The position numbers and the translations under genes were made by a program. This document shows, piece after piece, positions 1 through 64,000 of a DNA stretch of 64,000 nucleotides. Numbering within the stretch: the stretch's first letter is position 1; each line of letters begins with the position of its first letter. Below the pieces are notes generated by a model. The model ran no database searches and was not told where the DNA came from. It was given only the letters and a program-made list of their open reading frames with translations. The stretch covers positions 25,483 to 89,482 of the forward strand of contig JBBABB010000002.1 in the NCBI GenBank assembly GCA_041657885.1, written 5' to 3'. Source of the stretch: Minisyncoccota bacterium. Lineage in GTDB: Bacteria; Patescibacteriota; Minisyncoccia; Phycocordibacterales; UBA9973.

Positions 1-1091
1 AGTTTAACTGTATCCCCTGGCATAACCATTTCTACTCCAGTAGGTAATGTTGCTTCTCCAGTAACATCTGTAGTACGAATGTAGAATTGTGGTTTGTATC
101 CAGTAAAGAATGGTGTGTGACGTCCACCTTCTTCTTTCTTTAAAATATAAACTTCACATTCAAATTCTGAGTGAGGAGTAACAGTTCCTGGTTTTGCAAG
201 AACTTGTCCACGAGTAACATCTTCTTTTTTAATACCACGAATAAGGACACCAGCATTATCTCCGGCCATACCCTCTTTCAAATTTTTGTTGAACATTTCA
301 ATGCCAGTAACTGTTGTTTTTGCTGTAGGTTTAATACCAACAATTTCAACGTCTTCTCCTACTTTTACTATTCCGCGTTCAATCTTACCAGTAACGACTG
401 TCCCACGTCCTTCAATAGAGAAGATATCTTCAATCGGCATTAGAAATGGTTTTGTAATATCACGTTCTGGAATTGGAATGTAAGTATCTAGAGCATTTAC
501 TAGGTCTAAGACCTTCTTTGCCCATTCATCATCATTGCTTGTTGAATCAAGAGCTTTAAGAGCTGAACCGCGGATTACTGGAGCATTTACACCATCATAT
601 CCTTGTTTTGTAAGAAGTTCACGAACTTCTTCTTCAACTAGGTCAAGCATTTCTGGGTCATCCACCATATCACATTTGTTTAAGAATACGATAATTTTTG
701 GAACGTTGACTTGCTTTGCAAGAAGAATGTGCTCACGTGTCTGAGGCATAACCCCATCTGTAGCCGCAACAACAATAATAGCTCCGTCCATTTGAGCGGC
801 ACCAGTAATCATATTCTTAATATAGTCGGCGTGACCTGGAGCATCAATGTGTGCGTAATGACGCGCTGGTGTCCAGTATTCGTTGTGAGAAAGAGCAATC
901 GTGATACCACGAGCTTTTTCTTCTGGAGCTGAGTCAATCTGGTCAACTCCTCTAATCTTGGCACCATATCCAGTGCCTTGTCTTGCTAAAATTTTTAAAA
1001 TAGCCGCAGTCAATGTAGTTTTCCCATGGTCAACGTGACCAATAGTCCCTACATTTACATGGGGTTTATCTCTCTTAAATTCTTCTGCCAT
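1..1091 (-). CDS. tuf: Elongation factor Tu, 3'-truncated by the window edge. N-terminus [30 protein letters not shown].
   Basis: Reverse-strand translation from ATG at 1089-1091 gives the canonical EF-Tu G-domain motifs ([17 protein letters not shown]). The frame stays open to position 1. Confidence 0.95.
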
Positions 1092-1208
1092 ATATTTTTA
1101 TTGGTTGATAAAAAGAATAAAATATACGAGTAACCTTACTTTATTCAAACTACCAACATAAATTATTAATAAATATAGTTTCTATACTAGCAGGTTTAAA
1201 AAAAAATG

Positions 1209-1287
1209 CAAGCCCCCACACCTACTTTTTTATTGCAGGCATTAGCCTGCGTTTTTAAACTATAAAAAAGTAGGTGTGGGGGCAAGC
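1209..1287. repeat. P-family inverted-repeat element. TIRs gcaagCCCCCACACCTACTTTTTT / AAAAAAGTAGGTGTGGGGGcaagc flank an inner gcaggc..gcctgc mini-hairpin.
   Basis: A near-perfect inverted repeat of about 23 bp is visible in the sequence. It lies immediately 3' of the giant gene stop. Confidence 0.8.
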
Positions 1288-1293
1288 AGAACT

Positions 1294-1337
1294 CTTCCTC
1301 CCCTGCTAAGGGTAGGTATCCAAAGGACGGAGGGGTT
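1294..1337. repeat. GC-rich element, family A half-copy (cTTCCTCCCCTGCTAAGGGtAGGTaTCCAAAGGACGGAGGGGTt).
   Basis: Related copies lie at 24076-24127 (reverse complement, inside cca) and 59572-59666 (full palindromic copy). Confidence 0.7.
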
Positions 1338-4300
1338 ATTGTTCTTTTATAATTAGAGTGATAACTTTTGTTACAACAGTTTTCTCTTTTGAACCTGAAG
1401 TATTTGAACATGTAAGGATGTAAGTAGTTGTTACGATTGGAGATACTATACGAGTACCTTGTTTTGTTCCCCCCGTATCAAATCCAGTACCAGTACAAGA
1501 ATCAGCTAGAGGTGAATCCCATGCGAGAGTTGATGACCTTCCTTCAAAGATTGTAGATGGATTTGCTTCAAATATAGTAGTATCACTTGGAGCATCTATT
1601 ACGCATTTTGCTGGTAGTGGTAATAGTTGCCAGTGTGTAGTAGGAGCACAGCCTGCTGTCACTGATAATGTTTTCAATGACAAAGCCCCGCTATATAAGG
1701 TGAGTATTTTCTCAACACCATAAACCAGAGAAAACGTTGCAGTTCCTGAAACTGCTGTCGTTGAAGGGACTATAGGACTAGTTCCATAACTTGCATCCAC
1801 TCTAGAATTACCAATTTTGTTTGTTACAGCCCAATCTAATTGAGCATCATTACAACTACTATTTCCTTCTGTAATTGAGCAACCACCCGAAGAAAGAGTT
1901 CCACTTGGAGTGACGCATTTACTCCCATCCCAAAATGTTTGAGGGGTGTCAGTACAGTCCGCATTAACTGTTTCTCTCTTTAATTCTACACCATTGTGAT
2001 AAAGATAAAATATTCTTCCTCCGCTAACTGATGTGTTTCCAACATTATAATTTACTGCGCCTGCGTTTGTTGATGAAACTCCTGTTCCTCCACCTCCGAC
2101 AATCGTATTACTAGGTTCTGTCGTAACAGCAGAAACAGAATTTACCGGATAAATTGTATTCCAACTTATATTGACAGGGCAACTACTTTCACCTTCACCT
2201 ATTTTACAACTAAGCGGATTAATCGTTAGTGTTCCCGACGGAGGATTACATATACCGTTTCCTAGAGTTGTATTTACCGGACACTCCGTATTTACCGTAA
2301 TCAAACCGGAAGTTCCTACCGCTGTTGTCGTCGTTGTATTTTGACATCGGATATAGTAACCGTAGGCACCAATTCCATTTGGAGAAGTATAAGTTTTTGT
2401 ATTGATTACATCTTTAGTTGCGGAAGTATATGCGGTTAAATCTGTTTGATTATTATCTAACAGTTTACATTGAACTAAACCTGAGTTTGTCGTCGGAGTG
2501 TAAGTGAAAGAAACATTTGTATTTGGAGTTGTATTGTAAGTTAGTGGAGAAGCAGTGACAGAGACAGTGACAGAGGTACAAGTTCCGGCAATAATTACTG
2601 AACCTGCTACACAAGTTGTACATGTTGGAGGGTTGGTTGCTCCATTTGCACAAGCAGTTGGTGTAAATGTAGCACTGATTGTATGATTGGCTGTGATGTT
2701 AGAAAATGTATATGAATTAGCAACAGTGATAGCACTTCCATCAACTGTTAGTGAAGCTATAGAATAATTAGTAATAGGAGTAATAGTATATATTTGATTA
2801 GAACCATATGCAACACTTGTTACGCCTGTTGGTGTTACTGTTCCATTTGCCCCTGATGAAGCTGTGATTGTTGGTCTAACTCGACAAGCTCCAGAAACAA
2901 AGTCACTACCTGTTGCACACGCCGTATTCACCGTAATCAAACCAGAAGTCCCTACCGCTGTTGTCGTTGTATTTTGACATCGAATATAGTAACCGTAGGC
3001 ACCAATTCCATTTGGAGAAGCATAAGTTTTTGTATTGACTACATCTTTAGTTGCGGAAGCATATGCGGTTAAATCTGCTTGATTATTATCTAACAGTTTA
3101 CATTGAACTAAACCTGAGTTTGTCGTCGGAGTGTAAGTGAAAGAAACATTTGTATTTGGAGTTGTATTGTAAGTTGTTGGAGAAGCAGTGACAGAGACAG
3201 TGACAGAGGTACATATTCCACCTATTATTGCAGAACCTGGCGGACAAGTTGTACACGTTGGATAGTTTGATGCTCCGTTTGAACAAATAAGCGAACAACC
3301 ATATATATTGCTAGGTCCAGTAGCATTATAATTAGTATCTGTAGCTGTTGTACATCCATACTTTGGGGCAGAACAAGTCGTTACTGTTCCACAAGTCCAT
3401 TTCCAGAGAAGTGAAGTATCAACAGGAGAACTTGAATTGAGCGTTCCAATTGTACAGGCACTTGTTCCAGTTGGTTCAGGATTTTGTGGGGTAGAACCAC
3501 TCCCGGGACCACAAGAATCAACAGGAACTGGAACATTGGTCCATGAGCTACAGTTATCGCCTTCATTCGATTCTGTAATCACCCCGCCACCCGCCGCTGA
3601 AGTCTTGTCGGCACAAACTCTGATTGAATACGTTCCAGCAGAACTAAATATATGACTAACACTTATAGTATTTGTTCCACTTGCAGCAAGAGTTGTCATT
3701 GAAGTAGATGTTTTGTCGGTAATAGTTCCTCCACCGTTGGCCGATGATGCAACTTGGAAGAAATTACTAAAGCTTGCACCTGTTGAAGCATTACCATTGT
3801 TTGTAATTGTTGAAGTGAAAGTTTGAGCAACGTTTATGTAAGCAGAAGATGGTGTTGGAGCTGAAGCTGTGAGATTAGGAGCAGGGCATGCTGGAGTTGT
3901 GAATGAGGCAGGAGTAACTGTCCATCCCGTTCCAGTTGTATTCGTCGCACAACCATACACATAGTATATAGTACTTGGAGTTAACCCCGTTTTAGACATT
4001 GTATATACCCCAGTTGTTCTACCTCCTTGGTCTACACAAGTTCCTGGTGAACCAATAGTAACAGAAGTCCCGCGGGCAGAAAGAGTGGCAGGAACACCTA
4101 AAGATGTAACATTTGCCCCAACTGTTGCGCTATTACAAGTTACAGAAGTTGCAGTTGGACTTGTGACAGTTGGAATAACTCCGACAGGTGCACATACTGA
4201 TCCATTCCAAGATGTAGCTACCGGAGTTTGAGAACAGCTAACAGTAATCGGTAAACTAGCAAGTATATTATCAACAGAAGTTCCATTATTTTCTCCATCA

Positions 4301-5859
4301 ACTTTATTTTTAGAAGTAAGAGTCACTGTTCCACTAGTCCCCCCTACAGAAATAGCACTTCCACTAAATGTTACATTGGTGTTACTACCAGAATTCCCAG
4401 AAACGACAGAAGTTCCTCCCGTTAAAGTAGTCGTTACCCCAGATTTTGGATTTGTTGTCCCCCAATTCATCGGAATATTACAACTTCCTTGTCCCGAAGA
4501 AATTGTACAGGCAGGTGAATACGTCGCAGCTAGAGTTCCAGATTGAGCCAATACATTTTGTATTGCACTTTTTGTAGTAGGAGAAGAAGAATTAGTACAA
4601 TCAAGCTGAAAATCGTTACTGTTGTTTTGTAGGCTTGAGACATTTTTTGGCTGGGGACTAAGATTATTATAAAATGTACCATATGTAGTACCATCAGTAT
4701 TATTTTTTAATATACAACCTCCAGAAGTAAGACCACTAACATTAACCACTAAATATGCCGTACCAATACCACTAGAGTCAGAACTACTTTTTTTAACTAA
4801 ATTTTTACTAGGATTATCTTTTTTTGTAAGTGTAACAGTCACAGTTTGAGAAATTAAATTAAACGTACCAATACATCTCACTGTTCTATTCATTGTAACC
4901 TGTCCATCGTTACAATCAGCATCATAAACCCAAGAACAGCCACTAGGACCTGAGCATGATAAACCAGTCCACCCAGCAAATGTTGAACCTGAACTTGGAG
5001 TAGCTGTAATATAGGCAGTTCGATTTAATAAATAATTCCCCGATCCGGTGAAAGACCCCGTGCCAGTTCCAGCAGATTCAGTTGAAAGTGCGTAGACATT
5101 GGAATCACAATTCATCCCATTCCATAAGGTACCAGAAGTACAAGAAGCCGTTGCCGAATCTGAAGATAACTGTACTCCGTTATAGAAAAGACGAAAGCTT
5201 CTAGTGGCTGTGCGATATTGATTAGTATCATCACCAACAATAGTTATAGGGTAAGTAGTACTGCCTGAAGTCAATGATGTTGGAGCTATTACATCAGTAT
5301 TCCAAGGAGTTGTTACAACTCTAGAAATTGCATTAGCAATAGGATTTGCTACACTCCAATTTATTTGGGAATTACAACTATTATATCCTGCCTGAACAGG
5401 ACAATCATTGGCATTTAAAACACCTGAGGGATTAGGCCCACCACCACCGATAGTAACAGTTGCTGACGCTGCAACTGAAGTATATCCAGACCTACTACAA
5501 GTTACAGTATAAGTTGTGGTTTGAGTAGGATTATAGACGACAGAACCAGAGGGAGTTGCTGCTTCAGCTTCTTTTATCCCTAATAAACTCGCAAACTTTT
5601 GTAGAAATGTTGATGGTACAAATGGTAATGGTAAAGTATTATTAATTCCTATAGGAACTCCTCCAGCATTAACAGTAATCGCACAAGTAGTGGCAATCGT
5701 TGATGACCAAGTAAGAGTTACAGGATTCCCTGATGCAACTGAAGTAGGAGATACACTGGCTTGAACGGTAATTCCAGTAAGAGCAGAAGCATTATTTGCA
5801 AAAAATAATGAACCGACCAAAATAATACTTAACACAAAAATTTTTGATAGATTTTTCAT
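1336..5859 (-). CDS. Giant secreted Ser/Thr/Gly-rich surface protein (1507 aa). It carries a CARDB-like module and an internal tandem duplication of about 110 aa.
   Basis: Signal peptide MKNLSKIFVLSIILVGSLFFANNASA. Motif STGASFSNFFQ ... YSIRVCADKTSAAGGGVITESNEGDNCSSW is shared with the proteins at 9320-11965 and 49670-52753. The C-terminal Ig-like module is homologous to that of 9320-11965. Confidence 0.85.
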   Translation of the reverse strand: MKNLSKIFVLSIILVGSLFFANNASALTGITVQASVSPTSVASGNPVTLTWSSTIATTCAITVNAGGVPIGINNTLPLPFVPSTFLQKFASLLGIKEAEAATPSGSVVYNPTQTTTYTVTCSRSGYTSVAASATVTIGGGGPNPSGVLNANDCPVQAGYNSCNSQINWSVANPIANAISRVVTTPWNTDVIAPTSLTSGSTTYPITIVGDDTNQYRTATRSFRLFYNGVQLSSDSATASCTSGTLWNGMNCDSNVYALSTESAGTGTGSFTGSGNYLLNRTAYITATPSSGSTFAGWTGLSCSGPSGCSWVYDADCNDGQVTMNRTVRCIGTFNLISQTVTVTLTKKDNPSKNLVKKSSSDSSGIGTAYLVVNVSGLTSGGCILKNNTDGTTYGTFYNNLSPQPKNVSSLQNNSNDFQLDCTNSSSPTTKSAIQNVLAQSGTLAATYSPACTISSGQGSCNIPMNWGTTNPKSGVTTTLTGGTSVVSGNSGSNTNVTFSGSAISVGGTSGTVTLTSKNKVDGENNGTSVDNILASLPITVSCSQTPVATSWNGSVCAPVGVIPTVTSPTATSVTCNSATVGANVTSLGVPATLSARGTSVTIGSPGTCVDQGGRTTGVYTMSKTGLTPSTIYYVYGCATNTTGTGWTVTPASFTTPACPAPNLTASAPTPSSAYINVAQTFTSTITNNGNASTGASFSNFFQVASSANGGGTITDKTSTSMTTLAASGTNTISVSHIFSSAGTYSIRVCADKTSAAGGGVITESNEGDNCSSWTNVPVPVDSCGPGSGSTPQNPEPTGTSACTIGTLNSSSPVDTSLLWKWTCGTVTTCSAPKYGCTTATDTNYNATGPSNIYGCSLICSNGASNYPTCTTCPPGSAIIGGICTSVTVSVTASPTTYNTTPNTNVSFTYTPTTNSGLVQCKLLDNNQADLTAYASATKDVVNTKTYASPNGIGAYGYYIRCQNTTTTAVGTSGLITVNTACATGSDFVSGACRVRPTITASSGANGTVTPTGVTSVAYGSNQIYTITPITNYSIASLTVDGSAITVANSYTFSNITANHTISATFTPTACANGATNPPTCTTCVAGSVIIAGTCTSVTVSVTASPLTYNTTPNTNVSFTYTPTTNSGLVQCKLLDNNQTDLTAYTSATKDVINTKTYTSPNGIGAYGYYIRCQNTTTTTAVGTSGLITVNTECPVNTTLGNGICNPPSGTLTINPLSCKIGEGESSCPVNISWNTIYPVNSVSAVTTEPSNTIVGGGGTGVSSTNAGAVNYNVGNTSVSGGRIFYLYHNGVELKRETVNADCTDTPQTFWDGSKCVTPSGTLSSGGCSITEGNSSCNDAQLDWAVTNKIGNSRVDASYGTSPIVPSTTAVSGTATFSLVYGVEKILTLYSGALSLKTLSVTAGCAPTTHWQLLPLPAKCVIDAPSDTTIFEANPSTIFEGRSSTLAWDSPLADSCTGTGFDTGGTKQGTRIVSPIVTTTYILTCSNTSGSKEKTVVTKVITLIIKEQ

Positions 5860-5987
5860 AGTGATAAATTTATAATAATAAAAAAAATATTTATTAAAAC
5901 TAAAGATAATATTAAAAAATAAAATATCTTAATTATTAGAATTATACCACATAAAAAGTATATTAAGAATAGTAATGAGCAAAAAGA

Positions 5988-6026
5988 ATAGCCGTTACGT
6001 GAAAACGCAACGGCTCCTTTTTATAA
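5988..6026 (-). terminator. Rho-independent terminator for the lipoprotein gene on the minus strand.
   Basis: Hairpin AGCCGTTaCG / CGcAACGGCT is followed by a T-run on the minus strand. Confidence 0.6.
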
Positions 6027-6038
6027 ACCAATTAGAGT

Positions 6039-6968
6039 TCATTTCGGATGTATAAAGGTTTCCCTATTGGCATCTTTTTGACTGCCTGGATAATACACCC
6101 AGACTAAAGTGTCCTTTGTAAGTGTCATAATATTATAATTATTATATTCACACAAAGTCAACACAGATCCAGTCAAAGACCATGACCCCTCTTGAGTCTC
6201 ATTCTCACTGCCACAACGAACTTCACCGTTATCATAAACCCCTATTTTAGAAGGTGTAAGATAAAATTTTATCAAATCATCCTTCATGCATTCCCATATG
6301 TCTGCCTCAACCCAGGGATAACCAGATTCTTGTTGGAATTCCAACTTGATTTTTGACCATGGAGCTAAACAAAGTAGTTTTTCCTCATCTGTAAAGACAG
6401 GATCCTTAACTACAACGGTGACACTAGCTGTAGCTGACTTATTAGCTAATCCATAAACAGTTACAGTGTAATCTGTCGTAACCCCAGGTCCAACCTCAGT
6501 AGAACCAGAAAGACCATTTACTCCACCAAAGGTTGCCTTAATGGAAAGTGCATTTTCCGAAGTCCAACTGATAGTTGTCATTTCCCCTTCAAAAATTTCT
6601 GAGGGAGTAGCAGTAATAGCAACAGTCAGAACCTCAGTAGGCTCTTTTGCAACAATTTTTAGTTGCTGTTGAGCAGGAGCTATATCCATATTGCCTATTG
6701 GATAGGCGGTACAGGTAACAGTGATATTTTTATCTATCACTATTTCCTTGGTTCCTGAAAGAGGAACCGTGTCTTTGTTCACTATCACAATGCTAGCGTT
6801 TTCTACACTCCATCGGATAGTAACAACATCGCCAATCTCACACGAATCAGCCGAAGCTGAAAAAACACGTATAATTGGCTTAAGATTCACAACCGGTTCT
6901 TCTTCACATCCTGTAAACATAAGCAGGGAAAGAAAAAGACCCATCAGAAGAGAAAGCATCTTTTTCAT
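6039..6968 (-). CDS. Secreted lipoprotein with two Ig-like modules (309 aa).
   Basis: Lipobox LLMFTGC follows an N-terminal hydrophobic segment. Modules with conserved W and C match those in the giant proteins. Confidence 0.7.
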   Translation of the reverse strand: MKKMLSLLMGLFLSLLMFTGCEEEPVVNLKPIIRVFSASADSCEIGDVVTIRWSVENASIVIVNKDTVPLSGTKEIVIDKNITVTCTAYPIGNMDIAPAQQQLKIVAKEPTEVLTVAITATPSEIFEGEMTTISWTSENALSIKATFGGVNGLSGSTEVGPGVTTDYTVTVYGLANKSATASVTVVVKDPVFTDEEKLLCLAPWSKIKLEFQQESGYPWVEADIWECMKDDLIKFYLTPSKIGVYDNGEVRCGSENETQEGSWSLTGSVLTLCEYNNYNIMTLTKDTLVWVYYPGSQKDANRETFIHPK

Positions 6969-7030
6969 GATATGATTTATTTGTTTATTTTTTCAAGAGG
7001 ATTTGTTTAAATTTATCGTGACAAACGCTT

Positions 7031-7128
7031 ATTTATCCCCACACCTATATTTCCATCAAAAATATATAACAGCAGGGTATTTTTACTAAAAAAGCAGAAT
7101 GATGGGAATATGGGTGTGGGGATTTATC
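7031..7128. repeat. P-family MITE-like element. TIRs atttatCCCCACACCTATATTTCCATC / GATGGGAATATGGGTGTGGGGatttatc.
   Basis: The inverted pair is visible. The inner sequence aaaaagcagaatgatgggaatat recurs in the copy at 20539-20683. Confidence 0.8.
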
Positions 7129-7207
7129 AAGATAAAATTAAACAAATCCGAACAATATGCCTTTGTACTAATTATCTAAGTAATTAAGCATCATGTCAAG
7201 GAGTTTT

Positions 7208-7350
7208 ACCCCCACACCCACTTTTTCATTGCTTTAATATTGTGCCATTAAAATATTCAGAAATATATAAAATATCTTTATAAATCAAGTATAAATAATA
7301 ATATTCCTAAAAAATAAAGCACAATGATGAAAAAGTAGGTGTGGGGGTTT
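7208..7350. repeat. P-family MITE-like element. TIRs CCCCCACACCCACTTTTTCAT / ATGAAAAAGTAGGTGTGGGGG with an AT-rich core of about 100 bp.
   Basis: A perfect inverted repeat of about 21 bp. Confidence 0.8.
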
Positions 7351-7360
7351 ATGCACTTTT

Positions 7361-7527
7361 TATCCCCACACCTATATTTTTATAGATTTTCATCTTTTAA
7401 ATAAAAAACTACTTAATTGGTATTTCTAATAAATTATCGCGTAAAAATAGACATTTTGTATTCAAAATAATAAAAATATAGGTGTGGGGATTTATCCCAC
7501 CTTGCCACCTATATTTTTATTGCAGGC
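7361..7527. repeat. P-family element (tatCCCCACACCTATATTTTtata ... AAAAATATAGGTGTGGGGATTTATC) plus an adjacent partial inverted fragment ccaCCTATATTTTTATTGCAGGC.
   Basis: Inverted TIRs are present. The 3' fragment shares TTTTTATTGCAGGC with the copy at 1209-1287. Confidence 0.75.
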
Positions 7528-7771
7528 TCCTTTTTATCCTAATTTTAAGTTGAAATAATGCCCTGCCGTCCTTTTTTAGAGACGATTCTCTTTTCCTTGC
7601 ATCACTCTCATCAAAATATGATTCATAATATCTAAGTTCAAAAGGACGACGACTTTTAGTGGAAAAAACTTTACCATTATTATGATCCGAGAGCCTGCGT
7701 CGTAAATCATTTGTTGAGCCAATGTAAATATTATTGTCTTTTTTACTTTTTAAAATATATAAGTAGAACAT
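7517..7771 (-). CDS. GIY-YIG nuclease-superfamily small protein (YhbQ/UPF0213-like, 84 aa).
   Basis: N-terminal motif YLYILKSKKDNNIYIGSTNDLRRRLSDHN is a classic GIY-YIG. The gene is flanked on both sides by same-orientation copies of the P-family TIR. Confidence 0.8.
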   Translation of the reverse strand: MFYLYILKSKKDNNIYIGSTNDLRRRLSDHNNGKVFSTKSRRPFELRYYESYFDESDARKRESSLKKDGRALFQLKIRIKRSLQ

Positions 7772-7800
7772 ATATTTATATTATATGATTTATGACTATA

Positions 7801-7826
7801 AAAATATAGGTGTGGGGATTTATCCA
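7801..7826. repeat. Solo P-family TIR (AAAATATAGGTGTGGGGATTTATCC). It contains a perfect DnaA-box-like nonamer TTATCCACA.
   Basis: Identical to the right TIR at 7473-7497. Confidence 0.7.
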
Positions 7827-7866
7827 CAGGGCTCCAAAACCCTTTCCATAGTAGCAAGGACGGTCC

Positions 7867-8583
7867 TTGCTAATTTTTTATAAACCTTCAAAATTATTTA
7901 TGCAATCATTGAGATATTGCATTAATATACCATTTATGCTAGGATGTGGACTGGAGATTAGGTTAAACCTAAGTTCCAGTAGATATATGAATAATAAAGC
8001 TAAAAAAGGGGAATATTTAGACATTCTATTAAGATCAAAGAATAGCGTATTTTCAACGAAAGATATCGCTTTGCTTTGGCGTGATGTTCAAACAACGGCA
8101 TCGCAAGTAAGATTGAACTATTATGTTAAAGCTGGGAAGCTTATTAGAATTCGTAGAGGTATTTATGCAAAAGATAAAAATTATGATAAATATGAATTTG
8201 CGACTAAGATTTTTAGACCCTCATATATAAGTTTTGAAACTGTCTTAGGTGCATCTGGTATGACTTTCCAATATTATGGAAATATTTTTATTGCTTCATA
8301 TTTAAAGAGGGAGATTAAATGTGACGGACAAACTTATTCTTTTGTAAAAATGAAGGATTCTATTTTAAGTAACCCAAAAGGAATAGATCAAACAGGTGAA
8401 TATGCTATTGCTTCAAAAGAAAGAGCTTTCTTGGATACAATTTATAGAAGTAAAAAGTATTATTTTGATAATCATTCTCCGCTTGATTGGGATAAGGTAT
8501 TTGAAATGTTGCCAATTTATAATAATAAAAAAATGGCAAAAACTGTGCAAAAATATTATAAGGATTATAAAACTACTAAATAA
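7867..8583 (+). CDS. AbiEi-family type IV TA antitoxin / transcriptional regulator.
   Basis: wHTH region carries the LIRIRRGIYAK (RRG.Y) signature and the gene abuts the AbiEii-like gene downstream. The 5' end is uncertain. An internal ATG (MNNKAKKGEYLDILL) about 120 nt in is the likelier start. Confidence 0.65.
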   Translation: MLIFYKPSKLFMQSLRYCINIPFMLGCGLEIRLNLSSSRYMNNKAKKGEYLDILLRSKNSVFSTKDIALLWRDVQTTASQVRLNYYVKAGKLIRIRRGIYAKDKNYDKYEFATKIFRPSYISFETVLGASGMTFQYYGNIFIASYLKREIKCDGQTYSFVKMKDSILSNPKGIDQTGEYAIASKERAFLDTIYRSKKYYFDNHSPLDWDKVFEMLPIYNNKKMAKTVQKYYKDYKTTK

Positions 8584-8585
8584 AT

Positions 8586-9290
8586 ATGACATTAAATTAT
8601 CCAATACATAAAAATATTCTCGTACAGATACTTATTGATATTTACTCGGATACGACAATTAGCCCATATTTAGGTTTTAAAGGTGGAACGGCTGCTTATT
8701 TGTTCTATGGACTTGATCGTTATTCTGTTGACTTAGATATTGATATTTTAGATGAATCAAAAGAAGATTACATCTTTGAACAAGTTGAAAAAATAGGGAG
8801 AAAATATGGAGAAGTAAAAGAATCTCAAAAGAAAAGATTTAATCTAATATTTTTAATATCGTATGAGAATAAAGAAAAAAATGCTCAGAATATAAAAATT
8901 GAGATTAATCGTAGGTCTTTTGATTCAAAATATGAAGTTCGTGCCTTTAATGGTATTTCAATGCTTGTAATGGTCAAAGAAGATATGTTTGCTCATAAGC
9001 TTGTAGCCATGCACGAACGACTAGGAATAACTAATCGTGATATTTTTGATGTATGGTTTTTCTCAAAAAATAACTGGGAAATTAATAAAGAAATTATAGA
9101 AAAAAGAACAGGAATGTCATATAAAAAATTTCTTGAAGTATGCATTAAAGAATTAGAAAAGATGAATAATAACAATATTCTCCATGGTCTTGGTGAGCTT
9201 ATAACAGAAAAACAGAAAGCTTGGGTAAGATCAAAATTAAAACTTGAGACAATTTTACAACTAAAATTAAGATTAGAATCCGAAAATTAA
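8586..9290 (+). CDS. AbiEii/AbiGii-family nucleotidyltransferase toxin (DUF1814-like), 234 aa.
   Basis: Motif FKGGTAAYLFYGLDRYSVDLDIDI is the GGTAL..R.S.DID nucleotidyltransferase signature. Start lies 2 nt after the upstream stop. Confidence 0.7.
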   Translation: MTLNYPIHKNILVQILIDIYSDTTISPYLGFKGGTAAYLFYGLDRYSVDLDIDILDESKEDYIFEQVEKIGRKYGEVKESQKKRFNLIFLISYENKEKNAQNIKIEINRRSFDSKYEVRAFNGISMLVMVKEDMFAHKLVAMHERLGITNRDIFDVWFFSKNNWEINKEIIEKRTGMSYKKFLEVCIKELEKMNNNNILHGLGELITEKQKAWVRSKLKLETILQLKLRLESEN

Positions 9291-9319
9291 TTTCATCATA
9301 AATATTTTTTGAGTGTTTT

Positions 9320-11965
9320 TTACGTTTCTATAATTTTTATACTACTAACTGTAATGGTAGCTTGCTTAAATTCAGTTATGTTATCTCTTGTACAAGAAAT
9401 TTTATAAACAGTTGTTTTCAATGGAACTACCGTTGAGCTACCATTTGGGTTATTAGTTCCTGTACTCCATTCACCAAATCCTGTTTCATTAAGAGCTTTG
9501 CAATTATCAGCATTTGAAGTCCACATAAGAACAGAAGATCTTCCTTTAAATATTTTAGCTGGATTTGGGGTAAAGGTTATTTTTAATAAGTTTCCACCGT
9601 TACCACCAAAAATATTATCCCCGGTGTCCGTACCTGTACCTGTGCCTGTACCTGTGCCTGTACCTGTACCTGTGCCTGTATCTACACTTGTATCGTCACC
9701 AATAGACGCTACACACTTCCCTCCATCCCATCCTGTTCCACTTTCACAACTTGCCCCAACCGGCAGAATATCAAGTGGTAAACTATTATGATTAAGGAAA
9801 AATGTAGTTCCCCCATAAGCAACTGGAATGTTTTTCCTTTCTACTGGGAAAGTAGGAATGACAGCAGATGAAACGACAATTGTATTGTTTGGATTTTTAG
9901 TAACATTAGTTTCTTTTCCTGTTATAGGATTAATAATGTCTATAGTCAAAGTTGTCTCACAATCACTTGCGTTTTCTTCTATCTCACAATCATCTCCAGA
10001 AAGAGTTCCAACAGTACCACCTTCAGGCGAAATATCAACAGGAACCCATGCGCTACAATTATTGTCCTCAACTAACTCTATAACTATTCCTAGACCAGCA
10101 GCAGAATTTTTATCTGCACAAGCTCTAATATAAAATGTTCCAGTAGCTTCAAACGAAATCGATTGTAAAGCGACCGCTGTTTTATCAACTGCAAGAGCAG
10201 ACATCCCCGGTACATCATAATCAGTTAATGTTCCTTCCCCTTCTGGAAGTGTTGATGTTTGAAATAAATTGGTAAAACTTTTACCTGTTGAAATTGAGCC
10301 TTGATTTTTTATTGTTGAGGAAAAATTTGTTGGCGTTTTAACTATCACCGAAAGTGGAGATGGAATTGAAGCTATTAGATCAGGTCTTGGCTCACAGATT
10401 GTTCCATTCCAAATCGTTTTAGGTGCACATGTCGCATTTATCGTCGCACCATTTGGAGTAATAGTTTCTCCGTTGTGATTCAAAAAGAAAGTTGTATTTG
10501 GATAATCAACTGTTATATTTGGTTTTTCTACTGGGAAAGTATTGATAATCGCAGAAGGAACAACGAGTGTATTTGGTTCAGGAATATTTTTTGTGACATT
10601 TGTTGGTGCTTTTGTAACCGGCTTATAAACATTTAATGTCAATGTTGTCTCACAATTGCTTTCATTCATTTTTATAACACAATCATTTCCACTTATACTT
10701 CCACCATTTGGGTCAACTGGCATTGTAACAATAACTTCTAACCAATCACTACAATTATCCCCTTCATCACTTTCTGTAATTTCACCTAAACTATCTCTAT
10801 TGCTTTTATCTGCACAAGCCCTGACAAAAAACGTTCCTTCTTCACCAAATACATACACCTGAGAAGCAGTACCAGAAGCCCCTTCGTTTAATTTCCCCAT
10901 TGTGGTTGGGTCTAAACCTATAGCTATTGTCTCGTCTTCCTTATCAGTCGTTACTTGGAAAAAGTTTGAAAAACCTTTATTGGTAGAGACATCTCCCGTA
11001 TTGCTAATTATTGAGGTATATGAATTAGAAACACCAACTTCTACTTTTGCTGGAGTATAAGTTGGAACTGAAGCTTTAAGATTAGGTTTATTTAGAGGAA
11101 CTTCAGGATTTTCACTATTACCACATCCCCAATCTATTCCGTAATTTTTTGCAACACTAGCTGAAAACCAACATGAATAAGGTGTGCAGTTATTCCCTTC
11201 ATCTGACTCATTGACATCTGACTCTACATCTGTACAAAATCTTACTTTATACCCTGTATAAGTCCCATTGGCTCCATTATTCTCTGCTGGGAAAGTAACT
11301 GGGGAGAAATTTGAAACTGCGTGACCCGCAGCAACTATCATTGGCATCTTATATTTACCGGTAATGAGGGCATTTTCTTTCCATGTAGTATTAGGAATAG
11401 TTGCTGGCTCAATAATGTTACCATTTTGGTCTAACCTTGCAGTTTTAGAAATTATTTCGTAAGAATTATAAAAAGATGTTTTTGTGCTAGAACCAATAGA
11501 GTTCCACACTCCTGGTCGAAAAGTTACGGGGTTACCAGCAGGATATCTCGCATTATTGTATTGAGAAGAACCGTTCGAATTTATCGTCAAATCTGATGGC
11601 TGATAAGTAACAACAAGAGTAGGAGTTATTGTGGTTTTTGTTACTTCAAAATTTTTACATATTAATTCATACTCTGTTGTGATTACAGGATAAACTGAAG
11701 TTGAAACTGTGGTTGTAACTGTAGGGTTTGAAATAGGATGTGATGAAATAAAAATATTACTTCCACCGTTATAATCAAAAAAATCACAAGAACTAGCTCC
11801 AACTACTTTCCAGGAAAGTGTTGCTGATTGACCTTCAATAATACTAGTCGGACTAGGGGCAAAATTGGTGATAACAATATCTGTTACAGCAAAGGTTTTA
11901 CTTGCAATAAATAAAGAGCCAAAAACAAATAGACCTGACACAAAAATTTTTAATAGATTTTTCAT
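9320..11965 (-). CDS. Giant secreted surface protein (881 aa) with two CARDB-like modules and a (TG)n linker. Paralog of the protein at 1336-5859.
   Basis: Signal peptide MKNLLKIFVSGLFVFGSLFIASKTFA resembles the paralog's. Motifs FVRACADKSNRDSLGEITESDEGDNCSDW and YIRACADKNSAAGLGIVIELVEDNNCSAW are present. The C-terminal Ig-like module is homologous to the paralog's. Confidence 0.85.
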   Translation of the reverse strand: MKNLLKIFVSGLFVFGSLFIASKTFAVTDIVITNFAPSPTSIIEGQSATLSWKVVGASSCDFFDYNGGSNIFISSHPISNPTVTTTVSTSVYPVITTEYELICKNFEVTKTTITPTLVVTYQPSDLTINSNGSSQYNNARYPAGNPVTFRPGVWNSIGSSTKTSFYNSYEIISKTARLDQNGNIIEPATIPNTTWKENALITGKYKMPMIVAAGHAVSNFSPVTFPAENNGANGTYTGYKVRFCTDVESDVNESDEGNNCTPYSCWFSASVAKNYGIDWGCGNSENPEVPLNKPNLKASVPTYTPAKVEVGVSNSYTSIISNTGDVSTNKGFSNFFQVTTDKEDETIAIGLDPTTMGKLNEGASGTASQVYVFGEEGTFFVRACADKSNRDSLGEITESDEGDNCSDWLEVIVTMPVDPNGGSISGNDCVIKMNESNCETTLTLNVYKPVTKAPTNVTKNIPEPNTLVVPSAIINTFPVEKPNITVDYPNTTFFLNHNGETITPNGATINATCAPKTIWNGTICEPRPDLIASIPSPLSVIVKTPTNFSSTIKNQGSISTGKSFTNLFQTSTLPEGEGTLTDYDVPGMSALAVDKTAVALQSISFEATGTFYIRACADKNSAAGLGIVIELVEDNNCSAWVPVDISPEGGTVGTLSGDDCEIEENASDCETTLTIDIINPITGKETNVTKNPNNTIVVSSAVIPTFPVERKNIPVAYGGTTFFLNHNSLPLDILPVGASCESGTGWDGGKCVASIGDDTSVDTGTGTGTGTGTGTGTGTDTGDNIFGGNGGNLLKITFTPNPAKIFKGRSSVLMWTSNADNCKALNETGFGEWSTGTNNPNGSSTVVPLKTTVYKISCTRDNITEFKQATITVSSIKIIET
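9632..9700. repeat. Hexanucleotide microsatellite (cctgtacctgtg)n encoding the in-frame dipeptide run DTGTGTGTGTGTGTGTGTDTGD.
   Basis: Tandem CCTGTA/CCTGTG units are visible inside the CDS. Confidence 0.85.
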
Positions 11966-12121
11966 ATTTAATAAATTATTAATAATAAACTAACTACTTA
12001 CAATTATATCATCTCCATTGACTAATTAAAAGCATTGCGGTAACATTACCTATGTAAGTCCGTTCTCGAACCGGGCTTTTATTTTTAGAAAAATAAGGAG
12101 CAAGGCGACTATATTTTTCTT

Positions 12122-12171
12122 ACCCCCACACCTACTTTGGGATTCAATTATCAAAGTAGGTGTGGGGATGG
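12122..12171. repeat. Short P-family hairpin (ACCCCCACACCTACTTTG ... CAAAGTAGGTGTGGGGAT) in the divergent promoter / 5' leader region of nusA.
   Basis: A 17-bp inverted repeat with the same CCCCACACCTA core as the other P elements. Confidence 0.75.
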
Positions 12172-12209
12172 AAATTTTTATATTTCGCTCGGTTCCATTA
12201 AAAATTACC

Positions 12210-13388
12210 ATGTTAGATTTAAAAACAATGAGGTCTGCCCTAGAACAACTTGAGGTTGAAAGAAAAATTCCTCGAGAAAAAATAATTGATGCAATAGAGC
12301 AAGCTCTCGCCGCTGCCTATAAAAAAGATTACGGCAAAAAAGGTCAAATTATCAGAGCAAAGATTGATATAGAAACTGGGAAAATGGAATTTTACCAGAT
12401 TAAAATAGCTGTTGATGATACTTTAGTTAGAATGACCAGTGAAGATGATGAGGAAGAAATTGCTGAAGATGATGAAAGAGTGCGTTTTAACGAAGAACAT
12501 CATATCTTAATAGAAGATGCTAAAAAAATAAAAAATGATGCCATCCCAGGCGAAGAATTAATATTCCCTCTTGAGAATAAAGAGGATTATGGGCGTATCG
12601 CTGCGCAAACAGCCAAGCAAGTCATAATCCAAAAAATCCGCGAAGCAGAGAGAGGTGCAATAATAGAAGAATACGGAACAAAAGAAGGAGAAATAATAAA
12701 CGGCTTCGTTTCAAAAGTAGAAAGAGGAATTGTTTATATTGATTTCAATCGCGCCACTGGAATAATTCTTCCAGAAGAACAAATCCCCGGTGAATTCTAT
12801 AAACGCGGAGAAAGAATTCGCGCATATCTTTACCAAGTAGAAGAAACTCCACGCGGAGTAAATCTTAAACTCTCACGTACTCATCCACAACTTATTGAGG
12901 GATTGTTCGCTATGGAAGCGCCAGAAATAGCTTCGGGAGTTGTTGAAATTAAAGCAATCGCGCGTGAAGCTGGGAGTCGTTCCAAGATTGCTGTATTCTC
13001 AAATGATGAACATGTGGACCCAGTTGGCTCTTGTGTCGGGCAAAAAGGGGTTAGAGTAACTACAGTTATGAGTGAATTAAACGGTGAAAAAATAGATATT
13101 ATTCCTTGGTCTCCTGACGCAGGAACATATATCTCAAGTGCAATTTCTCCAGCAAATGTCTTAAATATTGAAGTAAATGAAGCGGAACATAAGGCAACAG
13201 TGGAAGTTGCAAATGACCAACTCTCTCTTGCTATCGGTAAAGGAGGACAAAATGTTCGTCTTGCTGCAAAACTTACTGGATGGAGAATAGATATAAAGGG
13301 CCTTGAAGAAAATGGCAACCAAATTAAAGAAAATGTAGAAAGTGATGATATACTAGATGACGGTATTGTCGATGACGGTACGAATTAA
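12210..13388 (+). CDS. nusA: Transcription termination/antitermination factor NusA.
   Basis: N-terminus MLDLKTMRSALEQLEVERKIPREKIIDAIEQAL, an S1 domain and KH repeats (GQKGVRV ... AIGKGGQNVRLAAKLTGWRIDI). The ORF track starts at 12162. The ATG at 12210 is the likelier start. Confidence 0.9.
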   Translation: MLDLKTMRSALEQLEVERKIPREKIIDAIEQALAAAYKKDYGKKGQIIRAKIDIETGKMEFYQIKIAVDDTLVRMTSEDDEEEIAEDDERVRFNEEHHILIEDAKKIKNDAIPGEELIFPLENKEDYGRIAAQTAKQVIIQKIREAERGAIIEEYGTKEGEIINGFVSKVERGIVYIDFNRATGIILPEEQIPGEFYKRGERIRAYLYQVEETPRGVNLKLSRTHPQLIEGLFAMEAPEIASGVVEIKAIAREAGSRSKIAVFSNDEHVDPVGSCVGQKGVRVTTVMSELNGEKIDIIPWSPDAGTYISSAISPANVLNIEVNEAEHKATVEVANDQLSLAIGKGGQNVRLAAKLTGWRIDIKGLEENGNQIKENVESDDILDDGIVDDGTN

Positions 13389-13395
13389 ATTAGGG

Positions 13396-13427
13396 AAGGT
13401 TCGAATAGTCTACTATTCCGAACCTGA
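13396..13427 (+). terminator. Hairpin terminator after nusA.
   Basis: aGGTTCGaatagtctactattCCGAACCt stem-loop. Confidence 0.5.
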
Positions 13428-13464
13428 CCCACGTTTATTAATTATTAATTAAAAAAATAAATAT

Positions 13465-15495
13465 ATGAATCCATTTATAATATTTGCACTTGTTTCTTCA
13501 GTAGTCGCAATAGTTTACGGTTTGTTTTTAATTAGAGTTGTTATGAGTAAAGGTGCTGGCGATGAAAAAATGAAAGCCATCGCACTTGCTATTCAGCAAG
13601 GAGCAAAAGCATATTTGAATCGTCAATATAAAACAATTGGCGTTATCGCGGTCGTTCTATTTTTAATAATTGGTTTTGTCCCAATGCTTGGATGGATGAT
13701 GGCTGTTAGTTTCCTAGTTGGAGCAATTCTTTCGGCTCTTGCCGGATATATCGGAATGAATGTTTCCGTTCGGGCAAATGTCCGCACCACAGAAGAAGCA
13801 AAAAAAGGATTAAAAGAAGCCCTCGGTCTTGCTTTCAAAGGAGGCAGTGTCACTGGACTTCTTGTTGTTGGTCTTGCTCTTTTAGGAGTTACAGTATTTT
13901 ATTTAATCGCAACTCATTTTGTCGGCGCTGGTGCAGTCAGGTCACTCGTCGGACTTTCTTTCGGAGCAAGTTTGATTTCAGTTTTCGCTCGCTTGGGTGG
14001 TGGAATCTTTACAAAAGCTGCTGATGTCGGGGCAGACCTCGTTGGAAAAGTTGAAGCTGGAATCCCAGAAGATGACCCTAGAAATCCCGCAGTTATTGCC
14101 GACAACGTCGGAGATAATGTTGGTGACTGTGCAGGTATGGCGGCGGATTTATTTGAAACTTATGCTGTGACATCTGTTGCAACTATGCTTTTGGGCTCTC
14201 TGGTATTTTCTGGATTTGATAATGCCATAATTTACCCTCTCGCTATCGGCGGAGTTTCAATTATTTCTACAATTATCGGAACATGGTTCGTTCGTCTTGG
14301 AAAAAAGAAAAACATAATGGGGGCTTTGTATAAAGGACTTGCTATTTCTGCAATTCTTTCTGCAATTGGTTTCTACCCGATTACAAAATGGCTAATGTCA
14401 GCGCAAACTACTTACTCAGTTGGCAATCTATATATGAGTGCTCTCGTCGGAATAATCGTCACGGTTCTTATCATTGTCATCACAGAATATTACACTTCAA
14501 CAAAATATAATCCGGTAAAATCTATCGCAAAAGCGTCCCTTTCAGGACACGGCACAAACGTAATTCAGGGCTTAGCAATCTCAATGAAGTCCACAGCTCT
14601 TCCACTTCTTTCTATTGTCGCGGGAATTTTAGCTTCATATTATTTCGGAGAACTATATGGTATTGCAATCGCTGCAATGTCGATGCTTTCTCTCACTGGT
14701 ATCATTGTCGCCATCGATTCATTCGGACCTATTACAGATAACGCCGGTGGTATTGCTGAAATGGCAGGATTACCTGATAGTGTTCGTGCCGTTACAGACC
14801 CACTTGATGCTGTTGGCAACACAACAAAGGCGGTTACAAAAGGTTACGCTATTGGTTCCGCCGGACTCGCTGCACTCGTCCTCTTCTCATCTTATACACA
14901 AGAATTCGCAGACCTAGGACACAAATTAAATTTTGACCTCGGCAATCCTCTCGTTATCGCTGGACTTTTGCTCGGTGGATTGCTTCCTTATTATTTCGGA
15001 GCTCTTTGTATGGAAGCTGTTGGTAAAGCCGCAGGAAAAGTTGTGGAAGAAGTTCGCCGACAATTCCGCGATATCAAAGGTATTATGACAGGCGAAGGCA
15101 AACCTGACTATGCAACTTGCGTAGATATCGTCACAACTGGTGCCATTAAACAAATGATTCTTCCAGCATTAATCCCAGTTCTTGCTCCAATACTTGTTGG
15201 GTTCATACTTGGCCCTGAAGCACTCGGTGGACTTCTCGTTGGATCAATCGTGACTGGAATATTCCTCGCCATCTCAATGACCTCGGGTGGAGGCGCATGG
15301 GACAATGCCAAGAAATATATTGAACTTGGAAATCATGGCGGTAAAGGAAGTGATGCACACAAGGCAGCCGTTACCGGAGACACAGTTGGCGACCCTTACA
15401 AAGACACAGCGGGGCCTGCTATCAATCCAATGATAAAAATCTTAAACATCATCGCCTTGATTCTTGTGCCTATCTTGGTGGCAATTTGGTTTTAA
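13465..15495 (+). CDS. hppA: Membrane-bound H+-translocating pyrophosphatase, K+-independent type (GNTTKA).
   Basis: Multi-TM protein with [12 protein letters not shown], the DNVGDNVGD motif and [18 protein letters not shown]. Confidence 0.93.
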
Positions 15496-15519
15496 TAAAT
15501 CTAAAAAATCATTCAACTA

Positions 15520-15548
15520 TTGACTATGTCTTTATATAAAGATATACT
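15520..15548 (+). promoter_or_regulatory. Near-consensus sigma70-like promoter TTGACT-17-TATACT.
   Basis: TTGACT at 15520-15525, a 17-nt spacer, TATACT at 15543-15548. Confidence 0.55.
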
Positions 15549-15596
15549 CTAAGAGTCTAATGGTTTATCCATAAACTGTTAGGGTATTACATCCAA

Positions 15597-15630
15597 GGGT
15601 AGCCCTCCGCGAGGAGGGTTACTTTTATTT
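15597..15630 (+). terminator. Intrinsic terminator: GC hairpin CCCTCC-GCGA-GGAGGG followed by a T-run.
   Basis: A perfect 6-bp GC stem followed by TTACTTTTATTT. Confidence 0.6.
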
Positions 15631-15760
15631 CTGGTCTCTATATCGTAGGTCACGTCCCCATATATCATTTTCAATTTAAATACTAAAAATATATTAATTT
15701 CTAAGGTACCAAAATGGATACTTAAAGATTTTTGACAAAAGTGCTTCATCCATATAAGAT

Positions 15761-16903
15761 ATGGATACTATGAAAACAACAATAAAAAAATTAGAAAAAA
15801 GCGAAATAGAAATAGTGGGCTCTATAGAAGTCGCTGAATTTGAGAAATATGAGGGCAAAGCGCTCGAAAGAATCGGCGAGCGCCTTGAACTTCCTGGTTT
15901 TCGAAAAGGGAAAGCCCCGAGTGGAATTGTGAAAGAAAACGTTCAAGAAATGGAACTATTGGAAGAAACGGCAGAGCTTGCATTGATGGATAATTATATG
16001 AAAATCTTGGAAGAGAATAAGATAGATGCTATCGGTCGTCCACAAATCGCAATTACAAAAATCGGAAAGGGTTCTGACCTAGAATTCAAAATCGTCACTG
16101 CTGTTCTTCCAGAAATGAAACTTCCTGATTATAAAAAAATTGCAAAAGAACAAAGTGGAAAAGAGGACAACAAGCGAGAAATTATTGTTGATGAAAAAGA
16201 TGTAGAAAAAGTAATTCTTGACCTTCGCAAAATGCGAGCTGAGCAGGCTCGTGGTAGTAATCATGTTGGCCATGAGAACATGACAGAAGAACCTGCCCGC
16301 CCTCACGATCATTCGGGAGCAGGCGGGGAACATGCAAAAGCCCATGCTGAATCTGCCTCATCGGCAGATAAAATTCCAGAAAGTGAATACCCTATTTTTG
16401 ATGATGCATTCGCAAAAACTTTTGGTGACTTCAAAGATGCTGGGGCATTCAAAGAAAAAATTCGCAGTAATATAAAAATAGAAAAGGAAACCGAGCAGAA
16501 AGACAAACTGCGCCTTGTGATAGTGGAAGAGCTAGTGAAACTAACCGAAGGAGAAATTCCTGAGATTTTAATAGAAAGTGAGATAGATAAAATAATGTAT
16601 CGGCTAGAAGCAGACATCACAAATGCTGGATTAAAACTAGAAGATTATTTAAAACAAATAAATAAAACCGATGCGGATTTGAGAAAAGAATGGCGAGCAG
16701 ACGCAGAGAAACGCGCGAAACTTCAAATGATAATCCATACAATCTCTGAAAAAGAAAATCTAAAACCAACCGAAGAAGAAATTGTAAAAGACGTTACACA
16801 AATCACAACTATGTACAAAGATGCCGACCCCACTCGTGCTCGTTCGTACGTAGAACAAATGTTAGAAAATGAGAAGGTGTTTAAGTTTTTAGAAACACAA
16901 TAA
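15761..16903 (+). CDS. tig: Trigger factor.
   Basis: N-terminal PGFRKGKAP signature. Carries an in-frame GC-rich insertion encoding [13 protein letters not shown] at 16291-16331. Confidence 0.88.
16291..16331. repeat. GC-rich hairpin element, family D (CCTGCCCGCCCTCAC..ATTCGGGAGCAGGCGGGGA), in-frame inside tig.
   Basis: A near-identical copy sits at 44398-44441 in the helicase C-terminus. Both encode ARPH..SGAGGE. Confidence 0.75.
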
Positions 16904-16944
16904 ATCGTTCCACAGGATTATTATCAATATGCTATAATAGCCTT

Positions 16945-17535
16945 ATGCTTATACCAACAGTTATAGAAAAATCACAATTCGGCGAAAGAGCTTATGATAT
17001 ATACTCTCGCCTTTTAAACGAACGCATTATTTTCCTTGGTGGTCCAATAGACGACCACGTCGCTAATTTAATTATCGCTCAGCTTCTTTATTTGGACCAT
17101 ACCGACCCAAAAAAAGATATTTCACTTTATATCAACTCCCCTGGCGGTTCAGTTACAGCTGGGCTTGCAATTATAGACACAATGAATTTTGTAAAAAGTG
17201 ATGTCTCCACAATTTGCGTCGGCATAGCTGCATCAATGGGAGCACTTATTCTTTCATCGGGACAAAAAGGCAAAAGATTTTCTCTCCCAAATTCAGAAGT
17301 TATGATTCACCAAGTTATGGGAGGCACCGAAGGCCAAGCAAGTGATATTGCAATCAATGCAAAACACATCCTTCGCACAAAAGATACTTTGAATAAAATT
17401 CTTGCCCAAAATACAAATAAAAAAATTGACCAAGTTGATAAAGATTCCGACCGCGACTACTGGATGACCGCTGATGAAGCAAAGAAATACAACATCGTCG
17501 ACGACATTATCACAAAACAAAAAGCTGGAAAATAA
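16945..17535 (+). CDS. clpP: ATP-dependent Clp protease proteolytic subunit.
   Basis: GIAASMGA with the active-site Ser, and the MIHQ His. Position is conserved immediately after tig. Confidence 0.95.
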
Positions 17536-17627
17536 AAAATACCAAAAAACCTAGCAAGGTCTTTCCTCTAGTATCCCCGAGGTAAGTCCTTGCTGGGCTT
17601 TCTATTTGTTGCATTATTTGTTGCATA

Positions 17628-18704
17628 ATGCTACAATTAGTGCAACAAATGATTAAATTAACAGAAAGACAAAAAAAAATATTAGGATTTATAACAGAAA
17701 ATACCCAAATCGGTATCTCAGAAATTCTTGAGTTTATAAACAAAAATGAGTTAGAAATTACTCGTTTTTCTATTATCCGTGATTTAAATATACTTATTGA
17801 GAATAACCTAGTAAAAAAAGTGGGTGGTGGCCGTTCTACAAAATATACACCAAAGGAAAATGATACTCTCCATAAATATATTGATATTGATGATTATTTC
17901 AAAAAACCACAAGATGAGAGGGTTCTTATCTCAAAAAACTTTGAATTTAACATTTTTGAAAAAATAAATAATTTATTTACAAAAGAACAACTAGAAAAAA
18001 TAAACGTTCTTAACAATAAATTTAGAGAAAATATAAATAAAATTTCTCCGACCATAAAAAAACTAGAAATGGAGAGATTTATCATAGAATTATCTTGGAA
18101 ATCATCGCAAATAGAAGGAAATACTTACTCGCTGCTGGATACAGAATATTTAATCAAAAATAAAATTGAAGCTGAAGGACATAAAAAAGAAGAAGCCATT
18201 ATGATTTTGAATCATAAAATTACTTTAGATTTTATAAATAAAAATACTTCTTATTTCAAATCAATATCTATAAAAAAAATAGAGGAGCTACATAAACTTA
18301 TAACGGAAGGATTAGGAGTCAATCATGGAATTAGAAAATCTCCAGTCGGGATTACGGGGACAAATTATATTCCGCTTGATAATGAATATCAGATAAAAGA
18401 AGCTATAAAAAAAATGACTGAGAGAATAAACAAAGAAGTAGATCCAATTATAAAAGCATTCCTATCTTTATCTATTATTTCTTATATACAACCATTTGAA
18501 GACGGAAATAAGAGAACAGCGCGACTACTCGCAAATGCGATACTTATCGCTCACAATTACTGCCCACTATCATACAGAAGCGTCAAAGAGGTTGATTATA
18601 AAAAAGCAATTTTAGTGTTTTATGAGTCTCACAATCTTGATCCACTAAAAAGAATGTTTGTTGAGCAATTTGAATTCGCTATTAAAAATTATTTTAGAAA
18701 ATAA
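17628..18704 (+). CDS. Fic/Doc-family protein with an N-terminal wHTH. Its core motif is the non-canonical QPFEDGNKRTAR.
   Basis: Fic fold motif .PF.DGN.R..R is present, but the catalytic His is Gln and the second Gly is Lys, which is Doc-like. wHTH: LTERQKKILGFITENTQIGISEILEFI. Confidence 0.75.
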   Translation: MLQLVQQMIKLTERQKKILGFITENTQIGISEILEFINKNELEITRFSIIRDLNILIENNLVKKVGGGRSTKYTPKENDTLHKYIDIDDYFKKPQDERVLISKNFEFNIFEKINNLFTKEQLEKINVLNNKFRENINKISPTIKKLEMERFIIELSWKSSQIEGNTYSLLDTEYLIKNKIEAEGHKKEEAIMILNHKITLDFINKNTSYFKSISIKKIEELHKLITEGLGVNHGIRKSPVGITGTNYIPLDNEYQIKEAIKKMTERINKEVDPIIKAFLSLSIISYIQPFEDGNKRTARLLANAILIAHNYCPLSYRSVKEVDYKKAILVFYESHNLDPLKRMFVEQFEFAIKNYFRK

Positions 18705-18716
18705 TATACAAACAAA

Positions 18717-18752
18717 AATGCCCTCCGACCTAGGTCGGAGGGCATTCCCTTT
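18717..18752 (+). terminator. Strong intrinsic terminator after the fic-family gene.
   Basis: aTGCCCTCCGACC-tag-GTCGGAGGGCAt then TCCCTTT. Confidence 0.7.
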
Positions 18753-18994
18753 ACCACCATAATTCTGCCGACTAATTAGGCTCTAGACAAAACCGCGGTT
18801 TTGGAGTATTATGGAAGTATCGAATTTTAAAAGTTTTATTGAAATGTTCGCTTTTTTAATGCAGTCACGATATCGATTTTTTTATGAATTTATTTAATTT
18901 TCAGTCTTGTTCTAAATCAATCATACATGTTCGAATAAACTGCCCATTTATGGGTGGAATAATCTCTGTGTTTTAAAAGCGGCAAAAAGTCACT

Positions 18995-20521
18995 ATGAGT
19001 TTAACAATAATAATGATCGGGGCTCTGACTCTCGTAGTAGGTGTTGGAGTTGGGTATTATTTACGTCTCGTTATTTCTCTTGGTAAGAAGGGCTCTATGG
19101 AGCTTGAAATCAAGCAGATAATGTTGAAGGCAAAAGAAGATGCCCAAAAAGTTATAGACGAAGCCAAGAAAAAAGGAGAAGCGCATTTGAACGAAGTTAA
19201 TAAGGAGACAAAGCAAAAGGAGGAAGAGTGGAAGTTGACGGAGAATCGTCTCATAAAGAAAGACGAGATACTCGATAACCGTCAAGTAGAGATAGATAAG
19301 GAAGTAGAGAAGATAAAAGTTAAAATAGAAGAAGTAAAGAAAGTAAAAGAAAGGGTTGATGGCATGGAGGCTGAAAAAGAAAAAGCACTTGAAAAAGTTG
19401 CTGGCCTAACGCGCGACGATGCTAAAGAAGTTTTATTTAAAGATATAGAAACAAAATACGAAGAAGATTTGCTTATAAGAATGCAAAAAATGGAAGGTCT
19501 CAACACTGAAAAACTTGACCGCAGGGCAAAAGACATCCTTGCGACTAGTATCAATCGTCTTGCCTCATCAACGGCAAGTGAGATGATGACGACTTCAGTA
19601 AATATCCCAAATGATGATATCAAAGGTAAAATAATCGGTAAGGAAGGAAGAAATATTCGTGCTTTTGAGAAAACCTCTGGGGTTGAATTGATAATTGATG
19701 AAACTCCGGGAGCTATTGTGATTTCATCTTTTGACCCTGTCCGCCGGCAAGTTGCACGTCTGGCGCTTGAGAATTTAATTTTAGATGGGAGAATTCAACC
19801 AGCTAAAATTGAAGAAATAGTTGCTAAAGCTCAGGAAGATATAAATAAAATAATAAAAGAAAAGGGAGACCAAGCAGTTTATGAATGTGGGATATTAAAT
19901 CTTGACCCACGTATTAGTGCCATAGTTGGCCGTCTATATTTCAGAACCTCTTATGGACAAAATGTTCTTCAGCACTCTATTGAAATGGCTTACATTGCCG
20001 GAATGCTTGCTGAAGAACTTAACGCTGATGTCCAAATCGCTAAGGCGGGCGCACTTGTCCACGACATTGGTAAAGCTTTAGACCACGAAGTCCAAGGTAC
20101 ACATATAGATATAGGTATAAGAATTTTGCAGAAATTCGGAGCCGACCCACGCATTATAACAGCAATGAAAAGTCACCATGATGATACTCCTCATGAATCT
20201 CTTGAGGCTGTAATTGTTCAAACTGCCGATATGATTTCTGGTGGACGCCCTGGAGCTCGACGTGATAGTGTTGAAAATTATCTAAAACGATTACAAGAAC
20301 TTGAAGCCCTAACAAAAACATTTGAAGGAGTAGAAAAATCATACGCTCTATCAGCTGGACGCGAAATCCGCATATTTGTTACCCCAGAAAAAGTCTCAGA
20401 CCTTGAAGCAAAAGAAATGGCTCGTGACATTGCCAAGAAAATTGAGCAAGAACTCACTTACCCTGGTGAAATCCGCGTCACAATGATAAGAGAAAACCGA
20501 ATCATCGAATATGCAAGGTAG
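18995..20521 (+). CDS. rny: Ribonuclease Y.
   Basis: N-terminal TM helix, KH domain (IIGKEGRNIRAFE), HD domain (HSIEMAYIAGMLAEE ... LVHDIGKA). Confidence 0.93.
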   Translation: MSLTIIMIGALTLVVGVGVGYYLRLVISLGKKGSMELEIKQIMLKAKEDAQKVIDEAKKKGEAHLNEVNKETKQKEEEWKLTENRLIKKDEILDNRQVEIDKEVEKIKVKIEEVKKVKERVDGMEAEKEKALEKVAGLTRDDAKEVLFKDIETKYEEDLLIRMQKMEGLNTEKLDRRAKDILATSINRLASSTASEMMTTSVNIPNDDIKGKIIGKEGRNIRAFEKTSGVELIIDETPGAIVISSFDPVRRQVARLALENLILDGRIQPAKIEEIVAKAQEDINKIIKEKGDQAVYECGILNLDPRISAIVGRLYFRTSYGQNVLQHSIEMAYIAGMLAEELNADVQIAKAGALVHDIGKALDHEVQGTHIDIGIRILQKFGADPRIITAMKSHHDDTPHESLEAVIVQTADMISGGRPGARRDSVENYLKRLQELEALTKTFEGVEKSYALSAGREIRIFVTPEKVSDLEAKEMARDIAKKIEQELTYPGEIRVTMIRENRIIEYAR

Positions 20522-20538
20522 AATAATGTAATTCGGGG

Positions 20539-20683
20539 CTTGCCCCCACACCTATATTCCCATAGCTTTTATTCTGTTAAGCAAAATTCCTAATCATTTC
20601 ATATTTTTGATTGAATTATAGAGTTATAACCTTTTTTTATTGAAAAAGCAGAATAATGGGAATATAGGTGTGGGGGCTTGTAT
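20539..20683. repeat. P-family MITE-like element. TIRs cttgCCCCCACACCTATATTCCCAT / ATGGGAATATAGGTGTGGGGGcttg.
   Basis: A perfect inverted repeat of about 25 bp. Internal sequence is homologous to the copy at 7031-7128. Confidence 0.85.
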
Positions 20684-20805
20684 TAAAATTAGCTTGGTAT
20701 ATAATAACATCATACCTATTTATTAGGGATCGTTTGCAAACGGTCGAATATTATTCAGATAGAATGTATATTTTTTTGTTTTTTTAAAAAAATACACAAA
20801 AAATA

Positions 20806-21078
20806 ATGAATAAACAAGCATTAGTAGAACTCGTTCATGAAAAGCTTGGTGGTACAAAGGTACAAGCTGAAGAAATTGTGAACGCAATGTTTGATGCTAT
20901 CGTTGCTACTTTGAAAAAAGGAGACGAGGTATCAATCGCAGGTATTGGGATCTTCTCTGTCAAGGCACGTGCAGCCCGCATGGCTCGCAACCCAAAGACA
21001 GGAGAACAAGTCAAAGTAGCTGCAACAAAAGTTCCTAAGTTTAGAGCAGCAAAGGCTCTTAAGGAAGCTGTAAAATAA
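20806..21078 (+). CDS. hup: HU-family DNA-binding protein.
   Basis: 90 aa, GIGIFSVKARAARMARNPKTGEQVKVAATKVPKFRAAKALK. Confidence 0.93.
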   Translation: MNKQALVELVHEKLGGTKVQAEEIVNAMFDAIVATLKKGDEVSIAGIGIFSVKARAARMARNPKTGEQVKVAATKVPKFRAAKALKEAVK

Positions 21079-21102
21079 TTCGCCTCTCGTGTGAATTAAA
21101 TA

Positions 21103-21136
21103 AAAACCACTCTATTCTATCTATGAGTGGTTTTTA
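21103..21136. terminator. Bidirectional hairpin terminator between hup and zupT.
   Basis: AAAAACCACTC-tattctatctat-GAGTGGTTTTT. Confidence 0.65.
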
Positions 21137-21138
21137 TT

Positions 21139-21888
21139 TTATTCGAGTAAAAGCAGAGCGAGCATTGATATAATGCCAAGCATTATTATTCCCAATTGAA
21201 TTATTGAATGTTTTAATTCTTTTGTTTTATGAAGTTCTGGAATTAAATCTGCAACTGCTATATATATAAATCCTCCAGCAGCGATAGGGATAAACCACAG
21301 AGCAACATTTTCAACTATATTTCCAAAAATAAAAACAATCGCAAGCCCAAGAACGGAAGCGAGAGCAGAAATAAAGTTTAGCCATAAAGCACGTTTTTTC
21401 GTGTACCCTGAGTGTATTAAAACGGCAAAATCCCCTATTTCTTGTGGTATTTCGTGAAGAACCACTGCCAGTGTTGTTGCAATCCCTACCGGGATACTAA
21501 CCAAAAAACTCGCACCAATAATCGCCCCATCAATAAAATTGTGAAATCCATCTGTAAAAAGAATCAGCTTCCCTACTGGATGAATACCACTTTCATCTTT
21601 ATCTTCTCCGTGATGATGCCAATGAATAAATTTCTCTATCACAAAAAATAAAAGAATTCCAGCAATAACTAAAATGCTTGATAAATTTGCACCTAAATTA
21701 CTTTTAAATGTTTCTGGAATAATATGAATAAATGCATCCCCCAAAAGAGCTCCAATAGCCAAACTAATAAAAAAGTTTATATATTTTTTCAAAACCTCTT
21801 CTCTTAAAGAGAGAGAGAGAACCCCGACAAGTGAGACTAAACTCACTATTATGACACTTACAAATGCATATAAATAGTTTATCGTCAT
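21139..21888 (-). CDS. zupT: ZIP-family zinc transporter.
   Basis: HEIPQEIGDFAVLIHSGY motif, multi-TM, His-rich loop HWHHHGEDKDESGIH. Confidence 0.85.
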   Translation of the reverse strand: MTINYLYAFVSVIIVSLVSLVGVLSLSLREEVLKKYINFFISLAIGALLGDAFIHIIPETFKSNLGANLSSILVIAGILLFFVIEKFIHWHHHGEDKDESGIHPVGKLILFTDGFHNFIDGAIIGASFLVSIPVGIATTLAVVLHEIPQEIGDFAVLIHSGYTKKRALWLNFISALASVLGLAIVFIFGNIVENVALWFIPIAAGGFIYIAVADLIPELHKTKELKHSIIQLGIIMLGIISMLALLLLE

Positions 21889-21962
21889 ATGATAATCATA
21901 ATAGCATAAATAATATAAAAATTGTTTTTAATGTAAAATATGATAAGATAAGAAAATCATAT

Positions 21963-22033
21963 CGGGGTGTAGTATATCGGTAGTATCCATGTTTTGGGAA
22001 CATGAGGGCCGGGTTCGATTCCCGGCACCCCGA
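21963..22033 (+). tRNA. tRNA-Pro(UGG).
   Basis: Cloverleaf: acceptor CGGGGTG/CACCCCG, anticodon stem CATGT/ACATG with loop TTTGGGA, T-arm CCGGG-TTCGATT-CCCGG. The D-stem has two G-U pairs. Confidence 0.8.
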
Positions 22034-22143
22034 CATTATAAAAAGGATTCTCTCGTGAGAACTTTTTTCTTATTGTCACTCTTCCTTCCTTTTGATACAC
22101 TATATATATTAAAAGGTCACAAAATTAATTTGAAAATAATAAT

Positions 22144-22395
22144 ATGAACTTGAGAGAAATACTTGGTGGTCCCGCGCAAGATAAGGATGACATTTTAAAT
22201 TTTCTAGGGGAAAAAGAATATTCTATTGTAATAAAAAACGGTAAAAAACATTTACTTAAAAAAGGTCAACCAACCATGCGCACAGGTTATGATAGTTTTT
22301 TTATAAGGGATGGGGCTGTCTGGGGAAAAATCGGTATACAAGAGGACCTTATTATAGCTCCTGAAAAAATAGACACTAAAAAGAACCTGAGCTAG
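22144..22395 (+). CDS. Hypothetical small protein (83 aa).
   Basis: ORF only. Confidence 0.4.
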   Translation: MNLREILGGPAQDKDDILNFLGEKEYSIVIKNGKKHLLKKGQPTMRTGYDSFFIRDGAVWGKIGIQEDLIIAPEKIDTKKNLS

Positions 22396-22530
22396 TGGAA
22401 GAAATGCATGCTTAAATAAGAGTGAAATTAAAAACTATTTAAATTTGTAAAATATTAATTTTTCGGATATAATCAAAAACAATAAAGTGATAACAATAGC
22501 GGGCATTGCCCCGCCGTAGCTTTAGCGGAG

Positions 22531-22601
22531 GCGGGGTTAGTTAAATGGTATAACTCTAGTTTTCCAAACTAGTGTCAGGAGTCCGATTCTCCTACCCCGC
22601 A
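22531..22601 (+). tRNA. tRNA-Gly(UCC).
   Basis: GCGGGGT-TA-GTTA-AATGGTA-TAAC-T-CTAGT-TTTCCAA-ACTAG-TGTC-AGGAG-TCCGATT-CTCCT-ACCCCGC-A. Confidence 0.88.
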
Positions 22602-22610
22602 CAAATCAAA

Positions 22611-22793
22611 CTACAGACCTAAAGACCCCCTAACCCGTTCAATCTCTTCCTTCAGTTTTTCTTTATTCTCTTCTACTATTTTTTTCGATTGCATAGGGCC
22701 AAATTCTTTTTCTTGTTTTTCTTTTTGGACCTCTTTTCCTAGGACGTTATTTAATTCTCTTTGTGATCGTTCTAAAGATGCCATAATAAACAT
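22611..22793 (-). CDS. Hypothetical small K/E-rich protein (60 aa), co-oriented with yraN.
   Basis: ORF only. Confidence 0.35.
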   Translation of the reverse strand: MFIMASLERSQRELNNVLGKEVQKEKQEKEFGPMQSKKIVEENKEKLKEEIERVRGSLGL

Positions 22794-22800
22794 TATACCA

Positions 22801-23217
22801 CTACAATATTATATTATCCACAACCTTTACTCTCGCTTTTCTGTTGTCCAAATCTAGATAGACCACCAAAAGGTCAAATTGCCAATCAACATACCCCAAT
22901 CTTTTGCTTATAAGATAGGTCTCTACTACCCTTCTCAACCTTCTCATTTTCATTGGATGCATATTTTCCTCTGACCGTCCTGCACCATTCTCCAAAACTT
23001 CTTTTTGTGGATAAACATAATCTAAATTTGAAACACTTTTTGATTTAACTTCAATAAAATATCTTTTATCATTTTTTTGAGCAATAATATCAATTTCTCC
23101 CCATTTCTTTGTATAATTTCTTTCTAATATAGAAAAGCCATGTTTAATGAGAAACTTGCAGGCTACTCCTTCACCCAACTCACCTATTTTTTGAGAATTT
23201 GAGGTAAAATTTTTCAT
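22801..23217 (-). CDS. yraN: YraN-family (UPF0102) endonuclease.
   Basis: GELGEGVACKFLIKHGFSILERN ... GEIDIIAQKNDKRYFIEVKSK. Confidence 0.85.
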   Translation of the reverse strand: MKNFTSNSQKIGELGEGVACKFLIKHGFSILERNYTKKWGEIDIIAQKNDKRYFIEVKSKSVSNLDYVYPQKEVLENGAGRSEENMHPMKMRRLRRVVETYLISKRLGYVDWQFDLLVVYLDLDNRKARVKVVDNIIL

Positions 23218-23501
23218 ATTACATTTAAAATCGTTTCACGTGAAACTATATTAATATAATGGACACAAAAACAACAAAACCAAAATGGTCTTTATAAAAA
23301 TATCTTTATTTATCAAGGTATTATTGTCAAAACTTCAATTATTTGTCTCTCATAAAAATGACCTCAGTTGTGTCTTTTATAAACAATACACACATAGTTA
23401 TCCACAGAAGTCTTAATTTTAAAGTGTTCTGGATGTGGATAAAGGACTAATAAAGGTCAAACCGTAAATTAATTTTTCAAGTATAAAAAGACTTCTTTTT
23501 G

Positions 23502-23570
23502 TGCGGGATAGGAGAATCGGACTCCTGTCAAATGATTGGCAACCATTTGTTCTACCACTGAACCAATCCC
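23502..23570 (-). tRNA. tRNA-Gly(GCC).
   Basis: Reverse complement gives GCGGGAT-TG-GTTC-AGTGGTA-GAAC-A-AATGG-TTGCCAA-TCATT-TGAC-AGGAG-TCCGATT-CTCCT-ATCCCGC-A. Confidence 0.88.
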
Positions 23571-23724
23571 GCAAACTTAAAATAACTCATAAATTATAAT
23601 CATTTTTTGTAAAAAATGCAATTGTAATTTTATGCTTATTTTTAAAGCTTATTTACTAAAATATTAAATTAGTATATAATTAGATTTGTCAGTTGAGAAA
23701 ATTATTAAATAAATAATTACATAT

Positions 23725-23796
23725 GCACCCGTAGTGAAATGGATATCATGTCTGCCTTCGAAGCAGTTGTTCCAAGTTCGAGTCTTGGCGGGTGCA
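23725..23796 (+). tRNA. tRNA-Arg(UCG).
   Basis: GCACCCG-TA-GTGA-AATGGATA-TCAT-G-TCTGC-CTTCGAA-GCAGT-TGTT-CCAAG-TTCGAGT-CTTGG-CGGGTGC-A. Confidence 0.8.
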
Positions 23797-23847
23797 CCTT
23801 ATATAGTTAGATAGGGCTAGATAGGGCTTAAAGCCCTATCTGAAAAT

Positions 23848-25407
23848 ATGCAAACAAACAATTTTAAAATCCCCAAATATGTTACACATGTAACATCCAC
23901 TCTCGAAAAAGCCGGTTTCGAGGCTTTTCTAGTTGGTGGGTGTGTTCGTGATCTAATTATGAGTAGAGAACCGAAGGATTGGGATATTACAACTAATGCC
24001 AAACCAGAAGAGATAATCCCTCTATTTGAAAAGACTATATATGAAAATAAATTTGGAACTGTCGGAGTAGTTCTCCCCCTTACCCCTCCGGCTTCCAGCC
24101 ACCTCCCCTTAGCAGGGGAGGAAAAAACCATAGTAGAAGTTACGCCATACCGAACTGAGGCAAAATATAGTGATTTTAGGCATCCAGATGAAGTTAAATT
24201 CAGCGACAACATAGAAGACGACTTAAAAAGACGTGATTTTACAATAAATGCAATGGCTTACGCGCCCGCCATAGCTTCAGCAAAGGAAGGTAATTTTTCT
24301 AAAGGACATCTCATTGACCTTTATAAAGGACAAGAGGATATAAAGGACAAAGTAATTAGGACAGTGGGAGCCCCAAAAGACAGGTTCAATGAAGATGCTC
24401 TTCGCATGCTTAGAGCAGTTAGATTGTCAACTCAACTCAATTTTGCAGTTTCATATGAAACCATGCAGGCCATTTCTGACGGCGCAGAACTGATTAAAAA
24501 CATATCTTTTGAAAGAATCCGCGATGAATTTACTAAGATTATAATGTCTAACGACCCTGTGGTGGGAATTGGCCTTCTTTCTAAATTAGGACTCCTAAAA
24601 CACATTATTCCTGAATTAGAAGAGGGAGTTGGCTGTGAGCAAAAGGGTGAGCATATATATGACGTTTGGGAGCACTTACTTCACGCCCTTGATCATGCTG
24701 CCCAAAAGGGGTGGTCTCTGGAAGTTAGACTCTCGGCCTTGTTTCATGACATTGGCAAACCCAGGTCTAGAAGAAAGGGGGAGAAAAAGGCCTATACTTT
24801 CTATGGGCATGAAGTAATTGGCTCACGAATGACCCAAAAGATTATGGAGCGCCTAAAATACCCAAAGGAGACAACGGAAATGGTCATTCGTTTCACGAGA
24901 AACCATATGTTCTTCTCTGATACTGAGAAAATAACCCTTTCGGCCGTCCGTCGTATCGTTCAACATGTTGGACCCTCCGACGCTAAAGCTATGGCGGGCA
25001 AAGAAGAAAATCATCCTATCTGGGACCTTATGAAAGTTCGTGAATGTGATAGGGTAGGGATGAAAAAGAAAGAAGCCCCTTATCGCCTAAGGAAATACCA
25101 CGCTATGATTGAAGAAGTTCTTCATGACCCGATATCTGTCGGCCAACTTGCAATTGATGGGAAAATAATGATAGAGGAGTTACACATGAAACCCGGACCA
25201 AGAATGGGGTGGATTTTGAATGCACTTCTTGAGGAAGTTCTGGATGACCCAACTAAAAATACGGCTGAACATCTATCCGAACTTGTAAAATCTCTAGATA
25301 TGCTCGGCGACGCGGAACTTAAAACGCTAGGGGAGAGAGGAAAAGAGAAAAAAGATGAACTTGAGAAAGAAGAAGTAGAAAAGCTCCACAAAAAGCACGG
25401 AGTATAA
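23848..25407 (+). CDS. cca: CCA-adding tRNA nucleotidyltransferase with a C-terminal HD domain.
   Basis: GGCVRDLIMSREPKDWDITT head motif, RRDFTINAMAY, HD motif LFHDIGKP. Contains an in-frame GC-rich family A insertion (..LPLTPPASSHLPLAGEE..). Confidence 0.9.
   Translation: MQTNNFKIPKYVTHVTSTLEKAGFEAFLVGGCVRDLIMSREPKDWDITTNAKPEEIIPLFEKTIYENKFGTVGVVLPLTPPASSHLPLAGEEKTIVEVTPYRTEAKYSDFRHPDEVKFSDNIEDDLKRRDFTINAMAYAPAIASAKEGNFSKGHLIDLYKGQEDIKDKVIRTVGAPKDRFNEDALRMLRAVRLSTQLNFAVSYETMQAISDGAELIKNISFERIRDEFTKIIMSNDPVVGIGLLSKLGLLKHIIPELEEGVGCEQKGEHIYDVWEHLLHALDHAAQKGWSLEVRLSALFHDIGKPRSRRKGEKKAYTFYGHEVIGSRMTQKIMERLKYPKETTEMVIRFTRNHMFFSDTEKITLSAVRRIVQHVGPSDAKAMAGKEENHPIWDLMKVRECDRVGMKKKEAPYRLRKYHAMIEEVLHDPISVGQLAIDGKIMIEELHMKPGPRMGWILNALLEEVLDDPTKNTAEHLSELVKSLDMLGDAELKTLGERGKEKKDELEKEEVEKLHKKHGV
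24076..24127. repeat. GC-rich element, family A copy (reverse complement), in-frame within cca.
   Basis: Reverse complement ggttttTTCCTCCCCTGCTAAGGGGAGGTgGCtgGAAgCCGGAGGGGTaagggg matches 1294-1337 and 59572-59666. Confidence 0.75.
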
Positions 25408-25447
25408 AAAACGACTAGGTCTTGCCTAGTCGTTTTAATTAGTTTCT

Positions 25448-26266
25448 TTAACATTTAATTTTATTGATGGCCCAAATAATTGTGTTCCACAATAAAATCT
25501 CCCCTTGTATTTCCAACCTTCCCACATCACTTACAATTTCATTTTTTTTCTCTAAAAAAGAAAACCTTTTTTGAACTAGCTCCAAATATTTTTGTAATTG
25601 CTCATTATTACAGTTTTTAAAAATATTTGATACATCTTTTATATGGGAAACCTGATAAGTTGGAGGAGCGTCATATAAAAAAAGATCAATAAAGGATTCA
25701 TTTTTAGTAAGTTTTAATTTAAAAGAGTCATCCACTGTGATTTTTAAATCCGAATAATCAGGGACGATAATCTTTAACTTCTCAATGAACAAATCCTCCC
25801 ATAACCCATAAAAATATGACCTGTAATAATATAATTCTTGAGGTGTTTCTCTCTCAAAACAACGACAAGCATCTTTACAAAATTGTATGCCAGTATTCTG
25901 TACTTTTTGTTTTATGAATTTTTTCAATAGATAATCAGTTTCTAGTTCAAAACGATACTTTGCAGTATAAAAAAATTTTTTATACTTTAAATATAACAAA
26001 TCATGACTAAAAAAAGAAAAATCTATCACAAGCCAGATGTCTATGTTTTTCTCTAGAGGTGGTTCAAAGAACTTCATCCAAGAAAGATAGAGTACATAGT
26101 AACAATATTCCTTTTGGTTTTCTGAAAGAGATTCATCTTCTCTAAGTTTTAAAAGAACCTCTCTATGAGTATAGGGGGTATTTGACTCCAACCCTAGTTT
26201 GCTCATATAACAATTTGCTTCATTAAGATTTCTTAAGAAGTTTTTACTCCTAGGTATTTTTTTCAT
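25448..26266 (-). CDS. Hypothetical protein (272 aa).
   Basis: Long ORF with no recognisable motif. Confidence 0.5.
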   Translation of the reverse strand: MKKIPRSKNFLRNLNEANCYMSKLGLESNTPYTHREVLLKLREDESLSENQKEYCYYVLYLSWMKFFEPPLEKNIDIWLVIDFSFFSHDLLYLKYKKFFYTAKYRFELETDYLLKKFIKQKVQNTGIQFCKDACRCFERETPQELYYYRSYFYGLWEDLFIEKLKIIVPDYSDLKITVDDSFKLKLTKNESFIDLFLYDAPPTYQVSHIKDVSNIFKNCNNEQLQKYLELVQKRFSFLEKKNEIVSDVGRLEIQGEILLWNTIIWAINKIKC

Positions 26267-26431
26267 TTTGCTTTATATTAAATTGTGAATAATTTTATTT
26301 GAACATAGTATAGCAAATTGTAAATATATTGTCAAGCGGTATCGTCTATTTTATCCTAATTTTAAAGGGTATTTGGGGATTACATTATTTTTTGTCGGTC
26401 TATATTGACAACAAAAACATAAGGGTATATA

Positions 26432-27226
26432 ATGGTAAAAATGAAAAAAGTATTACAATCACAAACAGAAAAAGTGCTACTTGATGTAGGTTTTTCTGAA
26501 AAAGAAATAGCAGTTTATGTAGCTCTTTTATCTCTCGGAAAAGGTATTGTCACAAAAATATCACGAACTGCTTCTATTAGTAGGACTACCACTTATGATA
26601 TTCTTGACAATTTATCTCAAAAAGGATTAGTTAGAATATCGGGGAAAGAACCTAAGCAAGAATACATAGCGGAACCACCAGAGAAATTAGAAAAATTTAT
26701 TATTGAAGAAATTGAGAAGAAAAATAATAACTTAAGTAAAATAAAAGATATAATTCCAGAATTAAGGTCTGTGTACACAGAAGGAGAAAGACCAAAAATA
26801 AAATTTTATGAGGGGCTTGATGGGTTAGCTGAAGTATACGACGACACTTTAACCGCCAAAGAGACAATAGTGGCTTATGCATGTTATGAGGACATGGAAC
26901 CATTATTACCAAAATATTTTGAAAGTTATTATAAGCGCCGAGTCAAAAACAAGATTTTTGCTCGTGGTATTGTTCCAGAAACTCCTATGGCAATAGAGCA
27001 TAAAAAAAGAGATTTAGAAGAAATGAGAGAATTATCACTTGTCCCAAAAGATAAATATAATTTTACTCCAGATATTGAAATATATGATAATAAAGTTATG
27101 ATTGCTTCTTGGAAAGAAAAACTTGGAATAATAATAGAATCACAAGAAATATCTGACGCAATGAAAAAGATTTTCGAACTGGCGTGGATTGGAGCAAAAC
27201 AATTTAAAAAAGAAAAGAACTTTTAA
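26432..27226 (+). CDS. TrmB-family HTH transcriptional regulator.
   Basis: N-terminal wHTH LLDVGFSEKEIAVYVALLSLGKGIVTKISRTASISRTTTYDILDNLSQKGLV. Confidence 0.7.
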   Translation: MVKMKKVLQSQTEKVLLDVGFSEKEIAVYVALLSLGKGIVTKISRTASISRTTTYDILDNLSQKGLVRISGKEPKQEYIAEPPEKLEKFIIEEIEKKNNNLSKIKDIIPELRSVYTEGERPKIKFYEGLDGLAEVYDDTLTAKETIVAYACYEDMEPLLPKYFESYYKRRVKNKIFARGIVPETPMAIEHKKRDLEEMRELSLVPKDKYNFTPDIEIYDNKVMIASWKEKLGIIIESQEISDAMKKIFELAWIGAKQFKKEKNF

Positions 27227-27398
27227 AAAACCAACTAGTTCCAAATTAGAACTAGTTCAAAAGATGGTTAAATAGACCTAAAAAGCAATTATTGCAAAAA
27301 ATGCAACAGTTCAAATTGAATTGAAGAAAAAAGCAATATGCAAAAAATGCACATTGCTAATTCAGACAAACCCGGTCACACAACTGCTTAGATAAAGA

Positions 27399-28214
27399 TT
27401 AAAACTCTATCATTATCGGACAGTGGTCGGAGCCATAATAATCGGACATTGTTTTGAAACTTTTTATTTTGGAAACAAAAGATTGATTTGTGAAAAAATA
27501 ATCTAACCGCCAGCCGACGTTTCTGTCGCGAGCACGAGTTTTAATATCCCAGTAAGTGTAGACATCTTTTTTATTTGGATAAAAATTGCGAAATATATCT
27601 ACCCAACCATTATTCACGACTTCATCAAGCCAAGCGCGCTCTATTGGCAAGAAGCCTGTATTATCAGCATTCTCTTTTGGTCGAGCTAAATCAATTTCTT
27701 TGTGGGCAGTATTTATATCGCCACAAAAAATTACACTGCGTCCCGCTGTAGCTTTATGCGAAAGCGGATTATTTCCATTTTTTAATTTATTTATAAATTC
27801 TAAAAATGCATCATAAAATTCAAGTTTGTAATTGAGTCGTTCTTCTCCTCCTCCGCTGTTAGGAAAGTAGCAGTTTATTAAAACAAAATCAGGGTAGTAA
27901 GCAACAAGTGTTCGTCCCTCATCATCAAATTTTGGAATTCCAAAACCATATTCAACTTTTTCTGGTTCGGTTTTTGAATATATTACTACACCACTGTATC
28001 CTTTTCTCCCTTTTGAATATGAAAAGTATGAATGATATCCTTTTAAATTCCTAGATTTCTCATCGAGTTGTTCTGGTTCGCATTTGGTTTCTTGAAGACA
28101 AACAATATCTGGCCCGCCTGCGCAGGCAGGATTATTAAAAGCAAACAAGGGAATAAAATTCTCTTGTTTTATTGTCGCCCGTAAGCCGTTCGTGTTCCAA
28201 CTGATAATCTTCAT
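27399..28214 (-). CDS. xth: Exodeoxyribonuclease III / AP endonuclease.
   Basis: MKIISWNTNGLRA, LQETK, and the C-terminal WRLDYFF..SDHCP signature. Confidence 0.9.
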   Translation of the reverse strand: MKIISWNTNGLRATIKQENFIPLFAFNNPACAGGPDIVCLQETKCEPEQLDEKSRNLKGYHSYFSYSKGRKGYSGVVIYSKTEPEKVEYGFGIPKFDDEGRTLVAYYPDFVLINCYFPNSGGGEERLNYKLEFYDAFLEFINKLKNGNNPLSHKATAGRSVIFCGDINTAHKEIDLARPKENADNTGFLPIERAWLDEVVNNGWVDIFRNFYPNKKDVYTYWDIKTRARDRNVGWRLDYFFTNQSFVSKIKSFKTMSDYYGSDHCPIMIEF

Positions 28215-28312
28215 ACAATTATTATATCATTAATCCTTATATTGAGTATTTGATCTTAAAAGAGTATAATTTTAAGAGGAAGTCAAGATTATTATAAATT
28301 AATATAAAAACT

Positions 28313-29386
28313 TTGAATATGAATGAAAATATATTTAAAAAAGAAGATGTCGTAGAAAATCTTTCTGCTTCTCAAAAAGCAATAGAGATGGCTAAAAAAA
28401 TGAATGACCCTCGTATTTGGTCGACGGTTCTTAATAGACCTGATGTTTCTCCTAACGAGGCAATCCATCTTGTTTGTGATATAACTAGTAGCATCGACAT
28501 CAACAATATGATCGACATGATATATGTTATTTTAAATAGGGATGATGTTACACCTAAAGATGCTCTCAGACTTGCAGGAGAAGCTAATTATTATAAAGCT
28601 TGGAATCTTGCACTCGAAAGAGAAGATGTTTTAGAATTATTAAACAGGGGCCCAGTTGATGAAGTAATAGAAATCGCAAAAGAAGTCAACGACTGGAGAG
28701 TTTGGCGAACTGTACTTAGTAGGATTGATATATCTCCTGAAAAAGTTATTGAGCTAGCAGGTGTGGCAAAGGATGATGGAGATTTATGGCAGACGATACT
28801 TAATAGAGATGATGTTAACAAATTTATAAAAGAAAAAACTCCACAAGAAGTAGCTATATTAGCTAAAGAAGCAAAAAGCATCGATCTCTGGTTAAATATA
28901 ATTAATAGAAATAATCTTACCCCTCAAGAAGCTATTGCTTTTGCAAAAGAAGCGAAAGATGAAATAATCTGGAGGCATGTGCTTGACAGAGATGATATCC
29001 CTCCTCAGGAAGCTATCAATCTAGCTGAAAGTGTTAATAACCAACACACATGGAGAGGATTACTGAACAGAGATGATGTTAAAGAGTTAATCAATAAAAA
29101 GACCCCAGAAGAAGTTATTGAGATGGCAGAAAAAATCAATTATTCTGAGTTTAGCGAAATTATCTTTAAGAGAGAAGACATAAAAGAGTTAATCAATAAA
29201 AAGACCCTCGAAGAAACGATTACACTGGCGGAAAAAATTAAAAATACTGATTTATGGAAAATTGTTCTTAATAGAGCCGATATCACACCTGAAAGAAGTT
29301 TGGAATTAGCTAAAAAAATAGACCGACGTGATGTTTGGAAAGTTGTACTTGACAGAGATGATGTTCAAAAATTATTAAATGGATGA
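28313..29386 (+). CDS. Tandem-repeat protein (357 aa) with about 10 copies of a 33-aa unit W..VLNRDDV.P.EAI.LAKEAKD.
   Basis: The repeats are visible in the translation. No known family is recognised. Confidence 0.7.
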   Translation: MNMNENIFKKEDVVENLSASQKAIEMAKKMNDPRIWSTVLNRPDVSPNEAIHLVCDITSSIDINNMIDMIYVILNRDDVTPKDALRLAGEANYYKAWNLALEREDVLELLNRGPVDEVIEIAKEVNDWRVWRTVLSRIDISPEKVIELAGVAKDDGDLWQTILNRDDVNKFIKEKTPQEVAILAKEAKSIDLWLNIINRNNLTPQEAIAFAKEAKDEIIWRHVLDRDDIPPQEAINLAESVNNQHTWRGLLNRDDVKELINKKTPEEVIEMAEKINYSEFSEIIFKREDIKELINKKTLEETITLAEKIKNTDLWKIVLNRADITPERSLELAKKIDRRDVWKVVLDRDDVQKLLNG

Positions 29387-29434
29387 TTCAAAACAAAAAA
29401 CTATGAGAATTATTAATTCTCATAGTTTTTTGTT

Positions 29435-30085
29435 TTATTTCTTCTTTTGAAAAAGAGTTTCAAGTAATGCCACCTTATCTGGTTCGCCGACGAATTCAAT
29501 ATTTTGCTCAATCGGGTTTAGTTGGTGATTAAAAATATTTTTCATTTCGTCTTTATTGAAAAAATGATAATGAACACCATATTTTTGAAATTCTCCACTT
29601 TTTGAACCTTTTGGAAAAAATTCAAAAAAGTGTTGCGTCTCTCGAGAAAGAGATGTGTTTAAGTAAAATCCTCCGGGTTTCAAGACACGGCTTATTTCAC
29701 TTGCGTATTGTTCCCAATCTTCTTTATATAAATTCTCCATTAATCCAAAATCACAAACCCCATCAAAACTATCATCAGTAAAAGGAATATCTAGCGCGCT
29801 TCCTTCCACAAATTTTAATTTGCCCTCAAGTCCCCAGTTCTTTACATCTTCATTTGTTTTTTTAACTATATTACTTTCAAAATCAAGACCAATTACTCGA
29901 TAACCTGCATCAACTAATTGTTTTGCAAAAAGTCCACGTCCAGAGCCTACGTCTAAAATAAGCGCGCCTAACGGGAGTTGTTCCATAAGCATTTTCCCTC
30001 TATCTTTCATGGGAAGATGAGTCCAAATATCTGAACCAGTCCTATACGCCGTCTCAAAATATTCTTTGTGTTTGTCGTAATCCAT
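29435..30085 (-). CDS. Class I SAM-dependent methyltransferase.
   Basis: Motif I ILDVGSGRGLFAKQLVDAGYRVIGLD. Confidence 0.8.
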   Translation of the reverse strand: MDYDKHKEYFETAYRTGSDIWTHLPMKDRGKMLMEQLPLGALILDVGSGRGLFAKQLVDAGYRVIGLDFESNIVKKTNEDVKNWGLEGKLKFVEGSALDIPFTDDSFDGVCDFGLMENLYKEDWEQYASEISRVLKPGGFYLNTSLSRETQHFFEFFPKGSKSGEFQKYGVHYHFFNKDEMKNIFNHQLNPIEQNIEFVGEPDKVALLETLFQKKK

Positions 30086-30233
30086 ATGTTTATTATAACA
30101 CTACACAACAAATAAAAACACGAAGTAAAAATGTTCTCGAGCGAACCCTTTCGCAGGCTGTCGAGCCGAGAAGAGAAATTTTTCAGCAGAAAAATATTCG
30201 TGGTGAGTCCGAGAATTTTTTTATGGAGTGTTT

Positions 30234-31223
30234 TTATTTGCTATGAAATTTCTTATGCACATCTCGAAGTTGTTTATCTGTAACATGAGTATATATCTGA
30301 GTGGTTGCAATATTTGCATGGCCGAGCATCATTTGAACTGAACGGATATCGGCACCATTAGAAAGTAAATCCGTCGCAAACGAGTGGCGAATAACGTGAG
30401 GTGTAACTTTTTTTGAGATACCGGCAACTATTGCATAATATTTTACAATGCGTTCTACAGAGCGGGGAGTAAGACGATTTGTATTAGAGGTCGTACCTCT
30501 AGTGCTCCCGAGGTCCGACCTCTGATTTCTTGAATACTGTATAAATAATGGTTCATCCATATCCTTGCGAGCTTTCAGATATTCACGAATTGCATTTTTT
30601 GCAGAATCGGACAAAAACACAACTCGAACTTTTTCTCCTTTACCACGGACAGAGAATTCATCTTTGGATAAATCCAAATCTCGGTCAAGAGAGCAAAGTT
30701 CGGACAAACGTAACCCTGTTGAGAAAAACAATTCTAATATCGCTTTATCTCGTAAAATTTTCTGTGTTTTAGAGGTCAGATCTCTAGTGCTCCCGAGGTC
30801 TGACCTCTTTAATAATTCATTTGGTGCATTCAATAATCTATTGAGTTCATCAACGGATATTAAATCAAGCGAGCGCTCTTTTATTTTTGCTAGGTCTATG
30901 CGGTCGGGAGGTAGGGAAGTAATATCTCTTTTCATTAAATATTTGAGAAATGAGCGAAGGGCAATCAAGTGATAATTCTGAGTATTTTTCTTTAGTGTAC
31001 TTGATTGTTGTCCACTAACTTTTACTCCCGGCTGACGATTAAGGAACAGGCGAAATTCACGAATCTTTTCGTCAGTTATTTCTTTTGGTCCCGAAATTTT
31101 GGCAAATTCAAAAAAGCGACTTATATAATGGTCATAATTATTAACCGTTTTTAAACTATTGCCTTTCTCAATTTCAACATGTTCAAGAAATTCTCTTTTT
31201 AATTGTTCAAGTTCGGTAGTCAC
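30234..31223 (-). CDS. Tyrosine recombinase, XerC/XerD-like.
   Basis: C-terminal RHSFATDLLSNGADIRSVQMMLGHANIATTQIYTHV. Carries two in-frame palindromic family E insertions. Confidence 0.88.
   Translation of the reverse strand: MTTELEQLKREFLEHVEIEKGNSLKTVNNYDHYISRFFEFAKISGPKEITDEKIREFRLFLNRQPGVKVSGQQSSTLKKNTQNYHLIALRSFLKYLMKRDITSLPPDRIDLAKIKERSLDLISVDELNRLLNAPNELLKRSDLGSTRDLTSKTQKILRDKAILELFFSTGLRLSELCSLDRDLDLSKDEFSVRGKGEKVRVVFLSDSAKNAIREYLKARKDMDEPLFIQYSRNQRSDLGSTRGTTSNTNRLTPRSVERIVKYYAIVAGISKKVTPHVIRHSFATDLLSNGADIRSVQMMLGHANIATTQIYTHVTDKQLRDVHKKFHSK
30485..30525. repeat. Family E palindrome (AGAGGTCgtACCTCTAGTGCTCCCGAGGTCcGACCTCT), in-frame within the recombinase gene.
   Basis: Outer arms AGAGGTC..GACCTCT are a perfect inverted repeat. 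Encodes ..RSDLGSTRGTTSNT. Confidence 0.8.
30770..30812. repeat. Family E palindrome, second copy (AGAGGTCAGAtCTCTAGTGCTCCCGAGGTCTGACCTCT).
   Basis: About 90% identical to 30485-30525. Encodes ..RSDLGSTRDLTSK. Confidence 0.8.
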
Positions 31224-31560
31224 ATTTACATTATATCATCTCTCCAGTCTAATGTCGCAAAATAAAAAATCAAGCCGAACCTCGTGAGAGATTCGGCTTT
31301 TAGATTTGTTTCAAACAAAAACTTGGGCACTCAAGACCCGGACCGTTTTGATTTCGATAAGCTCTTGCAAGAAACGTTACTGGTAATGGCATGCCAGGAC
31401 TTTGACGAATTTGATGAACTCAGTTGAGCAATCATAGGACATGTCCTCCATTAAATTTTGTCCAACATTTAGGGGTGCTGGGCTTTCCCCAAAGAACTGT
31501 TTGAATCCAATGATAGTATATAGGTAATATTGGGATAAATCAAACAAAAACACAGAGAGG

Positions 31561-31589
31561 TTGCATTTATTAACAATTTGTGCTAGTAT
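31561..31589 (+). promoter_or_regulatory. Promoter of rpsO: TTGCAT-17-TAGTAT. The ATG lies only about 10 nt downstream, so the mRNA is near-leaderless.
   Basis: Hexamers at 31561-31566 and 31584-31589. ATG at 31599. Confidence 0.5.
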
Positions 31590-31598
31590 ATACTCACG

Positions 31599-31859
31599 AT
31601 GTTAACAACGAAGAAAAAGCAAAATATTATAAAAAAGAATCAGTTACACGACAAAGATACTGGTAGCCCTGAAGTGCAGATTGCTATTTTGAGCAAAAGA
31701 ATCAACGAGCTTGCTGGACACCTAAAGGAACACAAAAAAGACAACAGTTCCCGACGTGGATTGATAAAGATGGTAGCTGACCGAAGAAATCACCTCAAAC
31801 ATCTTGAAAAGACCGACAAGGAAAGATTTATGTTTGAGACCCAAAAATTAAAAGCATAA
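31599..31859 (+). CDS. rpsO: 30S ribosomal protein S15.
   Basis: [38 protein letters not shown]. Confidence 0.93.
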
Positions 31860-31933
31860 CAAAATCTCGGCATTAGTCGGGATTTTGTTATTTAGTAAAA
31901 TAGTTGTTAATATAAAAGAAGGTCGATAATCCC

Positions 31934-32020
31934 GTAAAAATTTGATTACAAATTCACGGGATAAATTAATTTTTAAATATAAGAAAAACCCCGTAAAAAT
32001 TTGATTACAAATTCACGGGG
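31934..32020 (+). promoter_or_regulatory. Two direct copies of a 30-bp hairpin motif CCCGTAAAAATTTGATTACAAATTCACGGG immediately upstream of the NYN gene.
   Basis: Copies at 31934-31963 and about 31990-32020. Each is internally self-complementary (CCCGT..ATTTG / CAAAT..ACGGG). Confidence 0.6.
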
Positions 32021-32028
32021 CAAGTAAT

Positions 32029-32532
32029 ATGATAATAAAACACAAGGAGCAGAGAGTAGGAGTTTTTATAGATACCTCAAATCTATATCATAGTGCGAAA
32101 AATTTATATAAGAGAAAAGTAAACTTTGGAGCAGTTTTAAAAGACGCAGTAGCAGGGCGTAAACTTGTCCGCGCAATTGCATATGTTATAACAAGTGAAG
32201 GAGGTGAAGAAAAGAATTTTTTTGAAGCATTGACAAAACTTGGGATTGAAACAAAAACAAAAGAATTACAAATATTTTCAGGGGGAGTAAAAAAGGGTGA
32301 CTGGGATGTCGGACTTGCGGTTGATGTGATGAAAATGGCACCAAAGCTTGACGCTGTAATTTTAGTAGCTGGTGATGGGGACTTTGTCCCACTGGTAGAA
32401 TATTTACAAAGTACTTCAGGAGTTCAAGTAGAAGTCGTATCTTTTGGAAAGAGCGCATCTATGAAATTAAAAGAACAAGCCGATGATTTCCTAGACCTAT
32501 CAAACAATTACCGCAAATATTTAATTTACTAA
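32029..32532 (+). CDS. NYN-domain (LabA-like) protein, a putative RNase, inserted between rpsO and pnp.
   Basis: VFIDTSNLYHSAKNL, DWDVGLAVDVM, LVAGDGDFVPLV. Confidence 0.8.
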   Translation: MIIKHKEQRVGVFIDTSNLYHSAKNLYKRKVNFGAVLKDAVAGRKLVRAIAYVITSEGGEEKNFFEALTKLGIETKTKELQIFSGGVKKGDWDVGLAVDVMKMAPKLDAVILVAGDGDFVPLVEYLQSTSGVQVEVVSFGKSASMKLKEQADDFLDLSNNYRKYLIY

Positions 32533-32671
32533 ACACAAAAAACACTCTTTATTAAAAGAGTGTTTTTTGCTATAATGGAATCATTAATAATTAATTTGTT
32601 AATCTCCGGACAGTTAGAGTTGAAGCCACAAATAGGTTTCAAAACTAGGGTCTGGGGACTAGCTAAAATAT

Positions 32672-34798
32672 ATGCATAGCAAAGAATACGAAGTAGAAAT
32701 TGGTGGTAAGAAAATTACCGCATTGTTTAGTGACCTAGCTGACCAAGCAAACGGTTCAGTAATATTAAAAAGTGAGGGGACTGTGGTGATGGCAACTGCT
32801 GTCATTTCCAAGGATGGGAAAAATAATCCTGGATTTTTTAATTTGACTGTTGAGTATTTAGAAAAGTTTTATGCAGCAGGGAAAATTCTCGGCGGACAAT
32901 TCAACAAAAGAGAGGGAAGACCAAGTGACCAAGCGATATTGGCTGCTCGCATGACCGACCGCGCAATTCGTCCACTTTTTGACCACAAAATAAAAAACGC
33001 TGTCCAATTAATTATCACTGTTATCGCCATCGGTAAAGCAGACCCTAAAACTCTAGGAGTAAATGCAGCTTCTATTGCTCTCCATGTGTCAGATATTCCT
33101 TGGGCAGGCCCTGTTGGCGCAGTTCACGTAAGCAAAACAAAAGAAAATCCTACTATTCAAATTAATGATTACATTCCAAATTCTGACGAGGCAGTATACG
33201 CACTTGATTTACTTGTTTGTGGGAAAGACAAGACAATCAACATGATTGAATCAATGGCTTTTGAATTATCTGAAGAGGAAATGGGGAAATGTTTTGATTT
33301 GGCAGTAGTTGAGATAACCAAGTGGGAAGAATTTCAAAATAAATTAAGAAGTGAATTTGGTAAAACTAAAATCACCTTCGAAAAGGTAGAGACACCAAAA
33401 GAGATTGTTTCACTTTTTGAAGAAAAAATTAAATTAGAATTGGATAAAGGGTTATTCAGTAGCAAAAGTAAACAAGTTATAAATAAAACCGAAGCTGATT
33501 GGAAAAATATAATTGATGAAAAATATAAAGATGATGAAGAGGATGAAAGAAAACATGTGGCTTACGATTACATGCACCATTATCTAGATAAAAAGTTTCA
33601 TGAGAAAGCATTAAAAGAAAATATTCGTGCCGATGGACGCAAACTTGATGAGATTAGAAACCTCTACGCTAAGGCAGGAGGAATATCGGAAATTTTACAT
33701 GGTTCAGGAATATTTTATAGAGGTGAAACTCACGTAATGTCAGTTCTTACTCTTGATGGACCTGAATCAATGTACGCAATTGACGGAGTAGAAGCATCTT
33801 ATAAAAAACGCTTTATGCATCACTATAATTTCCCTCCGTACTCAAGTGGTGAAACAGGAAGAGTCGGCGGAATAAATCGCAGAGAAATGGGACATGGATT
33901 TTTGGCAGAGAAAGCTCTCACTCCGGTAATTCCAGAAAAGGCAATTTTCCCTTACACAATTCGCGTGGTTTCTGAATCAACAGCTTCAAATGGTTCTACT
34001 TCTCAAGCTTCAATCTGTGCAGCAACAATAGCTTTGATGGATGGAGGAGTACCCATCGCAAATCCCGTCGCTGGAATTTCTGTCGGTTTGATGATAGATG
34101 AAAATGACAAAAATAAATACGTTCTTCTTTCTGACATCCAAGGACCCGAAGATCACTACGGCGACATGGATTTTAAAGTTGCTGGAACTGTAAACGGAAT
34201 CACCGCAATACAACTTGATGTGAAAGTTGATGGAGTTCCTGTAAATATATTAAAAGAAGCACTAACTCGCGCACGGATTGCTCGATTGAAAATCATAGGA
34301 ACAATTCTCGCTGAAATTCCAAAACCAAGAGAATCAATTTCTCCAAATGCGCCAAAAATCCTTACCATAAAAATTAAAAAAGACCAGATTGGTACAATTA
34401 TTGGGCCGGGGGGTAAAAACATAAATGCTATTCGTGAAGAAACAGGTACAGATATCACAATAGAAGAAGATGGAACGATTTTTGTAACAGGAAAAAATGA
34501 TGGAGCGGACCGTGCAATAGTTATTATAGAGAGTATGACTCATGAATATAAAATAGGAGATATTGCCACAGGGGAAGTCGTTAAGCTTATGGATTTTGGA
34601 GCTTTTGTTCGTATTGGATATGATACCGAAGGGCTAGTTCACATATCAGAGATTGCCCCATTCCGTGTTGAGAAAGTTTCTGATATCCTTAAAGAAGGGG
34701 ACAAAGTTCCTGTGAAAATTATTAAGGTTGATGAGAGAGGACGTTTAAATTTCTCAATCAAAGAAGCGGATAAAAATTTCTTTAAACCCAAAGTTTAA
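32672..34798 (+). CDS. pnp: Polynucleotide phosphorylase.
   Basis: Two RNase PH domains, KH (IGTIIGPGGKNINAIREETG) and S1 (GEVVKLMDFGAFVRI) at the C-terminus. Confidence 0.95.
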   Translation: MHSKEYEVEIGGKKITALFSDLADQANGSVILKSEGTVVMATAVISKDGKNNPGFFNLTVEYLEKFYAAGKILGGQFNKREGRPSDQAILAARMTDRAIRPLFDHKIKNAVQLIITVIAIGKADPKTLGVNAASIALHVSDIPWAGPVGAVHVSKTKENPTIQINDYIPNSDEAVYALDLLVCGKDKTINMIESMAFELSEEEMGKCFDLAVVEITKWEEFQNKLRSEFGKTKITFEKVETPKEIVSLFEEKIKLELDKGLFSSKSKQVINKTEADWKNIIDEKYKDDEEDERKHVAYDYMHHYLDKKFHEKALKENIRADGRKLDEIRNLYAKAGGISEILHGSGIFYRGETHVMSVLTLDGPESMYAIDGVEASYKKRFMHHYNFPPYSSGETGRVGGINRREMGHGFLAEKALTPVIPEKAIFPYTIRVVSESTASNGSTSQASICAATIALMDGGVPIANPVAGISVGLMIDENDKNKYVLLSDIQGPEDHYGDMDFKVAGTVNGITAIQLDVKVDGVPVNILKEALTRARIARLKIIGTILAEIPKPRESISPNAPKILTIKIKKDQIGTIIGPGGKNINAIREETGTDITIEEDGTIFVTGKNDGADRAIVIIESMTHEYKIGDIATGEVVKLMDFGAFVRIGYDTEGLVHISEIAPFRVEKVSDILKEGDKVPVKIIKVDERGRLNFSIKEADKNFFKPKV

Positions 34799-34809
34799 AA
34801 TTTAAAAAA

Positions 34810-35712
34810 ATGGAGGAAGAAAAAAAACAACCAAATTACAAAGATGCAAAAGTTCTCAGAACTTATACTTCTGATATGGTAGATGTTATTAGAACAGATG
34901 AGGTCTCTGTAATAAAAATTGCTCTAGCAGAAAAAGAAAAGAGAGAGCGTGAGGCTATGTATAAAAAAGCAGAAGGAACAAAAACTTCAAAAATACTCCT
35001 TGTGATAGGAGGAGTAGTTTTAATTGTAGCCGCAATTATCGGGTCATACTTTTTGATTCAAAAGAAAAAAGAAAAAGATACTCCAAAGCAAGTAGCGAGT
35101 GGAGTTGAAACTTTCATTACATATAACGCGCAATCATATATTGATGTGACAAACGCAACTAATATTATTGAATTATTAGATACAATCAAGCAACAAGAGT
35201 CCGTATCTCAAGGATTGATAAAAACATTGTTTCTGACAAGAAAAACAAATAACATATCTGAGTTATTAACATCAAAAAATTTCCTTTCTTTAATTAAAAC
35301 AAGCATACCGGGAGCACTGACAAGGTCTCTATCTGATAAATATTTACTTGGAAAATATTCAAATCCAAATGCTACAAATGAGCAAGATAAATCTGCAATG
35401 TTTTTAATTTTCCAGACAACCGACTACACCCAAGCTTATGCATCTATGCTCTCTTGGGAAGGAACAATGCTGAAAGATTTGTTTATTTTATTTAATATCA
35501 ATATGGGTAAATCCGATAATACCCTTTTTGAAAAACCATGGAAAGACATTATTATAAATAATAAAGATGCTCGTGTCTTATACAATGATAATGGAGAAGC
35601 AATACTTTACTATGTTTTTGTAAATAAAAATAATCTTGTTATTACAAGTAGCACAGAGGCAATAAAAGAAATAATCTCACGATTACTCATAAAAAATGCC
35701 AAGCCTTTATAA
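34810..35712 (+). CDS. Hypothetical membrane-anchored protein (single TM, 300 aa).
   Basis: TM segment ILLVIGGVVLIVAAIIGSYFLI. Confidence 0.55.
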   Translation: MEEEKKQPNYKDAKVLRTYTSDMVDVIRTDEVSVIKIALAEKEKREREAMYKKAEGTKTSKILLVIGGVVLIVAAIIGSYFLIQKKKEKDTPKQVASGVETFITYNAQSYIDVTNATNIIELLDTIKQQESVSQGLIKTLFLTRKTNNISELLTSKNFLSLIKTSIPGALTRSLSDKYLLGKYSNPNATNEQDKSAMFLIFQTTDYTQAYASMLSWEGTMLKDLFILFNINMGKSDNTLFEKPWKDIIINNKDARVLYNDNGEAILYYVFVNKNNLVITSSTEAIKEIISRLLIKNAKPL

Positions 35713-35742
35713 GGTTGTCATTTATTATATAAATGATAATAT

Positions 35743-36108
35743 ATGGACATGATAAAAATTTACAAAACAAAATTGGAGGAGGAAAAGAAATTATTAGAAG
35801 ATGAGTTAAGTACTCTTGGCCAAATAGATAAAATGGGAGATTGGGAAGCAACACCTGAGGCTGAAATGAATAGCCAAGAAGTTCAAGATGAGGGTGATAT
35901 GGCAGAGCGGGCAGAAGATTATGAGGAACGCTCAATCAAGTTAGATTTACTCGAGTTGAGACTTTCTGATATAAACAAAGCTCTAGAAAATATTGAGAGT
36001 GGTAAATATGGAATTTGTGAAAATTGTAAAAAAGAAATCGGAAAAGATCGACTAGAAGTAAATCCCGCAGCTCGTACTTGTAAAGAGTGTATGGATAAAA
36101 TTGTTTAA
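35743..36108 (+). CDS. DksA/TraR-family C4 zinc-finger protein.
   Basis: C-terminal CENCKKEIGKDRLEVNPAARTCKEC. Confidence 0.75.
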   Translation: MDMIKIYKTKLEEEKKLLEDELSTLGQIDKMGDWEATPEAEMNSQEVQDEGDMAERAEDYEERSIKLDLLELRLSDINKALENIESGKYGICENCKKEIGKDRLEVNPAARTCKECMDKIV

Positions 36109-36153
36109 CTTTGTTAAAAATCTGAAATAATTATTTCGGGGTTTTATATTTAT

Positions 36154-37722
36154 ATGTCATTCTCAAGAATTTATTCTGCTCAAACACATTTATTAAAAGG
36201 CAAAATTGTAACTATTGAAGTTGATATTACAAAGAAAACTTTGCATTCTTTTACTTTAGTTGGACTTCCAGATAAAGCAGTCGATGAATCGAAGGATAGA
36301 ATGAGCTCGGCTTTAAAAAACTCGGGGTTTGAATCCCCTAAAAACCAAAACCAGAAAGTAGTTATATCCCTTTCTCCGGCTGATCTCAAAAAAGAAGGGC
36401 CATATTTTGATTTAGCAATTGCTCTTTCTTATCTACTTTCAGCTGAAGAAATAAATTTTGAGCCCGAGGGGAGAATTTTTCTTGGAGAGTTATCACTCAA
36501 CGGTGAACTACGACCAATAAAAGGGGCATTACCACTCACACAAGAAGCAAAGCGTCTTGGATATAAAGAAATATTTTTGCCAATAGATAACGCCCCCGAA
36601 GCAGCACTTGTGGACGAGATTACAATATATGGAGCAAAAAATTTGAAAGAGGTCATAGACCATATTTATATTATTAAAAAAGATAAGAAAGGAAATGCAC
36701 TGGAAAAAGAAAGACCTAAAATATCTTCCTTCCCAAAAACTGAAATTATCCACAAAGAAAAAACAGGCAATATTGATTTCTCTGATATTAAAGGCCAAGA
36801 AGGAGCGAAACGTGGATTAGAAATTGCAGCGAGCGGTGGGCACAATATAGCAATGTCGGGTCCTCCGGGAACTGGGAAAACAATGCTGGCTAGAGTTTTC
36901 TCTCAAATACTTCCAGATTTGGATAAAGATGATTGCCTTGAAATTACGGGGATACATTCTGTCGTTGGATTATTAGAAGATGCGATTATCACAGACCCAC
37001 CATTTAGAGCTCCACATCACACTGCAAGCTATGTCTCAATGATCGGTGGTGGAGCAAATCCAAAACCAGGAGAGGTAACTCTGGCTCATAGAGGAGTATT
37101 ATTCCTTGATGAATTTCCAGAGTTTGAGAAAAGAGTTTTAGAATCACTTCGTCAGCCACTTGAAGATAATATTGTTTCAATTTCACGTGCTCGAGGGTCT
37201 GCAATTTTTCCATCAAATTTTATTTTAGTTGCGGCAATGAATCCTTGTCCGTGTGGAAACAAGGGCAACAAACAAAAAGAATGTATCTGTAAGCAAGGAG
37301 ACCTTGACCGTTATAAAAGAAAACTTTCAGGTCCTATTATGGATCGCATAGATATCTGGGTTACCGTCGGGAATGTGGATTATGAAAAACTTTCAAGTGA
37401 ATTACAAGAAGGAGAGAAGACAAATACAATAAAAGAAAGAGTTAAAAAAGCTCGTGATATACAAATAAAAAGATTCAAAAATTCTCCAAGAAAAATAAAT
37501 ACAAACAGCGAAATGAATGTTAAAGAGCTTAATCTTTACGCACCGCTTACTGATGAGATAAAAAAACTGTTAAACCAAAGTGCTGAACGACTCCAGCTCT
37601 CCGCTCGTGCGTATCATCGCACTATCAAACTCGCCCGTACCATCGCTGACTTAGAAGGAAGTGTAAATATAACACAGTCACATATACTTGAAGCACTACA
37701 ATATCGTCCACGCGAAAATTAA
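36154..37722 (+). CDS. YifB/ComM-family Mg-chelatase-like AAA+ ATPase.
   Basis: N-terminal Lon-like domain, Walker A GPPGTGKTMLA, Walker B LFLDEFPEF. Confidence 0.9.
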   Translation: MSFSRIYSAQTHLLKGKIVTIEVDITKKTLHSFTLVGLPDKAVDESKDRMSSALKNSGFESPKNQNQKVVISLSPADLKKEGPYFDLAIALSYLLSAEEINFEPEGRIFLGELSLNGELRPIKGALPLTQEAKRLGYKEIFLPIDNAPEAALVDEITIYGAKNLKEVIDHIYIIKKDKKGNALEKERPKISSFPKTEIIHKEKTGNIDFSDIKGQEGAKRGLEIAASGGHNIAMSGPPGTGKTMLARVFSQILPDLDKDDCLEITGIHSVVGLLEDAIITDPPFRAPHHTASYVSMIGGGANPKPGEVTLAHRGVLFLDEFPEFEKRVLESLRQPLEDNIVSISRARGSAIFPSNFILVAAMNPCPCGNKGNKQKECICKQGDLDRYKRKLSGPIMDRIDIWVTVGNVDYEKLSSELQEGEKTNTIKERVKKARDIQIKRFKNSPRKINTNSEMNVKELNLYAPLTDEIKKLLNQSAERLQLSARAYHRTIKLARTIADLEGSVNITQSHILEALQYRPREN

Positions 37723-37749
37723 ATCGCAAATTAATCTTAAAAACATATC

Positions 37750-37785
37750 TGTAACACTTGCCAACGGGTGTAGGCATCTGTTACA
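37750..37785. promoter_or_regulatory. 36-bp palindromic site TGTAACACTTGCCAACGGGTGTAGGCATCTGTTACA immediately upstream of the PaaX-like gene.
   Basis: Arms TGTAACA/TGTTACA. A 34/36-identical direct copy lies at 38378-38413. Confidence 0.65.
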
Positions 37786-37793
37786 CTAAACAA

Positions 37794-38357
37794 ATGATGA
37801 AATTCAAAAAAGAGAACCTACAACATGGAGCTCAAACTTTAGGAAATATATTACTGGCGAGCGTCGCTATTGCTGGAATAGCAGGTGTCGCAGTTTTTGC
37901 TCCAAATGCAATGCAAATAATTAAATACGTAATTCCCGAGGATGATATAAAACGTCACTATAAATATCGAATAAATAGTAGTCTAAAAAAACTAATCACT
38001 AATGGATATCTAGTAGAGAAAATTGTTAATAATAAAAAGGTTATTGTGCTTACTAATAAAGGTAAATTACGCTATGAATCTCTTAAAGAACATAAAAATC
38101 AAAAATGGGATGGTAAGTGGAGGGTTGTATCTTTTGATGTTTATGAAAAAAATAGAAAGAAGAGAGATTTACTACGTCAAGAACTTCAAGCATATGGATT
38201 TCAAATGATGCATCAAAGTATGTGGATATATCCTTATCCTTGCGATGAATATATAGCATTATTAAAGTCAAATTTATCCTTTGGAAAAAATGTTCAATAT
38301 ATGTTAGTTGATTATGTAGATATGCACATTGAGCTGAAAAGAATGTTCGATTTATAA
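37794..38357 (+). CDS. PaaX-like transcriptional regulator (wHTH plus C-terminal domain).
   Basis: WDGKWRVVSFDVYEKNRKKRDLLRQELQAYGFQMMHQSMWIYP matches the PaaX W.G.W..V.....E.R..R..LR..L...GF......W..P pattern. The ORF track's 37758 start is a TTG inside the palindrome. ATG 37794 is preferred. Confidence 0.65.
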   Translation: MMKFKKENLQHGAQTLGNILLASVAIAGIAGVAVFAPNAMQIIKYVIPEDDIKRHYKYRINSSLKKLITNGYLVEKIVNNKKVIVLTNKGKLRYESLKEHKNQKWDGKWRVVSFDVYEKNRKKRDLLRQELQAYGFQMMHQSMWIYPYPCDEYIALLKSNLSFGKNVQYMLVDYVDMHIELKRMFDL

Positions 38358-38377
38358 ATAAATCAAACTTAAACAAG

Positions 38378-38413
38378 TGTAACACTTGTCAACGGGTGTA
38401 GGTATCTGTTACA
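38378..38413. promoter_or_regulatory. Second copy of the 36-bp palindrome, TGTAACACTTGTCAACGGGTGTAGGTATCTGTTACA, downstream of the PaaX-like gene.
   Basis: Direct repeat of 37750-37785. Confidence 0.65.
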
Positions 38414-38443
38414 AATACAAAAAAATAGATTACTTGGTAATCT

Positions 38444-38565
38444 TAAATTTCTTTGTCGAGACGTTTTGCTTCGGCCCAAGAGAGCTCGTAGATTTTTTTC
38501 ATTGCATCGGCAATTTCGGCACTTTCTATAATTATTCCGAGCTTTTCTCGCCATGAGGCAATCAT
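38444..38565 (-). pseudogene. Remnant of a TrmB-family regulator paralog (C-terminal 40 aa only).
   Basis: MIASWREKLGIIIESAEIADAMKKIYELSWAEAKRLDKEI matches the C-terminus of the 26432-27226 product (MIASWKEKLGIIIESQEISDAMKKIFELAWIGAKQFKKEK). Confidence 0.7.
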
Positions 38566-38584
38566 AATTTTATTGTCGTAAACA

Positions 38585-38620
38585 AAGAGGCTCGGCGACT
38601 AAAGTCGCCGAGCCTCTTTT
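38585..38620. terminator. Bidirectional hairpin terminator.
   Basis: AAAGAGGCTCGGCGAC-taaa-GTCGCCGAGCCTCTTT. Confidence 0.7.
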
Positions 38621-38641
38621 AATTATTAATTCTTAATTATT

Positions 38642-39766
38642 TTACACCGGTGGTCTCATCTTTGACCCATTTGCATTTTCAACTTCAAAGTCCAAATGTG
38701 GACCTGTTGAACGTCCAGTATTTCCTATTTTACCAATTTGTTTTCCTTGAGAAACTTGTTGTCCAACAAATACAGATACTTTAGATAAGTGAGAATATCT
38801 TGTCCTTGTTCCATTTAGGTGCTCAATAACAATCTGATTTCCATAACGCCCACCGCAACTCCTTACTCCTTCTTTACATCCACTAACTACACTAACAACT
38901 ATACCAGAAGCCGCTGCAACTACAGGAGTTCCTCTTTTATTGCCTATATCTATACCATAATGGAATCCTCCTTTTCTTGAACCATAAGGTGAAGTAATTG
39001 GACCAGGAGCAGGTCGAATATAATATCCTGATTGAACTTTTGTATTAGATACTATTTTACCAGAGCCAGAAGATGTTGGCTGGGAAACAACTGATTTAAT
39101 AATACCGTTTGGTACGAAAATTATATCCCCCAGTTTAAGAGTATCCCCATTTGAAATACCATTAAAAATCGTTATGTCTTCTATTTCTGCCTCATATTTA
39201 TCGGCAATTTTACTTATAGTATCACCACTTTTAACAATATGTTTGACCCCGGTAACAGGCAAAATGTTAAGTTTTTGTCCAACCGAGATAGTCTGTCCAG
39301 AAATGTTGTTTTCCCAACGGATAGTGTTTGTAGAGATATTAAACTTTTCTGCTATTTCAGAAAGGGTGTCTTTTTCTTTTACTGTATAAACATTTATTTG
39401 GTCAGACAATGGACTTTTTTCTAAATTGAGTAAACTCACATCTATTTCTGATAATCCATCATTATAAATAAAAGAGTCATTCTGCACAATTACGATATCT
39501 TCCGATTTATTTGTATTTTTGAGGTCTGGGTTAATAGAAGTTTCAAGAAGAGGAATGGTTTGTGAGTTGTGAACAACATTATTACTACTCTCTGGACTGT
39601 CTGTTGTTTCGTTGGCCTGTACTTGCTCTCCTCCAAAAACCGTTGTAGTTACATCAGAAAAAAAGCCAGCATTCACCATTAAAGGAGTGCCAGCAATAAG
39701 CGAAATAGCTATAAAAAAAGAAGAAACCTTAACGATATAAGGCTTGGGAAATAAGGATATTTTCAT
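38642..39766 (-). CDS. LysM-domain M23-family peptidoglycan metallopeptidase.
   Basis: Two LysM repeats (YTVKEKDTLSEIAEKFNIS.., HIVKSGDTISKIADKY) and C-terminal M23 motifs (FHYGIDIG ... HLSK ... GNTGRSTGPHLDFEV). N-terminal signal/TM present. Confidence 0.9.
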   Translation of the reverse strand: MKISLFPKPYIVKVSSFFIAISLIAGTPLMVNAGFFSDVTTTVFGGEQVQANETTDSPESSNNVVHNSQTIPLLETSINPDLKNTNKSEDIVIVQNDSFIYNDGLSEIDVSLLNLEKSPLSDQINVYTVKEKDTLSEIAEKFNISTNTIRWENNISGQTISVGQKLNILPVTGVKHIVKSGDTISKIADKYEAEIEDITIFNGISNGDTLKLGDIIFVPNGIIKSVVSQPTSSGSGKIVSNTKVQSGYYIRPAPGPITSPYGSRKGGFHYGIDIGNKRGTPVVAAASGIVVSVVSGCKEGVRSCGGRYGNQIVIEHLNGTRTRYSHLSKVSVFVGQQVSQGKQIGKIGNTGRSTGPHLDFEVENANGSKMRPPV

Positions 39767-40136
39767 CTTACAGCCATTTTGACTAGCAGAATCGCCTAAA
39801 GAATCTTGTGTTTTTAGTTGAATAAGCCTAATTAAATAACTACACTATTTTACCCCTTGGTTAGGAACCACAGTACGACCGCATAAGCGAGGGCTGTAAT
39901 TGTTAAGTAAAACAAGCATAATTGTTACAATCGTCTCAGGAAAGCTTGAAAAATATAGCTTTTTTCGGATTCTCTGCACCATAAGACCCATACCAGAGGC
40001 CCTATCTCTATAAAGGGTAGCCCATATGGAAATGATAGTCAACCGAGTAATCCACAGGTAATCCACATGGGTGTTATTAGAACATATAATCAAAATTAGA
40101 CAAGAAATTAAATCCGGTGGTATAATATACTTGTAT

Positions 40137-42077
40137 ATGAAAAATCTAGACAAAAATAGAATTGAATTGGCACAAATAGAAGATGCTCCTGATAAAATAC
40201 CATGGAAATTAACTGAAATAGAAAAAGGAATGGCAGAGAAAGTTCCTTTTGAAGAAATAAATAAGGATGAAGAATCTTGGACAGGTCAAGATGAAAAAAT
40301 ATTAAATGAGTTGCTGATTTTTATTAAAAATATAGAAATCCATATAGCAGAAATAGACACTGAGTTGAATATAATAAAAAAAGAAATAAAAAGTCCTATA
40401 ACTGTAAATAACGAAACAAAAGGAGTAAAGGATTATTCAACAGATTTTATAAAAGAGAAAATTTTACCCCTTTTAGAAAAAAATAAAGAAATAGATGAAA
40501 TCATAAGTTTTGAAATAAAAGGAATTGGTAAAGAAATAAGACTAAACATAGTAGTAAAAAGTTATGGCTTTAATATAAAAGTACAAGTAACTTTTGAAAA
40601 CAAAGGGGATGGTGTTGCAGTAAAAGATGATTATATAATTGACGCAAAATGGCCAGTAAAAGGAAAAGCAGAAAAAGAATTAGTACCACAACTTGGTAAA
40701 GTTTCTGAAATGTTAAAAATGTATATAGAAAAAGAAGGGGGTAAAAAAATTGAAAAAATTTGGATTGAAGATGGAAAGTTAAAAGCACTATCTAAAACAA
40801 AAAAAGAACTAGAGAAAGAAAAAACGGAACAGCTTGAAATCCTTGCGAGAGTAAAAAAGGGAGTAGAAGATTTGTTGGCTAAAAAAAATAAAGCGGTAGG
40901 TACAAATAAAAATATTATGAAAGGAAAAGACCCAGAAGTGGATTCTGTGGTTGATGAAGACGAGGTGAGAGTAGATAACCCTAAAGATGGAAAAGAAAAA
41001 AAACAAGCCCGAGATCGTAAACTTTTAAAAGCAGTTGTTGGTGGAGCAATCATAATGGCTAGTGGATATTTTGCATATTACTTTGTGGGCAATAAAAGAT
41101 TACCTGTAAATAAAGATCATAATACTGCCGTTGGTCAAGATCCAGAAAATAAATTAATTAAAACTTATTCATATCCTACTGGTAAATCTGAAGAAATAAT
41201 AGATACTGGAACAAAAGAGACCAAAGATGTAACCGTCAAAAATAGTGAAAATATTAACCAAGTAGAAGAAATTGAAAAACCAAAAGTTGTAGTTGATACA
41301 ACAACTCTTAACAATCAAAATATATCATCAGAAAAATTTGTAGAAATTAATAATGACTCAATAAAAACACCCGATGTTATTATTTCTCATTATTCAGGTG
41401 GAGTATTGGGTAGACTTGAACAGGCGTATGATCAAAATATAAAACATCTTTTCCCTAATAACATAAATAATCATGCGTGGGATAATGTAAAAGGTAAAAG
41501 TCCAAATGATTTGTTTAAACTTGAGAAAGAAGGAGGTCTAAACGAAATGTACAAACCATTAGCTGTTTATCTTCACAAGCTTGAAATAACCACGGGTCTT
41601 TCTCCAGAAAATGAAACAACATCTGAATACATGAATCGTGGATTAGAAAAAGCCTATGAAATGGGAAGATTAAAAAATGTAGAATTATTGGATGCCCCGA
41701 AAATCGAAGTTGAGCAAATTCCAAGCAATAATATAACCCCCGAAGAAATTTTCAAAATAACGGGTGTTAAAGAATTAAATGTTGGTGAATTAAAAGACTG
41801 GGAAAATATAATTAAGGGGTATGAAGCTGATGGGTATAAGGATATTTATGGACAACTACCTTTTAAAACGAAAATGGACGGGGTTGAGTTAAAAGAATTG
41901 CACGCGGTTGCAATAGAAAATAATGCCATGACACAAGAAGCAGTAAAAGTCGCATCAAATGCTAAAATGGATAATGTTATGGAATTAATAAACGGCAAAG
42001 AATTTTATGATTATTATCTTGAAAAAATAACACCAGATAAGAGGATTAAACTAATACATATCAAGTTTTATAAATAG
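40137..42077 (+). CDS. Hypothetical large K/E-rich protein with one central TM (about 646 aa from ATG 40137).
   Basis: Long ORF. TATAAT at 40121-40126 lies just upstream of the ATG. TM segment LLKAVVGGAIIMASGYFAYYFV. Confidence 0.6.
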   Translation: MKNLDKNRIELAQIEDAPDKIPWKLTEIEKGMAEKVPFEEINKDEESWTGQDEKILNELLIFIKNIEIHIAEIDTELNIIKKEIKSPITVNNETKGVKDYSTDFIKEKILPLLEKNKEIDEIISFEIKGIGKEIRLNIVVKSYGFNIKVQVTFENKGDGVAVKDDYIIDAKWPVKGKAEKELVPQLGKVSEMLKMYIEKEGGKKIEKIWIEDGKLKALSKTKKELEKEKTEQLEILARVKKGVEDLLAKKNKAVGTNKNIMKGKDPEVDSVVDEDEVRVDNPKDGKEKKQARDRKLLKAVVGGAIIMASGYFAYYFVGNKRLPVNKDHNTAVGQDPENKLIKTYSYPTGKSEEIIDTGTKETKDVTVKNSENINQVEEIEKPKVVVDTTTLNNQNISSEKFVEINNDSIKTPDVIISHYSGGVLGRLEQAYDQNIKHLFPNNINNHAWDNVKGKSPNDLFKLEKEGGLNEMYKPLAVYLHKLEITTGLSPENETTSEYMNRGLEKAYEMGRLKNVELLDAPKIEVEQIPSNNITPEEIFKITGVKELNVGELKDWENIIKGYEADGYKDIYGQLPFKTKMDGVELKELHAVAIENNAMTQEAVKVASNAKMDNVMELINGKEFYDYYLEKITPDKRIKLIHIKFYK

Positions 42078-42107
42078 GTTTAAACTACAATTAATAATAA
42101 AAAATAT

Positions 42108-42416
42108 ATGTTCAATCAAATAAATAAAAATATAGTTGTAATCCTAGGAATTAATACTTTGCCTGTCGAACAACAAAAAGAGGCCATGGAGCGTCTTGGT
42201 GCTATTGTTTATCAAGAGGTAATGTTGCGTGTTCTTGATATTTTAACAGAAGAAGACAAAGATGAATTTGAGAAATTAATTGAGAAAGATCCAAACCCAG
42301 AAATGATGTTTGAGTTTTTATCAAATAAAATATCAAATTTTGAAGAAATAGTAAAAGAAGAAGCAGAAAAGTTAAGAGAAGAAAGTGCAGAAATCATAAG
42401 CGAAATAGGGAAATAA
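42108..42416 (+). CDS. Hypothetical small acidic protein (102 aa).
   Basis: ORF only. Confidence 0.45.
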   Translation: MFNQINKNIVVILGINTLPVEQQKEAMERLGAIVYQEVMLRVLDILTEEDKDEFEKLIEKDPNPEMMFEFLSNKISNFEEIVKEEAEKLREESAEIISEIGK

Positions 42417-42434
42417 AATGCTACAATAGGAGTC

Positions 42435-44456
42435 ATGCGATATCTTGATTCTTTGAATGAAAAACAAAAAGAGGCAGTTCTTTATACGGATGGGCCTCTT
42501 TTGATTGTAGCTGGGGCTGGAGCAGGGAAGACGAAAACATTGACTCACCGAATAATTCACCTTATCCACAAAGGAGTAAACCCGAGCTCAATATTGGCAG
42601 TAACCTTTACAAATAAGGCCGCAAAGGAAATGCGGGATAGGGTTATGGGATTGTTGGAAGATAGGGAGCATGGAGTTAGTGCGCCCGAGCGAAGCGAGGG
42701 CGCCCCATTCGTCTCCACCTTTCACTCACTTGGGGTTCATATTATAAAAGAAAATTCTCATTTGATAGGTTTGAATAAATATTTCACGATTATAGACGAG
42801 AGCGATGCGCTGAGCATCATCAAAAGCATAATGAAAGAACGCGACATAGATACAAAACAACATGAGCCAAGAAAAATAAAATCAATTATTTCAAAGTCAA
42901 AAGGTGACTTTATTACAGTAGATACATTTAGTGCCAATGCAAAAAGTGCTGTGCAAAGTATCGTCGCAATGATTTGGCGAGATTATGAAGCAAGATTGAA
43001 AAAAGAAAAAGCATTGGACTTCGACGATTTACTTCTTGAGACAGTTTTGATTTTAAAAAAATATCCGGAGATAAAACAAAAATATCAAGAGGAGTGGAAA
43101 TATCTTCATATAGATGAGTACCAAGATACGAACGAAGTTCAATATGAAATGACAAAACTTTTAGTCGGAAAAGAAGAAAATATTTGTGTTACGGGAGATT
43201 GCGATCAATGTGTGTATTCATGGCGAGGTGCTAGCATCAAAAACATGTTGCACTTTGAAAAAGATTATCCAAACGCCAAGATAGTAATACTCGAACAAAA
43301 TTACCGCTCAACAAAAAATATTATTGAAGCGGCAAATAGTGTTATTGAGAAAAATGTTTATCGCGTGCCTAAAATTTTATTTACGGAAAATGTGAAAGGG
43401 GAGGAGATTACGATTTGCGAAGCTTATGATGAACAAAGTGAAGCAATATTTGTGGTAAAAAAGATAGACGAATTTTTAAAAGAAAATAATCCCGAAGATA
43501 TCGCGATACTTTATCGTGCAAACTTTCAATCAAGAGTTTTAGAAGAGGCATTACTTGATAAACAAATTCCTTATCAAGTACTTGGAGTAAAATTCTTTGA
43601 ACGAAAAGAAATTAAAGATTTGCTCGCATACATTCGCCTCTCTTACAATAAAGAAAGTTTGTCGGACATAAAAAGAATAATAAATATTCCAACTCGTGGA
43701 ATAGGGAAGACCACAATCGCAAAACTTTTTGCGGGGACTACAAATGATTTACCAAAAGGAATGCAAATAAAAATTGGAAAATTCTATGAGCTTGTTGACG
43801 GCATACGATTGTATATTGACTCTCATAAACCATCTGAATCTGTGAAATACGTGATAGAGAAAAGTGGACTAAAAGAGGAGCTTTCTCACGGCACGAGCGA
43901 CGAACAAGAACGCTTGGAAAATATGATGGAATTGGTAACTTTAGCTATAAAATATGACAATATTCCAGACGGTGAAGGAATGGAAAAACTACTTGAAGAT
44001 GCATCTCTTGCAAGCGACCAAGACACTCTGATGCACCCCATTAAAAACCGCGAGGGATCACAAGGACCCTCTGTTTCTAACGGGACAGGTAAGGGAAATG
44101 GCGTGAAGTTAATGACAGTGCATGCATCGAAAGGTCTTGAGTTTAAATATGTTTTCATCACGGGGCTTGAACAAGATTTATTCCCACATACAAAAGGAAA
44201 TTCAAAAACAAAAGAAGACAACGAGGAAGAGAGAAGATTATTTTACGTGGCCGTCACTCGAGCAAGGGAAAAATTATTTTTATCTTATGCATCACTCCGA
44301 ACAATTTTTGGAATGAAACAAGTGAACAGCCCAAGCGAATTCATTTACGATATTCCCGCACACTTAACAATTTTTGAACAAGCATATTCTTCAAGGGGAC
44401 CTGCCCGCCCTCACAAAGATTCGGGAGCAGGCGGGGAGAAAGTGGTGTATTTATAG
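42435..44456 (+). CDS. pcrA: UvrD/PcrA-family ATP-dependent DNA helicase.
   Basis: Motif I AGAGAGKTKTLTHR, Ia TFTNKAAKEM, II LHIDEYQDTN, plus later motifs. The C-terminus carries a family D insertion (..ARPHKDSGAGGEKVVYL). Confidence 0.92.
   Translation: MRYLDSLNEKQKEAVLYTDGPLLIVAGAGAGKTKTLTHRIIHLIHKGVNPSSILAVTFTNKAAKEMRDRVMGLLEDREHGVSAPERSEGAPFVSTFHSLGVHIIKENSHLIGLNKYFTIIDESDALSIIKSIMKERDIDTKQHEPRKIKSIISKSKGDFITVDTFSANAKSAVQSIVAMIWRDYEARLKKEKALDFDDLLLETVLILKKYPEIKQKYQEEWKYLHIDEYQDTNEVQYEMTKLLVGKEENICVTGDCDQCVYSWRGASIKNMLHFEKDYPNAKIVILEQNYRSTKNIIEAANSVIEKNVYRVPKILFTENVKGEEITICEAYDEQSEAIFVVKKIDEFLKENNPEDIAILYRANFQSRVLEEALLDKQIPYQVLGVKFFERKEIKDLLAYIRLSYNKESLSDIKRIINIPTRGIGKTTIAKLFAGTTNDLPKGMQIKIGKFYELVDGIRLYIDSHKPSESVKYVIEKSGLKEELSHGTSDEQERLENMMELVTLAIKYDNIPDGEGMEKLLEDASLASDQDTLMHPIKNREGSQGPSVSNGTGKGNGVKLMTVHASKGLEFKYVFITGLEQDLFPHTKGNSKTKEDNEEERRLFYVAVTRAREKLFLSYASLRTIFGMKQVNSPSEFIYDIPAHLTIFEQAYSSRGPARPHKDSGAGGEKVVYL
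44398..44441. repeat. Family D GC-rich hairpin element, in-frame at the helicase C-terminus.
   Basis: gaCCTGCCCGCCCTCACaaagATTCGGGAGCAGGCGGGGAgaa, about 90% identical to 16291-16331 in tig. Confidence 0.75.
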
Positions 44457-44457
44457 A

Positions 44458-44568
44458 TTCCCCTCGTTGAGGGGTGCCCGTAGGGTGGGGTGGATTTAAT
44501 TAATTAACCCATCCACCCCGTCCTCTGGTTACAGAGTCCACCCCTCAAGAGGGGAATTAATACAGAAA
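44458..44568. repeat. Family C composite palindrome of about 110 bp, intergenic between the helicase and rsmA.
   Basis: ATTCCCCTCgTTGAGGGGTGCCCGTAGGGTGGGGTGGAT ... ATCCACCCCGTCC ... CACCCCTCAAGAGGGGAAT. A shorter copy lies at 56986-57051. Confidence 0.8.
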
Positions 44569-44589
44569 ATTTGTGTTAATATTATTTGT

Positions 44590-45477
44590 ATGATTCATAA
44601 AGCGAAAAAATCAATGGGGCAGAATTTTCTTAAGTCCAAACCGGCACTCAATATGATGTGCGAGGCAGGAGAGGTAAATAACTCCGATACTATTCTTGAA
44701 ATTGGTCCGGGGAAAGGAGTACTGACAGAAAAACTTTTAGAAAAGGCGGGGAAGGTGATAGCGATTGAAAAAGACCGAGAACTATTTGAATTTTTAAAAG
44801 AAAAATTTGGAGAAGAAATAAAAAATAAAAAATTAATTTTATTAAATGAAGATATATTACAGTTTGAGTTCCCCTCCCCTTTGGGGAGGGCTGGGGAGGG
44901 GTTCCTAATTAAGAACCTCCCCTCATTCCCCTCCAAAGGAGGGGAGGAAATCAATTCTTATAAAATCATCGCCAACATTCCGTATAATATTACCGGCTCA
45001 ATTTTAAAAAAGTTTCTATCTTGCGAGAATCAACCAGAAAGAATGGTTCTCTTAGTGCAAAAAGAAGTCGCGGAAAGAATTGTCACTCGCGATGGCAAAG
45101 AAAGTATTTTGTCACTAAGCGTGAAGGCATACGGGACTCCGAAATACATAATGAAGGTTCATAAGCGATTTTTCTCACCAGCTCCTAAAGTAGATTCGGC
45201 TATTATTGCAATCAATAATATTTCTAGACAGAATTTTCATACAAAAAATGAAGAAAATGTGTTTTTTGGCTTGGTTAAAACAGGTTTTGCTCACAAAAGA
45301 AAAGTTCTTCGTAAAAATCTGGAAACTAAGGAAGTCGGACCCTCCTCGTCGGCGGGCATGCTTCCAAAGATTGATGAGATTTTTGAAAAATTAGGAATTA
45401 ATCCGAATGCTCGCGCCGAGGATATCAAGTTCGAAAAATGGCTTCTGATTTCTCGTCTTTTATCCACAGATATCTAG
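44590..45477 (+). CDS. rsmA: 16S rRNA (adenine1518/1519-N6)-dimethyltransferase RsmA/KsgA, with an in-frame insertion of about 27 aa.
   Basis: MGQNFLKS, EIGPGKGVLT, NIPYNITG. The family B palindrome encodes EFPSPLGRAGEGFLIKNLPSFPSKGGEEI just before the NIPYNI motif. Confidence 0.9.
   Translation: MIHKAKKSMGQNFLKSKPALNMMCEAGEVNNSDTILEIGPGKGVLTEKLLEKAGKVIAIEKDRELFEFLKEKFGEEIKNKKLILLNEDILQFEFPSPLGRAGEGFLIKNLPSFPSKGGEEINSYKIIANIPYNITGSILKKFLSCENQPERMVLLVQKEVAERIVTRDGKESILSLSVKAYGTPKYIMKVHKRFFSPAPKVDSAIIAINNISRQNFHTKNEENVFFGLVKTGFAHKRKVLRKNLETKEVGPSSSAGMLPKIDEIFEKLGINPNARAEDIKFEKWLLISRLLSTDI
44868..44949. repeat. Family B GC-rich palindromic element of about 82 bp, in-frame inside rsmA.
   Basis: TTCCCCTCCCCTTTGGGGAGGGCTGGGGAGGGGTTCCTAATT | AATTAAGAACCTCCCCTCATTCCCCTCCAAAGGAGGGGAGGAA. 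An intergenic reverse-complement copy lies at 56449-56540. Confidence 0.85.
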
Positions 45478-45555
45478 GATATTTTAATAAAAAGTTGTAT
45501 AATTTACTCGTAAAAAGAAAATCGTGAAAAGTGAACAGTTGTAATCCGTGTCAAT

Positions 45556-46452
45556 ATGAATAACTTTAAAAAATATCTTCCGAGTAAAAGTTTTTTTGCA
45601 GTTATTATCTCTATTATTGTATTAATAGGTTTGTTTTTCGGCATATTTTTTGGAATTAAAGGAATTATATCTTTATTTAAGAATAAAAAATTAGCAAAAG
45701 ATGGTAAACAAGTTGAGGTAACCGTGGGAGAAATTATCCAAAAAGATAGCAACGATAACGGTATCGCTGATTGGGAAGAGTATCTATGGGGTCTTGACCC
45801 GAAGAAAAGTGGACCAGAAAACAAAGATTTTATTTTAGCTAAGAAAAAAGCATTGGAAGAAAGTGGCGTTTTGGTTTCCGATGAGACTAAAACACTAACA
45901 GACAATGACATGCTTTCGCAAGAATTTTTCGCAACAATTATCTCCTTACAACAAACGGGTGACTTGAACACAGAGTCAATGAAATCTGTTGCGAAAGCTT
46001 TAGGGAAAAATATTGTGGCCGTTCCAATTCCTGATATTTATACAAATAATATGTTGACTGTAGAAAATGATTCTGCTACTGCAAACACCGCTTATCATGA
46101 GGCATTGGTAGAACTTATAACTAAATATAGTAATGCCGATATTGGAAGTGAGTTAACCTTTATCACTCAAGGGCTAAGCAATAAAGACCCAAGTGCACTT
46201 TATGCTGCCACAACCGTTGCTGATGCGTATAGAGCATTCGGAGAAGAACTTATCCAAATACCCGTTCCGAGGTCATTGTCTACCGCGCACTTAAGCGCCG
46301 CCAATAACTATGAAAAAGTAGGTCAGACAATAAATGACCTGGCAAAAATACTATCCGACCCGCTCATTGGGATGAAGGCAATTATCAGTTACAAAAATTA
46401 CAGTGACCTCTTGGCTTCTGACTTAGAAAAAATTTCAACAACTTTGCAATAG
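45556..46452 (+). CDS. Hypothetical N-terminally membrane-anchored protein (298 aa).
   Basis: TM segment FFAVIISIIVLIGLFFGIFFGI. Confidence 0.55.
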   Translation: MNNFKKYLPSKSFFAVIISIIVLIGLFFGIFFGIKGIISLFKNKKLAKDGKQVEVTVGEIIQKDSNDNGIADWEEYLWGLDPKKSGPENKDFILAKKKALEESGVLVSDETKTLTDNDMLSQEFFATIISLQQTGDLNTESMKSVAKALGKNIVAVPIPDIYTNNMLTVENDSATANTAYHEALVELITKYSNADIGSELTFITQGLSNKDPSALYAATTVADAYRAFGEELIQIPVPRSLSTAHLSAANNYEKVGQTINDLAKILSDPLIGMKAIISYKNYSDLLASDLEKISTTLQ

Positions 46453-46487
46453 GTAGTAATAAAGTAGTATAATATCAGTAATTATTT

Positions 46488-49400
46488 ATGAGAAAACAAA
46501 CTATAACAAAAATAATTGGAGGTATGATTATCTTTGTTTTCGTTGTATCTTTTTTCCAATTTGCCCTACCTATACAGGCTACTACTACGACAAATCTGCC
46601 AGACCTTTACTCTAATCCAAACCAAACCAGTGCCAAAAATCCATATAAATTCACTTTGGCTTCCGTATTAAAATCTGGAATACTCCAAAATGTTATTGGT
46701 TGTACAGGTGTTGTAAATAAAGTTGCTACTTGGATGTCAACATTGCTACAATCTCCAGCACAAATAGCTAAAACTTTAAAAGCTAAAAAAGATAAAATCA
46801 AAGAACAATTAACAGCAACGTGTTTAGCTGTTAAAGCTGGAGCTCAAATAGCAGGACAAATTATCCCATCTATTGGAGGTCTTGCTCCCGCAATAGATAC
46901 TGCAATGGCAGGTGTAAAAATTGACGGAGTAGAAGTATGTAAGGCGCAAGCTGAAGTGACCGTCGACAAAATGACTGATGCACAAATTGAAGCAAATGAG
47001 AGAGAAGCGGCAAATACCTTAAAAGACCAATGCTTTGACGGTATCGCTATTATGCTTGCTAAGAATCAACTCACTTCTATGACCCGTAGTGCTATGAACT
47101 GGGTAAATACTGGGTACGGAGGCAATCCGTTCTTTGTCCAGAATGTACAGAATTTTGCAAATAAACTTGAACAAAATGTCGTAGAAACAGGAATAGATAT
47201 ATTACTCACACCAAAAAATCAAAACCCATATGCTAGTGATTTTGTTAAATCGGTTATAGCAAGTAGGGGCATAGGAAAAAGTTTTACTAGTTCTCTTTTT
47301 AATCTTAAATCCGACTTGGGAGCTTTTATAACAGACCCACAATCTTATTATACTGAAGAACATCTCAGTGATGCAGAAAAAACACAAATGGCACTCAGAA
47401 GAGCACAGGGTGCAAATAATGCTTTTGCGAATGATTTCTCTGTTGGTGGTTGGGATGGATGGCTTGCCTTAACCCAAAGAGACCAGAATAACCCTCTTGG
47501 TTTTACTATGCTTGCAAGCCAATATTTAGAAGAAGCCCAAACACAAGCAGTGGCTGAGAAAAAAGACGAGTTATTACAAAATAATGGATTTTTAAGTCAG
47601 AAAAAATGTGTTTTGTGGCAAGTGTATGGGGAAGACCATAAACCAAAATATGAGGAGGGTGGTTTTTCTCCATCAGGATTAGCTAAATCATCTTTTACAC
47701 CAATTACTCAAAAAACTAAACCATCTATATGTTATAAATCTGGTGGTGAATGTTGTGTAGAGTGGGAAGTAGTAACCCCCGGAAGTATCATCAAAGAGCA
47801 AACGGCAAATTATTTGGCTTCTCCACAGCGTCAACTTGAGCTTGTAAAAACAATAAACGATGGAATAAATGCTCTTTTTTCTTATTTAATTTCTGAATTA
47901 GAAAATGCCGGCCTTTCAGGACTTTCAGATTCTGTTGATAATCCAGCAAATTTTGACGATAATACAAACTTTATTAGTTCAGATGGAAATACTCCTTATG
48001 ATAACAATGGCGCTTATGATGGTTTCAATCTAACCCGTGACTTAGGAAATACTTATATACACACCACCCCAATAAAATTAGGAAATTGGCATGCTGATAC
48101 AAATGCAACAGATAGTGATTATGACAAAGATGATAATTACGATAATGGAAAATTATATCAAGGAGAAGCTCCTATAGATATTCCTAGTGGAAAAAGTGCT
48201 GTTGACTCATACTACACAGTAACGATAGCCGGAAAAACAGAACTTTTACTTGATGGTTATAATGGTTGGAATGAGGGAGACAGAGCATTTTGGGATGGAA
48301 GTGAGTGGCAAAATTGGAAGAAAGATGTGAAAGATGAAAGTGGAGTAATTCAAAAAACAAACCCTATAAAGAAAAGGGGAGTAATTCAAATTCAACAAGA
48401 TTATATTGTGGCAGCGACTGAGATACTAAAAGTTTTACCAAGTGTAATGACAAAGCTCGGCGAGCTTGATTATTGTATTCCCGGACCAAATCCAAGTTAT
48501 CTAACAAATTCCACAGATGCTCAGTCCGCATATCAGGATTGGGTTGGGTCGCTTTATGTTGGGCCAATAGATGCAGCAAGACAAGTTTATACAATAGACC
48601 ACCCAGGAGAAAGAACGTATGATAATTTAGCAAATATATTTACTGATAGTCCAAGCGTTTGGAAAACAATAAAAAATTCTATGGACTTTTTGTTAGAGAA
48701 TTTTGATAGTTATAAATATATAACTGGTAATATTTTTAGTGGTAGTAATAAAAAACAAAAAATAGTTGACAAAAAAAGAAACTTAATGGATGTTAACATG
48801 GATTATGCAAACAGTAGTCTCTTCCAAAATTTCTATGAGAACTTTGATAAAATGATGAATAAACTCTACTTCAACAATATGACTAGTATGTATAATGAGT
48901 ATGAGAATAGATCAATAACTTTACCGACAACAAATAGCACAGGGGATAAAAACTTAGGTTACATCCCAATGGCTGAAAGCGGGCTTGACCTGACAAAAAA
49001 TATAATGTACTACGCCGAGGATATAGCAAAAGTAACACAAGAGTATAGCGATGATATCGCCATAGCAAAAGTAAATATCGCCAAACTTGAACCAATTAAA
49101 GCGGAAGTGAGTAAAATTATAAAAGATGCACAAGACCGCCGTGATAAAAGATTGCTTGAGATAGTTAATAAAGAAATGTGTAATGAAAATTATACAAAAT
49201 GTATGCAAGATGGATTTGGTCTTACCGGCCAACAGAAATCAGCAATAGGGAATAGGGGTTCCTATTGTAATATAAACCAAACAACTTGTAATGAGAATGA
49301 GAAACCGGTGACAGATGCACAAGTAGCACAATACAAAGAAAAATATAAAGAATGTCTCGCTGAAGAAAATATGAATTTCTATGATGCAGATACAATAATG

Positions 49401-49652
49401 AATATTGGTGGTGCTGACGCTGAAAGATGCTTCAATGGAATTGATGACGATTTAGATGGATTGATAGATACAAAAGATCCTGATTGTTTTGGAGTAACAC
49501 CTGTTGTTCATTGTGTAAGAAGTGGAATTTCCACCCCATATACAGGAAGAATAAATGCTGGAAGTAAATGTTCCGATATAACAGACAGTCAATCTTGTAG
49601 TTTATATCATGAATATGAGTCTAACTTGGCATGGCAGTGTGAATGGAAATAA
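46488..49652 (+). CDS. Large secreted protein (1054 aa) with a Cys-rich C-terminus that includes a TSP3-like Ca-binding motif.
   Basis: Signal/TM IIGGMIIFVFVVSFFQFALPIQA. CFNGIDDDLDGLIDTKDPDC. Confidence 0.7.
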   Translation: MRKQTITKIIGGMIIFVFVVSFFQFALPIQATTTTNLPDLYSNPNQTSAKNPYKFTLASVLKSGILQNVIGCTGVVNKVATWMSTLLQSPAQIAKTLKAKKDKIKEQLTATCLAVKAGAQIAGQIIPSIGGLAPAIDTAMAGVKIDGVEVCKAQAEVTVDKMTDAQIEANEREAANTLKDQCFDGIAIMLAKNQLTSMTRSAMNWVNTGYGGNPFFVQNVQNFANKLEQNVVETGIDILLTPKNQNPYASDFVKSVIASRGIGKSFTSSLFNLKSDLGAFITDPQSYYTEEHLSDAEKTQMALRRAQGANNAFANDFSVGGWDGWLALTQRDQNNPLGFTMLASQYLEEAQTQAVAEKKDELLQNNGFLSQKKCVLWQVYGEDHKPKYEEGGFSPSGLAKSSFTPITQKTKPSICYKSGGECCVEWEVVTPGSIIKEQTANYLASPQRQLELVKTINDGINALFSYLISELENAGLSGLSDSVDNPANFDDNTNFISSDGNTPYDNNGAYDGFNLTRDLGNTYIHTTPIKLGNWHADTNATDSDYDKDDNYDNGKLYQGEAPIDIPSGKSAVDSYYTVTIAGKTELLLDGYNGWNEGDRAFWDGSEWQNWKKDVKDESGVIQKTNPIKKRGVIQIQQDYIVAATEILKVLPSVMTKLGELDYCIPGPNPSYLTNSTDAQSAYQDWVGSLYVGPIDAARQVYTIDHPGERTYDNLANIFTDSPSVWKTIKNSMDFLLENFDSYKYITGNIFSGSNKKQKIVDKKRNLMDVNMDYANSSLFQNFYENFDKMMNKLYFNNMTSMYNEYENRSITLPTTNSTGDKNLGYIPMAESGLDLTKNIMYYAEDIAKVTQEYSDDIAIAKVNIAKLEPIKAEVSKIIKDAQDRRDKRLLEIVNKEMCNENYTKCMQDGFGLTGQQKSAIGNRGSYCNINQTTCNENEKPVTDAQVAQYKEKYKECLAEENMNFYDADTIMNIGGADAERCFNGIDDDLDGLIDTKDPDCFGVTPVVHCVRSGISTPYTGRINAGSKCSDITDSQSCSLYHEYESNLAWQCEWK

Positions 49653-49669
49653 TAAATTATTAAAAATAT

Positions 49670-52600
49670 ATGGAAAAAAACCCTAAAAAAAGTAAAGCTC
49701 TCATCATAACAATAATTTTAATTGTCTTGCTTTTAATTGCTGGGTATTTTATTTTTAAGAATAAAGATAGTATTTTCAAAATTAAAACTTCTACTAATAC
49801 TTTTACTTCACTTCCTGCATCAGAGAATAAACCGGGATTTCTCGCTAAAATATTCTCCCCACTTCTTCCATCAAGTAATTCAAAAAATCTAGATACGGGT
49901 GAGAACATCAAGACTACATACGCAGAAGCGGGAGAAAACATTAAGAAAGGGGACATCGTTTATAAAGTAGGTACAAATAAAAATAATTTGCCTATAGTGA
50001 GAAAAACTGGACTTCAGAATCAAAATAAATTCGGTACTGCCCTTGAAGATATAAATATGGGAAGCTTTGGCAATATTGCTGTTGATAGTAGTTTCTGGGG
50101 AAGTATAAAAGATTTTTTTAATAACACAACAGGTAATATTGGAAACTGGGTAGGTGGAATATTCAGAGGTAATGGTGGAACTGGCCCTAGTAGTAATACG
50201 TGCACAAATGGTGCAACTAATCCGACTTTGTGTACTACTATTGGTGGTAATTGTATAAATAATGCAACTAATCCACCCCTCTGTACGACTATGGATAACG
50301 ATACAAACATTTTCCCCACAGTCACAGTTATAGCAACCCCAGCATCAATTGCAAAAGGTGAATCATCCACTATTAGTTGGGAATCAACAAATGCAGATGC
50401 TTGTAATGCTGGCACTGGTAATGGGACGGGGAAGACGGGGTCATTCTCAACTGGAATACTTCAATCAAGTAGGTCATATACAGTGACTTGTACTGGAGTA
50501 AATGGAACAGGTAGTGGAAATATCTTAGTGGCTGTTGGTGGAGGAGGAAATGTTTGTCCTACCGGCTGGACGGGGACTTACCCTAACTGTACTGATCCCA
50601 ATTCTAATAGTTGCCCTGCCGGTTGGACAGGGACTTTTCCTAACTGTACCAATACTGGAAACTGTCCTGTCGGTTGGACCGGAACTTATCCTGTCTGTAC
50701 TGACCCCAATTCCAATGTTTGCCCTGCGGGTTGGATGGGAACCTACCCTGACTGTACTGACCCCAATTCCAATAGTTGTCCTGTCGGGTGGACGGGGACT
50801 TTTCCTAACTGTACCAATATTGGGGGCTGCCCTCTTGGCTGGACGGGGACTTACCCTGACTGTATTGCCCCTAATTTTATATTTCCCTCTGTCACTGTTT
50901 GGGCAACACCACCAATAGTTGAATACGGTGAAAAATCGGAGATTGGTTGGGAATCAAAAAATACTGAATACTGCGTGGAGGGTGCTGTGGGTAATGCATC
51001 GCCCGATGGTAGTGTAAATAATAAAAAAGGTATAAAAGGAAAACTTACGACGGGAGCATTGCTTAGTAGTAAATCATTTACAATAACTTGTTATGACAAG
51101 AATGGAGGAGGAGTGAGTGGAAGCGTTGTTGTTTTCGTCAACCTAGCTGGAGTCCCAGATCTTCGAGCCACTGACCCGACACCAACGACAGTTCTCGTTG
51201 GAGTAAACACAATGTTCTATTCAGATATAATAAACCAAGGAACTGCATCGACTGGAGAAACTACTTTCTACAACATAATGCAATGGGCAAAACCCGCTTT
51301 TACAACGACTACGACTGGTGCAACTGGTGCGACTAGTCCTGACTCAAGTGACTCTACTGGCGGTTCTTCTTCCTCTGAAACAAACACCTTTATGGATGAA
51401 TCAAAATTAATCCCTATTGATTTGCCAAAAGTCAGGATGAAAACTATTCCAGCGGGAGAATCTCAACCTTTTACAATTGTCTATAATTTTAAAGACATAG
51501 GTACATACTATATAAGAGTTTGTGCCGATAAACAAAGTCAGACAGATGCTGGAAATATTAATGAAGGAACAAATGAAAATAACAATTGCAGCAATTGGGT
51601 AGCAATAGCAGTCACAAATTCACTTCCAACACCATGTCCTCAGCTAACAGATGCTACTGGTAAATGTGTTTCTGTAGATGAATGTCTGGCACTGAATAAA
51701 ATCGTTTCAGGGGATCAATGTGTTGACGACCCATCGGTTTGTCCTCCCCCTAAAATAAAAGATACTACTGGTAAATGTATAGATGCATCTGAAGTTATAC
51801 CACCAAATATTTGTAAAGATATAGAACAAAACCCACTAACTTTCACCCCTGAAGAGAAAGCCAGATTGGCAGTATTGCTCCGTAAGTTTTATCTAATATC
51901 CTCAACCCTTAGAACAAGTGACGATATCTCCACAATATATAGCGACATTGACCAACAGAAAATTTTTATGGGACAAATTGATGGATTAACAAAGCAGTGT
52001 TATTTGCAGATAAATGATACAGATGGATACAAAAATTTCTGTTCAAGAAATCCGAGTTTGTGTAAAACCACAGATATACCTACTTCTGGTATACCTACTC
52101 CTGGCTATAAAGACAATTATTATACACAAGGACAAAACTTAACATTAAGACGCGGAAATCCTTGGTATCAAAAAACGTCGGGTGGAACATTCCCTTACAC
52201 AGGTAATAATGTTTTTGATAAAAATGGTGTTTCGATTAAAGACCCAGAAGGAAAACCAATCACTGCTGGATACATGGATTACAACTGGTTAGAAGGTAAT
52301 TATATAGATAACGGAAATGGTAATTATTCTCCATATTTAAGCCCAAGCCAAAAAGCAAGTGGGGCGTCTTCAACTGCTTCATCAGATGGTCCTGGCTGTA
52401 AGGTTGTATCTGGTTATTATTATGGAACATTAACAAGAGATGTAATTTTAACAAAAGATACCCCTGATATAGGCATACTCATACTAATGATGCCATATCA
52501 AGGAATAATAAATGCTGCAATAGAAGCACTTACTCCGACTAAGGTATGGAGTGCAGGAGAAAGTTGTGATAAATTTAATTTAGACATTAGGGATGATCAA

Positions 52601-52753
52601 AATAATCTAATAACCAATAATTGTTATTACAACAATACAAAAATATTTGGAAATTGGAATGCCCCTCCAAGTCAAACTTTACTTGAAAGTGGCTGTAAGT
52701 GGGTAGATGGAGTGGATATGATAAACACGGAAAGGATTTTGAATATTTGGTAG
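49670..52753 (+). CDS. Large secreted protein (1027 aa) with Ig-like modules, a tandem CPxGWTGTYPxCTDPNSN repeat array and a CARDB-like module.
   Basis: Signal anchor ALIITIILIVLLLIAGYFIF. Six tandem Cys-rich units of 17-19 aa. YIRVCADKQSQTDAGNINEGTNENNNCSNW. Confidence 0.8.
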   Translation: MEKNPKKSKALIITIILIVLLLIAGYFIFKNKDSIFKIKTSTNTFTSLPASENKPGFLAKIFSPLLPSSNSKNLDTGENIKTTYAEAGENIKKGDIVYKVGTNKNNLPIVRKTGLQNQNKFGTALEDINMGSFGNIAVDSSFWGSIKDFFNNTTGNIGNWVGGIFRGNGGTGPSSNTCTNGATNPTLCTTIGGNCINNATNPPLCTTMDNDTNIFPTVTVIATPASIAKGESSTISWESTNADACNAGTGNGTGKTGSFSTGILQSSRSYTVTCTGVNGTGSGNILVAVGGGGNVCPTGWTGTYPNCTDPNSNSCPAGWTGTFPNCTNTGNCPVGWTGTYPVCTDPNSNVCPAGWMGTYPDCTDPNSNSCPVGWTGTFPNCTNIGGCPLGWTGTYPDCIAPNFIFPSVTVWATPPIVEYGEKSEIGWESKNTEYCVEGAVGNASPDGSVNNKKGIKGKLTTGALLSSKSFTITCYDKNGGGVSGSVVVFVNLAGVPDLRATDPTPTTVLVGVNTMFYSDIINQGTASTGETTFYNIMQWAKPAFTTTTTGATGATSPDSSDSTGGSSSSETNTFMDESKLIPIDLPKVRMKTIPAGESQPFTIVYNFKDIGTYYIRVCADKQSQTDAGNINEGTNENNNCSNWVAIAVTNSLPTPCPQLTDATGKCVSVDECLALNKIVSGDQCVDDPSVCPPPKIKDTTGKCIDASEVIPPNICKDIEQNPLTFTPEEKARLAVLLRKFYLISSTLRTSDDISTIYSDIDQQKIFMGQIDGLTKQCYLQINDTDGYKNFCSRNPSLCKTTDIPTSGIPTPGYKDNYYTQGQNLTLRRGNPWYQKTSGGTFPYTGNNVFDKNGVSIKDPEGKPITAGYMDYNWLEGNYIDNGNGNYSPYLSPSQKASGASSTASSDGPGCKVVSGYYYGTLTRDVILTKDTPDIGILILMMPYQGIINAAIEALTPTKVWSAGESCDKFNLDIRDDQNNLITNNCYYNNTKIFGNWNAPPSQTLLESGCKWVDGVDMINTERILNIW
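50540..50880 (+). repeat. Tandem DNA repeats with a 51-57 nt period, encoding CP.GWTGT(Y/F)P.CT(D/N)PNSN units.
   Basis: The six units are visible in the translation. Confidence 0.8.
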
Positions 52754-52863
52754 GAGGGGGAATAATTAAGAATTAATAATTAAGAATTTAAAGAGGAAAA
52801 GTAGTAAGGGGGATTAAGTAGTAGGTAGCATGTAGCAAGTAGTGAGAGAAATAATAAATACAA

Positions 52864-55476
52864 ATGATTAAGAAATTTGTGCCATACATTCTAATAGCTG
52901 TAATACTTGTGCAATTATTTGCGCCGTTTACAGTTGGTATTGGAACAAAAAATAATTTAGTTATAGAGACCAATAAAGCCGAGGCAGATGAAGATATATG
53001 GGATGGAAGCATTGATGGTTACAAAAATGCCTTTCCTAAGAGTTCAGTATCTCAAAATAGTTCATTATATGTAAATGAAACTGAAACTGATTCAGATTTT
53101 ACTGTAATAGTTGATACTGGAATTGCAGATGGTGAATCATCTGTAAATAGGTGGTATCATGTTAAACCTGAAAAAACTAAATTTGCATCTAGTGTTCAAA
53201 GCCTTCTTACTTTCGGAATAGGAGGAGACTATGTTGAATTTGAAGTAAATGGTACCTTTATTTTAGAAGTAGTTGAAGATGGGACAGGTAAAACTGGGTT
53301 CGTTGATATAACAACTACTATTTTAAACGGATATCAATATAGTAGAAAGGCAGGAATGAAGAATAAAATCACAAGAACAGTAGTGATCGATAAAAAATTA
53401 ACACCATCTGGAACGGACGGTGTATCTAGTTTAAAACCTGGCACAAAATATAATGTCTCTTTGTACTATTTATCTTCTATAGAATATGAAAACCCAGATG
53501 TTGTACAAGGAACAGGGGAAACTCTCCCAGGACTTGAGGATAATGGAACAAATTATATACAAATAGCAAGTACTTCAATAACGACAGCAACAAAAGAAGA
53601 ACAAGTATTAATAACTGGGAAAGCTATCGAGAATAGTGTTGTTAATGGTGAAGTTGAAATGCCAGAATGTAGAATAGATTTTTATAATACTATTGGTGGC
53701 TGTCTCGGGCAATTATTATACAAATTGGTCTTCCGGCCATCTTCTGCTTTATTCGCTATTACGGGGAAACTACTAGATGTCTCTATTAGTTATTCAATAA
53801 AAGATACCTCCTATAGGTCTGCATTTGTGGTTGAGGGGTGGAAACTGGTGAAAGATTTCTGTAATATGTTCTTTATTTTCATATTGCTATATATAGCATT
53901 CTCAACTATTTTGAATATTAACAGCGCCAACACAAAACAAATGATTATAAATGTTGTCATCATCGGGCTCCTGATAAATTTCAGCTTGTTTGCCACCCAA
54001 GTTATTATTGATGCTTCAAACGTGCTGACACGAGTATTTTATAATGAAAGTGCCCTTGTTGTGGGAGAGAAGGGCCTTAATGATAAAGTAGTAACCAGCC
54101 AAACTGGAAAATTTGGAGAGATAAGATTATCGGAAGCTATTGTTACAAAAATAGGACCAGTAAAACTTATAACCGATGCAGCAAAAGTTGGAACATCTAC
54201 TAATGCCAATGGGGATGAAATAGTAAACGACGGAGTTACTGCGGGAACATTTATTCTCGTCGTCCTGCTCGCGAGTGCAGTAAATATAGTAGGACTAATA
54301 GTATTCTTGTCTGTTAGTTTAATATTTATAGCGAGAGTTATCGGCTTGTGGTTGGCAATGGTATTTGCACCATTTGCATTCTTTAGTTATATGATACCCG
54401 CAATGCAAAACTGGGAAATGGTAGGATGGAAAAAATGGTGGCCAGATACAATAAAGATGGCATTCTTGGCACCAGTATTTTTGTTCTTTATGTATCTGAT
54501 TATTAAATTCTTAGGCATTATGTCTATTGCTGTTTTTGATGCAGATAATAAATCGGGAATGGATTTCGTAGTAGCGATAATGATTCCGTTTGGACTTGTG
54601 ATGGTTCTGATGTGGAAAGCAAAAGGAATTGCCAAAGATATGTCTGGTAAAATTGGTGACTATGCAACAAAAGTTGGAAAGACAATAGGAGGGGTTGCTC
54701 TAGGTGGAGCTGTAGGAGGCCTCGCGTTAGCTGGAAGACAAACTCTGGGACGTGCAGCAGCAAACTTGTCTCAAAGTAACAAATTTAGAGATTGGGCATC
54801 ACAAAGTAAGTTTGGTAAAAGCGTAGCAAAAATGACAGGTGGTATTGCTTCTGGAAGTTTTGATGCAAGAGGAGTAAAAATTGCAGGTAAAGATTTAGGT
54901 TCAGCAACAGGGCTCAAGGTAGGAAAAAATGTAAAGACTGGAGGATTTGCTAAAGGAAGAGAAGAAAAAGTTAAGAAAGAAGAAGAGTTTGCAAATAAAA
55001 TGCTTGATACAGGTGATTATGGAATGGCTGAATTACAAGGTGGAAAAATGTCAGCAAAAAGAGCAGATAGTGTCGTAGAACAAATGAATAAGGGCAGAGC
55101 AAATGAAAATAAAATGACAGCTTTTGAAATGGGAACAATGCGAGCAAGATTAGTTGGTGGTAATGGGTTAGAATATAAAATGGCAAGAGAGGTGGCTGAT
55201 CAAATGAATTTTGCTAGAAGAAATTCAACAGCAGATTATTTATCAAGAAGTAAATTTATGACAAATAAAATAAAAGCTACTAAGATTAGAAAAAGTGTAG
55301 ATCAAATGAAAACAAGTAGAGATCTAGCAGCTACAGTAGCAGCCCTTGCAGCAGCTCAAAAAGCTGCCGATGGGGGAGGAGGTAAACCAGCGACACACAC
55401 AACACCAACACCCCACACAACACCAACAACGCTGACTACTCCTAGTGCTCCAACAGGTGGAGGTGGACATCACTAA
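52864..55476 (+). CDS. VirB6/TrbL/ConG-like polytopic membrane protein (870 aa) with a large N-terminal extracytoplasmic domain. Candidate T4SS channel component.
   Basis: N-terminal signal/TM, about 330-aa soluble domain, then at least 5 TM helices. K/G-rich tail ending HTTPTPHTTPTTLTTPSAPTGGGGHH. Confidence 0.6.
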   Translation: MIKKFVPYILIAVILVQLFAPFTVGIGTKNNLVIETNKAEADEDIWDGSIDGYKNAFPKSSVSQNSSLYVNETETDSDFTVIVDTGIADGESSVNRWYHVKPEKTKFASSVQSLLTFGIGGDYVEFEVNGTFILEVVEDGTGKTGFVDITTTILNGYQYSRKAGMKNKITRTVVIDKKLTPSGTDGVSSLKPGTKYNVSLYYLSSIEYENPDVVQGTGETLPGLEDNGTNYIQIASTSITTATKEEQVLITGKAIENSVVNGEVEMPECRIDFYNTIGGCLGQLLYKLVFRPSSALFAITGKLLDVSISYSIKDTSYRSAFVVEGWKLVKDFCNMFFIFILLYIAFSTILNINSANTKQMIINVVIIGLLINFSLFATQVIIDASNVLTRVFYNESALVVGEKGLNDKVVTSQTGKFGEIRLSEAIVTKIGPVKLITDAAKVGTSTNANGDEIVNDGVTAGTFILVVLLASAVNIVGLIVFLSVSLIFIARVIGLWLAMVFAPFAFFSYMIPAMQNWEMVGWKKWWPDTIKMAFLAPVFLFFMYLIIKFLGIMSIAVFDADNKSGMDFVVAIMIPFGLVMVLMWKAKGIAKDMSGKIGDYATKVGKTIGGVALGGAVGGLALAGRQTLGRAAANLSQSNKFRDWASQSKFGKSVAKMTGGIASGSFDARGVKIAGKDLGSATGLKVGKNVKTGGFAKGREEKVKKEEEFANKMLDTGDYGMAELQGGKMSAKRADSVVEQMNKGRANENKMTAFEMGTMRARLVGGNGLEYKMAREVADQMNFARRNSTADYLSRSKFMTNKIKATKIRKSVDQMKTSRDLAATVAALAAAQKAADGGGGKPATHTTPTPHTTPTTLTTPSAPTGGGGHH

Positions 55477-55483
55477 TTAAACA

Positions 55484-56449
55484 TTGTTTAAACAAAATTA
55501 TAATCATATGGAAACAGAAATAGAAGAAATAATAAAACAACAATTGGAATATTTACCAAAAGAGATTGTGGATCTTTTTACTAATCCAAAATTAAGTGAT
55601 AAAATATTTGAAATAGGAAAAGAAAATAAAATTAATATTGAACAGTTAGATATTTTTCAAACTGAAACCTTCTTATTGATATTAGGGTTAACTAATTCTG
55701 ATGAGTATGAAGAGGAGTTGAGAAATAAGTTAAATATAAATAAAGAAACTATAGATAATATAAAAAAGGGGATATATTCATTTATCTCAAATGAAACACT
55801 GGAAAAAATTAAAGAAATATATAAACAAACAACAAACGAGATCTTTGAGGGAGGGGACCCAGACATAGACAAACCACTTATTTTAGATCCTCGTTTCGAA
55901 AATGCCCCACAAGAAACTCAGAAAGCTATTGCTAAATCAGGATGGAAAGAGAGGTTGTATTCAATCGCACCAATATATAAACTCAATGTTGAACAAATGG
56001 GAATTTTGGAAGAAACTACCATAAAAGTAATACTTGGTGAAATACACCCAGACAAATATGAAGATGAATTAGCTTCCAAAATAACAATACCAAAAGAAGA
56101 TGTCGCAAATCTTGTAATTGATATCAATGAAAAAATTTTTAAAGTAATACGCGGGGTAGAAAAGAAATATTGGGATAAAGAAAAAACAATTACAAATGAA
56201 GATGAAATTCCTCTTCCTCCATATGCAAAAATAATTAATAATGAAGATGAAATTCCTCTTCCTCCTCCTAGTATCAAACTTGATACAAAAATAATAGAAA
56301 AAACTGAACTAATTCAACCAATTATTGGAATAACAAATACTCCTCAAAATATAATAGAGGAAAAATTAAAGGGTGTAACAGTAAGTGACCATACGGTATC
56401 AGACCATTCATTACCTAAAATGAATGACCCTTATCGGGAAACGATTTAA
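55484..56449 (+). CDS. Hypothetical soluble protein (321 aa) with a tandem NEDEIPLPP repeat.
   Basis: ORF. The 45-bp direct DNA repeat at about 56196-56270 encodes the duplicated peptide. Confidence 0.5.
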   Translation: MFKQNYNHMETEIEEIIKQQLEYLPKEIVDLFTNPKLSDKIFEIGKENKINIEQLDIFQTETFLLILGLTNSDEYEEELRNKLNINKETIDNIKKGIYSFISNETLEKIKEIYKQTTNEIFEGGDPDIDKPLILDPRFENAPQETQKAIAKSGWKERLYSIAPIYKLNVEQMGILEETTIKVILGEIHPDKYEDELASKITIPKEDVANLVIDINEKIFKVIRGVEKKYWDKEKTITNEDEIPLPPYAKIINNEDEIPLPPPSIKLDTKIIEKTELIQPIIGITNTPQNIIEEKLKGVTVSDHTVSDHSLPKMNDPYRETI

Positions 56450-56540
56450 TTCCTCCCCTCCTTACCAAGGAGGGGAATGAGGGGAGGTTCTTAATTAATT
56501 AGGAACCCCTCCCCAGCCCTCCCCAAAGGGAAGGGAATCC
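56449..56540. repeat. Family B GC-rich palindromic element, intergenic copy (reverse complement of the rsmA copy).
   Basis: TTCCTCCCCTCCTTaccAAGGAGGGGAATGAGGGGAGGTTCTTAATTAATTAGGAACCCCTCCCCAGCCCTCCCCAAAGGGaAGGGAA. Confidence 0.85.
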
Positions 56541-56565
56541 TATTTATTAATGTTATAATATAAAA

Positions 56566-56976
56566 ATGCAATTCAAAGTCCCACAATTTATTGATATCGA
56601 GGACAAATTATTTGGCCCTTTTACTTTCTTTCAGTTTGTATACCTTGTGGGAGGAGCTGGAATAGTGTTTGTCATATATAAAATTTTCCCTTTGTGGATT
56701 GGTATTTTTCTTATTATTCCAGTTGCTATATTATCTGTCCTGCTTGTCTTTTATAGAATAAACGGAAAACCTTTTATTTATTACCTTCAGGCTGGAGCTA
56801 GTTATCTCGTTTCAAGTAAATTGTATATATGGAAGCAGAGATTAATAAATCCAAATAGCAAGAAAAAAGAGGAGGAAGCACAAGCTCCACAAATGGTTTC
56901 GGTCATTCCGATGACATCAAATGACAAATTGAGAGACATATCTTGGAGTTTGGATGTGGAAGGGAAGGAGAAGTAA
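56566..56976 (+). CDS. Small two-TM membrane protein (136 aa), candidate VirB3/PrgI-like T4SS component.
   Basis: Two adjacent hydrophobic helices. The position just upstream of the VirB4-like ORFs is inferred from gene context. Confidence 0.45.
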   Translation: MQFKVPQFIDIEDKLFGPFTFFQFVYLVGGAGIVFVIYKIFPLWIGIFLIIPVAILSVLLVFYRINGKPFIYYLQAGASYLVSSKLYIWKQRLINPNSKKKEEEAQAPQMVSVIPMTSNDKLRDISWSLDVEGKEK

Positions 56977-56985
56977 TAATGTGTG

Positions 56986-57051
56986 AATTCCCCTCTTGAG
57001 GGGTGCCTGAAAGGCGGGGTGGATGAATTTGAGGGGAATTAAAATTCTTTC
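56986..57051. repeat. Family C element, shortened copy (AATTCCCCTCTTGAGGGGTGCCTGAAAGGCGGGGTGGAT...GAGGGGAATT).
   Basis: The left arm matches 44458-44497. Outer inverted ends are retained. Confidence 0.75.
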
Positions 57052-57078
57052 AGTAACAAATTATGTTATAATTATAAT

Positions 57079-57732
57079 ATGGCCATTAGTGCAAAAAGCT
57101 CTCAAGAGTTTGTATCAATTAAAGAAGTTAGAAACGGTATCATCGTCCTAAAAGACGGGGGACTTCGGTCTGTGCTAGTGGCATCTTCTTTGAACCTTTC
57201 TTTAAAATCCTCCGAGGAGCAGGCTGCAATAATAAATGGATTTCAAGGTTTTATAAATGGGTTAGATTTTTCTACTCAAATAGTTGTGCAATCCCGTCGG
57301 CTAGACATTAGACCATACCTTCTTCTTTTAGAAAACAGAATTAAAGAGCAAGTAGAACCACTTTTAAAGATACAAACGAAAGAATATATTAATTTTATAA
57401 AATCTTTCACAGATGAAGTGAACATTATGACAAAAACTTTCTTTATTGTGGTTCCTTATACTCCTACAATAATAAAATCTAGTGGTAAGATGATGGATAG
57501 TTTACTTGGTGGAGGTGCACCAAAGAAACAGGTTGAAGATACAAAGAGAGCGATTGACATGGCCTCTTTTGAGGAAAAGCGCACCCAGCTTGACCAACGG
57601 GTAAGAGTTATAAGCGAAGGACTTGGAGGAATGGGAATTAGAACATCTGAACTTAAAACAGACCAGGTTATTGAACTTTTTTATAAAACATTCAATCCAG
57701 GAGATATTAGTCAGGGAATTAAATTACAATAA
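57079..57732 (+). CDS. VirB4/TcpF/PrgJ-type ATPase, N-terminal domain (217 aa), encoded as a separate ORF abutting the ATPase ORF.
   Basis: KEVRNGIIVLKDGGLRSVLVASSLNLSLKSSEEQAAII resembles the N-terminus of Gram-positive VirB4-like proteins. Stop TAA at 57730-57732, next ATG at 57735, different frame. Confidence 0.55.
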   Translation: MAISAKSSQEFVSIKEVRNGIIVLKDGGLRSVLVASSLNLSLKSSEEQAAIINGFQGFINGLDFSTQIVVQSRRLDIRPYLLLLENRIKEQVEPLLKIQTKEYINFIKSFTDEVNIMTKTFFIVVPYTPTIIKSSGKMMDSLLGGGAPKKQVEDTKRAIDMASFEEKRTQLDQRVRVISEGLGGMGIRTSELKTDQVIELFYKTFNPGDISQGIKLQ

Positions 57733-57734
57733 GT

Positions 57735-59570
57735 ATGTCAATATTTTCAAATTTATTAGGAAAAAAGAATAACATCTCTAAAAACAAGAGCATGGTTATG
57801 CCTGTTTTACCAAGTGAAATATATAAAGCGGCAGCACTTGAACTTCAGGATATTATCGCTCCATCAGCTCTTCAGATAACTCCAAGGTCACTAAACCTCG
57901 GAGACAAAATAGCAAGAACATTCTTTGTAATATCATATCCACGGTATCTTAGTGATAATTGGTTCTCTCCAATTATAAATTTGGATAAGGTTTTTGATGT
58001 ATCTATTTTTATCCACCCTATTGACACAGCAGAAATATTGAGAACATTTCAGAAGAAAGTAGCCGAGGTTCAGAGTCAAATCTCTGTTCGTGAATCAAGG
58101 GGGCTAGTGCGAGACCCAATGCTTGATACTGCATACCAAGACCTTGAAAATTTACGAGATAATCTTATGCAAGCTCAAGAGAAAATGTTTAATGTTGGTC
58201 TTTATATCACAGTTTATGCTGAGAATGATAACGATTTATTTAAAATTGAAAATGAAATTAAATCTCTTCTTGAATCAAAACTCATCTATCTAAAGCCAGC
58301 ACTATTTCAGCAGGCTGAAGGATTTAAAAGTGTTATTCCTTTAGGAACAGACGTGCTAGGTATTCACCAAAAACTCAACACTGAACCACTTTCAAGTATT
58401 TTCCCATTCGTCTCTTTTGACTTAACTGATGATAAAGGAATATTGTATGGGGTCAATCGCCACAATTCTAGCTTGATTCTTTTTGATAGATTTTCCCTCC
58501 CAAACTACAACTCCATAATTTTTGCAACTGCTGGAGCTGGTAAATCTTATGCCGCTAAATTAGAAATTATTCGTACTTTAATGTTTGACACAGAAGTTAT
58601 CGTCATAGACCCAGAGCGTGAATACGAATATCTAGCTGAAGCAGTAGGAGGTAGATATTTTAACATCGCTCTTTCTTCCGACCACCATATAAATCCTTTT
58701 GAATTACCTATTCCCACAGGAGATGAAACAGGGGCAGATGTTCTCCGCTCAAATACTATAAATCTTGTAGGGTTGTTCCGCATAATGCTTGGAGGATTAA
58801 CACCAGAAGAAGATTCTATTATAGATAGTGCTATCACAGAGACATATGCCTTAAAAGATATTACCGCGGAGTCAGACTTTAGAAATATTGAGGTTCCATT
58901 ATTAACGGACTTTGAGATGGTTCTCTCTGGAATGGAGGGAAGCGATTCGCTTGTCCAGCGCTTGACCAAATATACTCACGGGTCTTGGGCATCATTTTTA
59001 AACCAACCATCAAACGTTGATATCAACCGAAAATTTATAGTTTTCTCTGTCAGAGATATGGAGGATGAACTAAAACCTGTAGCAATGTATATTGTTACTC
59101 ATTATATTTGGAATTCTATTCGTAAAAATATTAGAAAAAGATTACTTGTAGTAGATGAGGCCTGGTGGATGATGAAATCAGAAGATACTGCATCGTTCCT
59201 CTATTCTATTGCTAAAAGAGGACGAAAATACTGGCTAGGACTTGCAACTATTACTCAAGACGTAGGGGATTTTATGAAAAGCGCTTATGGCATACCTATT
59301 ATTACTAACTCTTCTATTCAATTACTTCTAAAACAGTCCCCAGCAACAATAGATGTCTTACAAAAAACATTCAGTCTTACAGAGGAAGAGAAATATTTGC
59401 TGTTAGAGGCAAATGTTGGAGAAGGTATCTTTTTTGTTGGCCTAAAACACGTTGCAGTTAAAACAATCGCTTCTTATACCGAAGACCAAATTATCACATC
59501 TGACCCTTCACAAATTTTGGCTATCAAAAAAGCAAAAGGGGAATTATTGGCGGCGGGGAGTAGTAATTAG
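57735..59570 (+). CDS. VirB4/TraC/ConE-like T4SS ATPase, C-terminal motor portion (611 aa).
   Basis: Walker A FATAGAGKSYAAK, Walker B LLVVDEAWWMM. Walker A sits about residue 265, so about 200 N-terminal residues appear to be supplied by the preceding ORF. Confidence 0.85.
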   Translation: MSIFSNLLGKKNNISKNKSMVMPVLPSEIYKAAALELQDIIAPSALQITPRSLNLGDKIARTFFVISYPRYLSDNWFSPIINLDKVFDVSIFIHPIDTAEILRTFQKKVAEVQSQISVRESRGLVRDPMLDTAYQDLENLRDNLMQAQEKMFNVGLYITVYAENDNDLFKIENEIKSLLESKLIYLKPALFQQAEGFKSVIPLGTDVLGIHQKLNTEPLSSIFPFVSFDLTDDKGILYGVNRHNSSLILFDRFSLPNYNSIIFATAGAGKSYAAKLEIIRTLMFDTEVIVIDPEREYEYLAEAVGGRYFNIALSSDHHINPFELPIPTGDETGADVLRSNTINLVGLFRIMLGGLTPEEDSIIDSAITETYALKDITAESDFRNIEVPLLTDFEMVLSGMEGSDSLVQRLTKYTHGSWASFLNQPSNVDINRKFIVFSVRDMEDELKPVAMYIVTHYIWNSIRKNIRKRLLVVDEAWWMMKSEDTASFLYSIAKRGRKYWLGLATITQDVGDFMKSAYGIPIITNSSIQLLLKQSPATIDVLQKTFSLTEEEKYLLLEANVGEGIFFVGLKHVAVKTIASYTEDQIITSDPSQILAIKKAKGELLAAGSSN

Positions 59571-59571
59571 A

Positions 59572-59666
59572 TACACCCCCTCTGCTTTTAGCATCTCCCC
59601 CTTCGCAGGGGGCGAGGAATTCTTCCTCCCTTGCGAAGGGGAGGTGTCCAAAGGACGGAGGGGTGA
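59572..59666. repeat. Family A GC-rich element, full two-armed palindromic copy of about 95 bp.
   Basis: ACACCCCCTCTGCTTTTAGCATCTCCCCCTTCGCAGGGGGCGAGG-aattc-TTCCTCCCTTGCGAAGGGGAGGTGTCCAAAGGACGGAGGGGTG. Confidence 0.8.
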
Positions 59667-59730
59667 ATCAAATTATAGGTTGTTAGAGAAGCAGGATTAT
59701 TATATAATATATAAAGTGAAATTTACAAAA

Positions 59731-60711
59731 ATGAAAATCTTTCTCGTCGGATTTTTTATTCTGGGGATAATAAATATCCCTTATATTTCTTCAGCTGAAA
59801 TGCAAATTGAAGTGCAGGAAGGAGAAATAAACGTGGAAACAAGTCCAAACAATCCACAACCATACCAAGATGTAACAATCAATCTATCTAGTTATGCAAC
59901 CGATTTAAACAAAGCAACAATAATGTGGCAAGCGGAATCGGGAGTTGTTCTATCTGGGATAGGTAAAACGAGTTATTCTTTTAAAGCTCTAGGCCCAAAT
60001 ACCATCACTGTTTTTAATATCAGTGTTACCCCAGCAGGCTCTATGAACACAATAAATAAGAGGGTGGTTATTGCTCCATCTGAAATTGAAGTTATGTGGG
60101 AATCTGCTGACGGATATACTCCGCCTTTTTATAGAGGGAAGTCTCTTCCAATTAGTGGTGCAGTGATAAGAGCTGTGGCAATTCCAAATACAAACACAAT
60201 AAAATCTGGTAGTGGAAGTATTACCTATACGTGGAAAAATGGTGACAACACAGTACTTGAAGCTTCTGGATATAATAAAAATGCTTATGTATTTAAAAAT
60301 AGTATGTTTGATGAGAAAAATACGATAACGGTAATCGCTTCGTCAGTCAGTGGGGATTATGGGGCAGAAAACACAATAGATATACCACTCTATCAACCTA
60401 AAATAATTTTTTATAAAAAATCACCAACAGATGGTGTTCTTTATAATAAAGCTCTTGATAAAGAAACTGCTATGCCTGAAGATGAAATGACAATCGTGGG
60501 TGAACCATATTTTTTATCTATCAAAGGGAAAGAAGGTTCTTTTAATTACAACTGGAAAATAAATGGGAGTAGTATACAAACACCAACAAAGAAAACAGAA
60601 TTAACAATAAGGCCAAATTCTCGTGGAGGATATGCTACTATAAGTTTAGTAATTGAAAATATAAATGAATTATTCCAAAGTGTTAGTAATCAGCTAAAAA
60701 TCAATCTTTAA
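59731..60711 (+). CDS. Secreted beta-rich protein with Ig-like modules (about 326 aa from ATG 59731).
   Basis: Signal peptide MKIFLVGFFILGIINIPYISSA. The ORF-track start at 59452 is a spurious extension through the GC-rich repeat. Confidence 0.6.
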   Translation: MKIFLVGFFILGIINIPYISSAEMQIEVQEGEINVETSPNNPQPYQDVTINLSSYATDLNKATIMWQAESGVVLSGIGKTSYSFKALGPNTITVFNISVTPAGSMNTINKRVVIAPSEIEVMWESADGYTPPFYRGKSLPISGAVIRAVAIPNTNTIKSGSGSITYTWKNGDNTVLEASGYNKNAYVFKNSMFDEKNTITVIASSVSGDYGAENTIDIPLYQPKIIFYKKSPTDGVLYNKALDKETAMPEDEMTIVGEPYFLSIKGKEGSFNYNWKINGSSIQTPTKKTELTIRPNSRGGYATISLVIENINELFQSVSNQLKINL

Positions 60712-60712
60712 T

Positions 60713-61981
60713 ATGAAAAAAAATGAAAATAAAAATATTTATGGAGTAGTTGGCGGGTTTTTCCTTTCTATTTTTATAATATTTCCTTTTTTTGTAACAT
60801 TAAAAGCGGAAGCTGTAACCACATTTTATGAGTATATTAATGTGGGAGGGGTACAAAGTAGAATTTGTGGAATGAAATATGAAGCGATGTGTAATATTGC
60901 TTTACAACAAATCCCTGGATGTGAAAAATTTTCATGCTCAAAAACTTCGCAACTAGATAATTATATTTGTGTTAGTGCAATTCCTCCTATTTGTCCCAAA
61001 GACGAGGTGCAAACAGTTGACCCTCAAAAAGACACCCCAAAAAGTGATGTTTATACATTTCTCGCTCCTTTAACAGAAGAAAAAACAGCACCAAATAATA
61101 TTGGAGATTATTTTAATTGGATATTTACTTTAGCCATAGGTCTTTGTGGTGCCCTTGCTGTTATTATGATTGTGATAGGAGGAGTAACATATATGGGAAG
61201 TGAATCTATTTTTGGCAAAACAGAGGCAAAGAAACAAATAACAAATGCAATACTGGGTTTATTGATTGCTCTTGGGGCTTTTGCACTACTTAATACTATT
61301 AATCCAGACCTTCTGAAAACCGATATTAATATAAAGCAAGTTAGTGCAGAGATAGTAAACTTTGATGTTTCTGGATCAGCAACGTTTGATGGGAAGCCCA
61401 TTAAAATCAATTTCAATAAAGAGGCTTACCCGGCTGCAAAAATCGCTTCAGAAAAAACAGGTGTTGAGACCGCTTTTATTCTAGCTATGTTTGCCCAAGA
61501 AACTGGCAGTGGAAGTAATACCGGGGGTTGTAATTATTCAAGTGCAAATATGGGGAGCGGTCAATTAGATTCCCTAAAGACAGTTGCAACTAGTTTGGGT
61601 CTTGATTATACAAAAATAAATATGTCTTGTAGTGGAGGAGGTAGTTCTCATGGAGGAGCGATAGGATATACTCAATTTCTCCCAGGCACATGGCTTCTAT
61701 ATCGTGCCGAGGCAAAACAATTGCTAGGGCATGAACCAAATCCATGGAACACTGCTGATGCTCTGATGATGACAGCTTTATTCCTAAAGAGGAATGGGGG
61801 TGCTGGTTCTAATCCTGCTAGTCAAGAAGCGGCGGCGTGTAAATATTTCGGTAGTTGTTCTGTGGTTGTTAGTTGCGGGGGTGGAAAAACAGGGACTTAC
61901 GGACAATGTATAATGGGTAAAAAATTGAGTATACAACAACAGATAGATGAGGCAATTAAAAATGGAGAAATAAATAAATAA
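60713..61981 (+). CDS. Membrane protein with an N-terminal signal, a two-helix hydrophobic hairpin and a C-terminal SLT-type lytic transglycosylase domain (VirB1/CwlT-like).
   Basis: AQETGSG ... GAIGYTQFLPGTW resembles the SLT motif E-S...GxxGxMQxxPxTW. Hydrophobic hairpin NWIFTLAIGLCGALAVIMIVIGG...ILGLLIALGAFALL. Confidence 0.6.
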   Translation: MKKNENKNIYGVVGGFFLSIFIIFPFFVTLKAEAVTTFYEYINVGGVQSRICGMKYEAMCNIALQQIPGCEKFSCSKTSQLDNYICVSAIPPICPKDEVQTVDPQKDTPKSDVYTFLAPLTEEKTAPNNIGDYFNWIFTLAIGLCGALAVIMIVIGGVTYMGSESIFGKTEAKKQITNAILGLLIALGAFALLNTINPDLLKTDINIKQVSAEIVNFDVSGSATFDGKPIKINFNKEAYPAAKIASEKTGVETAFILAMFAQETGSGSNTGGCNYSSANMGSGQLDSLKTVATSLGLDYTKINMSCSGGGSSHGGAIGYTQFLPGTWLLYRAEAKQLLGHEPNPWNTADALMMTALFLKRNGGAGSNPASQEAAACKYFGSCSVVVSCGGGKTGTYGQCIMGKKLSIQQQIDEAIKNGEINK

Positions 61982-61982
61982 C

Positions 61983-63458
61983 ATGTCTAAAAAAACAATT
62001 ATCATTTTTATATCAGTGTTTGCAATCGTCGGAGCGATAATTTTCGGCGTTATTTCATTAATAAATAAAAAAAATAGTAATACCACAGACAATACAACTC
62101 CCTGGTATCAAAGCTTCAATCCATTTGGAACAGGTACACAAGACACCAATAATACTGGTGAACAATCAACAGACACAGAAGGACAGGGAACAACAGAAAC
62201 AAAAACTTCTAGGTTTTATCAAATAACAGATTTTGCTATAGCTGGGGCAACATTTCTAGAAGATACAAGACCAATATTTTACAACGAAACCACTCCAGAG
62301 CCAGAACCAATCAAAACAGTAATCAATGCTGACACAAAAGAGGGGAGAAAAGAAATTCAAATATTTTTAAATAAAGCATTATCTTTAACACCACCACTTG
62401 TAGTTGACGGGAGTTTTGGAAAATTAGCAATTCAAGCCATAAAAGATTTTCAAGAATTAAATGGGCTTACTATTACTGGTAAGATTGACACAGAAACTGC
62501 TCCATTTTTCACAAAGACAACTACTGCAGTTGTAGAGAAAAACCAATACGAGCAAGCTCCATCTGTAAGATATACAGGAAGAATGAACGGCCATATTTAT
62601 AAAATGTTCCTAGATACAAAGATAGAGGAGAAAATTTCAAACTCTACCATACCGGGTATTTATGAAGCATTTTTCAATAATATTGCAAACACTGTTATAT
62701 ATAGATATCTTTCTTCGGATAATTCAATAAGCAGTTTTACGGCAACTCTCGGAGAACCCAAGGGGGAATTTTTACCAAAAGATATTTCGGATTTGATCAC
62801 ATCTCCAGATAAAATAAAATTTTTCTATTTAACAGAAAATAGTAACGGGATATCGGGTGTCGTTAAAAATTTCGGGGATACAAAAATGAGTGTCGTGTTC
62901 AGTTCACCACTCACGGAGTGGCTATCGCAATGGGCAAACAACAAAGATATATATCTAACAACAAAAGCATCGTATGGTGTTGATGGGAGTGTTTTCCTCT
63001 TAAATATGACAAACAAAACAATTTCTAAAATATTTGGCGGAGTAAAGGGCCTCACAACATTGGTCAATCCAAATAGTTCTCTGGTCTTATATAGCGTAGC
63101 GACGGGTACTGGGCCAAGGCTTGGGATTTTTGACATAACAAAACATACAACAAAAGATTTAGGAATATATGGTTTACCTGAAAAATGTATTTGGTCCAGC
63201 GACAATATTACAATTTATTGTGCCTTACCAAACGTTATTACTGGCAATCAATACCCAGATTATTGGTATCAAGGGTTAATATCTTTTGATGATTATTTTA
63301 TAAAAATGGACACCACATCAAGCGGGACGACGACAATAGCAAATTCAACCAACGAAACACCGATAGATGGCACACACCTATTCTTAAGTGATAAAGAGGA
63401 CACACTATTCTTCACAAATAAAAAGGACTCCACACTGTGGAGCTTGAACTTAAGGTAA
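61983..63458 (+). CDS. Membrane-anchored protein with a PG_binding_1-like peptidoglycan-binding domain and a C-terminal beta-rich domain.
   Basis: TM IIIFISVFAIVGAIIFGVISLI. LVVDGSFGKLAIQAIKDFQELNGLTITGKIDTETAPFF. Confidence 0.6.
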   Translation: MSKKTIIIFISVFAIVGAIIFGVISLINKKNSNTTDNTTPWYQSFNPFGTGTQDTNNTGEQSTDTEGQGTTETKTSRFYQITDFAIAGATFLEDTRPIFYNETTPEPEPIKTVINADTKEGRKEIQIFLNKALSLTPPLVVDGSFGKLAIQAIKDFQELNGLTITGKIDTETAPFFTKTTTAVVEKNQYEQAPSVRYTGRMNGHIYKMFLDTKIEEKISNSTIPGIYEAFFNNIANTVIYRYLSSDNSISSFTATLGEPKGEFLPKDISDLITSPDKIKFFYLTENSNGISGVVKNFGDTKMSVVFSSPLTEWLSQWANNKDIYLTTKASYGVDGSVFLLNMTNKTISKIFGGVKGLTTLVNPNSSLVLYSVATGTGPRLGIFDITKHTTKDLGIYGLPEKCIWSSDNITIYCALPNVITGNQYPDYWYQGLISFDDYFIKMDTTSSGTTTIANSTNETPIDGTHLFLSDKEDTLFFTNKKDSTLWSLNLR

Positions 63459-63461
63459 TTG

Positions 63462-63932
63462 CTATATACTACTATCCACGTATTTAATAACAACCCGTCG
63501 AGTTGAGCCATACCCCTCTGATTCTGTTTTAATATCTTTAGCGCCTTCTAAAAACATATGGACAATTTTTCTCTCATAGGCAGGCATTGGATCAATCTCA
63601 ATATTGCTCTTAAAATAGCGAGCACGTTCTGCCATCATGTGAGCAATATTTTTTAAATTTTCAAAACGCTTTTTCTGATAACCATTAACATCAATAAAAA
63701 TAGTTGGACCCTTTTCTTCGGTTTCAACTACATCTTTTTTTACTATTTTTTGAACAAGATGATTTAAAGAGCGTAGTGTTTCTCCATCTCGCCCAATAAT
63801 GAAACCAGAATCAGGAGTTTCTATCATGCACCAAAGCATTCCATTTTCATTAGAAAATTCAAGTTTAGAAATAACACACGACGCGTGTTTAAAAATTTGC
63901 TCTATAGCTTCTTTTATCTTGTCTTCTTGCAT
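63462..63932 (-). CDS. jag: Jag/KhpB-family RNA-binding protein (KH-like plus R3H).
   Basis: C-terminal R3H-like PMPAYERKIVHMFLEGAKDIKTESEGYGSTRRVVIKY. Confidence 0.75.
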   Translation of the reverse strand: MQEDKIKEAIEQIFKHASCVISKLEFSNENGMLWCMIETPDSGFIIGRDGETLRSLNHLVQKIVKKDVVETEEKGPTIFIDVNGYQKKRFENLKNIAHMMAERARYFKSNIEIDPMPAYERKIVHMFLEGAKDIKTESEGYGSTRRVVIKYVDSSI

Positions 63933-64000
63933 TGTGTTTATTTTTAATTAAGCGACAGTTTTCGACGAATATACCACTCTTGAACAATAGTGAATATATT

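Follow-up and report, generated by a model that had tools for sequence, protein, structure and literature searches.

The window, by which we mean the whole 64,000-nt stretch of DNA that was analysed, contains two adjacent genes on the + strand that are flanked by two giant surface-protein genes of 1507 and 881 aa, both on the - strand (Table 1). The first-pass annotation had described this arrangement and had read the two ORFs, at 7867-8583 (TTG start, 238 aa) and 8586-9290 (ATG start, 234 aa), as an AbiEi antitoxin followed by an AbiEii nucleotidyltransferase toxin. Both ORFs lie at the place noted, and the 2-nt gap between them is exact, with the TAA stop codon of ORF1 at 8581-8583 and the ATG of ORF2 at 8586. 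The RRGIY motif attributed to ORF1 occurs within the string RIRRGIYAK, beginning at residue 56 in the 198-aa numbering used below, and the quoted ORF2 peptide FKGGTAAYLFYGLDRYSVDLDIDI (FKGGT...DLDIDI) corresponds to residues 31-54. The layout, with the antitoxin gene first and the two genes nearly abutting, is that required of an AbiE bicistron. The same interval also houses a gene for a 309-aa lipocalin-like lipoprotein, a 550-nt non-coding spacer filled with repeats, and an 84-aa GIY-YIG gene. No tRNA or known RNA element was found near the pair; tRNAs occur only at 21.9-23.8 kb, and Rfam gave no match near the pair.

Where does the antitoxin gene begin? The TTG at 7867 is wrong and reflects a mechanical over-extension of the frame, which contains stop codons in relatives upstream of the true start; alignment with relatives begins at residue 1 of the form that starts with ATG 7987. 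An intermediate start at ATG 7936 (215 aa) was also rejected, because its Met is absent in three loci (L006, L008 and L009) and the codon sits between the -35-like and -10-like boxes. On these grounds the gene is taken to encode 198 aa. NCBI holds a 198-aa protein of 100% identity under the name [quoted passage not shown].

Table 1. Features of the abiE locus and its flanking genes, in window coordinates
Feature	Position	Strand	Basis or remark
Gene of 1507-aa CARDB surface protein	1336-5859	-	
abiE cassette, very probably mobile (promoter, palindrome, abiEi, abiEii)	7914-9296	+	blastn homology edges and low GC
-35-like hexamer TTGCAT (inferred)	7917-7922	+	17 nt upstream of the -10-like box; conserved in close relatives
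-10-like hexamer TAGGAT (inferred)	7940-7945	+	TAATAT or TATAAT in relatives
31-bp imperfect palindrome ACTGGAGATTAGGTT-A-AACCTAAGTTCCAGT, putative AbiEi operator (or else a 5'-UTR hairpin)	7950-7980	+	position and covariation
abiEi, antitoxin gene, 198 aa	7987-8583	+	Pfam, PADLOC, identical NCBI protein, dN/dS
abiEii, toxin gene, 234 aa, DUF1814 Pol-beta-type nucleotidyltransferase	8586-9290	+	Pfam, PADLOC, invariant residues, AF2, Foldseek, dN/dS
Gene of 881-aa relative of the CARDB surface protein	9320-11965	-	

Family membership and active site

Profile searches place both ORFs above the curated cut-offs of the AbiEi and AbiEii families, and the sub-family models of PADLOC, which are specific to defence systems, match them over practically the whole length. 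ORF2 scores 68.7 bits against a cut-off of 22.5 with Pfam AbiEii (PF08843), and the PADLOC AbiEii model PDLC02324 covers residues 7-229 (223 of 234) at 2.3e-75; all 18 of its PADLOC matches are AbiEii models. ORF1 reaches 28.7 bits against a cut-off of 25 with Pfam AbiEi_4 (PF13338) over residues 10-61, the N-terminal winged-helix domain, and is matched by 25 PADLOC AbiEi models, PDLC02255 among them at 9.3e-60 over residues 9-191. With the NCBIfam AbiEi equivalog NF047376 ORF1 stays at 32.4 bits against a cut-off of 150, and we therefore regard it as a distant member of an AbiEi sub-family and not as an equivalog of the characterised protein. Homologues of the toxin at 64-92% identity are found in MAGs of Nomurabacteria, Pacebacteria, Parcubacteria, and Gracilibacteria, and several carry the name "AbiEii/AbiGii toxin family protein". 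The pair is not of the HEPN-MNT type, in which a small MNT antitoxin accompanies a HEPN (RX4-6H) toxin: neither ORF has a HEPN or minimal-NTase match in Pfam, and the partner of ORF2 is a wHTH protein.

All four catalytic motifs are present in ORF2: motifs I and II of the Pol-beta nucleotidyltransferases (hG[GS] followed by DhD) as F31-K-G33-G34 and R45-Y-S47-V-D49-L-D51, motif III (KLxAaxxR) as K138-L-V-A-M-H-E-R145, in which the "a" position is Met and not aromatic, and motif IV (+DxxD) as R151-D152-I-F-D155. Across 75 family members F31, K32, G33, G34, T35, R45, S47, K104, E106, K138, R145, R151, D152, and D155 are invariant, while D49 and D51 are conserved in at least 90%. In the AbiEii protein of Streptococcus agalactiae the motifs have been defined by mutation, as G49/G50 (I), R63 with D67/D69 (II), K173/R180 (III), and D192 (IV) (PMC3985639). 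The motif residues of ORF2 match these, so that all the catalytic residues defined by mutation are conserved in the toxin.

Structure predictions were run by AF2 with database proteins. The model of ORF2 is confident (pLDDT 93, pTM 0.89) and places S47 on the loop that connects helix 34-41 to strand 49-54. Its best PDB fold matches in Foldseek are DUF1814 toxins, namely JHP933 of Helicobacter pylori (8.6e-9, TM 0.65), MenT4, TglT/MenT3, and MenT1. JHP933 (PDB 4O8S / 4OK0) is also the only PDB entry that ORF2 matches at the sequence level (1.7e-7 with the single sequence, 9.6e-11 with a profile), and is thus the closest solved structure by both measures. It is of similar length (232 aa) and has in common with ORF2 the motifs KG[GE]TA...R[FY]S.DLD and RD.FD; it differs in sequence (about 20% identity) and in its location, a plasticity zone. 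The MenAT systems of Mycobacterium tuberculosis (MenT1, MenT3/TglT, and MenT4, with MenA or Rv2827c antitoxins) share the toxin fold (Foldseek E 1.8e-6 to 8.8e-4) and the conserved Ser/Thr phospho-acceptor position, and MenA3 and Rv2827c are AbiEi-like; the MenT toxins, however, are only 13-15% identical to ORF2 and are larger or have different accessory elements.

The antitoxin is modelled less well. Its AF2 prediction is weak (pLDDT 65, with residues 75-119 below 50), and the best PDB match of this weak model is S. agalactiae AbiEi (6Y8Q), at only E = 6e-3 and TM 0.30. Searches of the PDB at the sequence level, with the single sequence and with a profile, returned no AbiEi match up to E = 10. 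Conservation within the antitoxin family is highest in this poorly modelled block (P78, Y80, S82, F83, E84 ... Y105), which appears to correspond roughly in sequence position to the loop D85-E86-I87 through which S. agalactiae AbiEi contacts its toxin.

The best-studied points of comparison, the AbiE systems of S. agalactiae and Lactococcus lactis (Dy et al. 2014, PMC3985639; 10.64898/2026.01.19.700257), resemble the window pair in being antitoxin-first bicistrons with a wHTH antitoxin of about 195-200 aa, a DUF1814 toxin bearing motifs I-IV and an R-x-[ST]-x-D-x-D active-site strand, and an inverted repeat in the promoter. The differences lie in the very low sequence identity, which the equivalog score of the antitoxin (32 versus 150 bits) also reflects; in the shorter toxin of 234 aa, whose Pfam match ends at profile position 191 of 238; in the 2-nt gap, which replaces a 4-nt overlap; and in the host, which is a CPR bacterium.

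Pairing, selection, and mobility of the cassette

Among 80 genome loci that encode relatives of the toxin, an AbiEi homologue lies directly upstream on the same strand in 78, and the remaining two are cut by contig ends. The spacing between the genes in related loci is mostly -4 to +8 nt. As judged from these sequences the two genes are obligately paired and tightly coupled. Comparison with six relatives gave dN/dS values of 0.07-0.11 for the antitoxin gene and 0.04-0.11 for the toxin gene, as expected of two coding sequences under purifying selection.

The genes that neighbour the pair in the window never accompany it in relatives. Relatives at 88-92% identity have NUDIX or HAD hydrolase and YchF/Sua5/LeuRS genes as neighbours, or lie close to a CTP synthase gene, and at least three unrelated genomic contexts were observed. 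Homology by blastn to relatives in unrelated contexts, at 86-88% identity, extends from 7914/7917 to 9292/9296 only. The GC content of this segment is 28.1%, versus a window mean of 35.6%, which ranks it in the lowest 0.5% of stretches of the same size. Given these sharp homology edges in unrelated contexts and the low GC content, we interpret 7914-9296 as a mobile cassette, and since the DNA homology is confined to it, the unit that moves comprises the promoter, the palindrome, and the two genes. No recombinase gene was found. A metagenome search with the C-terminus of the flanking 881-aa gene, aimed at an empty site lacking the cassette, returned two distant relatives, neither of them informative, and the only candidate target-site duplication at the cassette edges is a 7-nt AAAATTA match, which is meaningless in DNA of 28% GC. 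A collection of phage genomes gave no match, and a plasmid collection gave one distant match, on a Campylobacter plasmid (30% identity). Three IMG/VR contigs match; of the two that were examined (L092 and L094), L094 is clearly viral and lacks an antitoxin gene.

Could the two genes be a decaying, non-functional remnant, or a housekeeping nucleotidyltransferase that is not toxic and is accompanied by a regulator? In favour of this, orphan AbiEii homologues without AbiEi occur in phage contigs, and the toxin gene of one relative (L041) has an in-frame stop. However, both window genes are full length, with the low dN/dS values given above, and the catalytic residues are all intact and invariant in a family whose genes are nearly always found together. 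The patchy distribution of the pair and its independence of genomic context are likewise unlike those of a housekeeping gene. We consider a remnant or housekeeping origin very improbable. The AbiE identity is supported by the fold, by conservation within the family, and by the order and pairing of the genes, all of which agree, and the locus is very probably an intact two-gene AbiE (COG5340/DUF1814) cassette in the chromosome of a Patescibacteria member (CPR; Nomurabacteria/Paceibacteria-like), a 1.38-kb unit that brought its own promoter along when it was gained by horizontal transfer.

The pair is an already known and annotated kind of system, given that the antitoxin is named at NCBI and PADLOC has models for the sub-family, and an AbiEii-AbiEi pair has been noted earlier in a patescibacterial MAG (PMC13059738). 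Its significance is therefore mainly one of annotation: a streamlined CPR genome retains an intact AbiE module in a variable region of surface-protein genes. To this our analysis makes small additions, which are the corrected start of the antitoxin, the edges of the cassette at nucleotide level, and a conserved candidate operator.

The palindrome upstream of the antitoxin gene

Conservation upstream of the antitoxin gene begins about 70 nt before the ATG, and in close relatives the DNA further upstream cannot be aligned. Within this short region the 25 aligned loci have a TATAAT-like box, which precedes the palindrome by about 4 nt. The -35-like TTGCAT is too weak for a sigma-70 consensus scan, and across the window such a scan returned no enrichment of promoter matches (13, versus 14.1 in shuffled sequences). 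Terminator-like matches, by a consensus scan, numbered 3 against 0.8 expected; the scan also marked a hairpin with a T-run at 7852-7872, just outside the cassette.

The palindromes of the family were located by an anchored search, after which pairs were counted formally on the 25 aligned loci. In the family as a whole, exactly 6 nt usually separate the end of the palindrome from the start codon. The ACT(G)...(C)AGT ends and the TTTAA centre are kept while the inner arms change together; in the window the half-sites read ACTGGA / TCCAGT. Pairing is observed in 86% of cells, compared with 70.5% in shuffles, none of which (0 of 500) reaches the observed value. Slid controls give 26-45%. Changes on both sides occur in 10 of the 14 pairs. 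Positions that depart from Watson-Crick pairing are mostly not wobble pairs (45 other, 22 G.U, and 14 A.C).

We propose, by analogy with characterised AbiEi proteins, that the palindrome is likely the AbiEi operator. Its geometry would differ from those of the known examples: the operator in S. agalactiae consists of two 23-bp repeats over the -35 and -10 elements, and that of M. tuberculosis Rv2827c of four 23-bp repeats bound with negative cooperativity, whereas the palindrome in the window is 31 bp long, with two arms of 14-15 bp and a spacer of 1-3 bp, and lies downstream of the -10-like box. An alternative is that the palindrome acts as RNA, as a stem-loop in the 5'-UTR that controls mRNA stability or the start of translation. 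Placed about 4 nt downstream of the -10-like box, it would make up the first nucleotides of the transcript, and the ATG that follows after 6 nt has no visible Shine-Dalgarno sequence. The predicted RNA fold is stable (-14.9 kcal/mol, z = -4.1), and the compensatory changes noted above would be in keeping with a helix. The same covariation, however, is also expected where one protein occupies a palindrome in two copies. In addition, G.U is not strongly favoured over A.C, unlike in a strand-specific RNA helix, and a centre of the TTTAA type is typical of operators bent by protein. A DNA operator is favoured because of the non-wobble mismatches and because the binding sites of characterised AbiEi proteins are long, imperfect inverted repeats overlapping the promoters of their own genes. 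A purely RNA-level function is a live alternative, albeit an unlikely one.

It is also conceivable, although we give it still less weight, that in this Patescibacteria-wide AbiE sub-family the palindrome works at both levels, as AbiEi operator in the DNA and, in the RNA, as the extreme 5' stem-loop of a transcript without a Shine-Dalgarno sequence, gating the translation of the antitoxin or the stability of the mRNA. Such an element would fix the amount of antitoxin relative to toxin, or sense infection. From promoter to stop codon, the cassette would in that case form a mobile regulatory unit, self-contained and able to land anywhere, including near phage genomes with orphan toxins. For the favoured reading as a DNA operator, the palindrome offers a concrete candidate operator for a large, uncharacterised AbiE sub-family.

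Mode of action and biological role

[quoted passage not shown] That label agrees with classical usage (PMC3985639) but is disputed by a preprint of January 2026, which argues for type VII: in S. agalactiae, AbiEi binds to AbiEii, which it induces to phosphorylate itself (10.64898/2026.01.19.700257). The phospho-acceptor lies two residues before the first catalytic Asp, at T65 in AbiEii, S78 in MenT3, and T39 in MenT1 (10.64898/2026.01.19.700257). In ORF2 the segment R45-x-S47-x-D49-x-D51 parallels R63-x-T65-x-D67-x-D69, and S47 is without exception a Ser in the 75 members. The invariant S47 fits antitoxin-induced auto-phosphorylation, and hence type VII rather than classical type IV, as far as a comparison of sequences can indicate, and it makes the sub-family well suited for testing how general the proposed type VII auto-phosphorylation is.

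How might the system operate? Addition of nucleotides to the 3' end of tRNA has been shown for MenT toxins and for S. agalactiae AbiEii, the latter of which prefers UTP and CTP. Following the S. agalactiae AbiE and M. tuberculosis MenAT precedents, the winged helix of AbiEi would bind the 31-bp palindrome and repress its own operon. AbiEii, through G33/G34, D49/D51 (plus E106), K138/R145, and R151-D152..D155, would transfer nucleotides, probably pyrimidine NMPs, onto the 3' acceptor ends of tRNA, which would block aminoacylation, stop translation, and arrest growth. Under the type VII logic, the C-terminal part of AbiEi would dock on the toxin and trigger auto-phosphorylation at S47, thereby switching the toxin off. 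If the supply of antitoxin were lost, as in a shut-off induced by phage, or if the toxin were dephosphorylated, the toxin would be freed, and this could lead to abortive infection and/or stabilise the cassette-bearing DNA.

Is the cassette then a phage defence? This AbiE sub-family may act in abortive infection. L. lactis AbiE does confer abortive infection and protects against phage, and a survey of groundwater MAGs that covers CPR genomes reports AbiE as one of its five most prevalent defence families (PMC12259885). Such a role is not guaranteed, because S. agalactiae AbiE protected Escherichia coli against none of 32 coliphages. The same toxin-antitoxin pair might instead serve addiction, stabilising a variable patch of the chromosome, or simply persist selfishly, and this we judge a possible, if on the whole less probable, account of its presence. 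For AbiE systems a stabilising effect on plasmids and ICEs is known (PMC3985639; PMC11062541), and the cassette is a compositional outlier that moves between contexts as a minimal unit. Against this, no integrase or other mobile-element gene adjoins it in its window neighbourhood; moreover, addiction and defence are not mutually exclusive.

The claim that the pair is the only clear defence-type module in the window nearly holds. PADLOC was run over the 41 other long ORFs, and the matches are mostly generic. Those to GajB/RTasHel at 42435-44456 were discarded as generic matches of a stand-alone UvrD-type helicase, and that to mad8 at 57735-59570 as a generic match of a TraG-like ATPase. The exception is a SoFic-like Fic gene at 17628-18704, whose protein gives a partial SoFic match (1e-18). 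This gene, with 27.2% GC, is a low-GC outlier too.

Surface-protein paralogues and dispersed palindromic repeats

The two giant surface-protein genes on either side of the AbiE pair encode proteins of 1507 and 881 amino acids. They are paralogues, because their 5' ends and upstream DNA are shared (5800-5873 versus 11906-11979; 74 nt, 76% identity) and both proteins contain CARDB domains. The 881-aa gene also carries a periodic 12/18-nt repeat coding for (Thr-Gly)n at 9621-9692.

Dispersed in the window are palindromic units of REP/MITE-like type, bounded by TTTATCCCCACACCTAyTTT ... AAArTAGGTGTGGGGATTTAT. The exact core GGTGTGGGGR occurs 13 times against 2.4 expected; seven of these cores fall in 7036-7818. 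Within each unit the arms covary, while the AT-rich interiors are variable (12-110 nt). Every unit is intergenic, and none falls within the AbiE cassette.

Coordinates of the repeats and accessory genes (window positions, except for the pair in L091)
Feature	Position	Strand	Basis or detail
REP/MITE-like unit	1205-1290		
REP/MITE-like unit	7026-7135		
REP/MITE-like unit	7199-7360		
REP/MITE-like unit	7353-7500		
REP/MITE-like unit	12115-12175		
REP/MITE-like unit	20535-20685		
Single REP/MITE-like arm, alone	7798-7828		
GIY-YIG nuclease, stand-alone, 84 aa	7517-7771	-	Pfam 8e-20
Hairpin	7852-7872	+	perfect 10-bp stem, TAGCAAGGAC-G-GTCCTTGCTA, then ATTTTTTATA
Fic-domain protein	17628-18704	+	Pfam 3e-14
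Candidate MNT, in L091	1771-2184	-	by eye: GS...DVDIGV
Candidate HEPN/DUF86, in L091	2190-2636	-	by eye: R..IIHKY

Elements upstream of the AbiE cassette

The GIY-YIG gene is bracketed by direct copies of one REP/MITE-like arm, that at 7470-7500 and the solitary one. GIY-YIG homologues also precede the AbiE pair in four related loci (L012, L020, L021 and L073), at a distance of up to about 1.5 kb. In the window, a hairpin resembling a plus-strand terminator lies between this gene and the cassette, whose left homology edge follows about 40 nt downstream, but the hairpin has no plus-strand gene upstream.

Candidate toxin genes in the window and in related loci

The Fic gene lies in a stretch of 27.2% GC, the window's other strong low-GC outlier, and on that account may be a second defence or toxin gene gained horizontally. 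Its protein matches the PADLOC SoFic profile partially (1e-18, profile positions 49-218 of 361). In L091, which encodes a relative of the 881-aa surface protein (58% identical), what looks like an MNT and HEPN/DUF86 pair is found downstream of the surface-protein gene. If truly such a pair, it would represent a different nucleotidyltransferase toxin-antitoxin module in a comparable position.

AbiEii itself has a 60% identical homologue (8001-8741) in L094 (IMG/VR UViG_3300031524_000097), a genuine phage fragment with an Erf-like protein, RusA and a portal (4e-72), directly after a terminase-like 730-aa ORF with an intein. With no AbiEi detectable upstream, this phage-borne copy is an orphan toxin homologue. 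L093 may be a further such case. In L041, from a Paceibacterota MAG, the AbiEii homologue (6001-6702) contains an in-frame stop codon next to an intact AbiEi, and the toxin may have been inactivated.

Follow-up and report, generated by a model that had tools for sequence, protein, structure and literature searches.

Type I toxin-antitoxin pairs with overlapping 3' ends, such as bsrG/SR4 and txpA/RatA of Bacillus subtilis, combine a toxin that is a small hydrophobic peptide with a small structured antisense RNA that is transcribed from a promoter to a terminator of its own, convergently to the gene that it controls, the 3' ends of the two meeting. In these pairs the RNA gene tends to outlive the loss of its partner. 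Type III systems (ToxIN, CptIN, TenpIN) consist of a ribonuclease and a dedicated structured RNA antitoxin; the two are cognate to each other, and the systems are linked to phage defense. The anticodon nucleases PrrC and RloC are latent RNases embedded in type I restriction-modification operons, and PrrC is held in check by the restriction-modification proteins, not by RNA; we know of no RNA partner of PrrC. The LabA-like NYN proteins (PF01936) are a very large family in which neither a nuclease function nor a regulator has yet been shown, and the NYN.COG1432 proteins are functionally unstudied (PMC5499597). HEC-09, an NYN protein embedded in defense loci, did not protect against the phages used in its test (bioRxiv 10.1101/2024.01.29.577857). 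Neither of these two papers describes an RNA partner. Here we describe a locus that resembles each of these systems in part, a very probable small-RNA gene whose relatives stand tail to tail with an NYN gene.

A promoter-terminator module between hppA and tig

The DNA that we analyzed is a stretch of 64,000 nucleotides (the window), which is AT-rich (31 to 39% G+C) and which related loci place in a Paceibacteria/Nomurabacteria (CPR) genome. The gene order around the locus is nusA (12162-13388), hppA (13465-15495), tig (15761/15770-16903), clpP (16945-17535), a Fic gene, and rny, and a candidate sRNA module (15520-15630) sits inside the 265-nt spacer between hppA and tig. A preliminary description of this DNA had reported a near-consensus promoter, a terminator-like hairpin with a U-run, and a mini-ORF, and had read them either as a stand-alone sRNA gene or as a leader of tig. 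All three elements are present. The promoter, TTGACT-17-TATACT, spans 15520-15548; the CCCTCC-GCGA-GGAGGG hairpin lies at 15603-15618, as the top part of a 14-bp stem (15595-15626) that runs into the U-tract; and the mini-ORF ATG GTT TAT CCA TAA lies at 15560-15574, inside another hairpin (15556-15583). The features of the locus are as follows.

15520-15525, plus strand: -35 hexamer TTGACT of the sRNA promoter, which together with the -10 hexamer has 10 of 12 consensus matches
15543-15548, plus strand: -10 hexamer TATACT, after a 17-nt spacer
15555-15630, plus strand: predicted sRNA of ~76 nt, GUCUAAUGG...UUUUAUUU (family alignment, covariance model R2, fold z-score)
15556-15583, plus strand: hairpin 1, 12 bp with loop UCCA (folding and family covariation)
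15584-15594, plus strand: single-stranded linker GUAUUACAUCC, 11 nt, near-invariant in the family (alignment)
15595-15626, plus strand: hairpin 2, the intrinsic terminator stem, 14 bp with a GCGA (GNRA) loop
15623-15630, plus strand: U-tract UUUUAUUU of the terminator, which in intact cassettes holds the stop codon of the convergent NYN gene
15625-15693, minus strand: remnant of an NYN 3' end, ...IENDIWGRDLRYRDQK* (tblastn against intact NYN genes)

The hexamers are near consensus and have the 16- to 18-nt spacing of a sigma-70-type promoter, and at 15595-15630 a GC-rich stem-loop stands directly before a U-tract, as in an intrinsic terminator. Transcription would start at G15555 and end in the U-run. 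When the predicted RNA was folded at 78 to 83 nt and compared with shuffled sequences, it gave z-scores of -4.2 and -5.5, with none of 200 shuffles folding as well. The predicted folds consist of two independent hairpins, and no alternative antiterminator pairing was predicted in them. Motif scans yielded 8 promoter-like sites, compared to 5.1 +/- 2.3 expected, and 2 terminator-like sites, compared to 1.9 expected, neither of which is above chance. Since motif counts are at chance in such AT-rich DNA, the case for the module rests on comparison with other genomes.

Several other elements surround the module. The spacer of the sRNA promoter (15526-15542) contains an A/T-rich inverted repeat in the window (TCTTTAT-ATAAAGA), and such repeats often lie between the -35 and -10 hexamers of other copies (L036, L054, L081, L089, and L093; in L054 it reads ACTTTTTTT..AAAAAAAGT). 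They could be an operator or merely low-complexity sequence. The public ENA annotation places a 56-aa gene across the sRNA (15579-15749, minus strand), in a frame that differs from that of the NYN remnant and with no Pfam match on record; this ORF is probably spurious. Downstream, tig has its own promoter, TTGACA-17-TAAGAT (15732-15760), and about a dozen relatives have kept it. Translation of tig probably starts at the ATG at 15770 (MKTTIKK), only 9 nt after the -10 hexamer and with identical spacing in the closest relative, so the tig mRNA would be leaderless or nearly so. An 8-bp inverted repeat, ATCCATAT-AAG-ATATGGAT, overlaps the tig -10 hexamer in the window only.

Homologues of the RNA in other genomes

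Among 43 related genomes fetched via tig, only one contained the module, and this was the closest relative (locus L036). Homology between the window and L036 starts 3 nt upstream of the -35 hexamer. Both promoter hexamers are identical, and the spacer between them differs at 5 of 17 positions. The predicted transcribed part (~80 nt) is ~96% identical, compared to ~70% in the flanks, including the sequence beyond the terminator. Its three changes keep the structure: one is an extra U beside the loop of hairpin 1, one turns the GCGA loop into GCAA, and one replaces a G-U pair by G-C.

We scanned metagenome contigs with the 20-mer TAGGGTATTACATCCAAGGG, which retrieved 23 loci, and a first covariance model was built from the window and L036 sequences. 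All 23 of the loci gave full-length model matches, at 57 to 116 bits. Many of the loci come from the Hainich wells. The window copy itself matched model R2 over model positions 1 to 88 with 95.9 bits (E = 4e-22). Within the window, neither models R1 and R2 nor a 26-mer search allowing three mismatches found another copy. A comparison with Rfam 15 gave no match at the gathering threshold in the window, with sub-threshold noise only at the locus, and no consistent match at the RNA in seven homologous loci. No tRNA or tmRNA was found at the locus, and full-text literature searches found no published description of the RNA family or of an sRNA partner for NYN. Some candidate homologues were discarded: 11 viral-contig matches to a shorter 17-mer were put down to chance, as they had no model match at the matched site, and weak matches to a two-hairpin model in L006 and L017 were generic terminators.

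A convergent NYN gene accompanies the RNA

In most of the loci found through the RNA (RNA-anchored loci), a minus-strand ORF of 190 to 210 aa ends in the U-tract of the RNA. Its product was assigned an NYN domain (Pfam PF01936, E = 4e-21) and matched the PADLOC model "LabA-like NYN family nuclease." Neither sequence nor fold gave a relative other than the NYN protein of PDB entry 2QIP, which was also the sole significant structural match. The putatively catalytic acidic residues D15, D109, D115, D132, and D134 are invariant among the proteins, as is a KKELKR basic patch. The partner gene is predicted to encode an NYN ribonuclease. The two genes are arranged tail to tail, with the NYN stop codon inside the U-tract of the RNA's terminator. 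NYN is usually packed co-directionally in operons, where the RNA gene fills a gap of 120 to 180 nt before the next gene.

Searches that begin with the RNA are biased toward it, and we removed this bias by a restart anchored on the protein. The NYN protein had 2167 homologues at E <= 1e-10, the best 120 of which were all at least 68% identical and came from Parcubacteria, Yonath-, Moran-, and Nomurabacteria. We chose 10 NYN genes by protein similarity alone, from among these close homologues (all at least 68% identical), and all 10 carry the RNA on the opposite strand (73 to 97 bits), overlapping the NYN stop codon in every case. The RNA family is widespread in Patescibacteria (CPR). Counting both samples, an intact convergent NYN gene is present in 12 RNA-anchored loci and in 10 of 10 NYN-anchored loci. 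An intact NYN gene of this subfamily was found without the RNA in 0 of these 22 loci, a count that has a wide confidence interval, the NYN-anchored sample being small, and that includes an RNA-anchored sample blind to loss of the RNA.

A tblastn search with NYN against 50,697 phage records gave no match. More distant NYN genes were also considered. An alphaproteobacterial homologue in Sinorhizobium, located beside rpoZ and 33% identical, showed no convergent promoter or terminator. The window contains a second, distant NYN gene at 32029-32532 (167 aa, 28 to 31% identical to the sRNA-linked NYN), which is followed by a hairpin that resembles a bidirectional terminator, AAAAACACTCTTT-TAAT-AAAGAGTGTTTTT (within 32029-32567). 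Over 32029-32567 there was no match to the sRNA models and no minus-strand promoter. An extension of the RNA pairing to distant NYN genes is thus unsupported by both the Sinorhizobium homologue and the window paralogue.

Covariation, promoter position, and sequence constraint

Statistics on structure were computed from 29 sequence-distinct copies of the RNA. Covariation analysis across relatives had been proposed in the preliminary description as a check, and both helices covary: compensatory changes occur at 12 of 26 pairs (7 of 12 in hairpin 1 and 5 of 14 in hairpin 2), and 94.2% of cells are paired, a figure that rises to 97.8% in hairpin 2. For four of five covariation measures, the observed value was reached by none of 500 shuffles, and with the partner columns slid as a control, no more than 65% of cells were paired. 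At three places in the helices, all or almost all copies have a G-U pair, which on the NYN strand would be an A-C mismatch, so the structure belongs to the RNA strand rather than the NYN strand. Hairpin 1 contains such G-U pairs.

The promoter hexamers keep their positions in nearly all copies. The -10 hexamer (TAnnnT) ends at the same alignment column in 27 of the 29 and within 2 nt of it in the other two, and a -35 hexamer (TTGAC or TTGCT) lies 16 to 18 nt upstream across a spacer whose sequence is free to vary. Promoter scores are at least 9 of 12 in 23 of 29 copies, and every copy has a purine 7 nt after the -10 hexamer, followed by an invariant UCU.

Within the RNA, the top of hairpin 2 (CCCUCC/GGAGGG) is invariant across the family. 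Over 153 pairwise comparisons, the linker is 99% identical, compared to 79% for the RNA overall, and four-fold degenerate sites of the NYN genes are saturated, with an identity of 0.30 compared to 0.28 for random sequence. Because the linker and the RNA are conserved while these neighboring sites are random, the RNA is under purifying selection on both its sequence and its structure. The earlier proposal of a stand-alone promoter and terminator that produce an sRNA of ~75 nt is strongly backed by conservation, covariation, and promoter position. With its identity well supported, the window very probably holds a real, self-contained gene for a small RNA of ~76 nt from an undescribed family.

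Loss of NYN and cognate RNA/NYN subtypes

Only the end of the NYN gene is left in the window. The last ~22 codons (15628-15693, minus strand), which run up to the stop codon (15625-15627), are 64% identical to residues 169-190 of the L036 protein by tblastn, and an in-frame stop lies further up. The remaining ~170 NYN codons are deleted in the window, and the RNA gene is an intact orphan. Such loss has happened repeatedly: of 19 RNA-bearing loci that could be assessed, 7 have an inactivated NYN gene or none. Remnants persist in the window, L049, L061, and L053; L051 has a nonsense codon; and NYN is wholly absent from L045 and L065. For three of the losses, we found close relatives that retain NYN (L036 for the window, L046 for L045 and L049, and L052 for L065).

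A different pair occupies the same site in another relative. L023, at the same hppA-tig site, has a homologous promoter region, an NYN subtype that is 37% identical, and a different convergent sRNA. L025 resembles L023 in having its own NYN subtype and its own convergent sRNA upstream of tig, and the NYN subtypes of the two are distant ones (33 to 37% identity). Their sRNAs, each with a promoter and a terminator, lie at ~632-715 in L023 and ~38-122 in L025. They have fold z-scores of -4.2 and -4.7, and their sequence differs from that of the window family; a 5' ACGAY...RUCGUCCU hairpin is common to the two, and an AUUAC motif is found in both of them and in the window family. RNA and NYN thus look like cognate pairs that are swapped as a unit. 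Between hppA and the sRNA promoter, two relatives also carry a near-perfect 36-nt palindrome, GTGGAGYTAAAATYGCT..AGCRATTTTARCTCCAC, preceded by TTGACT (L036, 3143-3178; L023, 518-553), which is absent from the window.

Restriction-modification operons and other genomic settings

Of the 10 NYN-anchored loci, 7 are located within or next to genes for restriction-modification (of type I, III, IIG/ISP, or II), as are the RNA-anchored loci L062, L051, and L049:

L089: hsdM-hsdS-NYN-RNA-hsdR
L095: hsdM-NYN-RNA-x-hsdS
L098, and likewise the RNA-anchored L062: mod-NYN-RNA-res
L084 and L085: MmeI or type ISP enzymes directly upstream
L081: type ISP enzyme ~1.9 kb upstream; adjacent HNH gene
L093: MutH plus Dcm
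L051 and L049 (RNA-anchored): hsdS/hsdR and TdeIII, respectively

The cassette also occurs in housekeeping operons (glycolysis, ruv), which fits a selfish or regulatory module and is not specific to defense. Genes with a Fic domain lie within a few kilobases of the cassette in the window (17628-18704), L056, and L081; this proximity may be coincidental, or the two may both belong to a mobile or defense island.

DnaA boxes are a further feature of the window. The consensus TGTGGATAA (reverse complement TTATCCACA) occurs eight times, at 7820, 22814, 23006, 23398, 23434, 36746, 42562, and 45460, compared to about one expected, and none of 100 shuffles reached eight. Four of the boxes are clustered at 22814-23442 among tRNA genes and could indicate an origin or a region under DnaA control. 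The GTGGATA core, or a one-base variant of it, lies 2 to 8 nt upstream of the sRNA -35 hexamer in 13 of the 29 copies (L036, L054, L056, L067, L079, L081, L090, L093, and others); the window copy has no such core at its promoter.

Possible action of the RNA on NYN

We propose that the RNA would act as an antitoxin-like neutralizer or regulator of the NYN nuclease. Obligate convergence, cognate subtypes, asymmetric loss, and embedding among restriction-modification genes all fit an antitoxin-like RNA that neutralizes a ribonuclease. The invariant linker argues for recognition by sequence, for which the NYN protein is the simplest candidate, and the main route would accordingly be one in which this protein recognizes the linker and the stem top by their sequence, a logic like that of type III systems. 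The convergent geometry allows antisense action as well, so that an added route, with a logic like that of type I, could be the pairing of the RNA to read-through transcripts of the NYN operon that extend across its gene. An independent sRNA gene with a fixed NYN partner, acting as an antitoxin-like regulator and orphaned in the window, is in our judgment the best explanation as a whole and a reasonably likely one.

Some specific pairing targets were considered and dropped. One was pairing in trans between the linker and the start of NYN translation; the 5' regions of NYN genes are unrelated to each other. A 7-bp match to the M-D-V codons of the NYN coding region, the sole complementarity that recurred, was at chance level and came with no codon bias. 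By a hand estimate, the linker would match ~11 of 14 positions of the complement of the 16S rRNA 790 loop, which is chance for targets the size of an rRNA.

Two alternatives keep the RNA gene and its partner and differ in how one acts on the other. The RNA could work purely in cis, pairing with read-through transcripts of the NYN operon without any recognition by protein, and so trigger cleavage or block NYN or a downstream gene such as a restriction subunit. The converging genes, with the NYN stop codon in the RNA's U-tract, suit this idea; read-through is likely, as no U-run follows the shared hairpin on the NYN strand, and in several operons the RNA gene fills the 120- to 180-nt gap so completely that there is no room for another promoter. 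An antisense RNA needs no fixed sequence, however, and the near identity of the linker and the invariance of the stem top, despite saturated neutral sites, argue against pairing alone, as does the retention of an intact RNA after NYN loss in at least seven loci. We regard this mode as unlikely by itself. Obligate linkage, cognate subtypes, and a single-stranded linker that resembles a seed would also suit a positive partner, one that serves the NYN nuclease as cofactor, guide, or specific substrate and does not inhibit it. Yet a cofactor should decay with its enzyme, whereas RNA genes persist intact beside deleted or nonsense NYN genes, and no conserved target was found, the M-D-V complementarity being at chance; a positive role is thus improbable.

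The remaining alternatives deny the module its independence. It might be a terminator only, of hppA or in both directions, with hexamers that arose by chance in AT-rich DNA, and indeed such hexamers are not rarer than chance in the region. Since no other terminator lies between the hppA stop codon (15495) and the hairpin, the sRNA terminator probably also ends hppA transcription in this genome. The unit of promoter, hairpin, linker, and terminator recurs, however, at ~30 loci without hppA, with the -35 and -10 hexamers fixed in position and the spacer free; neither hairpin 1 nor the linker serves termination, and yet they covary or are invariant; and in L036 the unit lies 240 nt past hppA, after another hairpin. 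The preliminary description had named a simple hppA terminator as the outcome that would undo its sRNA, and with RNA and promoter occurring far from any hppA, that outcome is very improbable. Its other reading, a leader or attenuator of tig-clpP with the leader peptide MVYP, drew on the position upstream of tig and the four-codon ORF at 15560-15574. This reading did not survive comparison. An AUG occurs at that position in 3 of 29 family members, and in L036 frame and length differ; the next gene in the direction of the RNA is NYN, which runs the other way, and past the cassette the genes differ, being unrelated among the ~30 loci; a separate, conserved promoter of tig lies 100 nt downstream; and no antiterminator fold competes with the two hairpins. 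We give the tig leader practically no chance.

If the antitoxin-like regulator that we prefer is taken further, the cassette could represent a new RNA-protein class of toxin-antitoxin or abortive-infection system, with a single-copy, convergent, structured antitoxin that is read via an invariant 11-nt linker, and a module that is widespread in Patescibacteria and habitually placed between modification and restriction genes. This wider proposal is tentative, and we would not at present bet on it. Were it true, orphan RNA genes such as that of the window would be "anti-addiction" relics. Should the RNA neutralize the nuclease, the architecture would be a toxin-antitoxin or abortive-infection one outside the present types, and the repeated embedding in restriction-modification loci would point to a second-line RNase defense in ultra-small bacteria. 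Beyond this, the cassette gives the LabA-like NYN proteins (PF01936) a concrete and testable partner, and the very short list of regulatory RNAs known from the CPR/Patescibacteria gains a conserved, structured sRNA family. NYN candidates that are assayed without their flanking noncoding DNA may behave unexpectedly, and the missing RNA could explain it.

Comparison with known systems

The NYN cassette shares with the type I pairs bsrG/SR4 and txpA/RatA a small structured RNA that is convergent to its partner gene, 3' ends that meet, and survival of the RNA after partner loss. The type I 3'-overlap geometry is present, in that the NYN stop codon lies in the U-tract, and overlap of the transcripts hinges on read-through. 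The partners differ, as NYN is a soluble protein of 190 to 210 aa and type I toxins are small hydrophobic peptides. Moreover, the NYN-linked RNA lies wholly downstream of the stop codon and is under strong constraint on its primary sequence.

With type III systems, the cassette shares a ribonuclease gene (here a predicted one) and a dedicated structured RNA that is presumably neutralizing, as well as cognate pairing and a link to defense. The invariant linker and the cognate subtypes suggest that the RNA may bind and inhibit the NYN protein. Type III antitoxins are arrays of tandem repeats that precede the toxin gene in the same orientation; here the RNA is single-copy, with no tandem repeats found when we looked for them, and converges on the nuclease gene. 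The protein has an NYN/PIN-like fold instead of the ToxN/AbiQ fold, according to its Pfam assignment and the only structural match, 2QIP.

The position of a predicted RNase gene between modification or specificity genes and restriction genes (hsdS-NYN-RNA-hsdR and mod-NYN-RNA-res) recalls PrrC and RloC, although the fold of the NYN protein is different from that of PrrC. By Pfam family and fold, the protein resembles the LabA-like NYN proteins (NYN.COG1432; PDB 2QIP) and HEC-09; the match to HEC-09 is weak (E = 1e-4), and HEC-09 has an extra N-terminal domain. Given that features by which type I systems are defined, and likewise those of type III, are missing from the cassette, we describe it as a module that would work like them rather than as a member of either type.

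Follow-up and report, generated by a model that had tools for sequence, protein, structure and literature searches.

Transposons of the IS200/IS605 type end in hairpins instead of long inverted repeats, insert with a specific orientation near a short target without duplicating it, and can be excised precisely; their left and right end hairpins are distinct, and the target is a defined tetra- or pentanucleotide. Short GC-rich palindromes also occur in the AT-rich mitochondrial genome of yeast as mobile GC clusters, which include an optional cluster in var1. Coding palindromes are described, as outlined in PMC6649704, for the mitochondria of Nematomorpha. REP and REPIN sequences are imperfect, GC-rich palindromes of 20-40 bp present in many copies, and their single-stranded hairpins are thought to be moved by HUH tyrosine transposases, the RAYT (PMC3733652); some REPs are intragenic, and orthologous genes can share the insertion site (Di Nocera et al. 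2013, PMC3733652). RPEs (Rickettsia palindromic elements) are palindromic repeats that lie in multiple copies, in frame and in one frame, within unrelated genes, many of them essential, in a genome that is small and AT-rich (PMC10969869, summarising Ogata et al. 2000). According to that summary they measure ~100-150 bp, are confined to Rickettsia and are tolerated as an extra peptide, and it credits them with no identified transposase (PMC10969869). Here we describe a small hairpin repeat that is RPE-like in function and REP-like in size and shape, yet fails the defining features of both.

The window analysed here is a stretch of 64,000 nucleotides, with a G+C content of ~35%, from a metagenome-assembled genome (MAG) of Candidatus Paceibacterota (CPR/Patescibacteria), and belongs to a contig of 211,995 bp. 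Its tig and uvrD/pcrA genes carry one copy each of a GC-rich hairpin element of 36 nt, CCTGCCCGCCCTCA-N10-GGAGCAGGCGGG, and a shorter member of the same superfamily lies in xth. The genes and elements are the following:

15761-16903, plus strand: tig, trigger factor without the PPIase domain (Trigger_N at residues 4-152, Trigger_C at residues 230-371)
16292-16327, plus strand: 36-nt hairpin of subfamily D1 in tig, residues 178-189, between GAA and GAA
27399-28214, minus strand: xth, exodeoxyribonuclease III gene
28113-28130, minus strand: arms-only 18-nt superfamily member in xth, CCTGCCTGC GCAGGCGGG, in frame, encoding PACAGG, residues 29-34
42435-44456, plus strand: uvrD/pcrA helicase gene (Pfam UvrD_C matched up to residue 620)
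44400-44435, plus strand: 36-nt hairpin of subfamily D1 in uvrD/pcrA, residues 656-667 (PARPHKDSGAGG), between GGA and GAG, near the C-terminus

The tig and pcrA copies were identical at 33 of 36 bases and agreed in strand and codon phase, with the first C of the element at codon position 1 in both. The three differences (element positions 16, 18 and 19) were all apical in the hairpin, and beyond the 36 nt the identity extended to one A at the 5′ end and GA at the 3′ end. A preliminary description of this DNA had reported two ~42-bp copies, ~90% identical, at 16291-16331 and 44398-44441. Both copies are real, but comparison of empty and filled sites reduced the unit to 36 nt with the limits listed above. 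The same description held that both copies encode a near-identical peptide, and this was borne out, on the plus strand and in the same frame: the pcrA copy encodes PARPHKDSGAGG followed by E (PARPHKDSGAGGE), and the tig copy encodes 12 residues, again followed by E. The pattern CCTGCCCGCCCTCAC-NNNN-ATTCGGGAGCAGGCGGGGA had exactly two matches in the window, one at 16292 and one at 44400, each on the plus strand. When its 34 fixed bases were searched with up to three mismatches, only the tig and pcrA sites were recovered, and the same search in 100 dinucleotide shuffles of the window gave zero matches. Rfam at gathering thresholds detected only four tRNAs in the window, and relaxing the limit to an E of 10 brought up nothing meaningful around the tig copy.

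Alignment of orthologues, proposed as a check in the preliminary description, showed that both sites are mostly empty and that the insertion is exact. The tig site was empty in 31 of 33 aligned Tig orthologues (75-91% identity), which read HENMTEE-EHAKAH with nothing between; P0010 and P0013 were the only ones with the same 12 residues at the same place. Likewise, 115 of 119 PcrA orthologues were empty (...FEQA(H/Y)SSxGEK(I/V)VYL), and the window, P0122, P0177 and P0190 had 10-12 additional residues between G and E. The possibility that the shared peptide is a conserved motif of the orthologues, also raised at that stage, failed on these same counts. At the DNA level, an empty tig site (ACA GAA GAA^GAA CAC in locus L214, where ^ marks the insertion point) could be compared with the filled one (ACA GAA GAA, 36 nt, GAA CAT), and an empty pcrA site (GGA GGG^GAG AAG in L212) with its filled counterpart (AGG GGA, 36 nt, GAG AAA). 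Both comparisons revealed an exact 36-bp insertion with flanks that align free of gaps. Target duplication was absent at the tig, pcrA and xth sites, and no target base was lost at tig or pcrA. Because the insertion is clean, with the target neither duplicated nor lost, the unit is 36 nt long. In an AlphaFold model of Tig (mean pLDDT 81), the insert at residues 178-189 falls inside the linker 166-202, which has pLDDT<50 and is the sole low-confidence coil of the model, between Trigger_N and Trigger_C; the linker that holds the insert is disordered by this prediction. The PcrA insert lies in the tail of the protein, six residues ahead of the stop codon.

At the xth site, most orthologues read FAFNN^PDIVC without an insert, where the window has PACAGG. 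The empty DNA (AAT AAT^CCA GAC in L217) shows that the insertion in the window is exact and 18 bp long; read in the sense of xth, it is CCTGCCTGCGCAGGCGGG. Other orthologues were filled at this site with PVCAGG (P0242), with PARNASHNEAGG (P0274 and P0286) or, in a few others, with further variants, and in L216 a full 36-nt sister element, CCTGCCCGA-AATGCTTCGCATAACGAG-GCAGGCGGG, occupied the same nucleotide. A second arms-only copy was found in L032 (VVK^PARAGG^DKL). What had been taken for a weaker relative at 28110-28132 is therefore real but differently placed, on the minus strand at the limits listed above, and it is a genuine family member of 18 nt, either internally deleted or minimal, and not a mere relative. 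The superfamily can be defined by imperfect 9-nt terminal inverted repeats, CCTGCCCGC ... GCAGGCGGG, flanking a variable inner hairpin. Its members in coding DNA were 18, 27, 30, 33, 36 or 39 nt long, and a census of the fetched loci counted inner segments of 0-25 nt between identical 9-nt arms. The pcrA site in L215 (P0190) held the sister subfamily D2, 36 nt long, with the arms of D1 and an unrelated inner hairpin, and the same site in L001 (P0177) held a 30-nt form of D1. D2 copies in CPR genes were likewise in sense orientation and in phase 0. Other short GC-rich in-frame inserts are present in the same genes, and the hairpin is on that account one family within a wider habit of these genomes.

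The predicted fold of the element consists of a stem CCCGCC/GGCGGG, a CA bulge, a stem CTC/GAG, an apical stem CGA/TCG and a 4-nt loop, with the first four bases (CCTG) unpaired. As single-stranded DNA, the tig copy folded at -11.8 kcal/mol (z -3.8; none of 200 shuffles was as stable) and the pcrA copy at -7.9 kcal/mol (z -1.5). As RNA in a 56-nt context, the values were -19.2 kcal/mol (z -2.3) for tig and -17.9 kcal/mol (z -0.3) for pcrA. The predicted fold thus beats chance clearly for the tig copy and marginally at most for the pcrA copy, and the suggestion that both copies form stem-loops, made from the window alone, holds to that extent: both fold, the first above its shuffles, the second marginally. 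Every superfamily variant tested was predicted to fold as a hairpin closed by the common arms, including subfamilies whose inner sequences are unrelated.

A wider repeat search, which the preliminary description had also called for, found the same DNA scattered across numerous unrelated genes and genomes. The pattern CCTGCCCGCCCTCA-N{2,12}-GGAGCAGGCGGG was scanned against GTDB species representatives, with 95 matching stretches, and JGI metagenome contigs, with more than 115. The more than 200 copies in these public collections came down, among the matches listed, to 171 unique contexts after duplicates were removed. An exact GTDB scan with a 38-mer fixing CAC-NNNN-ATTCGGG...GGGGA gave zero matches because that pattern was too narrow; the relaxed pattern succeeded. 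Approximately 57 of the 80 listed genome loci came from MAGs labelled Paceibacterota, Nomurabacteria, Zambryskibacteria, Minisyncoccia, Parcubacteria, Patescibacteria or Saccharibacteria, and one MAG, DATKGV01, had 11 matches among those listed. The unique contexts were 36 nt (118), 33 nt (29) or 30 nt (21) in length, and in three of the 171 the length was not a multiple of three. The element stood in sense orientation and phase 0 in 127 of the 171; within ORFs of at least 150 aa this rose to 112 of 131 copies (85%), read as PARPHxxSGAGG, and other frames and the opposite strand were used by a minority of copies. A domain scan of 19 host ORFs identified topoisomerase I (TopA), Orn/DAP decarboxylase, DnaK, NusA, CTP synthase (PyrG), Dus, PheT, phosphoglycerate kinase, DapF, H+-pyrophosphatase, M1 aminopeptidase, RpoB, RsmH and PNPase, together with aminoacyl-tRNA synthetases of the class I Ile/Val/Leu type, class II, CysRS and the Tyr/Trp type. 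The last of the 19 contains HTH_38, and its flanking residues (GDW^...^EADTI) suggest an IS30-type transposase. BLAST against phage genomes gave no match to the element, and IMG/VR contained no D1 copies. The search for D2 in IMG/VR returned 11 stretches, whose repeat context was a different one and mostly non-coding. A literature search of limited coverage found no report of in-frame palindromic elements in CPR, Patescibacteria or Paceibacteria.

The flanks of the 112 in-frame copies were purine-rich, with a consensus AAA^GA: 63-69% A at positions -3 to -1, 80% G at +1 and 76% A at +2, and T was absent at both +1 and +2. Orientation was strongly biased, and the flank logo (63-80% per position), being drawn from coding copies, may reflect codon usage. 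Within the coding DNA of the window, 53% of AAA^GA occurrences have their insertion point in sense phase 0, a threefold excess over random expectation. A preference for sites of this type could therefore explain much of the bias in orientation and frame, with counter-selection of the other frames supplying the rest. These other frames read LPALTxxREQAG, CPPSRxFGSRRG, PACSRxxVRAGR and RLLPNxREGGQ; a stop codon interrupts one of them. We infer this account of the frame bias from the logo, and it is partly circular since the logo comes from coding copies; the weak consensus may result from insertions ending up in Lys/Glu-rich loops, or from codon usage, and not be a cause.

We then asked of 46 distinct 36-nt sequences where the element varies. 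The variable positions 18, 19 and 20 form the hairpin loop and correspond to codon positions 3, 1 and 2, and the apical stem was ~90% invariant, including the third-codon positions 15, 21 and 24. As variation is found in the loop whatever the codon position, and third positions in the stem are fixed, it follows the hairpin and not the genetic code. These results indicate that constraint acts at the DNA level, not at the protein level. Covariation in the apical stem was not significant, given too few variants. Conservation of the arms among scan hits is partly a matter of ascertainment, since the arms were fixed by the search pattern, and the only unbiased evidence of conservation is the tig and pcrA orthologue pairs, whose copies were found through protein homology and are free of DNA-pattern bias. 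Between the window and L211, the tig element differed at 1 of 36 bases and the flanks (60 codons on each side in these comparisons) at 28.6%; at third positions, the element differed at 1 of 12 and the flanks at 43%. Between the window and L213, the pcrA element differed at 1 of 36 bases, the flanks at 12% and the whole gene at 16%, with third-position values of 0 of 12, 32% and 37%, respectively. An element so much less diverged than its host genes must be much younger than the split of the hosts, or else be under strong constraint or homogenisation at the DNA level. A fuzzy search allowing up to 10 substitutions in 1.5 Mb found only three variants and hardly any decayed copies; because this sample was chosen for perfect copies, their scarcity is weak evidence and yields no unbiased estimate of arm conservation.

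The history of single sites is less simple. In a neighbour-joining tree of Tig, the window grouped with empty-site sequences of 90-93% identity, and the filled P0010 and P0013 (79% identity to the window) belonged to a distant clade, again among empty-site neighbours. Both filled lineages carried the same rare loop variant, CGATCATTCG, which was found in 2 of 120 contexts, and this sharing is awkward if the two insertions were independent. Separate insertions, repeated precise loss or transfer between lineages by recombination may each account for the tig site. The reading first offered for the window, independent insertion of a mobile palindromic element, is upheld as regards an insertion-derived, dispersed repeat. 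That every single site was filled independently is less secure: the rare loop variant at the tig site of a distant lineage could also stem from inheritance with precise losses or from recombination. At the pcrA site, three forms were distributed by lineage (36-nt D1, 30-nt D1 and 36-nt D2), and since each of them is also dispersed elsewhere, repeated use of a permissive site is favoured there.

Outside CPR, a form of 33 nt, with unchanged arms and TTCTTCG as its loop, was present in Neomarinimicrobiota (Marinimicrobia), in Scalindua and in several unclassified MAGs. It lay mostly in short ORFs or between genes, sometimes formed part of a longer palindrome or of another repeat, and in one case was in frame in a probable IS30-type transposase. 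A few of the non-CPR copies are preceded by GGGCTA, in a polarity opposite to that of the REP tag. One locus, L038 (40% G+C, from an unclassified, non-CPR bacterium), encodes a 160-residue IS200-like Y1 transposase (Pfam Y1_Tnp, E=1.2e-25). In NCBIfam, this ORF scored 68 bits against IS200/IS605 (cut-off 55) and 28.6 bits against the RAYT model (cut-off 80), and it aligned to IS608 TnpA (PDB) with the HUH and Tyr motifs in place. Three family members lay within 500 bp of the Y1 gene, and the rest of the 8-kb locus had none:

40 nt upstream of the Y1 gene: a D1 copy
overlapping the Y1 start codon: an inverted 44-nt variant
within the Y1 gene, just after the catalytic Tyr motif: a 30-nt member, in frame, NQ^PARLVTRSGG^ED

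A search of 1.65 Mb of fetched loci, with IS200 and IS608 sequences as queries and then with the L038 protein, found a Y1 gene in L038 only and none in the CPR loci among them. Weak HUH matches in L178, in L221 and in the window were spurious. The Pfam map of the window contained no transposase, only a XerC/D-type recombinase. The association of the element with an IS200-like gene in L038 is suggestive, as a single instance.

How does the element compare with the systems described above? Like an RPE, it is a dispersed palindrome that sits in frame in unrelated housekeeping ORFs and in one frame (sense phase 0 in the 112 of 131 long-ORF copies). It is set apart from RPEs, by description, as a single GC-rich hairpin of 18-39 nt with 9-nt terminal inverted repeats, found in many CPR lineages and, in intergenic form, in other phyla. 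With REPs it shares an imperfect palindrome of 20-40 bp in many copies and, outside CPR, a mostly intergenic location. Unlike REPs, it has no GTAG/CGTC tag: it begins CCTG... and ends ...CGGG, flanked by AAA and GA. In CPR, moreover, most copies are intragenic, inside long ORFs, and the adjacent Y1 gene of L038 is below the RAYT cut-off. The lack of target duplication at tig, pcrA and xth recalls IS200/IS605 elements, as does the IS200-like gene in L038 that is flanked and invaded by members. It departs from them in that a single 36-nt hairpin is the whole unit, the flank consensus AAA^GA reaches only 63-80%, and no Y1 gene was seen in the CPR loci fetched. A classical MITE of the DDE kind would match the imperfect 9-nt terminal inverted repeats but not the absence of target duplication at three sites. 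The mitochondrial cases are alike in being scattered short GC-rich palindromes, some in frame in protein genes and polymorphic between strains; they differ in that they belong to organelle genomes and to other sequence families, with no hint of common descent.

We consider it highly probable that the segment shared by tig and pcrA is insertion-derived, a selfish-type, non-autonomous, small GC-rich hairpin repeat. Copies would arise through insertion of the single-stranded hairpin, which would favour sites that are purine-rich on the sense strand. Selection would then remove copies in other frames, in the other orientation or at non-permissive positions, and the remainder would persist as a harmless flexible loop in essential proteins. 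Most speculatively, the hairpin would be moved in trans by a hairpin-recognising HUH transposase (Y1, IS200/IS605-type), and exact excision and re-insertion by such an enzyme would keep the copies near-identical. An HUH link fits an insertion that leaves the target unduplicated and an element that is itself a hairpin, and we infer movement of this kind tentatively, as a possibility we would sooner doubt than assert. Somewhat more doubtful is the fuller proposal of an active transposon of 18-36 nt, moved by an IS200/IS605-type HUH enzyme, specialised on coding sequences of essential CPR genes, and kept near-perfect across genomes and phyla by excision and re-insertion at a limited number of permissive sites.

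The extreme conservation of the element can also be read in other ways. Together with the near-absence of decayed copies, it could mean that the hairpin serves the host, in which case host selection would keep it as a nucleic-acid structure, for instance for mRNA stability, for ribosome pausing between domains or for protein binding, and it would spread through its use; such a role is compatible with an insertional origin. In its favour, the element shows 1 difference in 36 bases where the flanks differ by 12-29%, decayed copies are hardly to be found in 1.5 Mb, stems are invariant and loops vary, the 33-nt form has a loop of the C(UUCG)G type, and the arms are identical in several phyla. However, most orthologues of each host gene examined lack the element, its positions, in the tails, linkers and loops of enzymes unrelated to one another, look arbitrary, and the pcrA copy folds no better than shuffles. 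We think this reading unlikely. A further reading takes the filled states of tig, pcrA and xth to be old and inherited, and either lost exactly many times or spread by homologous recombination. It accommodates the same rare loop variant at the same tig site in two distant clades, one host site at which four orthologues carry the element with loops one base apart (DGS, DHS, DLS), and the graded series of variants at the xth site. Plain vertical descent does not, however, predict an element about ten times less diverged than its flanks; the pcrA site has three forms in different lineages, each also dispersed elsewhere, and on the Tig tree at least six independent precise losses would be required. 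We regard inheritance as rather unlikely, although less so than a service to the host.

Constraint on the protein is very improbable. PARPHxxSGAGG might have been selected as a peptide motif, such as a processing, modification or interaction site, in keeping with the one reading frame used in 85% of long-ORF copies and with its hydrophilic, Pro/Gly-rich composition. Yet the peptide is missing from most orthologues, it is written in the same GC-rich codons everywhere in genomes of 35% GC, with third positions in the stem fixed and loop residues variable, and other frames, the opposite strand, an arms-only form of six residues and, in other phyla, intergenic copies all occur. That the hairpin is a spurious product of amplification or assembly is more remote still, to the point of being negligible. 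All the data are metagenome assemblies, and L026 has tandem copies beside an N gap, but the element was found in more than 200 contigs from many independent projects and assemblers, lies in frame at codon boundaries with lengths that are multiples of three (168 of 171), and fills the same sites in independent assemblies of related organisms. A DNA uptake sequence was rejected because the copies are clean insertions and not motifs made by point mutation, and a CRISPR repeat, an attC site and a terminator were rejected on account of single copies, the lack of a T-run and the wrong architecture.

All in all, core CPR genes (rpoB, dnaK, topA, nusA and several aminoacyl-tRNA synthetase genes) tolerate the same foreign 36-nt hairpin in tiny, gene-dense genomes, and the inserts provide a natural map of permissive sites in essential proteins. 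In-frame selfish DNA of the Rickettsia style is not confined to one genus and recurs, in a smaller format, in another reduced AT-rich lineage. In practice, inserts of 12 residues distort alignments, trees and structure predictions of CPR proteins and can seed mis-assembly. That near-identical elements sit in strongly diverged host genes suggests a process which either still continues or is under strong constraint. If the element were indeed an active transposon of 18-36 nt, it would be the smallest known mobile element dwelling in coding sequence, and it would continually supply the proteins of reduced genomes with loop insertions.

The 36-nt GC-rich hairpin element D1, which lies in frame in tig and pcrA of the window, was also present at other loci. 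At locus L026 (7264-7526), a single ORF holds four D1 copies, arranged as two head-to-tail pairs with an N gap between the pairs (PARPHDSSGAGGPARPHDSSGAGG...), and at L196 and L207 a D1 copy was immediately followed by another PAR-type element (reading PARNASQSD and PARTTVLHQ). An in-frame copy was likewise found in a 257-aa ORF of a contig labelled Candidatus Pacearchaeota archaeon (L004 / L205), which is binned as a DPANN archaeon and has a G+C content of 31%; this copy represents either a mis-binned contig of the candidate phyla radiation (CPR) or a cross-domain occurrence. The sister subfamily D2, with D1-type 9-nt arms and an unrelated inner hairpin, occurred on IMG/VR viral contigs (L218-L228) in up to three copies per contig, usually flanked by TCTGTG(T/C)CC motifs and with a frame that was not clearly kept. 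The exact D1 pattern gave no match in IMG/VR.

Further repeats were observed in the window, and CCCCTCCCCTTTGGGGAGGGCTGGGGAGGGGTTCC, read in frame as FPSPLGRAGEGFL within the RrnaAD/KsgA ORF, is another GC-rich repeat family.

Further repeats in the window
44871-44905 (+): CCCCTCCCCTTTGGGGAGGGCTGGGGAGGGGTTCC, inside the RrnaAD/KsgA ORF (44590-45477)
56502-56530: reverse complement of CCCCTCCCCTTTGGGGAGGGCTGGGGAGGGGTTCC, at a distance of ~11.6 kb and apparently between genes
30480-30523 and 30765-30808: two copies (89% identical) of the 44-nt GC-rich repeat TGTATTAGAGGTCGTACCTCTAGTGCTCCCGAGGTCCGACCTCT, internal to a XerC/D-type recombinase (integrase) ORF (30234-31223, minus strand)
1289-1336 and 59617-59664: 48-nt repeat (copies 90% identical), in the 3′ flank of a 1507-aa ORF and within ORF 59452-60711, respectively
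59591-59617: a further GC-rich hairpin, adjoining the second copy of the 48-nt repeat
37728-37785 and 38356-38413: direct repeat of 58 nt (copies 79% identical) that includes GTAACA...TGTTACA, on both sides of a PaaX-like ORF (37758-38357)
7080-7825: four to five ATAAAAATATAGGTGTGGGGATTTATCC-type repeats, upstream of an AbiEi/AbiEii toxin-antitoxin pair
20634-20675: one additional ATAAAAATATAGGTGTGGGGATTTATCC-type copy, ~13 kb away

The window also encodes a Fic-domain protein (17628-18704) and a type IV secretion or conjugation-like gene cluster (56566-63458), whose members are a PrgI-like protein, a TraG/VirB4-type ATPase, an SLT-domain T4SS pilin and a protein of the peptidoglycan-binding type.

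Within the helicase gene pcrA, a second GC-rich hairpin, unrelated to D1, was found in frame at 42678-42707 (+). This hairpin (AGTGCGCCCGAGCGAAGCGAGGGCGCCCCA; -15.3 kcal/mol as RNA) encodes SAPERSEGAP, and PcrA orthologues are variable in this region, with the consensus HGxxxPxxxxGxxPF. Directly 3′ of the pcrA stop codon lies a compound palindrome of ~100 nt (44457-44565; -58 kcal/mol as RNA) with arms CCCCTC/GAGGGG and GGGTGGGGTGG/CCATCCACCCC. Among the orthologues, P0123, P0130, P0193 and P0235 carry a further insert family, PASAGS(F/Y)GEA, ahead of the EEERRLFYVA motif. Six others (P0122, P0124, P0132, P0134, P0177 and P0212), of ~1010-1033 residues, have a precomputed intein domain (PF14890); there is no intein in the pcrA of the window.

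The exodeoxyribonuclease III gene xth contains an additional insert of ~9-15 residues inside NGNNPLSHKATAGRS (27735-27779, minus strand), which is missing from most orthologues. The coding sequence of this insert is a hairpin (CCGCT...AGCGG) from a family other than the D1 superfamily. Another insert family, K(P/S)ADGQ(G/S)x, was detected in orthologues P0246, P0256, P0264, P0271, P0281 and others. In the trigger factor, the linker that holds D1 carries in other lineages a different in-frame insert family, KS(S/D)E(A/T)GSPDAS(K/E)EA(F/L)RE, at three different positions: one site is shared by P0006, P0009, P0019, P0028, P0031, P0053 and P0119, and P0078 and P0038 have the insert at other sites. 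The Tig linker is a hot spot, occupied by elements of several families.

Follow-up and report, generated by a model that had tools for sequence, protein, structure and literature searches.

Structured GC-rich repeat units in the cca gene of a Minisyncoccota bacterium and in other coding sequences, and their association with DUF559 nuclease genes

[quoted passage not shown] 2000; summarised in PMC10969869). REP sequences and REPINs are GC-rich imperfect palindromes of 20-40 nt with a GTAG/CGTC head and are extragenic (PMC3116915, PMC5581495, bioRxiv 10.1101/2021.07.10.451892). Intragenic ERIC, BOX and other bacterial MITEs form rare in-frame fusions, carry TIRs and TSDs, and derive from known IS families (PMC10969869). 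In the literature searched, outside which lay most subscription journals so that an earlier description is possible, no description was found that links repeats of the present kind to CPR bacteria or to DUF559. Yeast mitochondrial GC clusters, including one in frame in var1, are GC-rich palindromic mini-elements of an AT-rich genome that are polymorphic among strains, and mirror-repeat purine tracts are known to form H-DNA or intramolecular R*R-Y triplexes.

The window (the whole 64,000-nt stretch of Minisyncoccota DNA that was analysed) was originally predicted to carry a dispersed GC-rich element in frame in the head domain of the CCA-adding enzyme (Cca), with related copies elsewhere. We propose, with a probability of about 0.7, that this element is a non-autonomous, structure-defined interspersed repeat in the Cca loop, kept as nucleic acid and with DUF559 as its likeliest partner. 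Four copies of the unit are present in the window: one in cca (24079..24126, minus strand; 70.8 bits, E 1.6e-19 with R1, a covariance model built from 32 copies), a solo unit (1292..1339, plus strand; 60.0 bits), and the two arms of an inverted dimer (59572-59667). A search with TTCCTCCCCTGCTAAGGGGAGGT allowing up to three mismatches found 1295-1317 (plus), 24101-24123 (minus) and 59623-59645 (plus), with 0.00 expected from 100 shuffles; 1289-1336 and 59617-59664 are 90% identical without gaps, and each shows 80-81% complementarity to 24082-24126. The motif was therefore found at the three predicted places, and the significant alignment of its copies is borne out by this search and by the R1 scores (60.0-70.8 bits for the three family A units). 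The solo unit does adjoin the stop codon of a giant gene (1507 aa; 1336..5859, minus strand), but what had been read as a half-copy (1294-1337) is a complete single unit; it is decaying, with GGGTAGG in hairpin 1 (a G-to-T change), and folds no better than shuffled sequence (z 0.17). The copy described as one full palindrome (59572-59666) lies next to the stop of the VirB4-like gene as predicted, but is a head-to-head dimer (fold z -5.3) whose two units belong to different sub-families. The right arm (59620..59667, plus strand; 68.3 bits) is a family A unit, and the left arm (59572..59619, minus strand; 35.3 bits) belongs to the sister sub-family TCGCCCCC/GGGGGAGA..AGAGGGGG, with TGCT-aaa-AGCA as hairpin 2 and with the mirror rule (see below) holding. 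An ORF that reads through the dimer (59452..60711) was rejected as an intragenic case, being an artefact whose real start is the ATG at 59733. More distant superfamily members lie at 56985..57023 (plus strand; 23.4 bits, E 5e-5), which reads TTCCCCTC..GAGGGGT-gcctgaaaggc-GGGGTGGA, and at 44455..44494 (plus strand; 19.0 bits, E 1e-3), just 3' of the uvrD/pcrA stop.

The unit is made up of TTCCTCCCC-TGCKAA-GGGGAGGT, a short variable hairpin and GGAGGGGT, with conserved ends TTTT-TCCTCCCC on one side and GGAGGGGT-G on the other, and is 42-48 nt long (about 95 nt as a dimer). Hairpin 1 has an 8-bp C-rich/G-rich stem with a GCGA or GCTA loop. Hairpin 2 is free in sequence with its pairing always kept, and it covaries: three of four pairs change on both sides (30 cells), a level reached by 0 of 500 shuffles, 97.7% of its cells pair versus 45-65% with slid partners, and perfect stems of at least 4 bp are found in 63% of 70 distinct spacers versus 4% of shuffled spacers. 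The terminal G-run mirrors the 3' arm of hairpin 1; the mirror of this arm was found downstream in 124 of 161 cases and a direct copy in one, and the mirror covaries by sub-family. Neither GTAG nor CGTC recurs at a fixed position in the unit. As in H-DNA tracts, the Y-arm, loop, R-arm, loop and mirrored R-arm follow one another in just the order needed for a fold-back purine-motif triplex, and a triplex is predicted for the unit from this order, a G-quadruplex or no higher-order fold being alike possible. The same architecture occurs at a minimum of 117 loci (that is, at least 117), and hosts of the superfamily include Patescibacteria, Verrucomicrobiota, Bacteroidota, Clostridia, Gammaproteobacteria, and Planctomycetota. 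Besides the head-to-head dimer of the window, tail-to-tail dimers are found in cca (locus L199) and mnmA (L032 and L099). The cca unit itself reads, on the minus strand, TTTTT-CCTCCCCT-GCTA-AGGGGAGG-T-GGCT-GGA-AGCC-GGAGGGGT-AAG and forms the two hairpins on either strand (fold z -2.8 and -3.6).

The host gene (23848..25407, plus strand) encodes a class II CCA-adding enzyme of 519 aa with an HD domain, as judged by Pfam (PolyA_pol, PolyA_pol_RNAbd, HD, and tRNA_NucTran2_2), PDB sequence matches (6ibp, 1miv), Foldseek (top matches are CCA-adding enzymes, probability 1.0), and the presence of the class II motifs GGxVRD..DxD, RRD, and ED..R. The ORF reads through the reverse-complement copy in frame as ..FGTVGVVLPLTPPASSHLPLAGEEKTIVEVTPYRTE.., the core of the unit (24082-24123) supplying codons 79-92 (TPPASSHLPLAGEE). 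At the insert position, CCA-adding enzymes of solved structure make a tight turn (HGTVLVL-LDGEG-IEVTTFR). In the AF2 model, built from 93 sequences (pLDDT 85, pTM 0.80; with 30 sequences the whole head domain stayed below pLDDT 50), residues 78-92 lie at a β-hairpin tip as a coil that joins strand 72-77 to strand 93-100, with pLDDT below 50 at 82-90. Reading frame and model thus agree with the original prediction of an in-frame insert that is a loop in the head domain. Immediately upstream, gttctccccctt (V75-L78; 24070..24081, plus strand) is probably a 5'-arm remnant of an inverted partner unit. This partner is complete in L199 and P0002/P0012; L199 carries at the same site gttCTCCCCTTGctaagagggagtgcccaaggagcaagggggtcg, then ACCCCTCC.., from which the loss of 33 nt gives the junction of the window type, and 3-4 of the 12 remnant positions differ from one carrier to another. 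The unit would then have landed at the β-hairpin tip of the Cca head, probably as a tail-to-tail inverted dimer, the other half of which was later deleted. Since it has no stop in frame and a length divisible by three, it would be transcribed and translated with the gene and tolerated as an extra, presumably disordered loop of 14 residues, or 18 if the remnant is counted.

Elsewhere the units flank a gene of the Pfam family DUF559 (PF04480; E 3e-28 to 6e-36). All 12 DUF559 ORFs in the element-selected loci (CPR, Clostridia, Verrucomicrobiota) lie 0-102 nt from a core. When the search started from the protein, about 40 of 120 DUF559 homologs had element-encoded C-terminal tails, all five loci with clean ends were flanked by units, and 13 of 20 units fell in the 12% of sequence next to the DUF559 gene. 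Inverted units bracket the gene in L015, L018, L084, and L040; compared with the parent of a MITE, the bracketed gene in these four loci is a DUF559 nuclease and no known transposase. One MAG (GCA_035510575.1) holds a unit-flanked DUF559 gene (L201) together with a family A copy inside mnmA (L032); no DUF559 gene lies within the window. Residues D53, E64, D66, and H70 (a D...E-x-D...H core) are invariant in 59 DUF559 sequences, the solved relative is 3hrl (E 4e-20), and the protein is a predicted Vsr-like PD-(D/E)xK endonuclease. The short contigs carrying DUF559 were dropped as evidence of repeats, most contigs in the collection being short anyway. Like REPINs with their RAYT genes, the units are short GC-rich hairpins, often inverted dimers, chromosomal and persistent, leave no target-site duplications, and flank a single-copy, vertically inherited gene of the nuclease type. 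They differ in that the flanked gene is DUF559 (PD-(D/E)xK, Vsr-like) rather than a Y1/HUH RAYT, the GTAG/CGTC head is missing, many copies are intragenic, and an extra mirror-repeat module is present. A single-copy host DUF559 endonuclease would act on the units in trans, its gene being flanked by unit clusters as RAYT is by REPINs; DUF559 is the likeliest such partner and may have a role in spreading or maintaining them.

The association could also arise from a purely selfish, MITE- or RPE-like element moved by some transposase, with the DUF559 flanks serving as a preferred target or tolerant spacer, which we consider unlikely. Dispersal, frame filtering, and tolerance all fit such an element, DUF559 is a small nuclease without known strand-transfer or transposition chemistry, and units also crowd at other gene ends, e.g. 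beside ruvC in L202. The Paceibacterota loci moreover share the synteny pilB-ruvB-DUF559-ruvC, which makes the five protein-first loci orthologs rather than independent cases; their clustering could be inherited, and the flanks may be no more than a place where units land preferentially. However, the flanking units vary in sub-family, hairpin 2, and orientation between orthologous DUF559 loci, which points to turnover and not to inheritance, and the association recurs across phyla in unrelated contexts (L015 in Clostridia, L040 and L036 in Verrucomicrobiota, and L051 beside rplB). No transposase gene was found between or beside units at any locus examined, nor were target-site duplications detected in 46 CPR and 37 Verrucomicrobiota copies, where flank identity at k = 2-5 equals the shuffled expectation. 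The units share with MITEs the in-frame fusion of small repeats with host ORFs, but differ in the lack of a detectable TSD and in a CPR intragenic fraction of about one third. The exact core is absent from 2.9 M viral contigs, and a plasmid and phage search gave only three weak plasmid matches and one partial phage match; the two plasmid matches that were checked are solo intergenic copies with no DUF559 within 1.5 kb. The repeat family is chromosomal and is not borne by phages or plasmids.

Maintenance as nucleic acid, the other part of our proposal, is suggested by the Cca orthologs. Among 121 close Paceibacterota orthologs the segment is intact in eight and decayed in two more (P0008 and P0055), hence its maintenance is not universal; about 110 have other sequences there, and the segment is not shared by cca orthologs in general, as the original prediction required. 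The loop is hypervariable across orthologs and is an insertion hotspot across the whole group. Between species the cca unit shows one difference in 41-42 nt and identity at 14 of 14 third positions (synonymous sites); the rest of cca is 74-75% identical overall and 48-52% identical at third positions, and the adjacent loop region differs at 14-16 of 61 positions (23-26%) against 1 of 41 in the unit (Fisher p 0.001-0.004). Variation is confined to one base, at the centre of the hairpin-2 loop, where the change is non-synonymous (S/F/Y). With its synonymous sites frozen and a single change in 41 nt, the unit appears to be maintained as nucleic acid and not as peptide, i.e., these comparisons indicate a DNA or RNA unit that is kept intact while the peptide is unconstrained, and not a neutral passenger. 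In a weak NJ tree the carriers of the insert do not form a single clade, so part of the high identity could stem from acquisition that was younger, repeated or recombined, or from conversion, for which uvrB (L069) and tgt (L112) are possible sources, both containing the hairpin 2 ggctgaaagcc. A single ancient insertion as a clean story was rejected on account of these carriers and the decayed copies; the claim that we keep, as judged from the alignments, is that the intact cca unit is maintained relative to its immediate flanks.

Full conservation of synonymous sites, with variation limited to a loop base, would also suit a cis element beneficial to the host, such as a structure in mRNA or DNA that protects 3' ends, serves in termination or translational pausing, or organises the nucleoid; two window copies adjoin stop codons and the copies in genes show a strong orientation bias (14 of 16 antisense). 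We regard such a function as improbable, since most Cca orthologs do without the unit and some copies have decayed, and since the unrelated loops of unrelated proteins look like opportunistic positions. There is no T-run after the units, and terminator scans stayed at chance level (1-2 calls versus 0.5 +/- 0.8 expected), no family A unit being called except for one chance-level call within the left arm of the dimer. Nor does any Rfam family match: only tRNAs pass in the window with Rfam 15, and the hairpin-like matches from permissive scans at both sites did not exceed 25 bits (gathering scores 39-230).

Of 49 copies in CPR genomes, 16 lie within open frames, with 60 or more open codons on each side, and 12 of these 16 are in genes confirmed by Pfam, whose products include FtsK, LigA, FAD oxidase, Tgt, MnmA, Dus, M23 peptidase, and UvrB; in other phyla the count is 0 of 81. 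About one third of copies in these gene-dense genomes thus end up in genes. In Cca and the other hosts, Pfam domains lie around or on both sides of the unit. An 80-aa concatenate of the element-encoded peptide, searched against a protein database, gave 853 word-sharing candidates and none at E <= 10. Like RPEs, the units are small palindromic repeats in frame in many unrelated housekeeping genes of a reduced genome, apparently read through as extra peptide at tolerant surface positions, and have no known transposase of their own. They are set apart from the Rickettsia family by description, namely by their shorter length, their two hairpins with a mirror G-run, their occurrence in several phyla, and their DUF559 association. 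Yeast GC clusters, likewise GC-rich palindromic elements in an AT-rich genome and in some cases in frame, are organellar and eukaryotic, have other sequences, and lack such an associated nuclease gene.

A GC-rich hairpin in an AT-rich genome superficially resembles both these clusters and the mitochondrial byp elements, and the segment might accordingly be removed before or during translation, as a mini-intron or by bypass, to leave a protein without the insert. This is very improbable. None of the intragenic copies examined brings a stop into the frame of its host, and wherever insert length could be measured it is divisible by three (18 nt; 63 nt; 42 nt plus 12 nt). The 18-nt insert is a hairpin in an Exo_endo_phos gene, and its site is empty in two relatives; for family A itself no empty site was found. 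In ksgA/rsmA, which matches Pfam RrnaAD, a related unit without hairpin 2, plus a partner half (44868..44934, plus strand; R1 17.6 bits), forms a 63-nt in-frame insert (PSPLGRAGEGFLIKNLPSFPS). Its intergenic, inverted, near-identical twin (56469..56539, minus strand; R1 14.0 bits, and by alignment) is 67 nt long and otherwise identical, the difference being exactly the 4 nt (TAAT) that would break the ksgA frame and bring in a TAA stop. Such a frame filter would be unnecessary under excision or bypass and argues against both. Together with the empty sites, the twin pair also speaks for mobility of the units. Finally, a native, fast-evolving, low-complexity Cca loop with a chance resemblance to intergenic motifs would fit the hypervariability in all orthologs, but is refuted by the mismatch search against shuffles, the 42-nt match (60-71 bits by R1 to intergenic copies versus 0 expected by chance), and the recurrence of the architecture across phyla and inside eight other gene families.

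Within the preferred reading of a structure-defined repeat with DUF559 as partner, we tentatively suggest, as a possibility that we hold to be clearly less probable than that reading itself, that units and DUF559 are a second partnership of the REPIN-RAYT kind, independent of the first, in which a Vsr-type nuclease takes the place of the Y1 transposase. When single-stranded or extruded, the DNA of the unit would form a hairpin with an intramolecular purine-motif triplex as its cap, and hairpin 2 would supply the connecting loop. This fold would be recognised by DUF559, whose gene lies between ruvB and ruvC, and nicks made by DUF559 at stem mismatches would lead to arm-to-arm correction. Such correction would explain the perfect yet freely covarying hairpins, the frozen synonymous sites of cca, and the long persistence of the units.

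The hotspot loop, the multi-phylum family, the many intragenic CPR copies, the synonymous conservation, and the DUF559 flanking all go beyond the original prediction. A structured repeat family has colonised coding sequences of the core machinery (cca, ligA, ftsK, uvrB, uvrD, tgt, mnmA, dus, and ksgA) in the tiny, gene-dense genomes of CPR/Patescibacteria. In annotation, alignment, and structure prediction of CPR proteins, odd inserts and loops of low pLDDT may be repeat units, which are a source of protein loop innovation; if the partnership is true, it would be a major generator of loop length variation in CPR core proteins. From the mirror-repeat rule a specific DNA fold can be predicted and tested with oligonucleotides, and the DUF559 link points to a function that can be tested for a nuclease family that is very large and uncharacterised, with 5,754 close homologs in one search and 3hrl, which has no assigned function, as its only structure.

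The GC-rich motif of the original prediction, claimed at three places in the window, is present at all three (24079-24126 on the minus strand, 1292-1339 on the plus strand, and an inverted dimer at 59572-59667): a 23-nt consensus allowing up to 3 mismatches matched exactly these sites with 0.00 matches expected, and the repeat finder pairs aligned at 80-90% identity. The finding of a repeat element was confirmed, and the reading put on it is supported. The family A segments (GC-rich two-hairpin repeats of ~42-48 nt, here called units) stand out because they are ~60% GC in a window of ~35% GC. A covariance model scan of the window picked up four units of family A along with four relatives that are more distant, and folding analysis indicated that hairpin 1 is lost in the copy at 1292-1339. 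At the dimer, a long ORF (59452-60711) overlaps the VirB4-like gene, and it exists only through read-through of the stop-free dimer; it was rejected as a gene, the true start being the ATG at 59733, with a signal peptide. A separate GTAG-head repeat family (AAGTAGGTGTGGGGG), often in inverted pairs, is found at 1207-1288, 7080-7825, 12120-12157 and 20538-20675; the family resembles REPs, and a partner gene of its own may exist.

When a 22-nt core was scanned over one genome per species, at least 117 loci were obtained, and a single architecture is common to nearly all copies among the matches listed, flanks included: a lineage-specific 5' flank, hairpin 1 (CCTCCCC-T-GCGA/GCTA-A-GGGGAGG), one T, hairpin 2 (9-25 nt), and GGAGGGGT at the 3' end. 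Flanks depend on lineage, CPR copies reading TTTT|unit|TGAA and those of Verrucomicrobiota AAAGC|unit|TTT, and no target-site duplications were found around units. Hairpin 2 occurs in at least 70 distinct sequences, 63% of which fold into perfect stems of 4 bp or more, compared with 4% of shuffled spacers. When 32 distinct copies were aligned, both sides were seen to change in three of the four hairpin-2 pairs (30 cells vs 10.7 expected, a value reached by 0/500 shuffles), and pairing is 97.7% vs 45-65% with the 3' partners slid. The G-run that ends the unit mirrors the hairpin-1 3' arm and co-changes with it across sub-families: among the matches listed, arm GGGGAGG is followed by GGAGGGG in 102/128 copies, GGGGGAG by GAGGGGG in 13/16 and GGGAAGG by GGAAGGG in 7/8, and a direct (non-mirror) arm copy lies downstream in only 1/161 cases. 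This order (Y-arm, loop, R-arm, loop, mirrored R-arm) would fit the requirement of an intramolecular purine-motif triplex.

Terminator scans led us to reject the unit as a terminator, and searches of viral and plasmid sequences indicated that it is not a phage- or plasmid-borne element. No Rfam family matches it; among known kinds the Rickettsia palindromic element (PMC10969869) comes closest. No account was found in the searchable literature of the unit's architecture, its breadth across phyla, intragenic insertion on this scale in CPR, its synonymous-site conservation or its association with DUF559.

The organism is placed by homolog names in Candidatus Paceibacterota, within CPR/Patescibacteria, and its 519-aa ORF at 23848..25407, identified by Pfam as an HD-domain CCA-adding enzyme of class II, runs uninterrupted through the copy at 24082-24123 (codons 79-92), the two hairpins of which fold on either strand (z -2.8 and -3.6). 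The copy had been read as an insert, and alignment of 121 close orthologs found intact family A in eight and decayed versions in two. At this site solved CCA-adding enzymes make a tight turn (HGTVLVL-LDGEG-IEVTTFR), and the FGTVGV-EVTPYR segment (loop 1) of the 121 orthologs is NVTHVTEY at its shortest and at its longest has over 50 additional residues, made of recurring modules. The insert had also been expected to form a loop; in an AF2 model built from 93 sequences (pLDDT 85, pTM 0.80), which matches CCA-adding enzymes, residues 78-92 are predicted as coil, flanked by strands 72-77 and 93-100, and pLDDT falls below 50 in only four segments, residues 82-90 being one. Loop-1 DNA is crowded with small in-frame palindromes, such as TGTTACAcaTGTAACA (translated VTHVT) and TGTTTCAccTGAAACA (VSPET), interspersed with nested GC-rich hairpins from several families. 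A second hotspot is the hairpin tip after RRDFTINA, minimal in 85/121 orthologs, where the window has an extra in-frame APAIASAKEG (residues 139-148; 24262-24291) and other orthologs have KGPADG[LI]PVAGRQE-type modules also found in loop 1.

Among the cca loci of other genomes, in loop 1 of L119-L197 (e.g. L141:345, L149:6201) the 16-nt palindromes TGTTACAnnTGTAACA / TGTTTCAnnTGAAACA, translated V[TS]x[EV]T, are present in one to four copies per gene, and other hairpin elements sit within or beside them, as if the palindromes were targets. Another widespread hairpin type, ccaCCCTCTCCtgacaGGAGAGGGgctgggggtgagg (translated QPPSPDRRGAGGE), is found in loop 1 at L193:2005 and L195:6213, with a hairpin + G-run layout as in family A. 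In all relatives examined, a UPF0102/YraN-family (endonuclease-like) gene (window 22801-23217; L198-L200) is kept directly upstream of cca, in the opposite orientation.

When a copy was counted as intragenic only with 60 or more open codons on each side, a rule applied uniformly, 16 of 49 CPR/Patescibacteria copies and 0 of 81 copies from other phyla qualified among the matches listed, and 14/16 are antisense, the template strand being the G-rich strand. In CPR genomes the open frames of FtsK, LigA, an FAD oxidase, Tgt, MnmA, Dus, an M23 peptidase and UvrB run through units. In the window, ksgA/rsmA contains an in-frame 63-nt superfamily relative (44868-44934), with a near-identical inverted intergenic twin of 67 nt (56469-56539) whose four extra nt (TAAT) would shift the frame and give a stop. 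The minus-strand Exo_endo_phos nuclease gene (27399..28214) has an 18-nt hairpin, CCTGCCTGCGCAGGCGGG, at 28113-28130, which adds six codons (ACAGGP) at a site empty in the orthologous loci L198 and L200, and uvrD/pcrA (42435..44456) has the GC-rich hairpin GCGCCCGAGCGAAGCGAGGGCGCC in frame at 42677-42719, in the UvrD helicase N-terminal domain.

In loci L018, L015 and L084, inverted units lie on both sides of a ~115-aa gene matching Pfam DUF559, an organization whose closest analogue is REPIN-RAYT, parallel in arrangement but different in enzyme class. Among the matches listed, the element-selected loci contain 12 DUF559 ORFs, each of them 0-102 nt away from a unit core; none occurs in the window or in 80 cca loci. 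Sister sub-families also occupy DUF559 flanks. In a protein-first search, ~40/120 DUF559 homologs end in element-encoded tails (26 by strict motif, the remainder by eye); five of five clean-ended homologs, fetched blind, are flanked by units, and 13 of the 20 units in these loci fall within the 12% of sequence adjoining the DUF559 gene. The nuclease core residues are invariant; the sole solved relative, 3hrl, is uncharacterised, and a PD-(D/E)xK survey placed DUF559 together with Vsr and a homing endonuclease. The position of the gene between ruvB and ruvC in Paceibacterota makes it look like a vertically inherited host gene; loci L201-L205 (gene at 2501-2848 in each) share the order pilB(T2SSE)-ruvB-DUF559-ruvC-aaRS, beside the Holliday-junction machinery.

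Between the window and loci L017, L198, L199 and L200, identity in the rest of cca is 74-75% (48-52% at third positions), against 41/42 positions in the unit (14/14 third positions). The sole variable base is at the centre of the hairpin-2 loop, and the amino acid changes among S/F/Y. In a comparison confined to the loop region, differences fall at 1/41 positions of the unit vs 14-16/61 of its immediate surroundings (Fisher p 0.001-0.004), the latter taking in codons of the invariant strands. L199 has a complete tail-to-tail dimer at the cca site, and because the window-type junction equals this dimer minus 33 nt, CTCCCCCTT, which lies upstream, is probably what is left of the partner arm. The carriers are non-monophyletic in a weak NJ tree and hairpin 2 of the cca unit recurs in copies within other genes, so that repeated acquisition, recombination or conversion may account in part for the high identity. 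What holds is that the cca unit, where intact, is maintained as nucleic acid and not as peptide.
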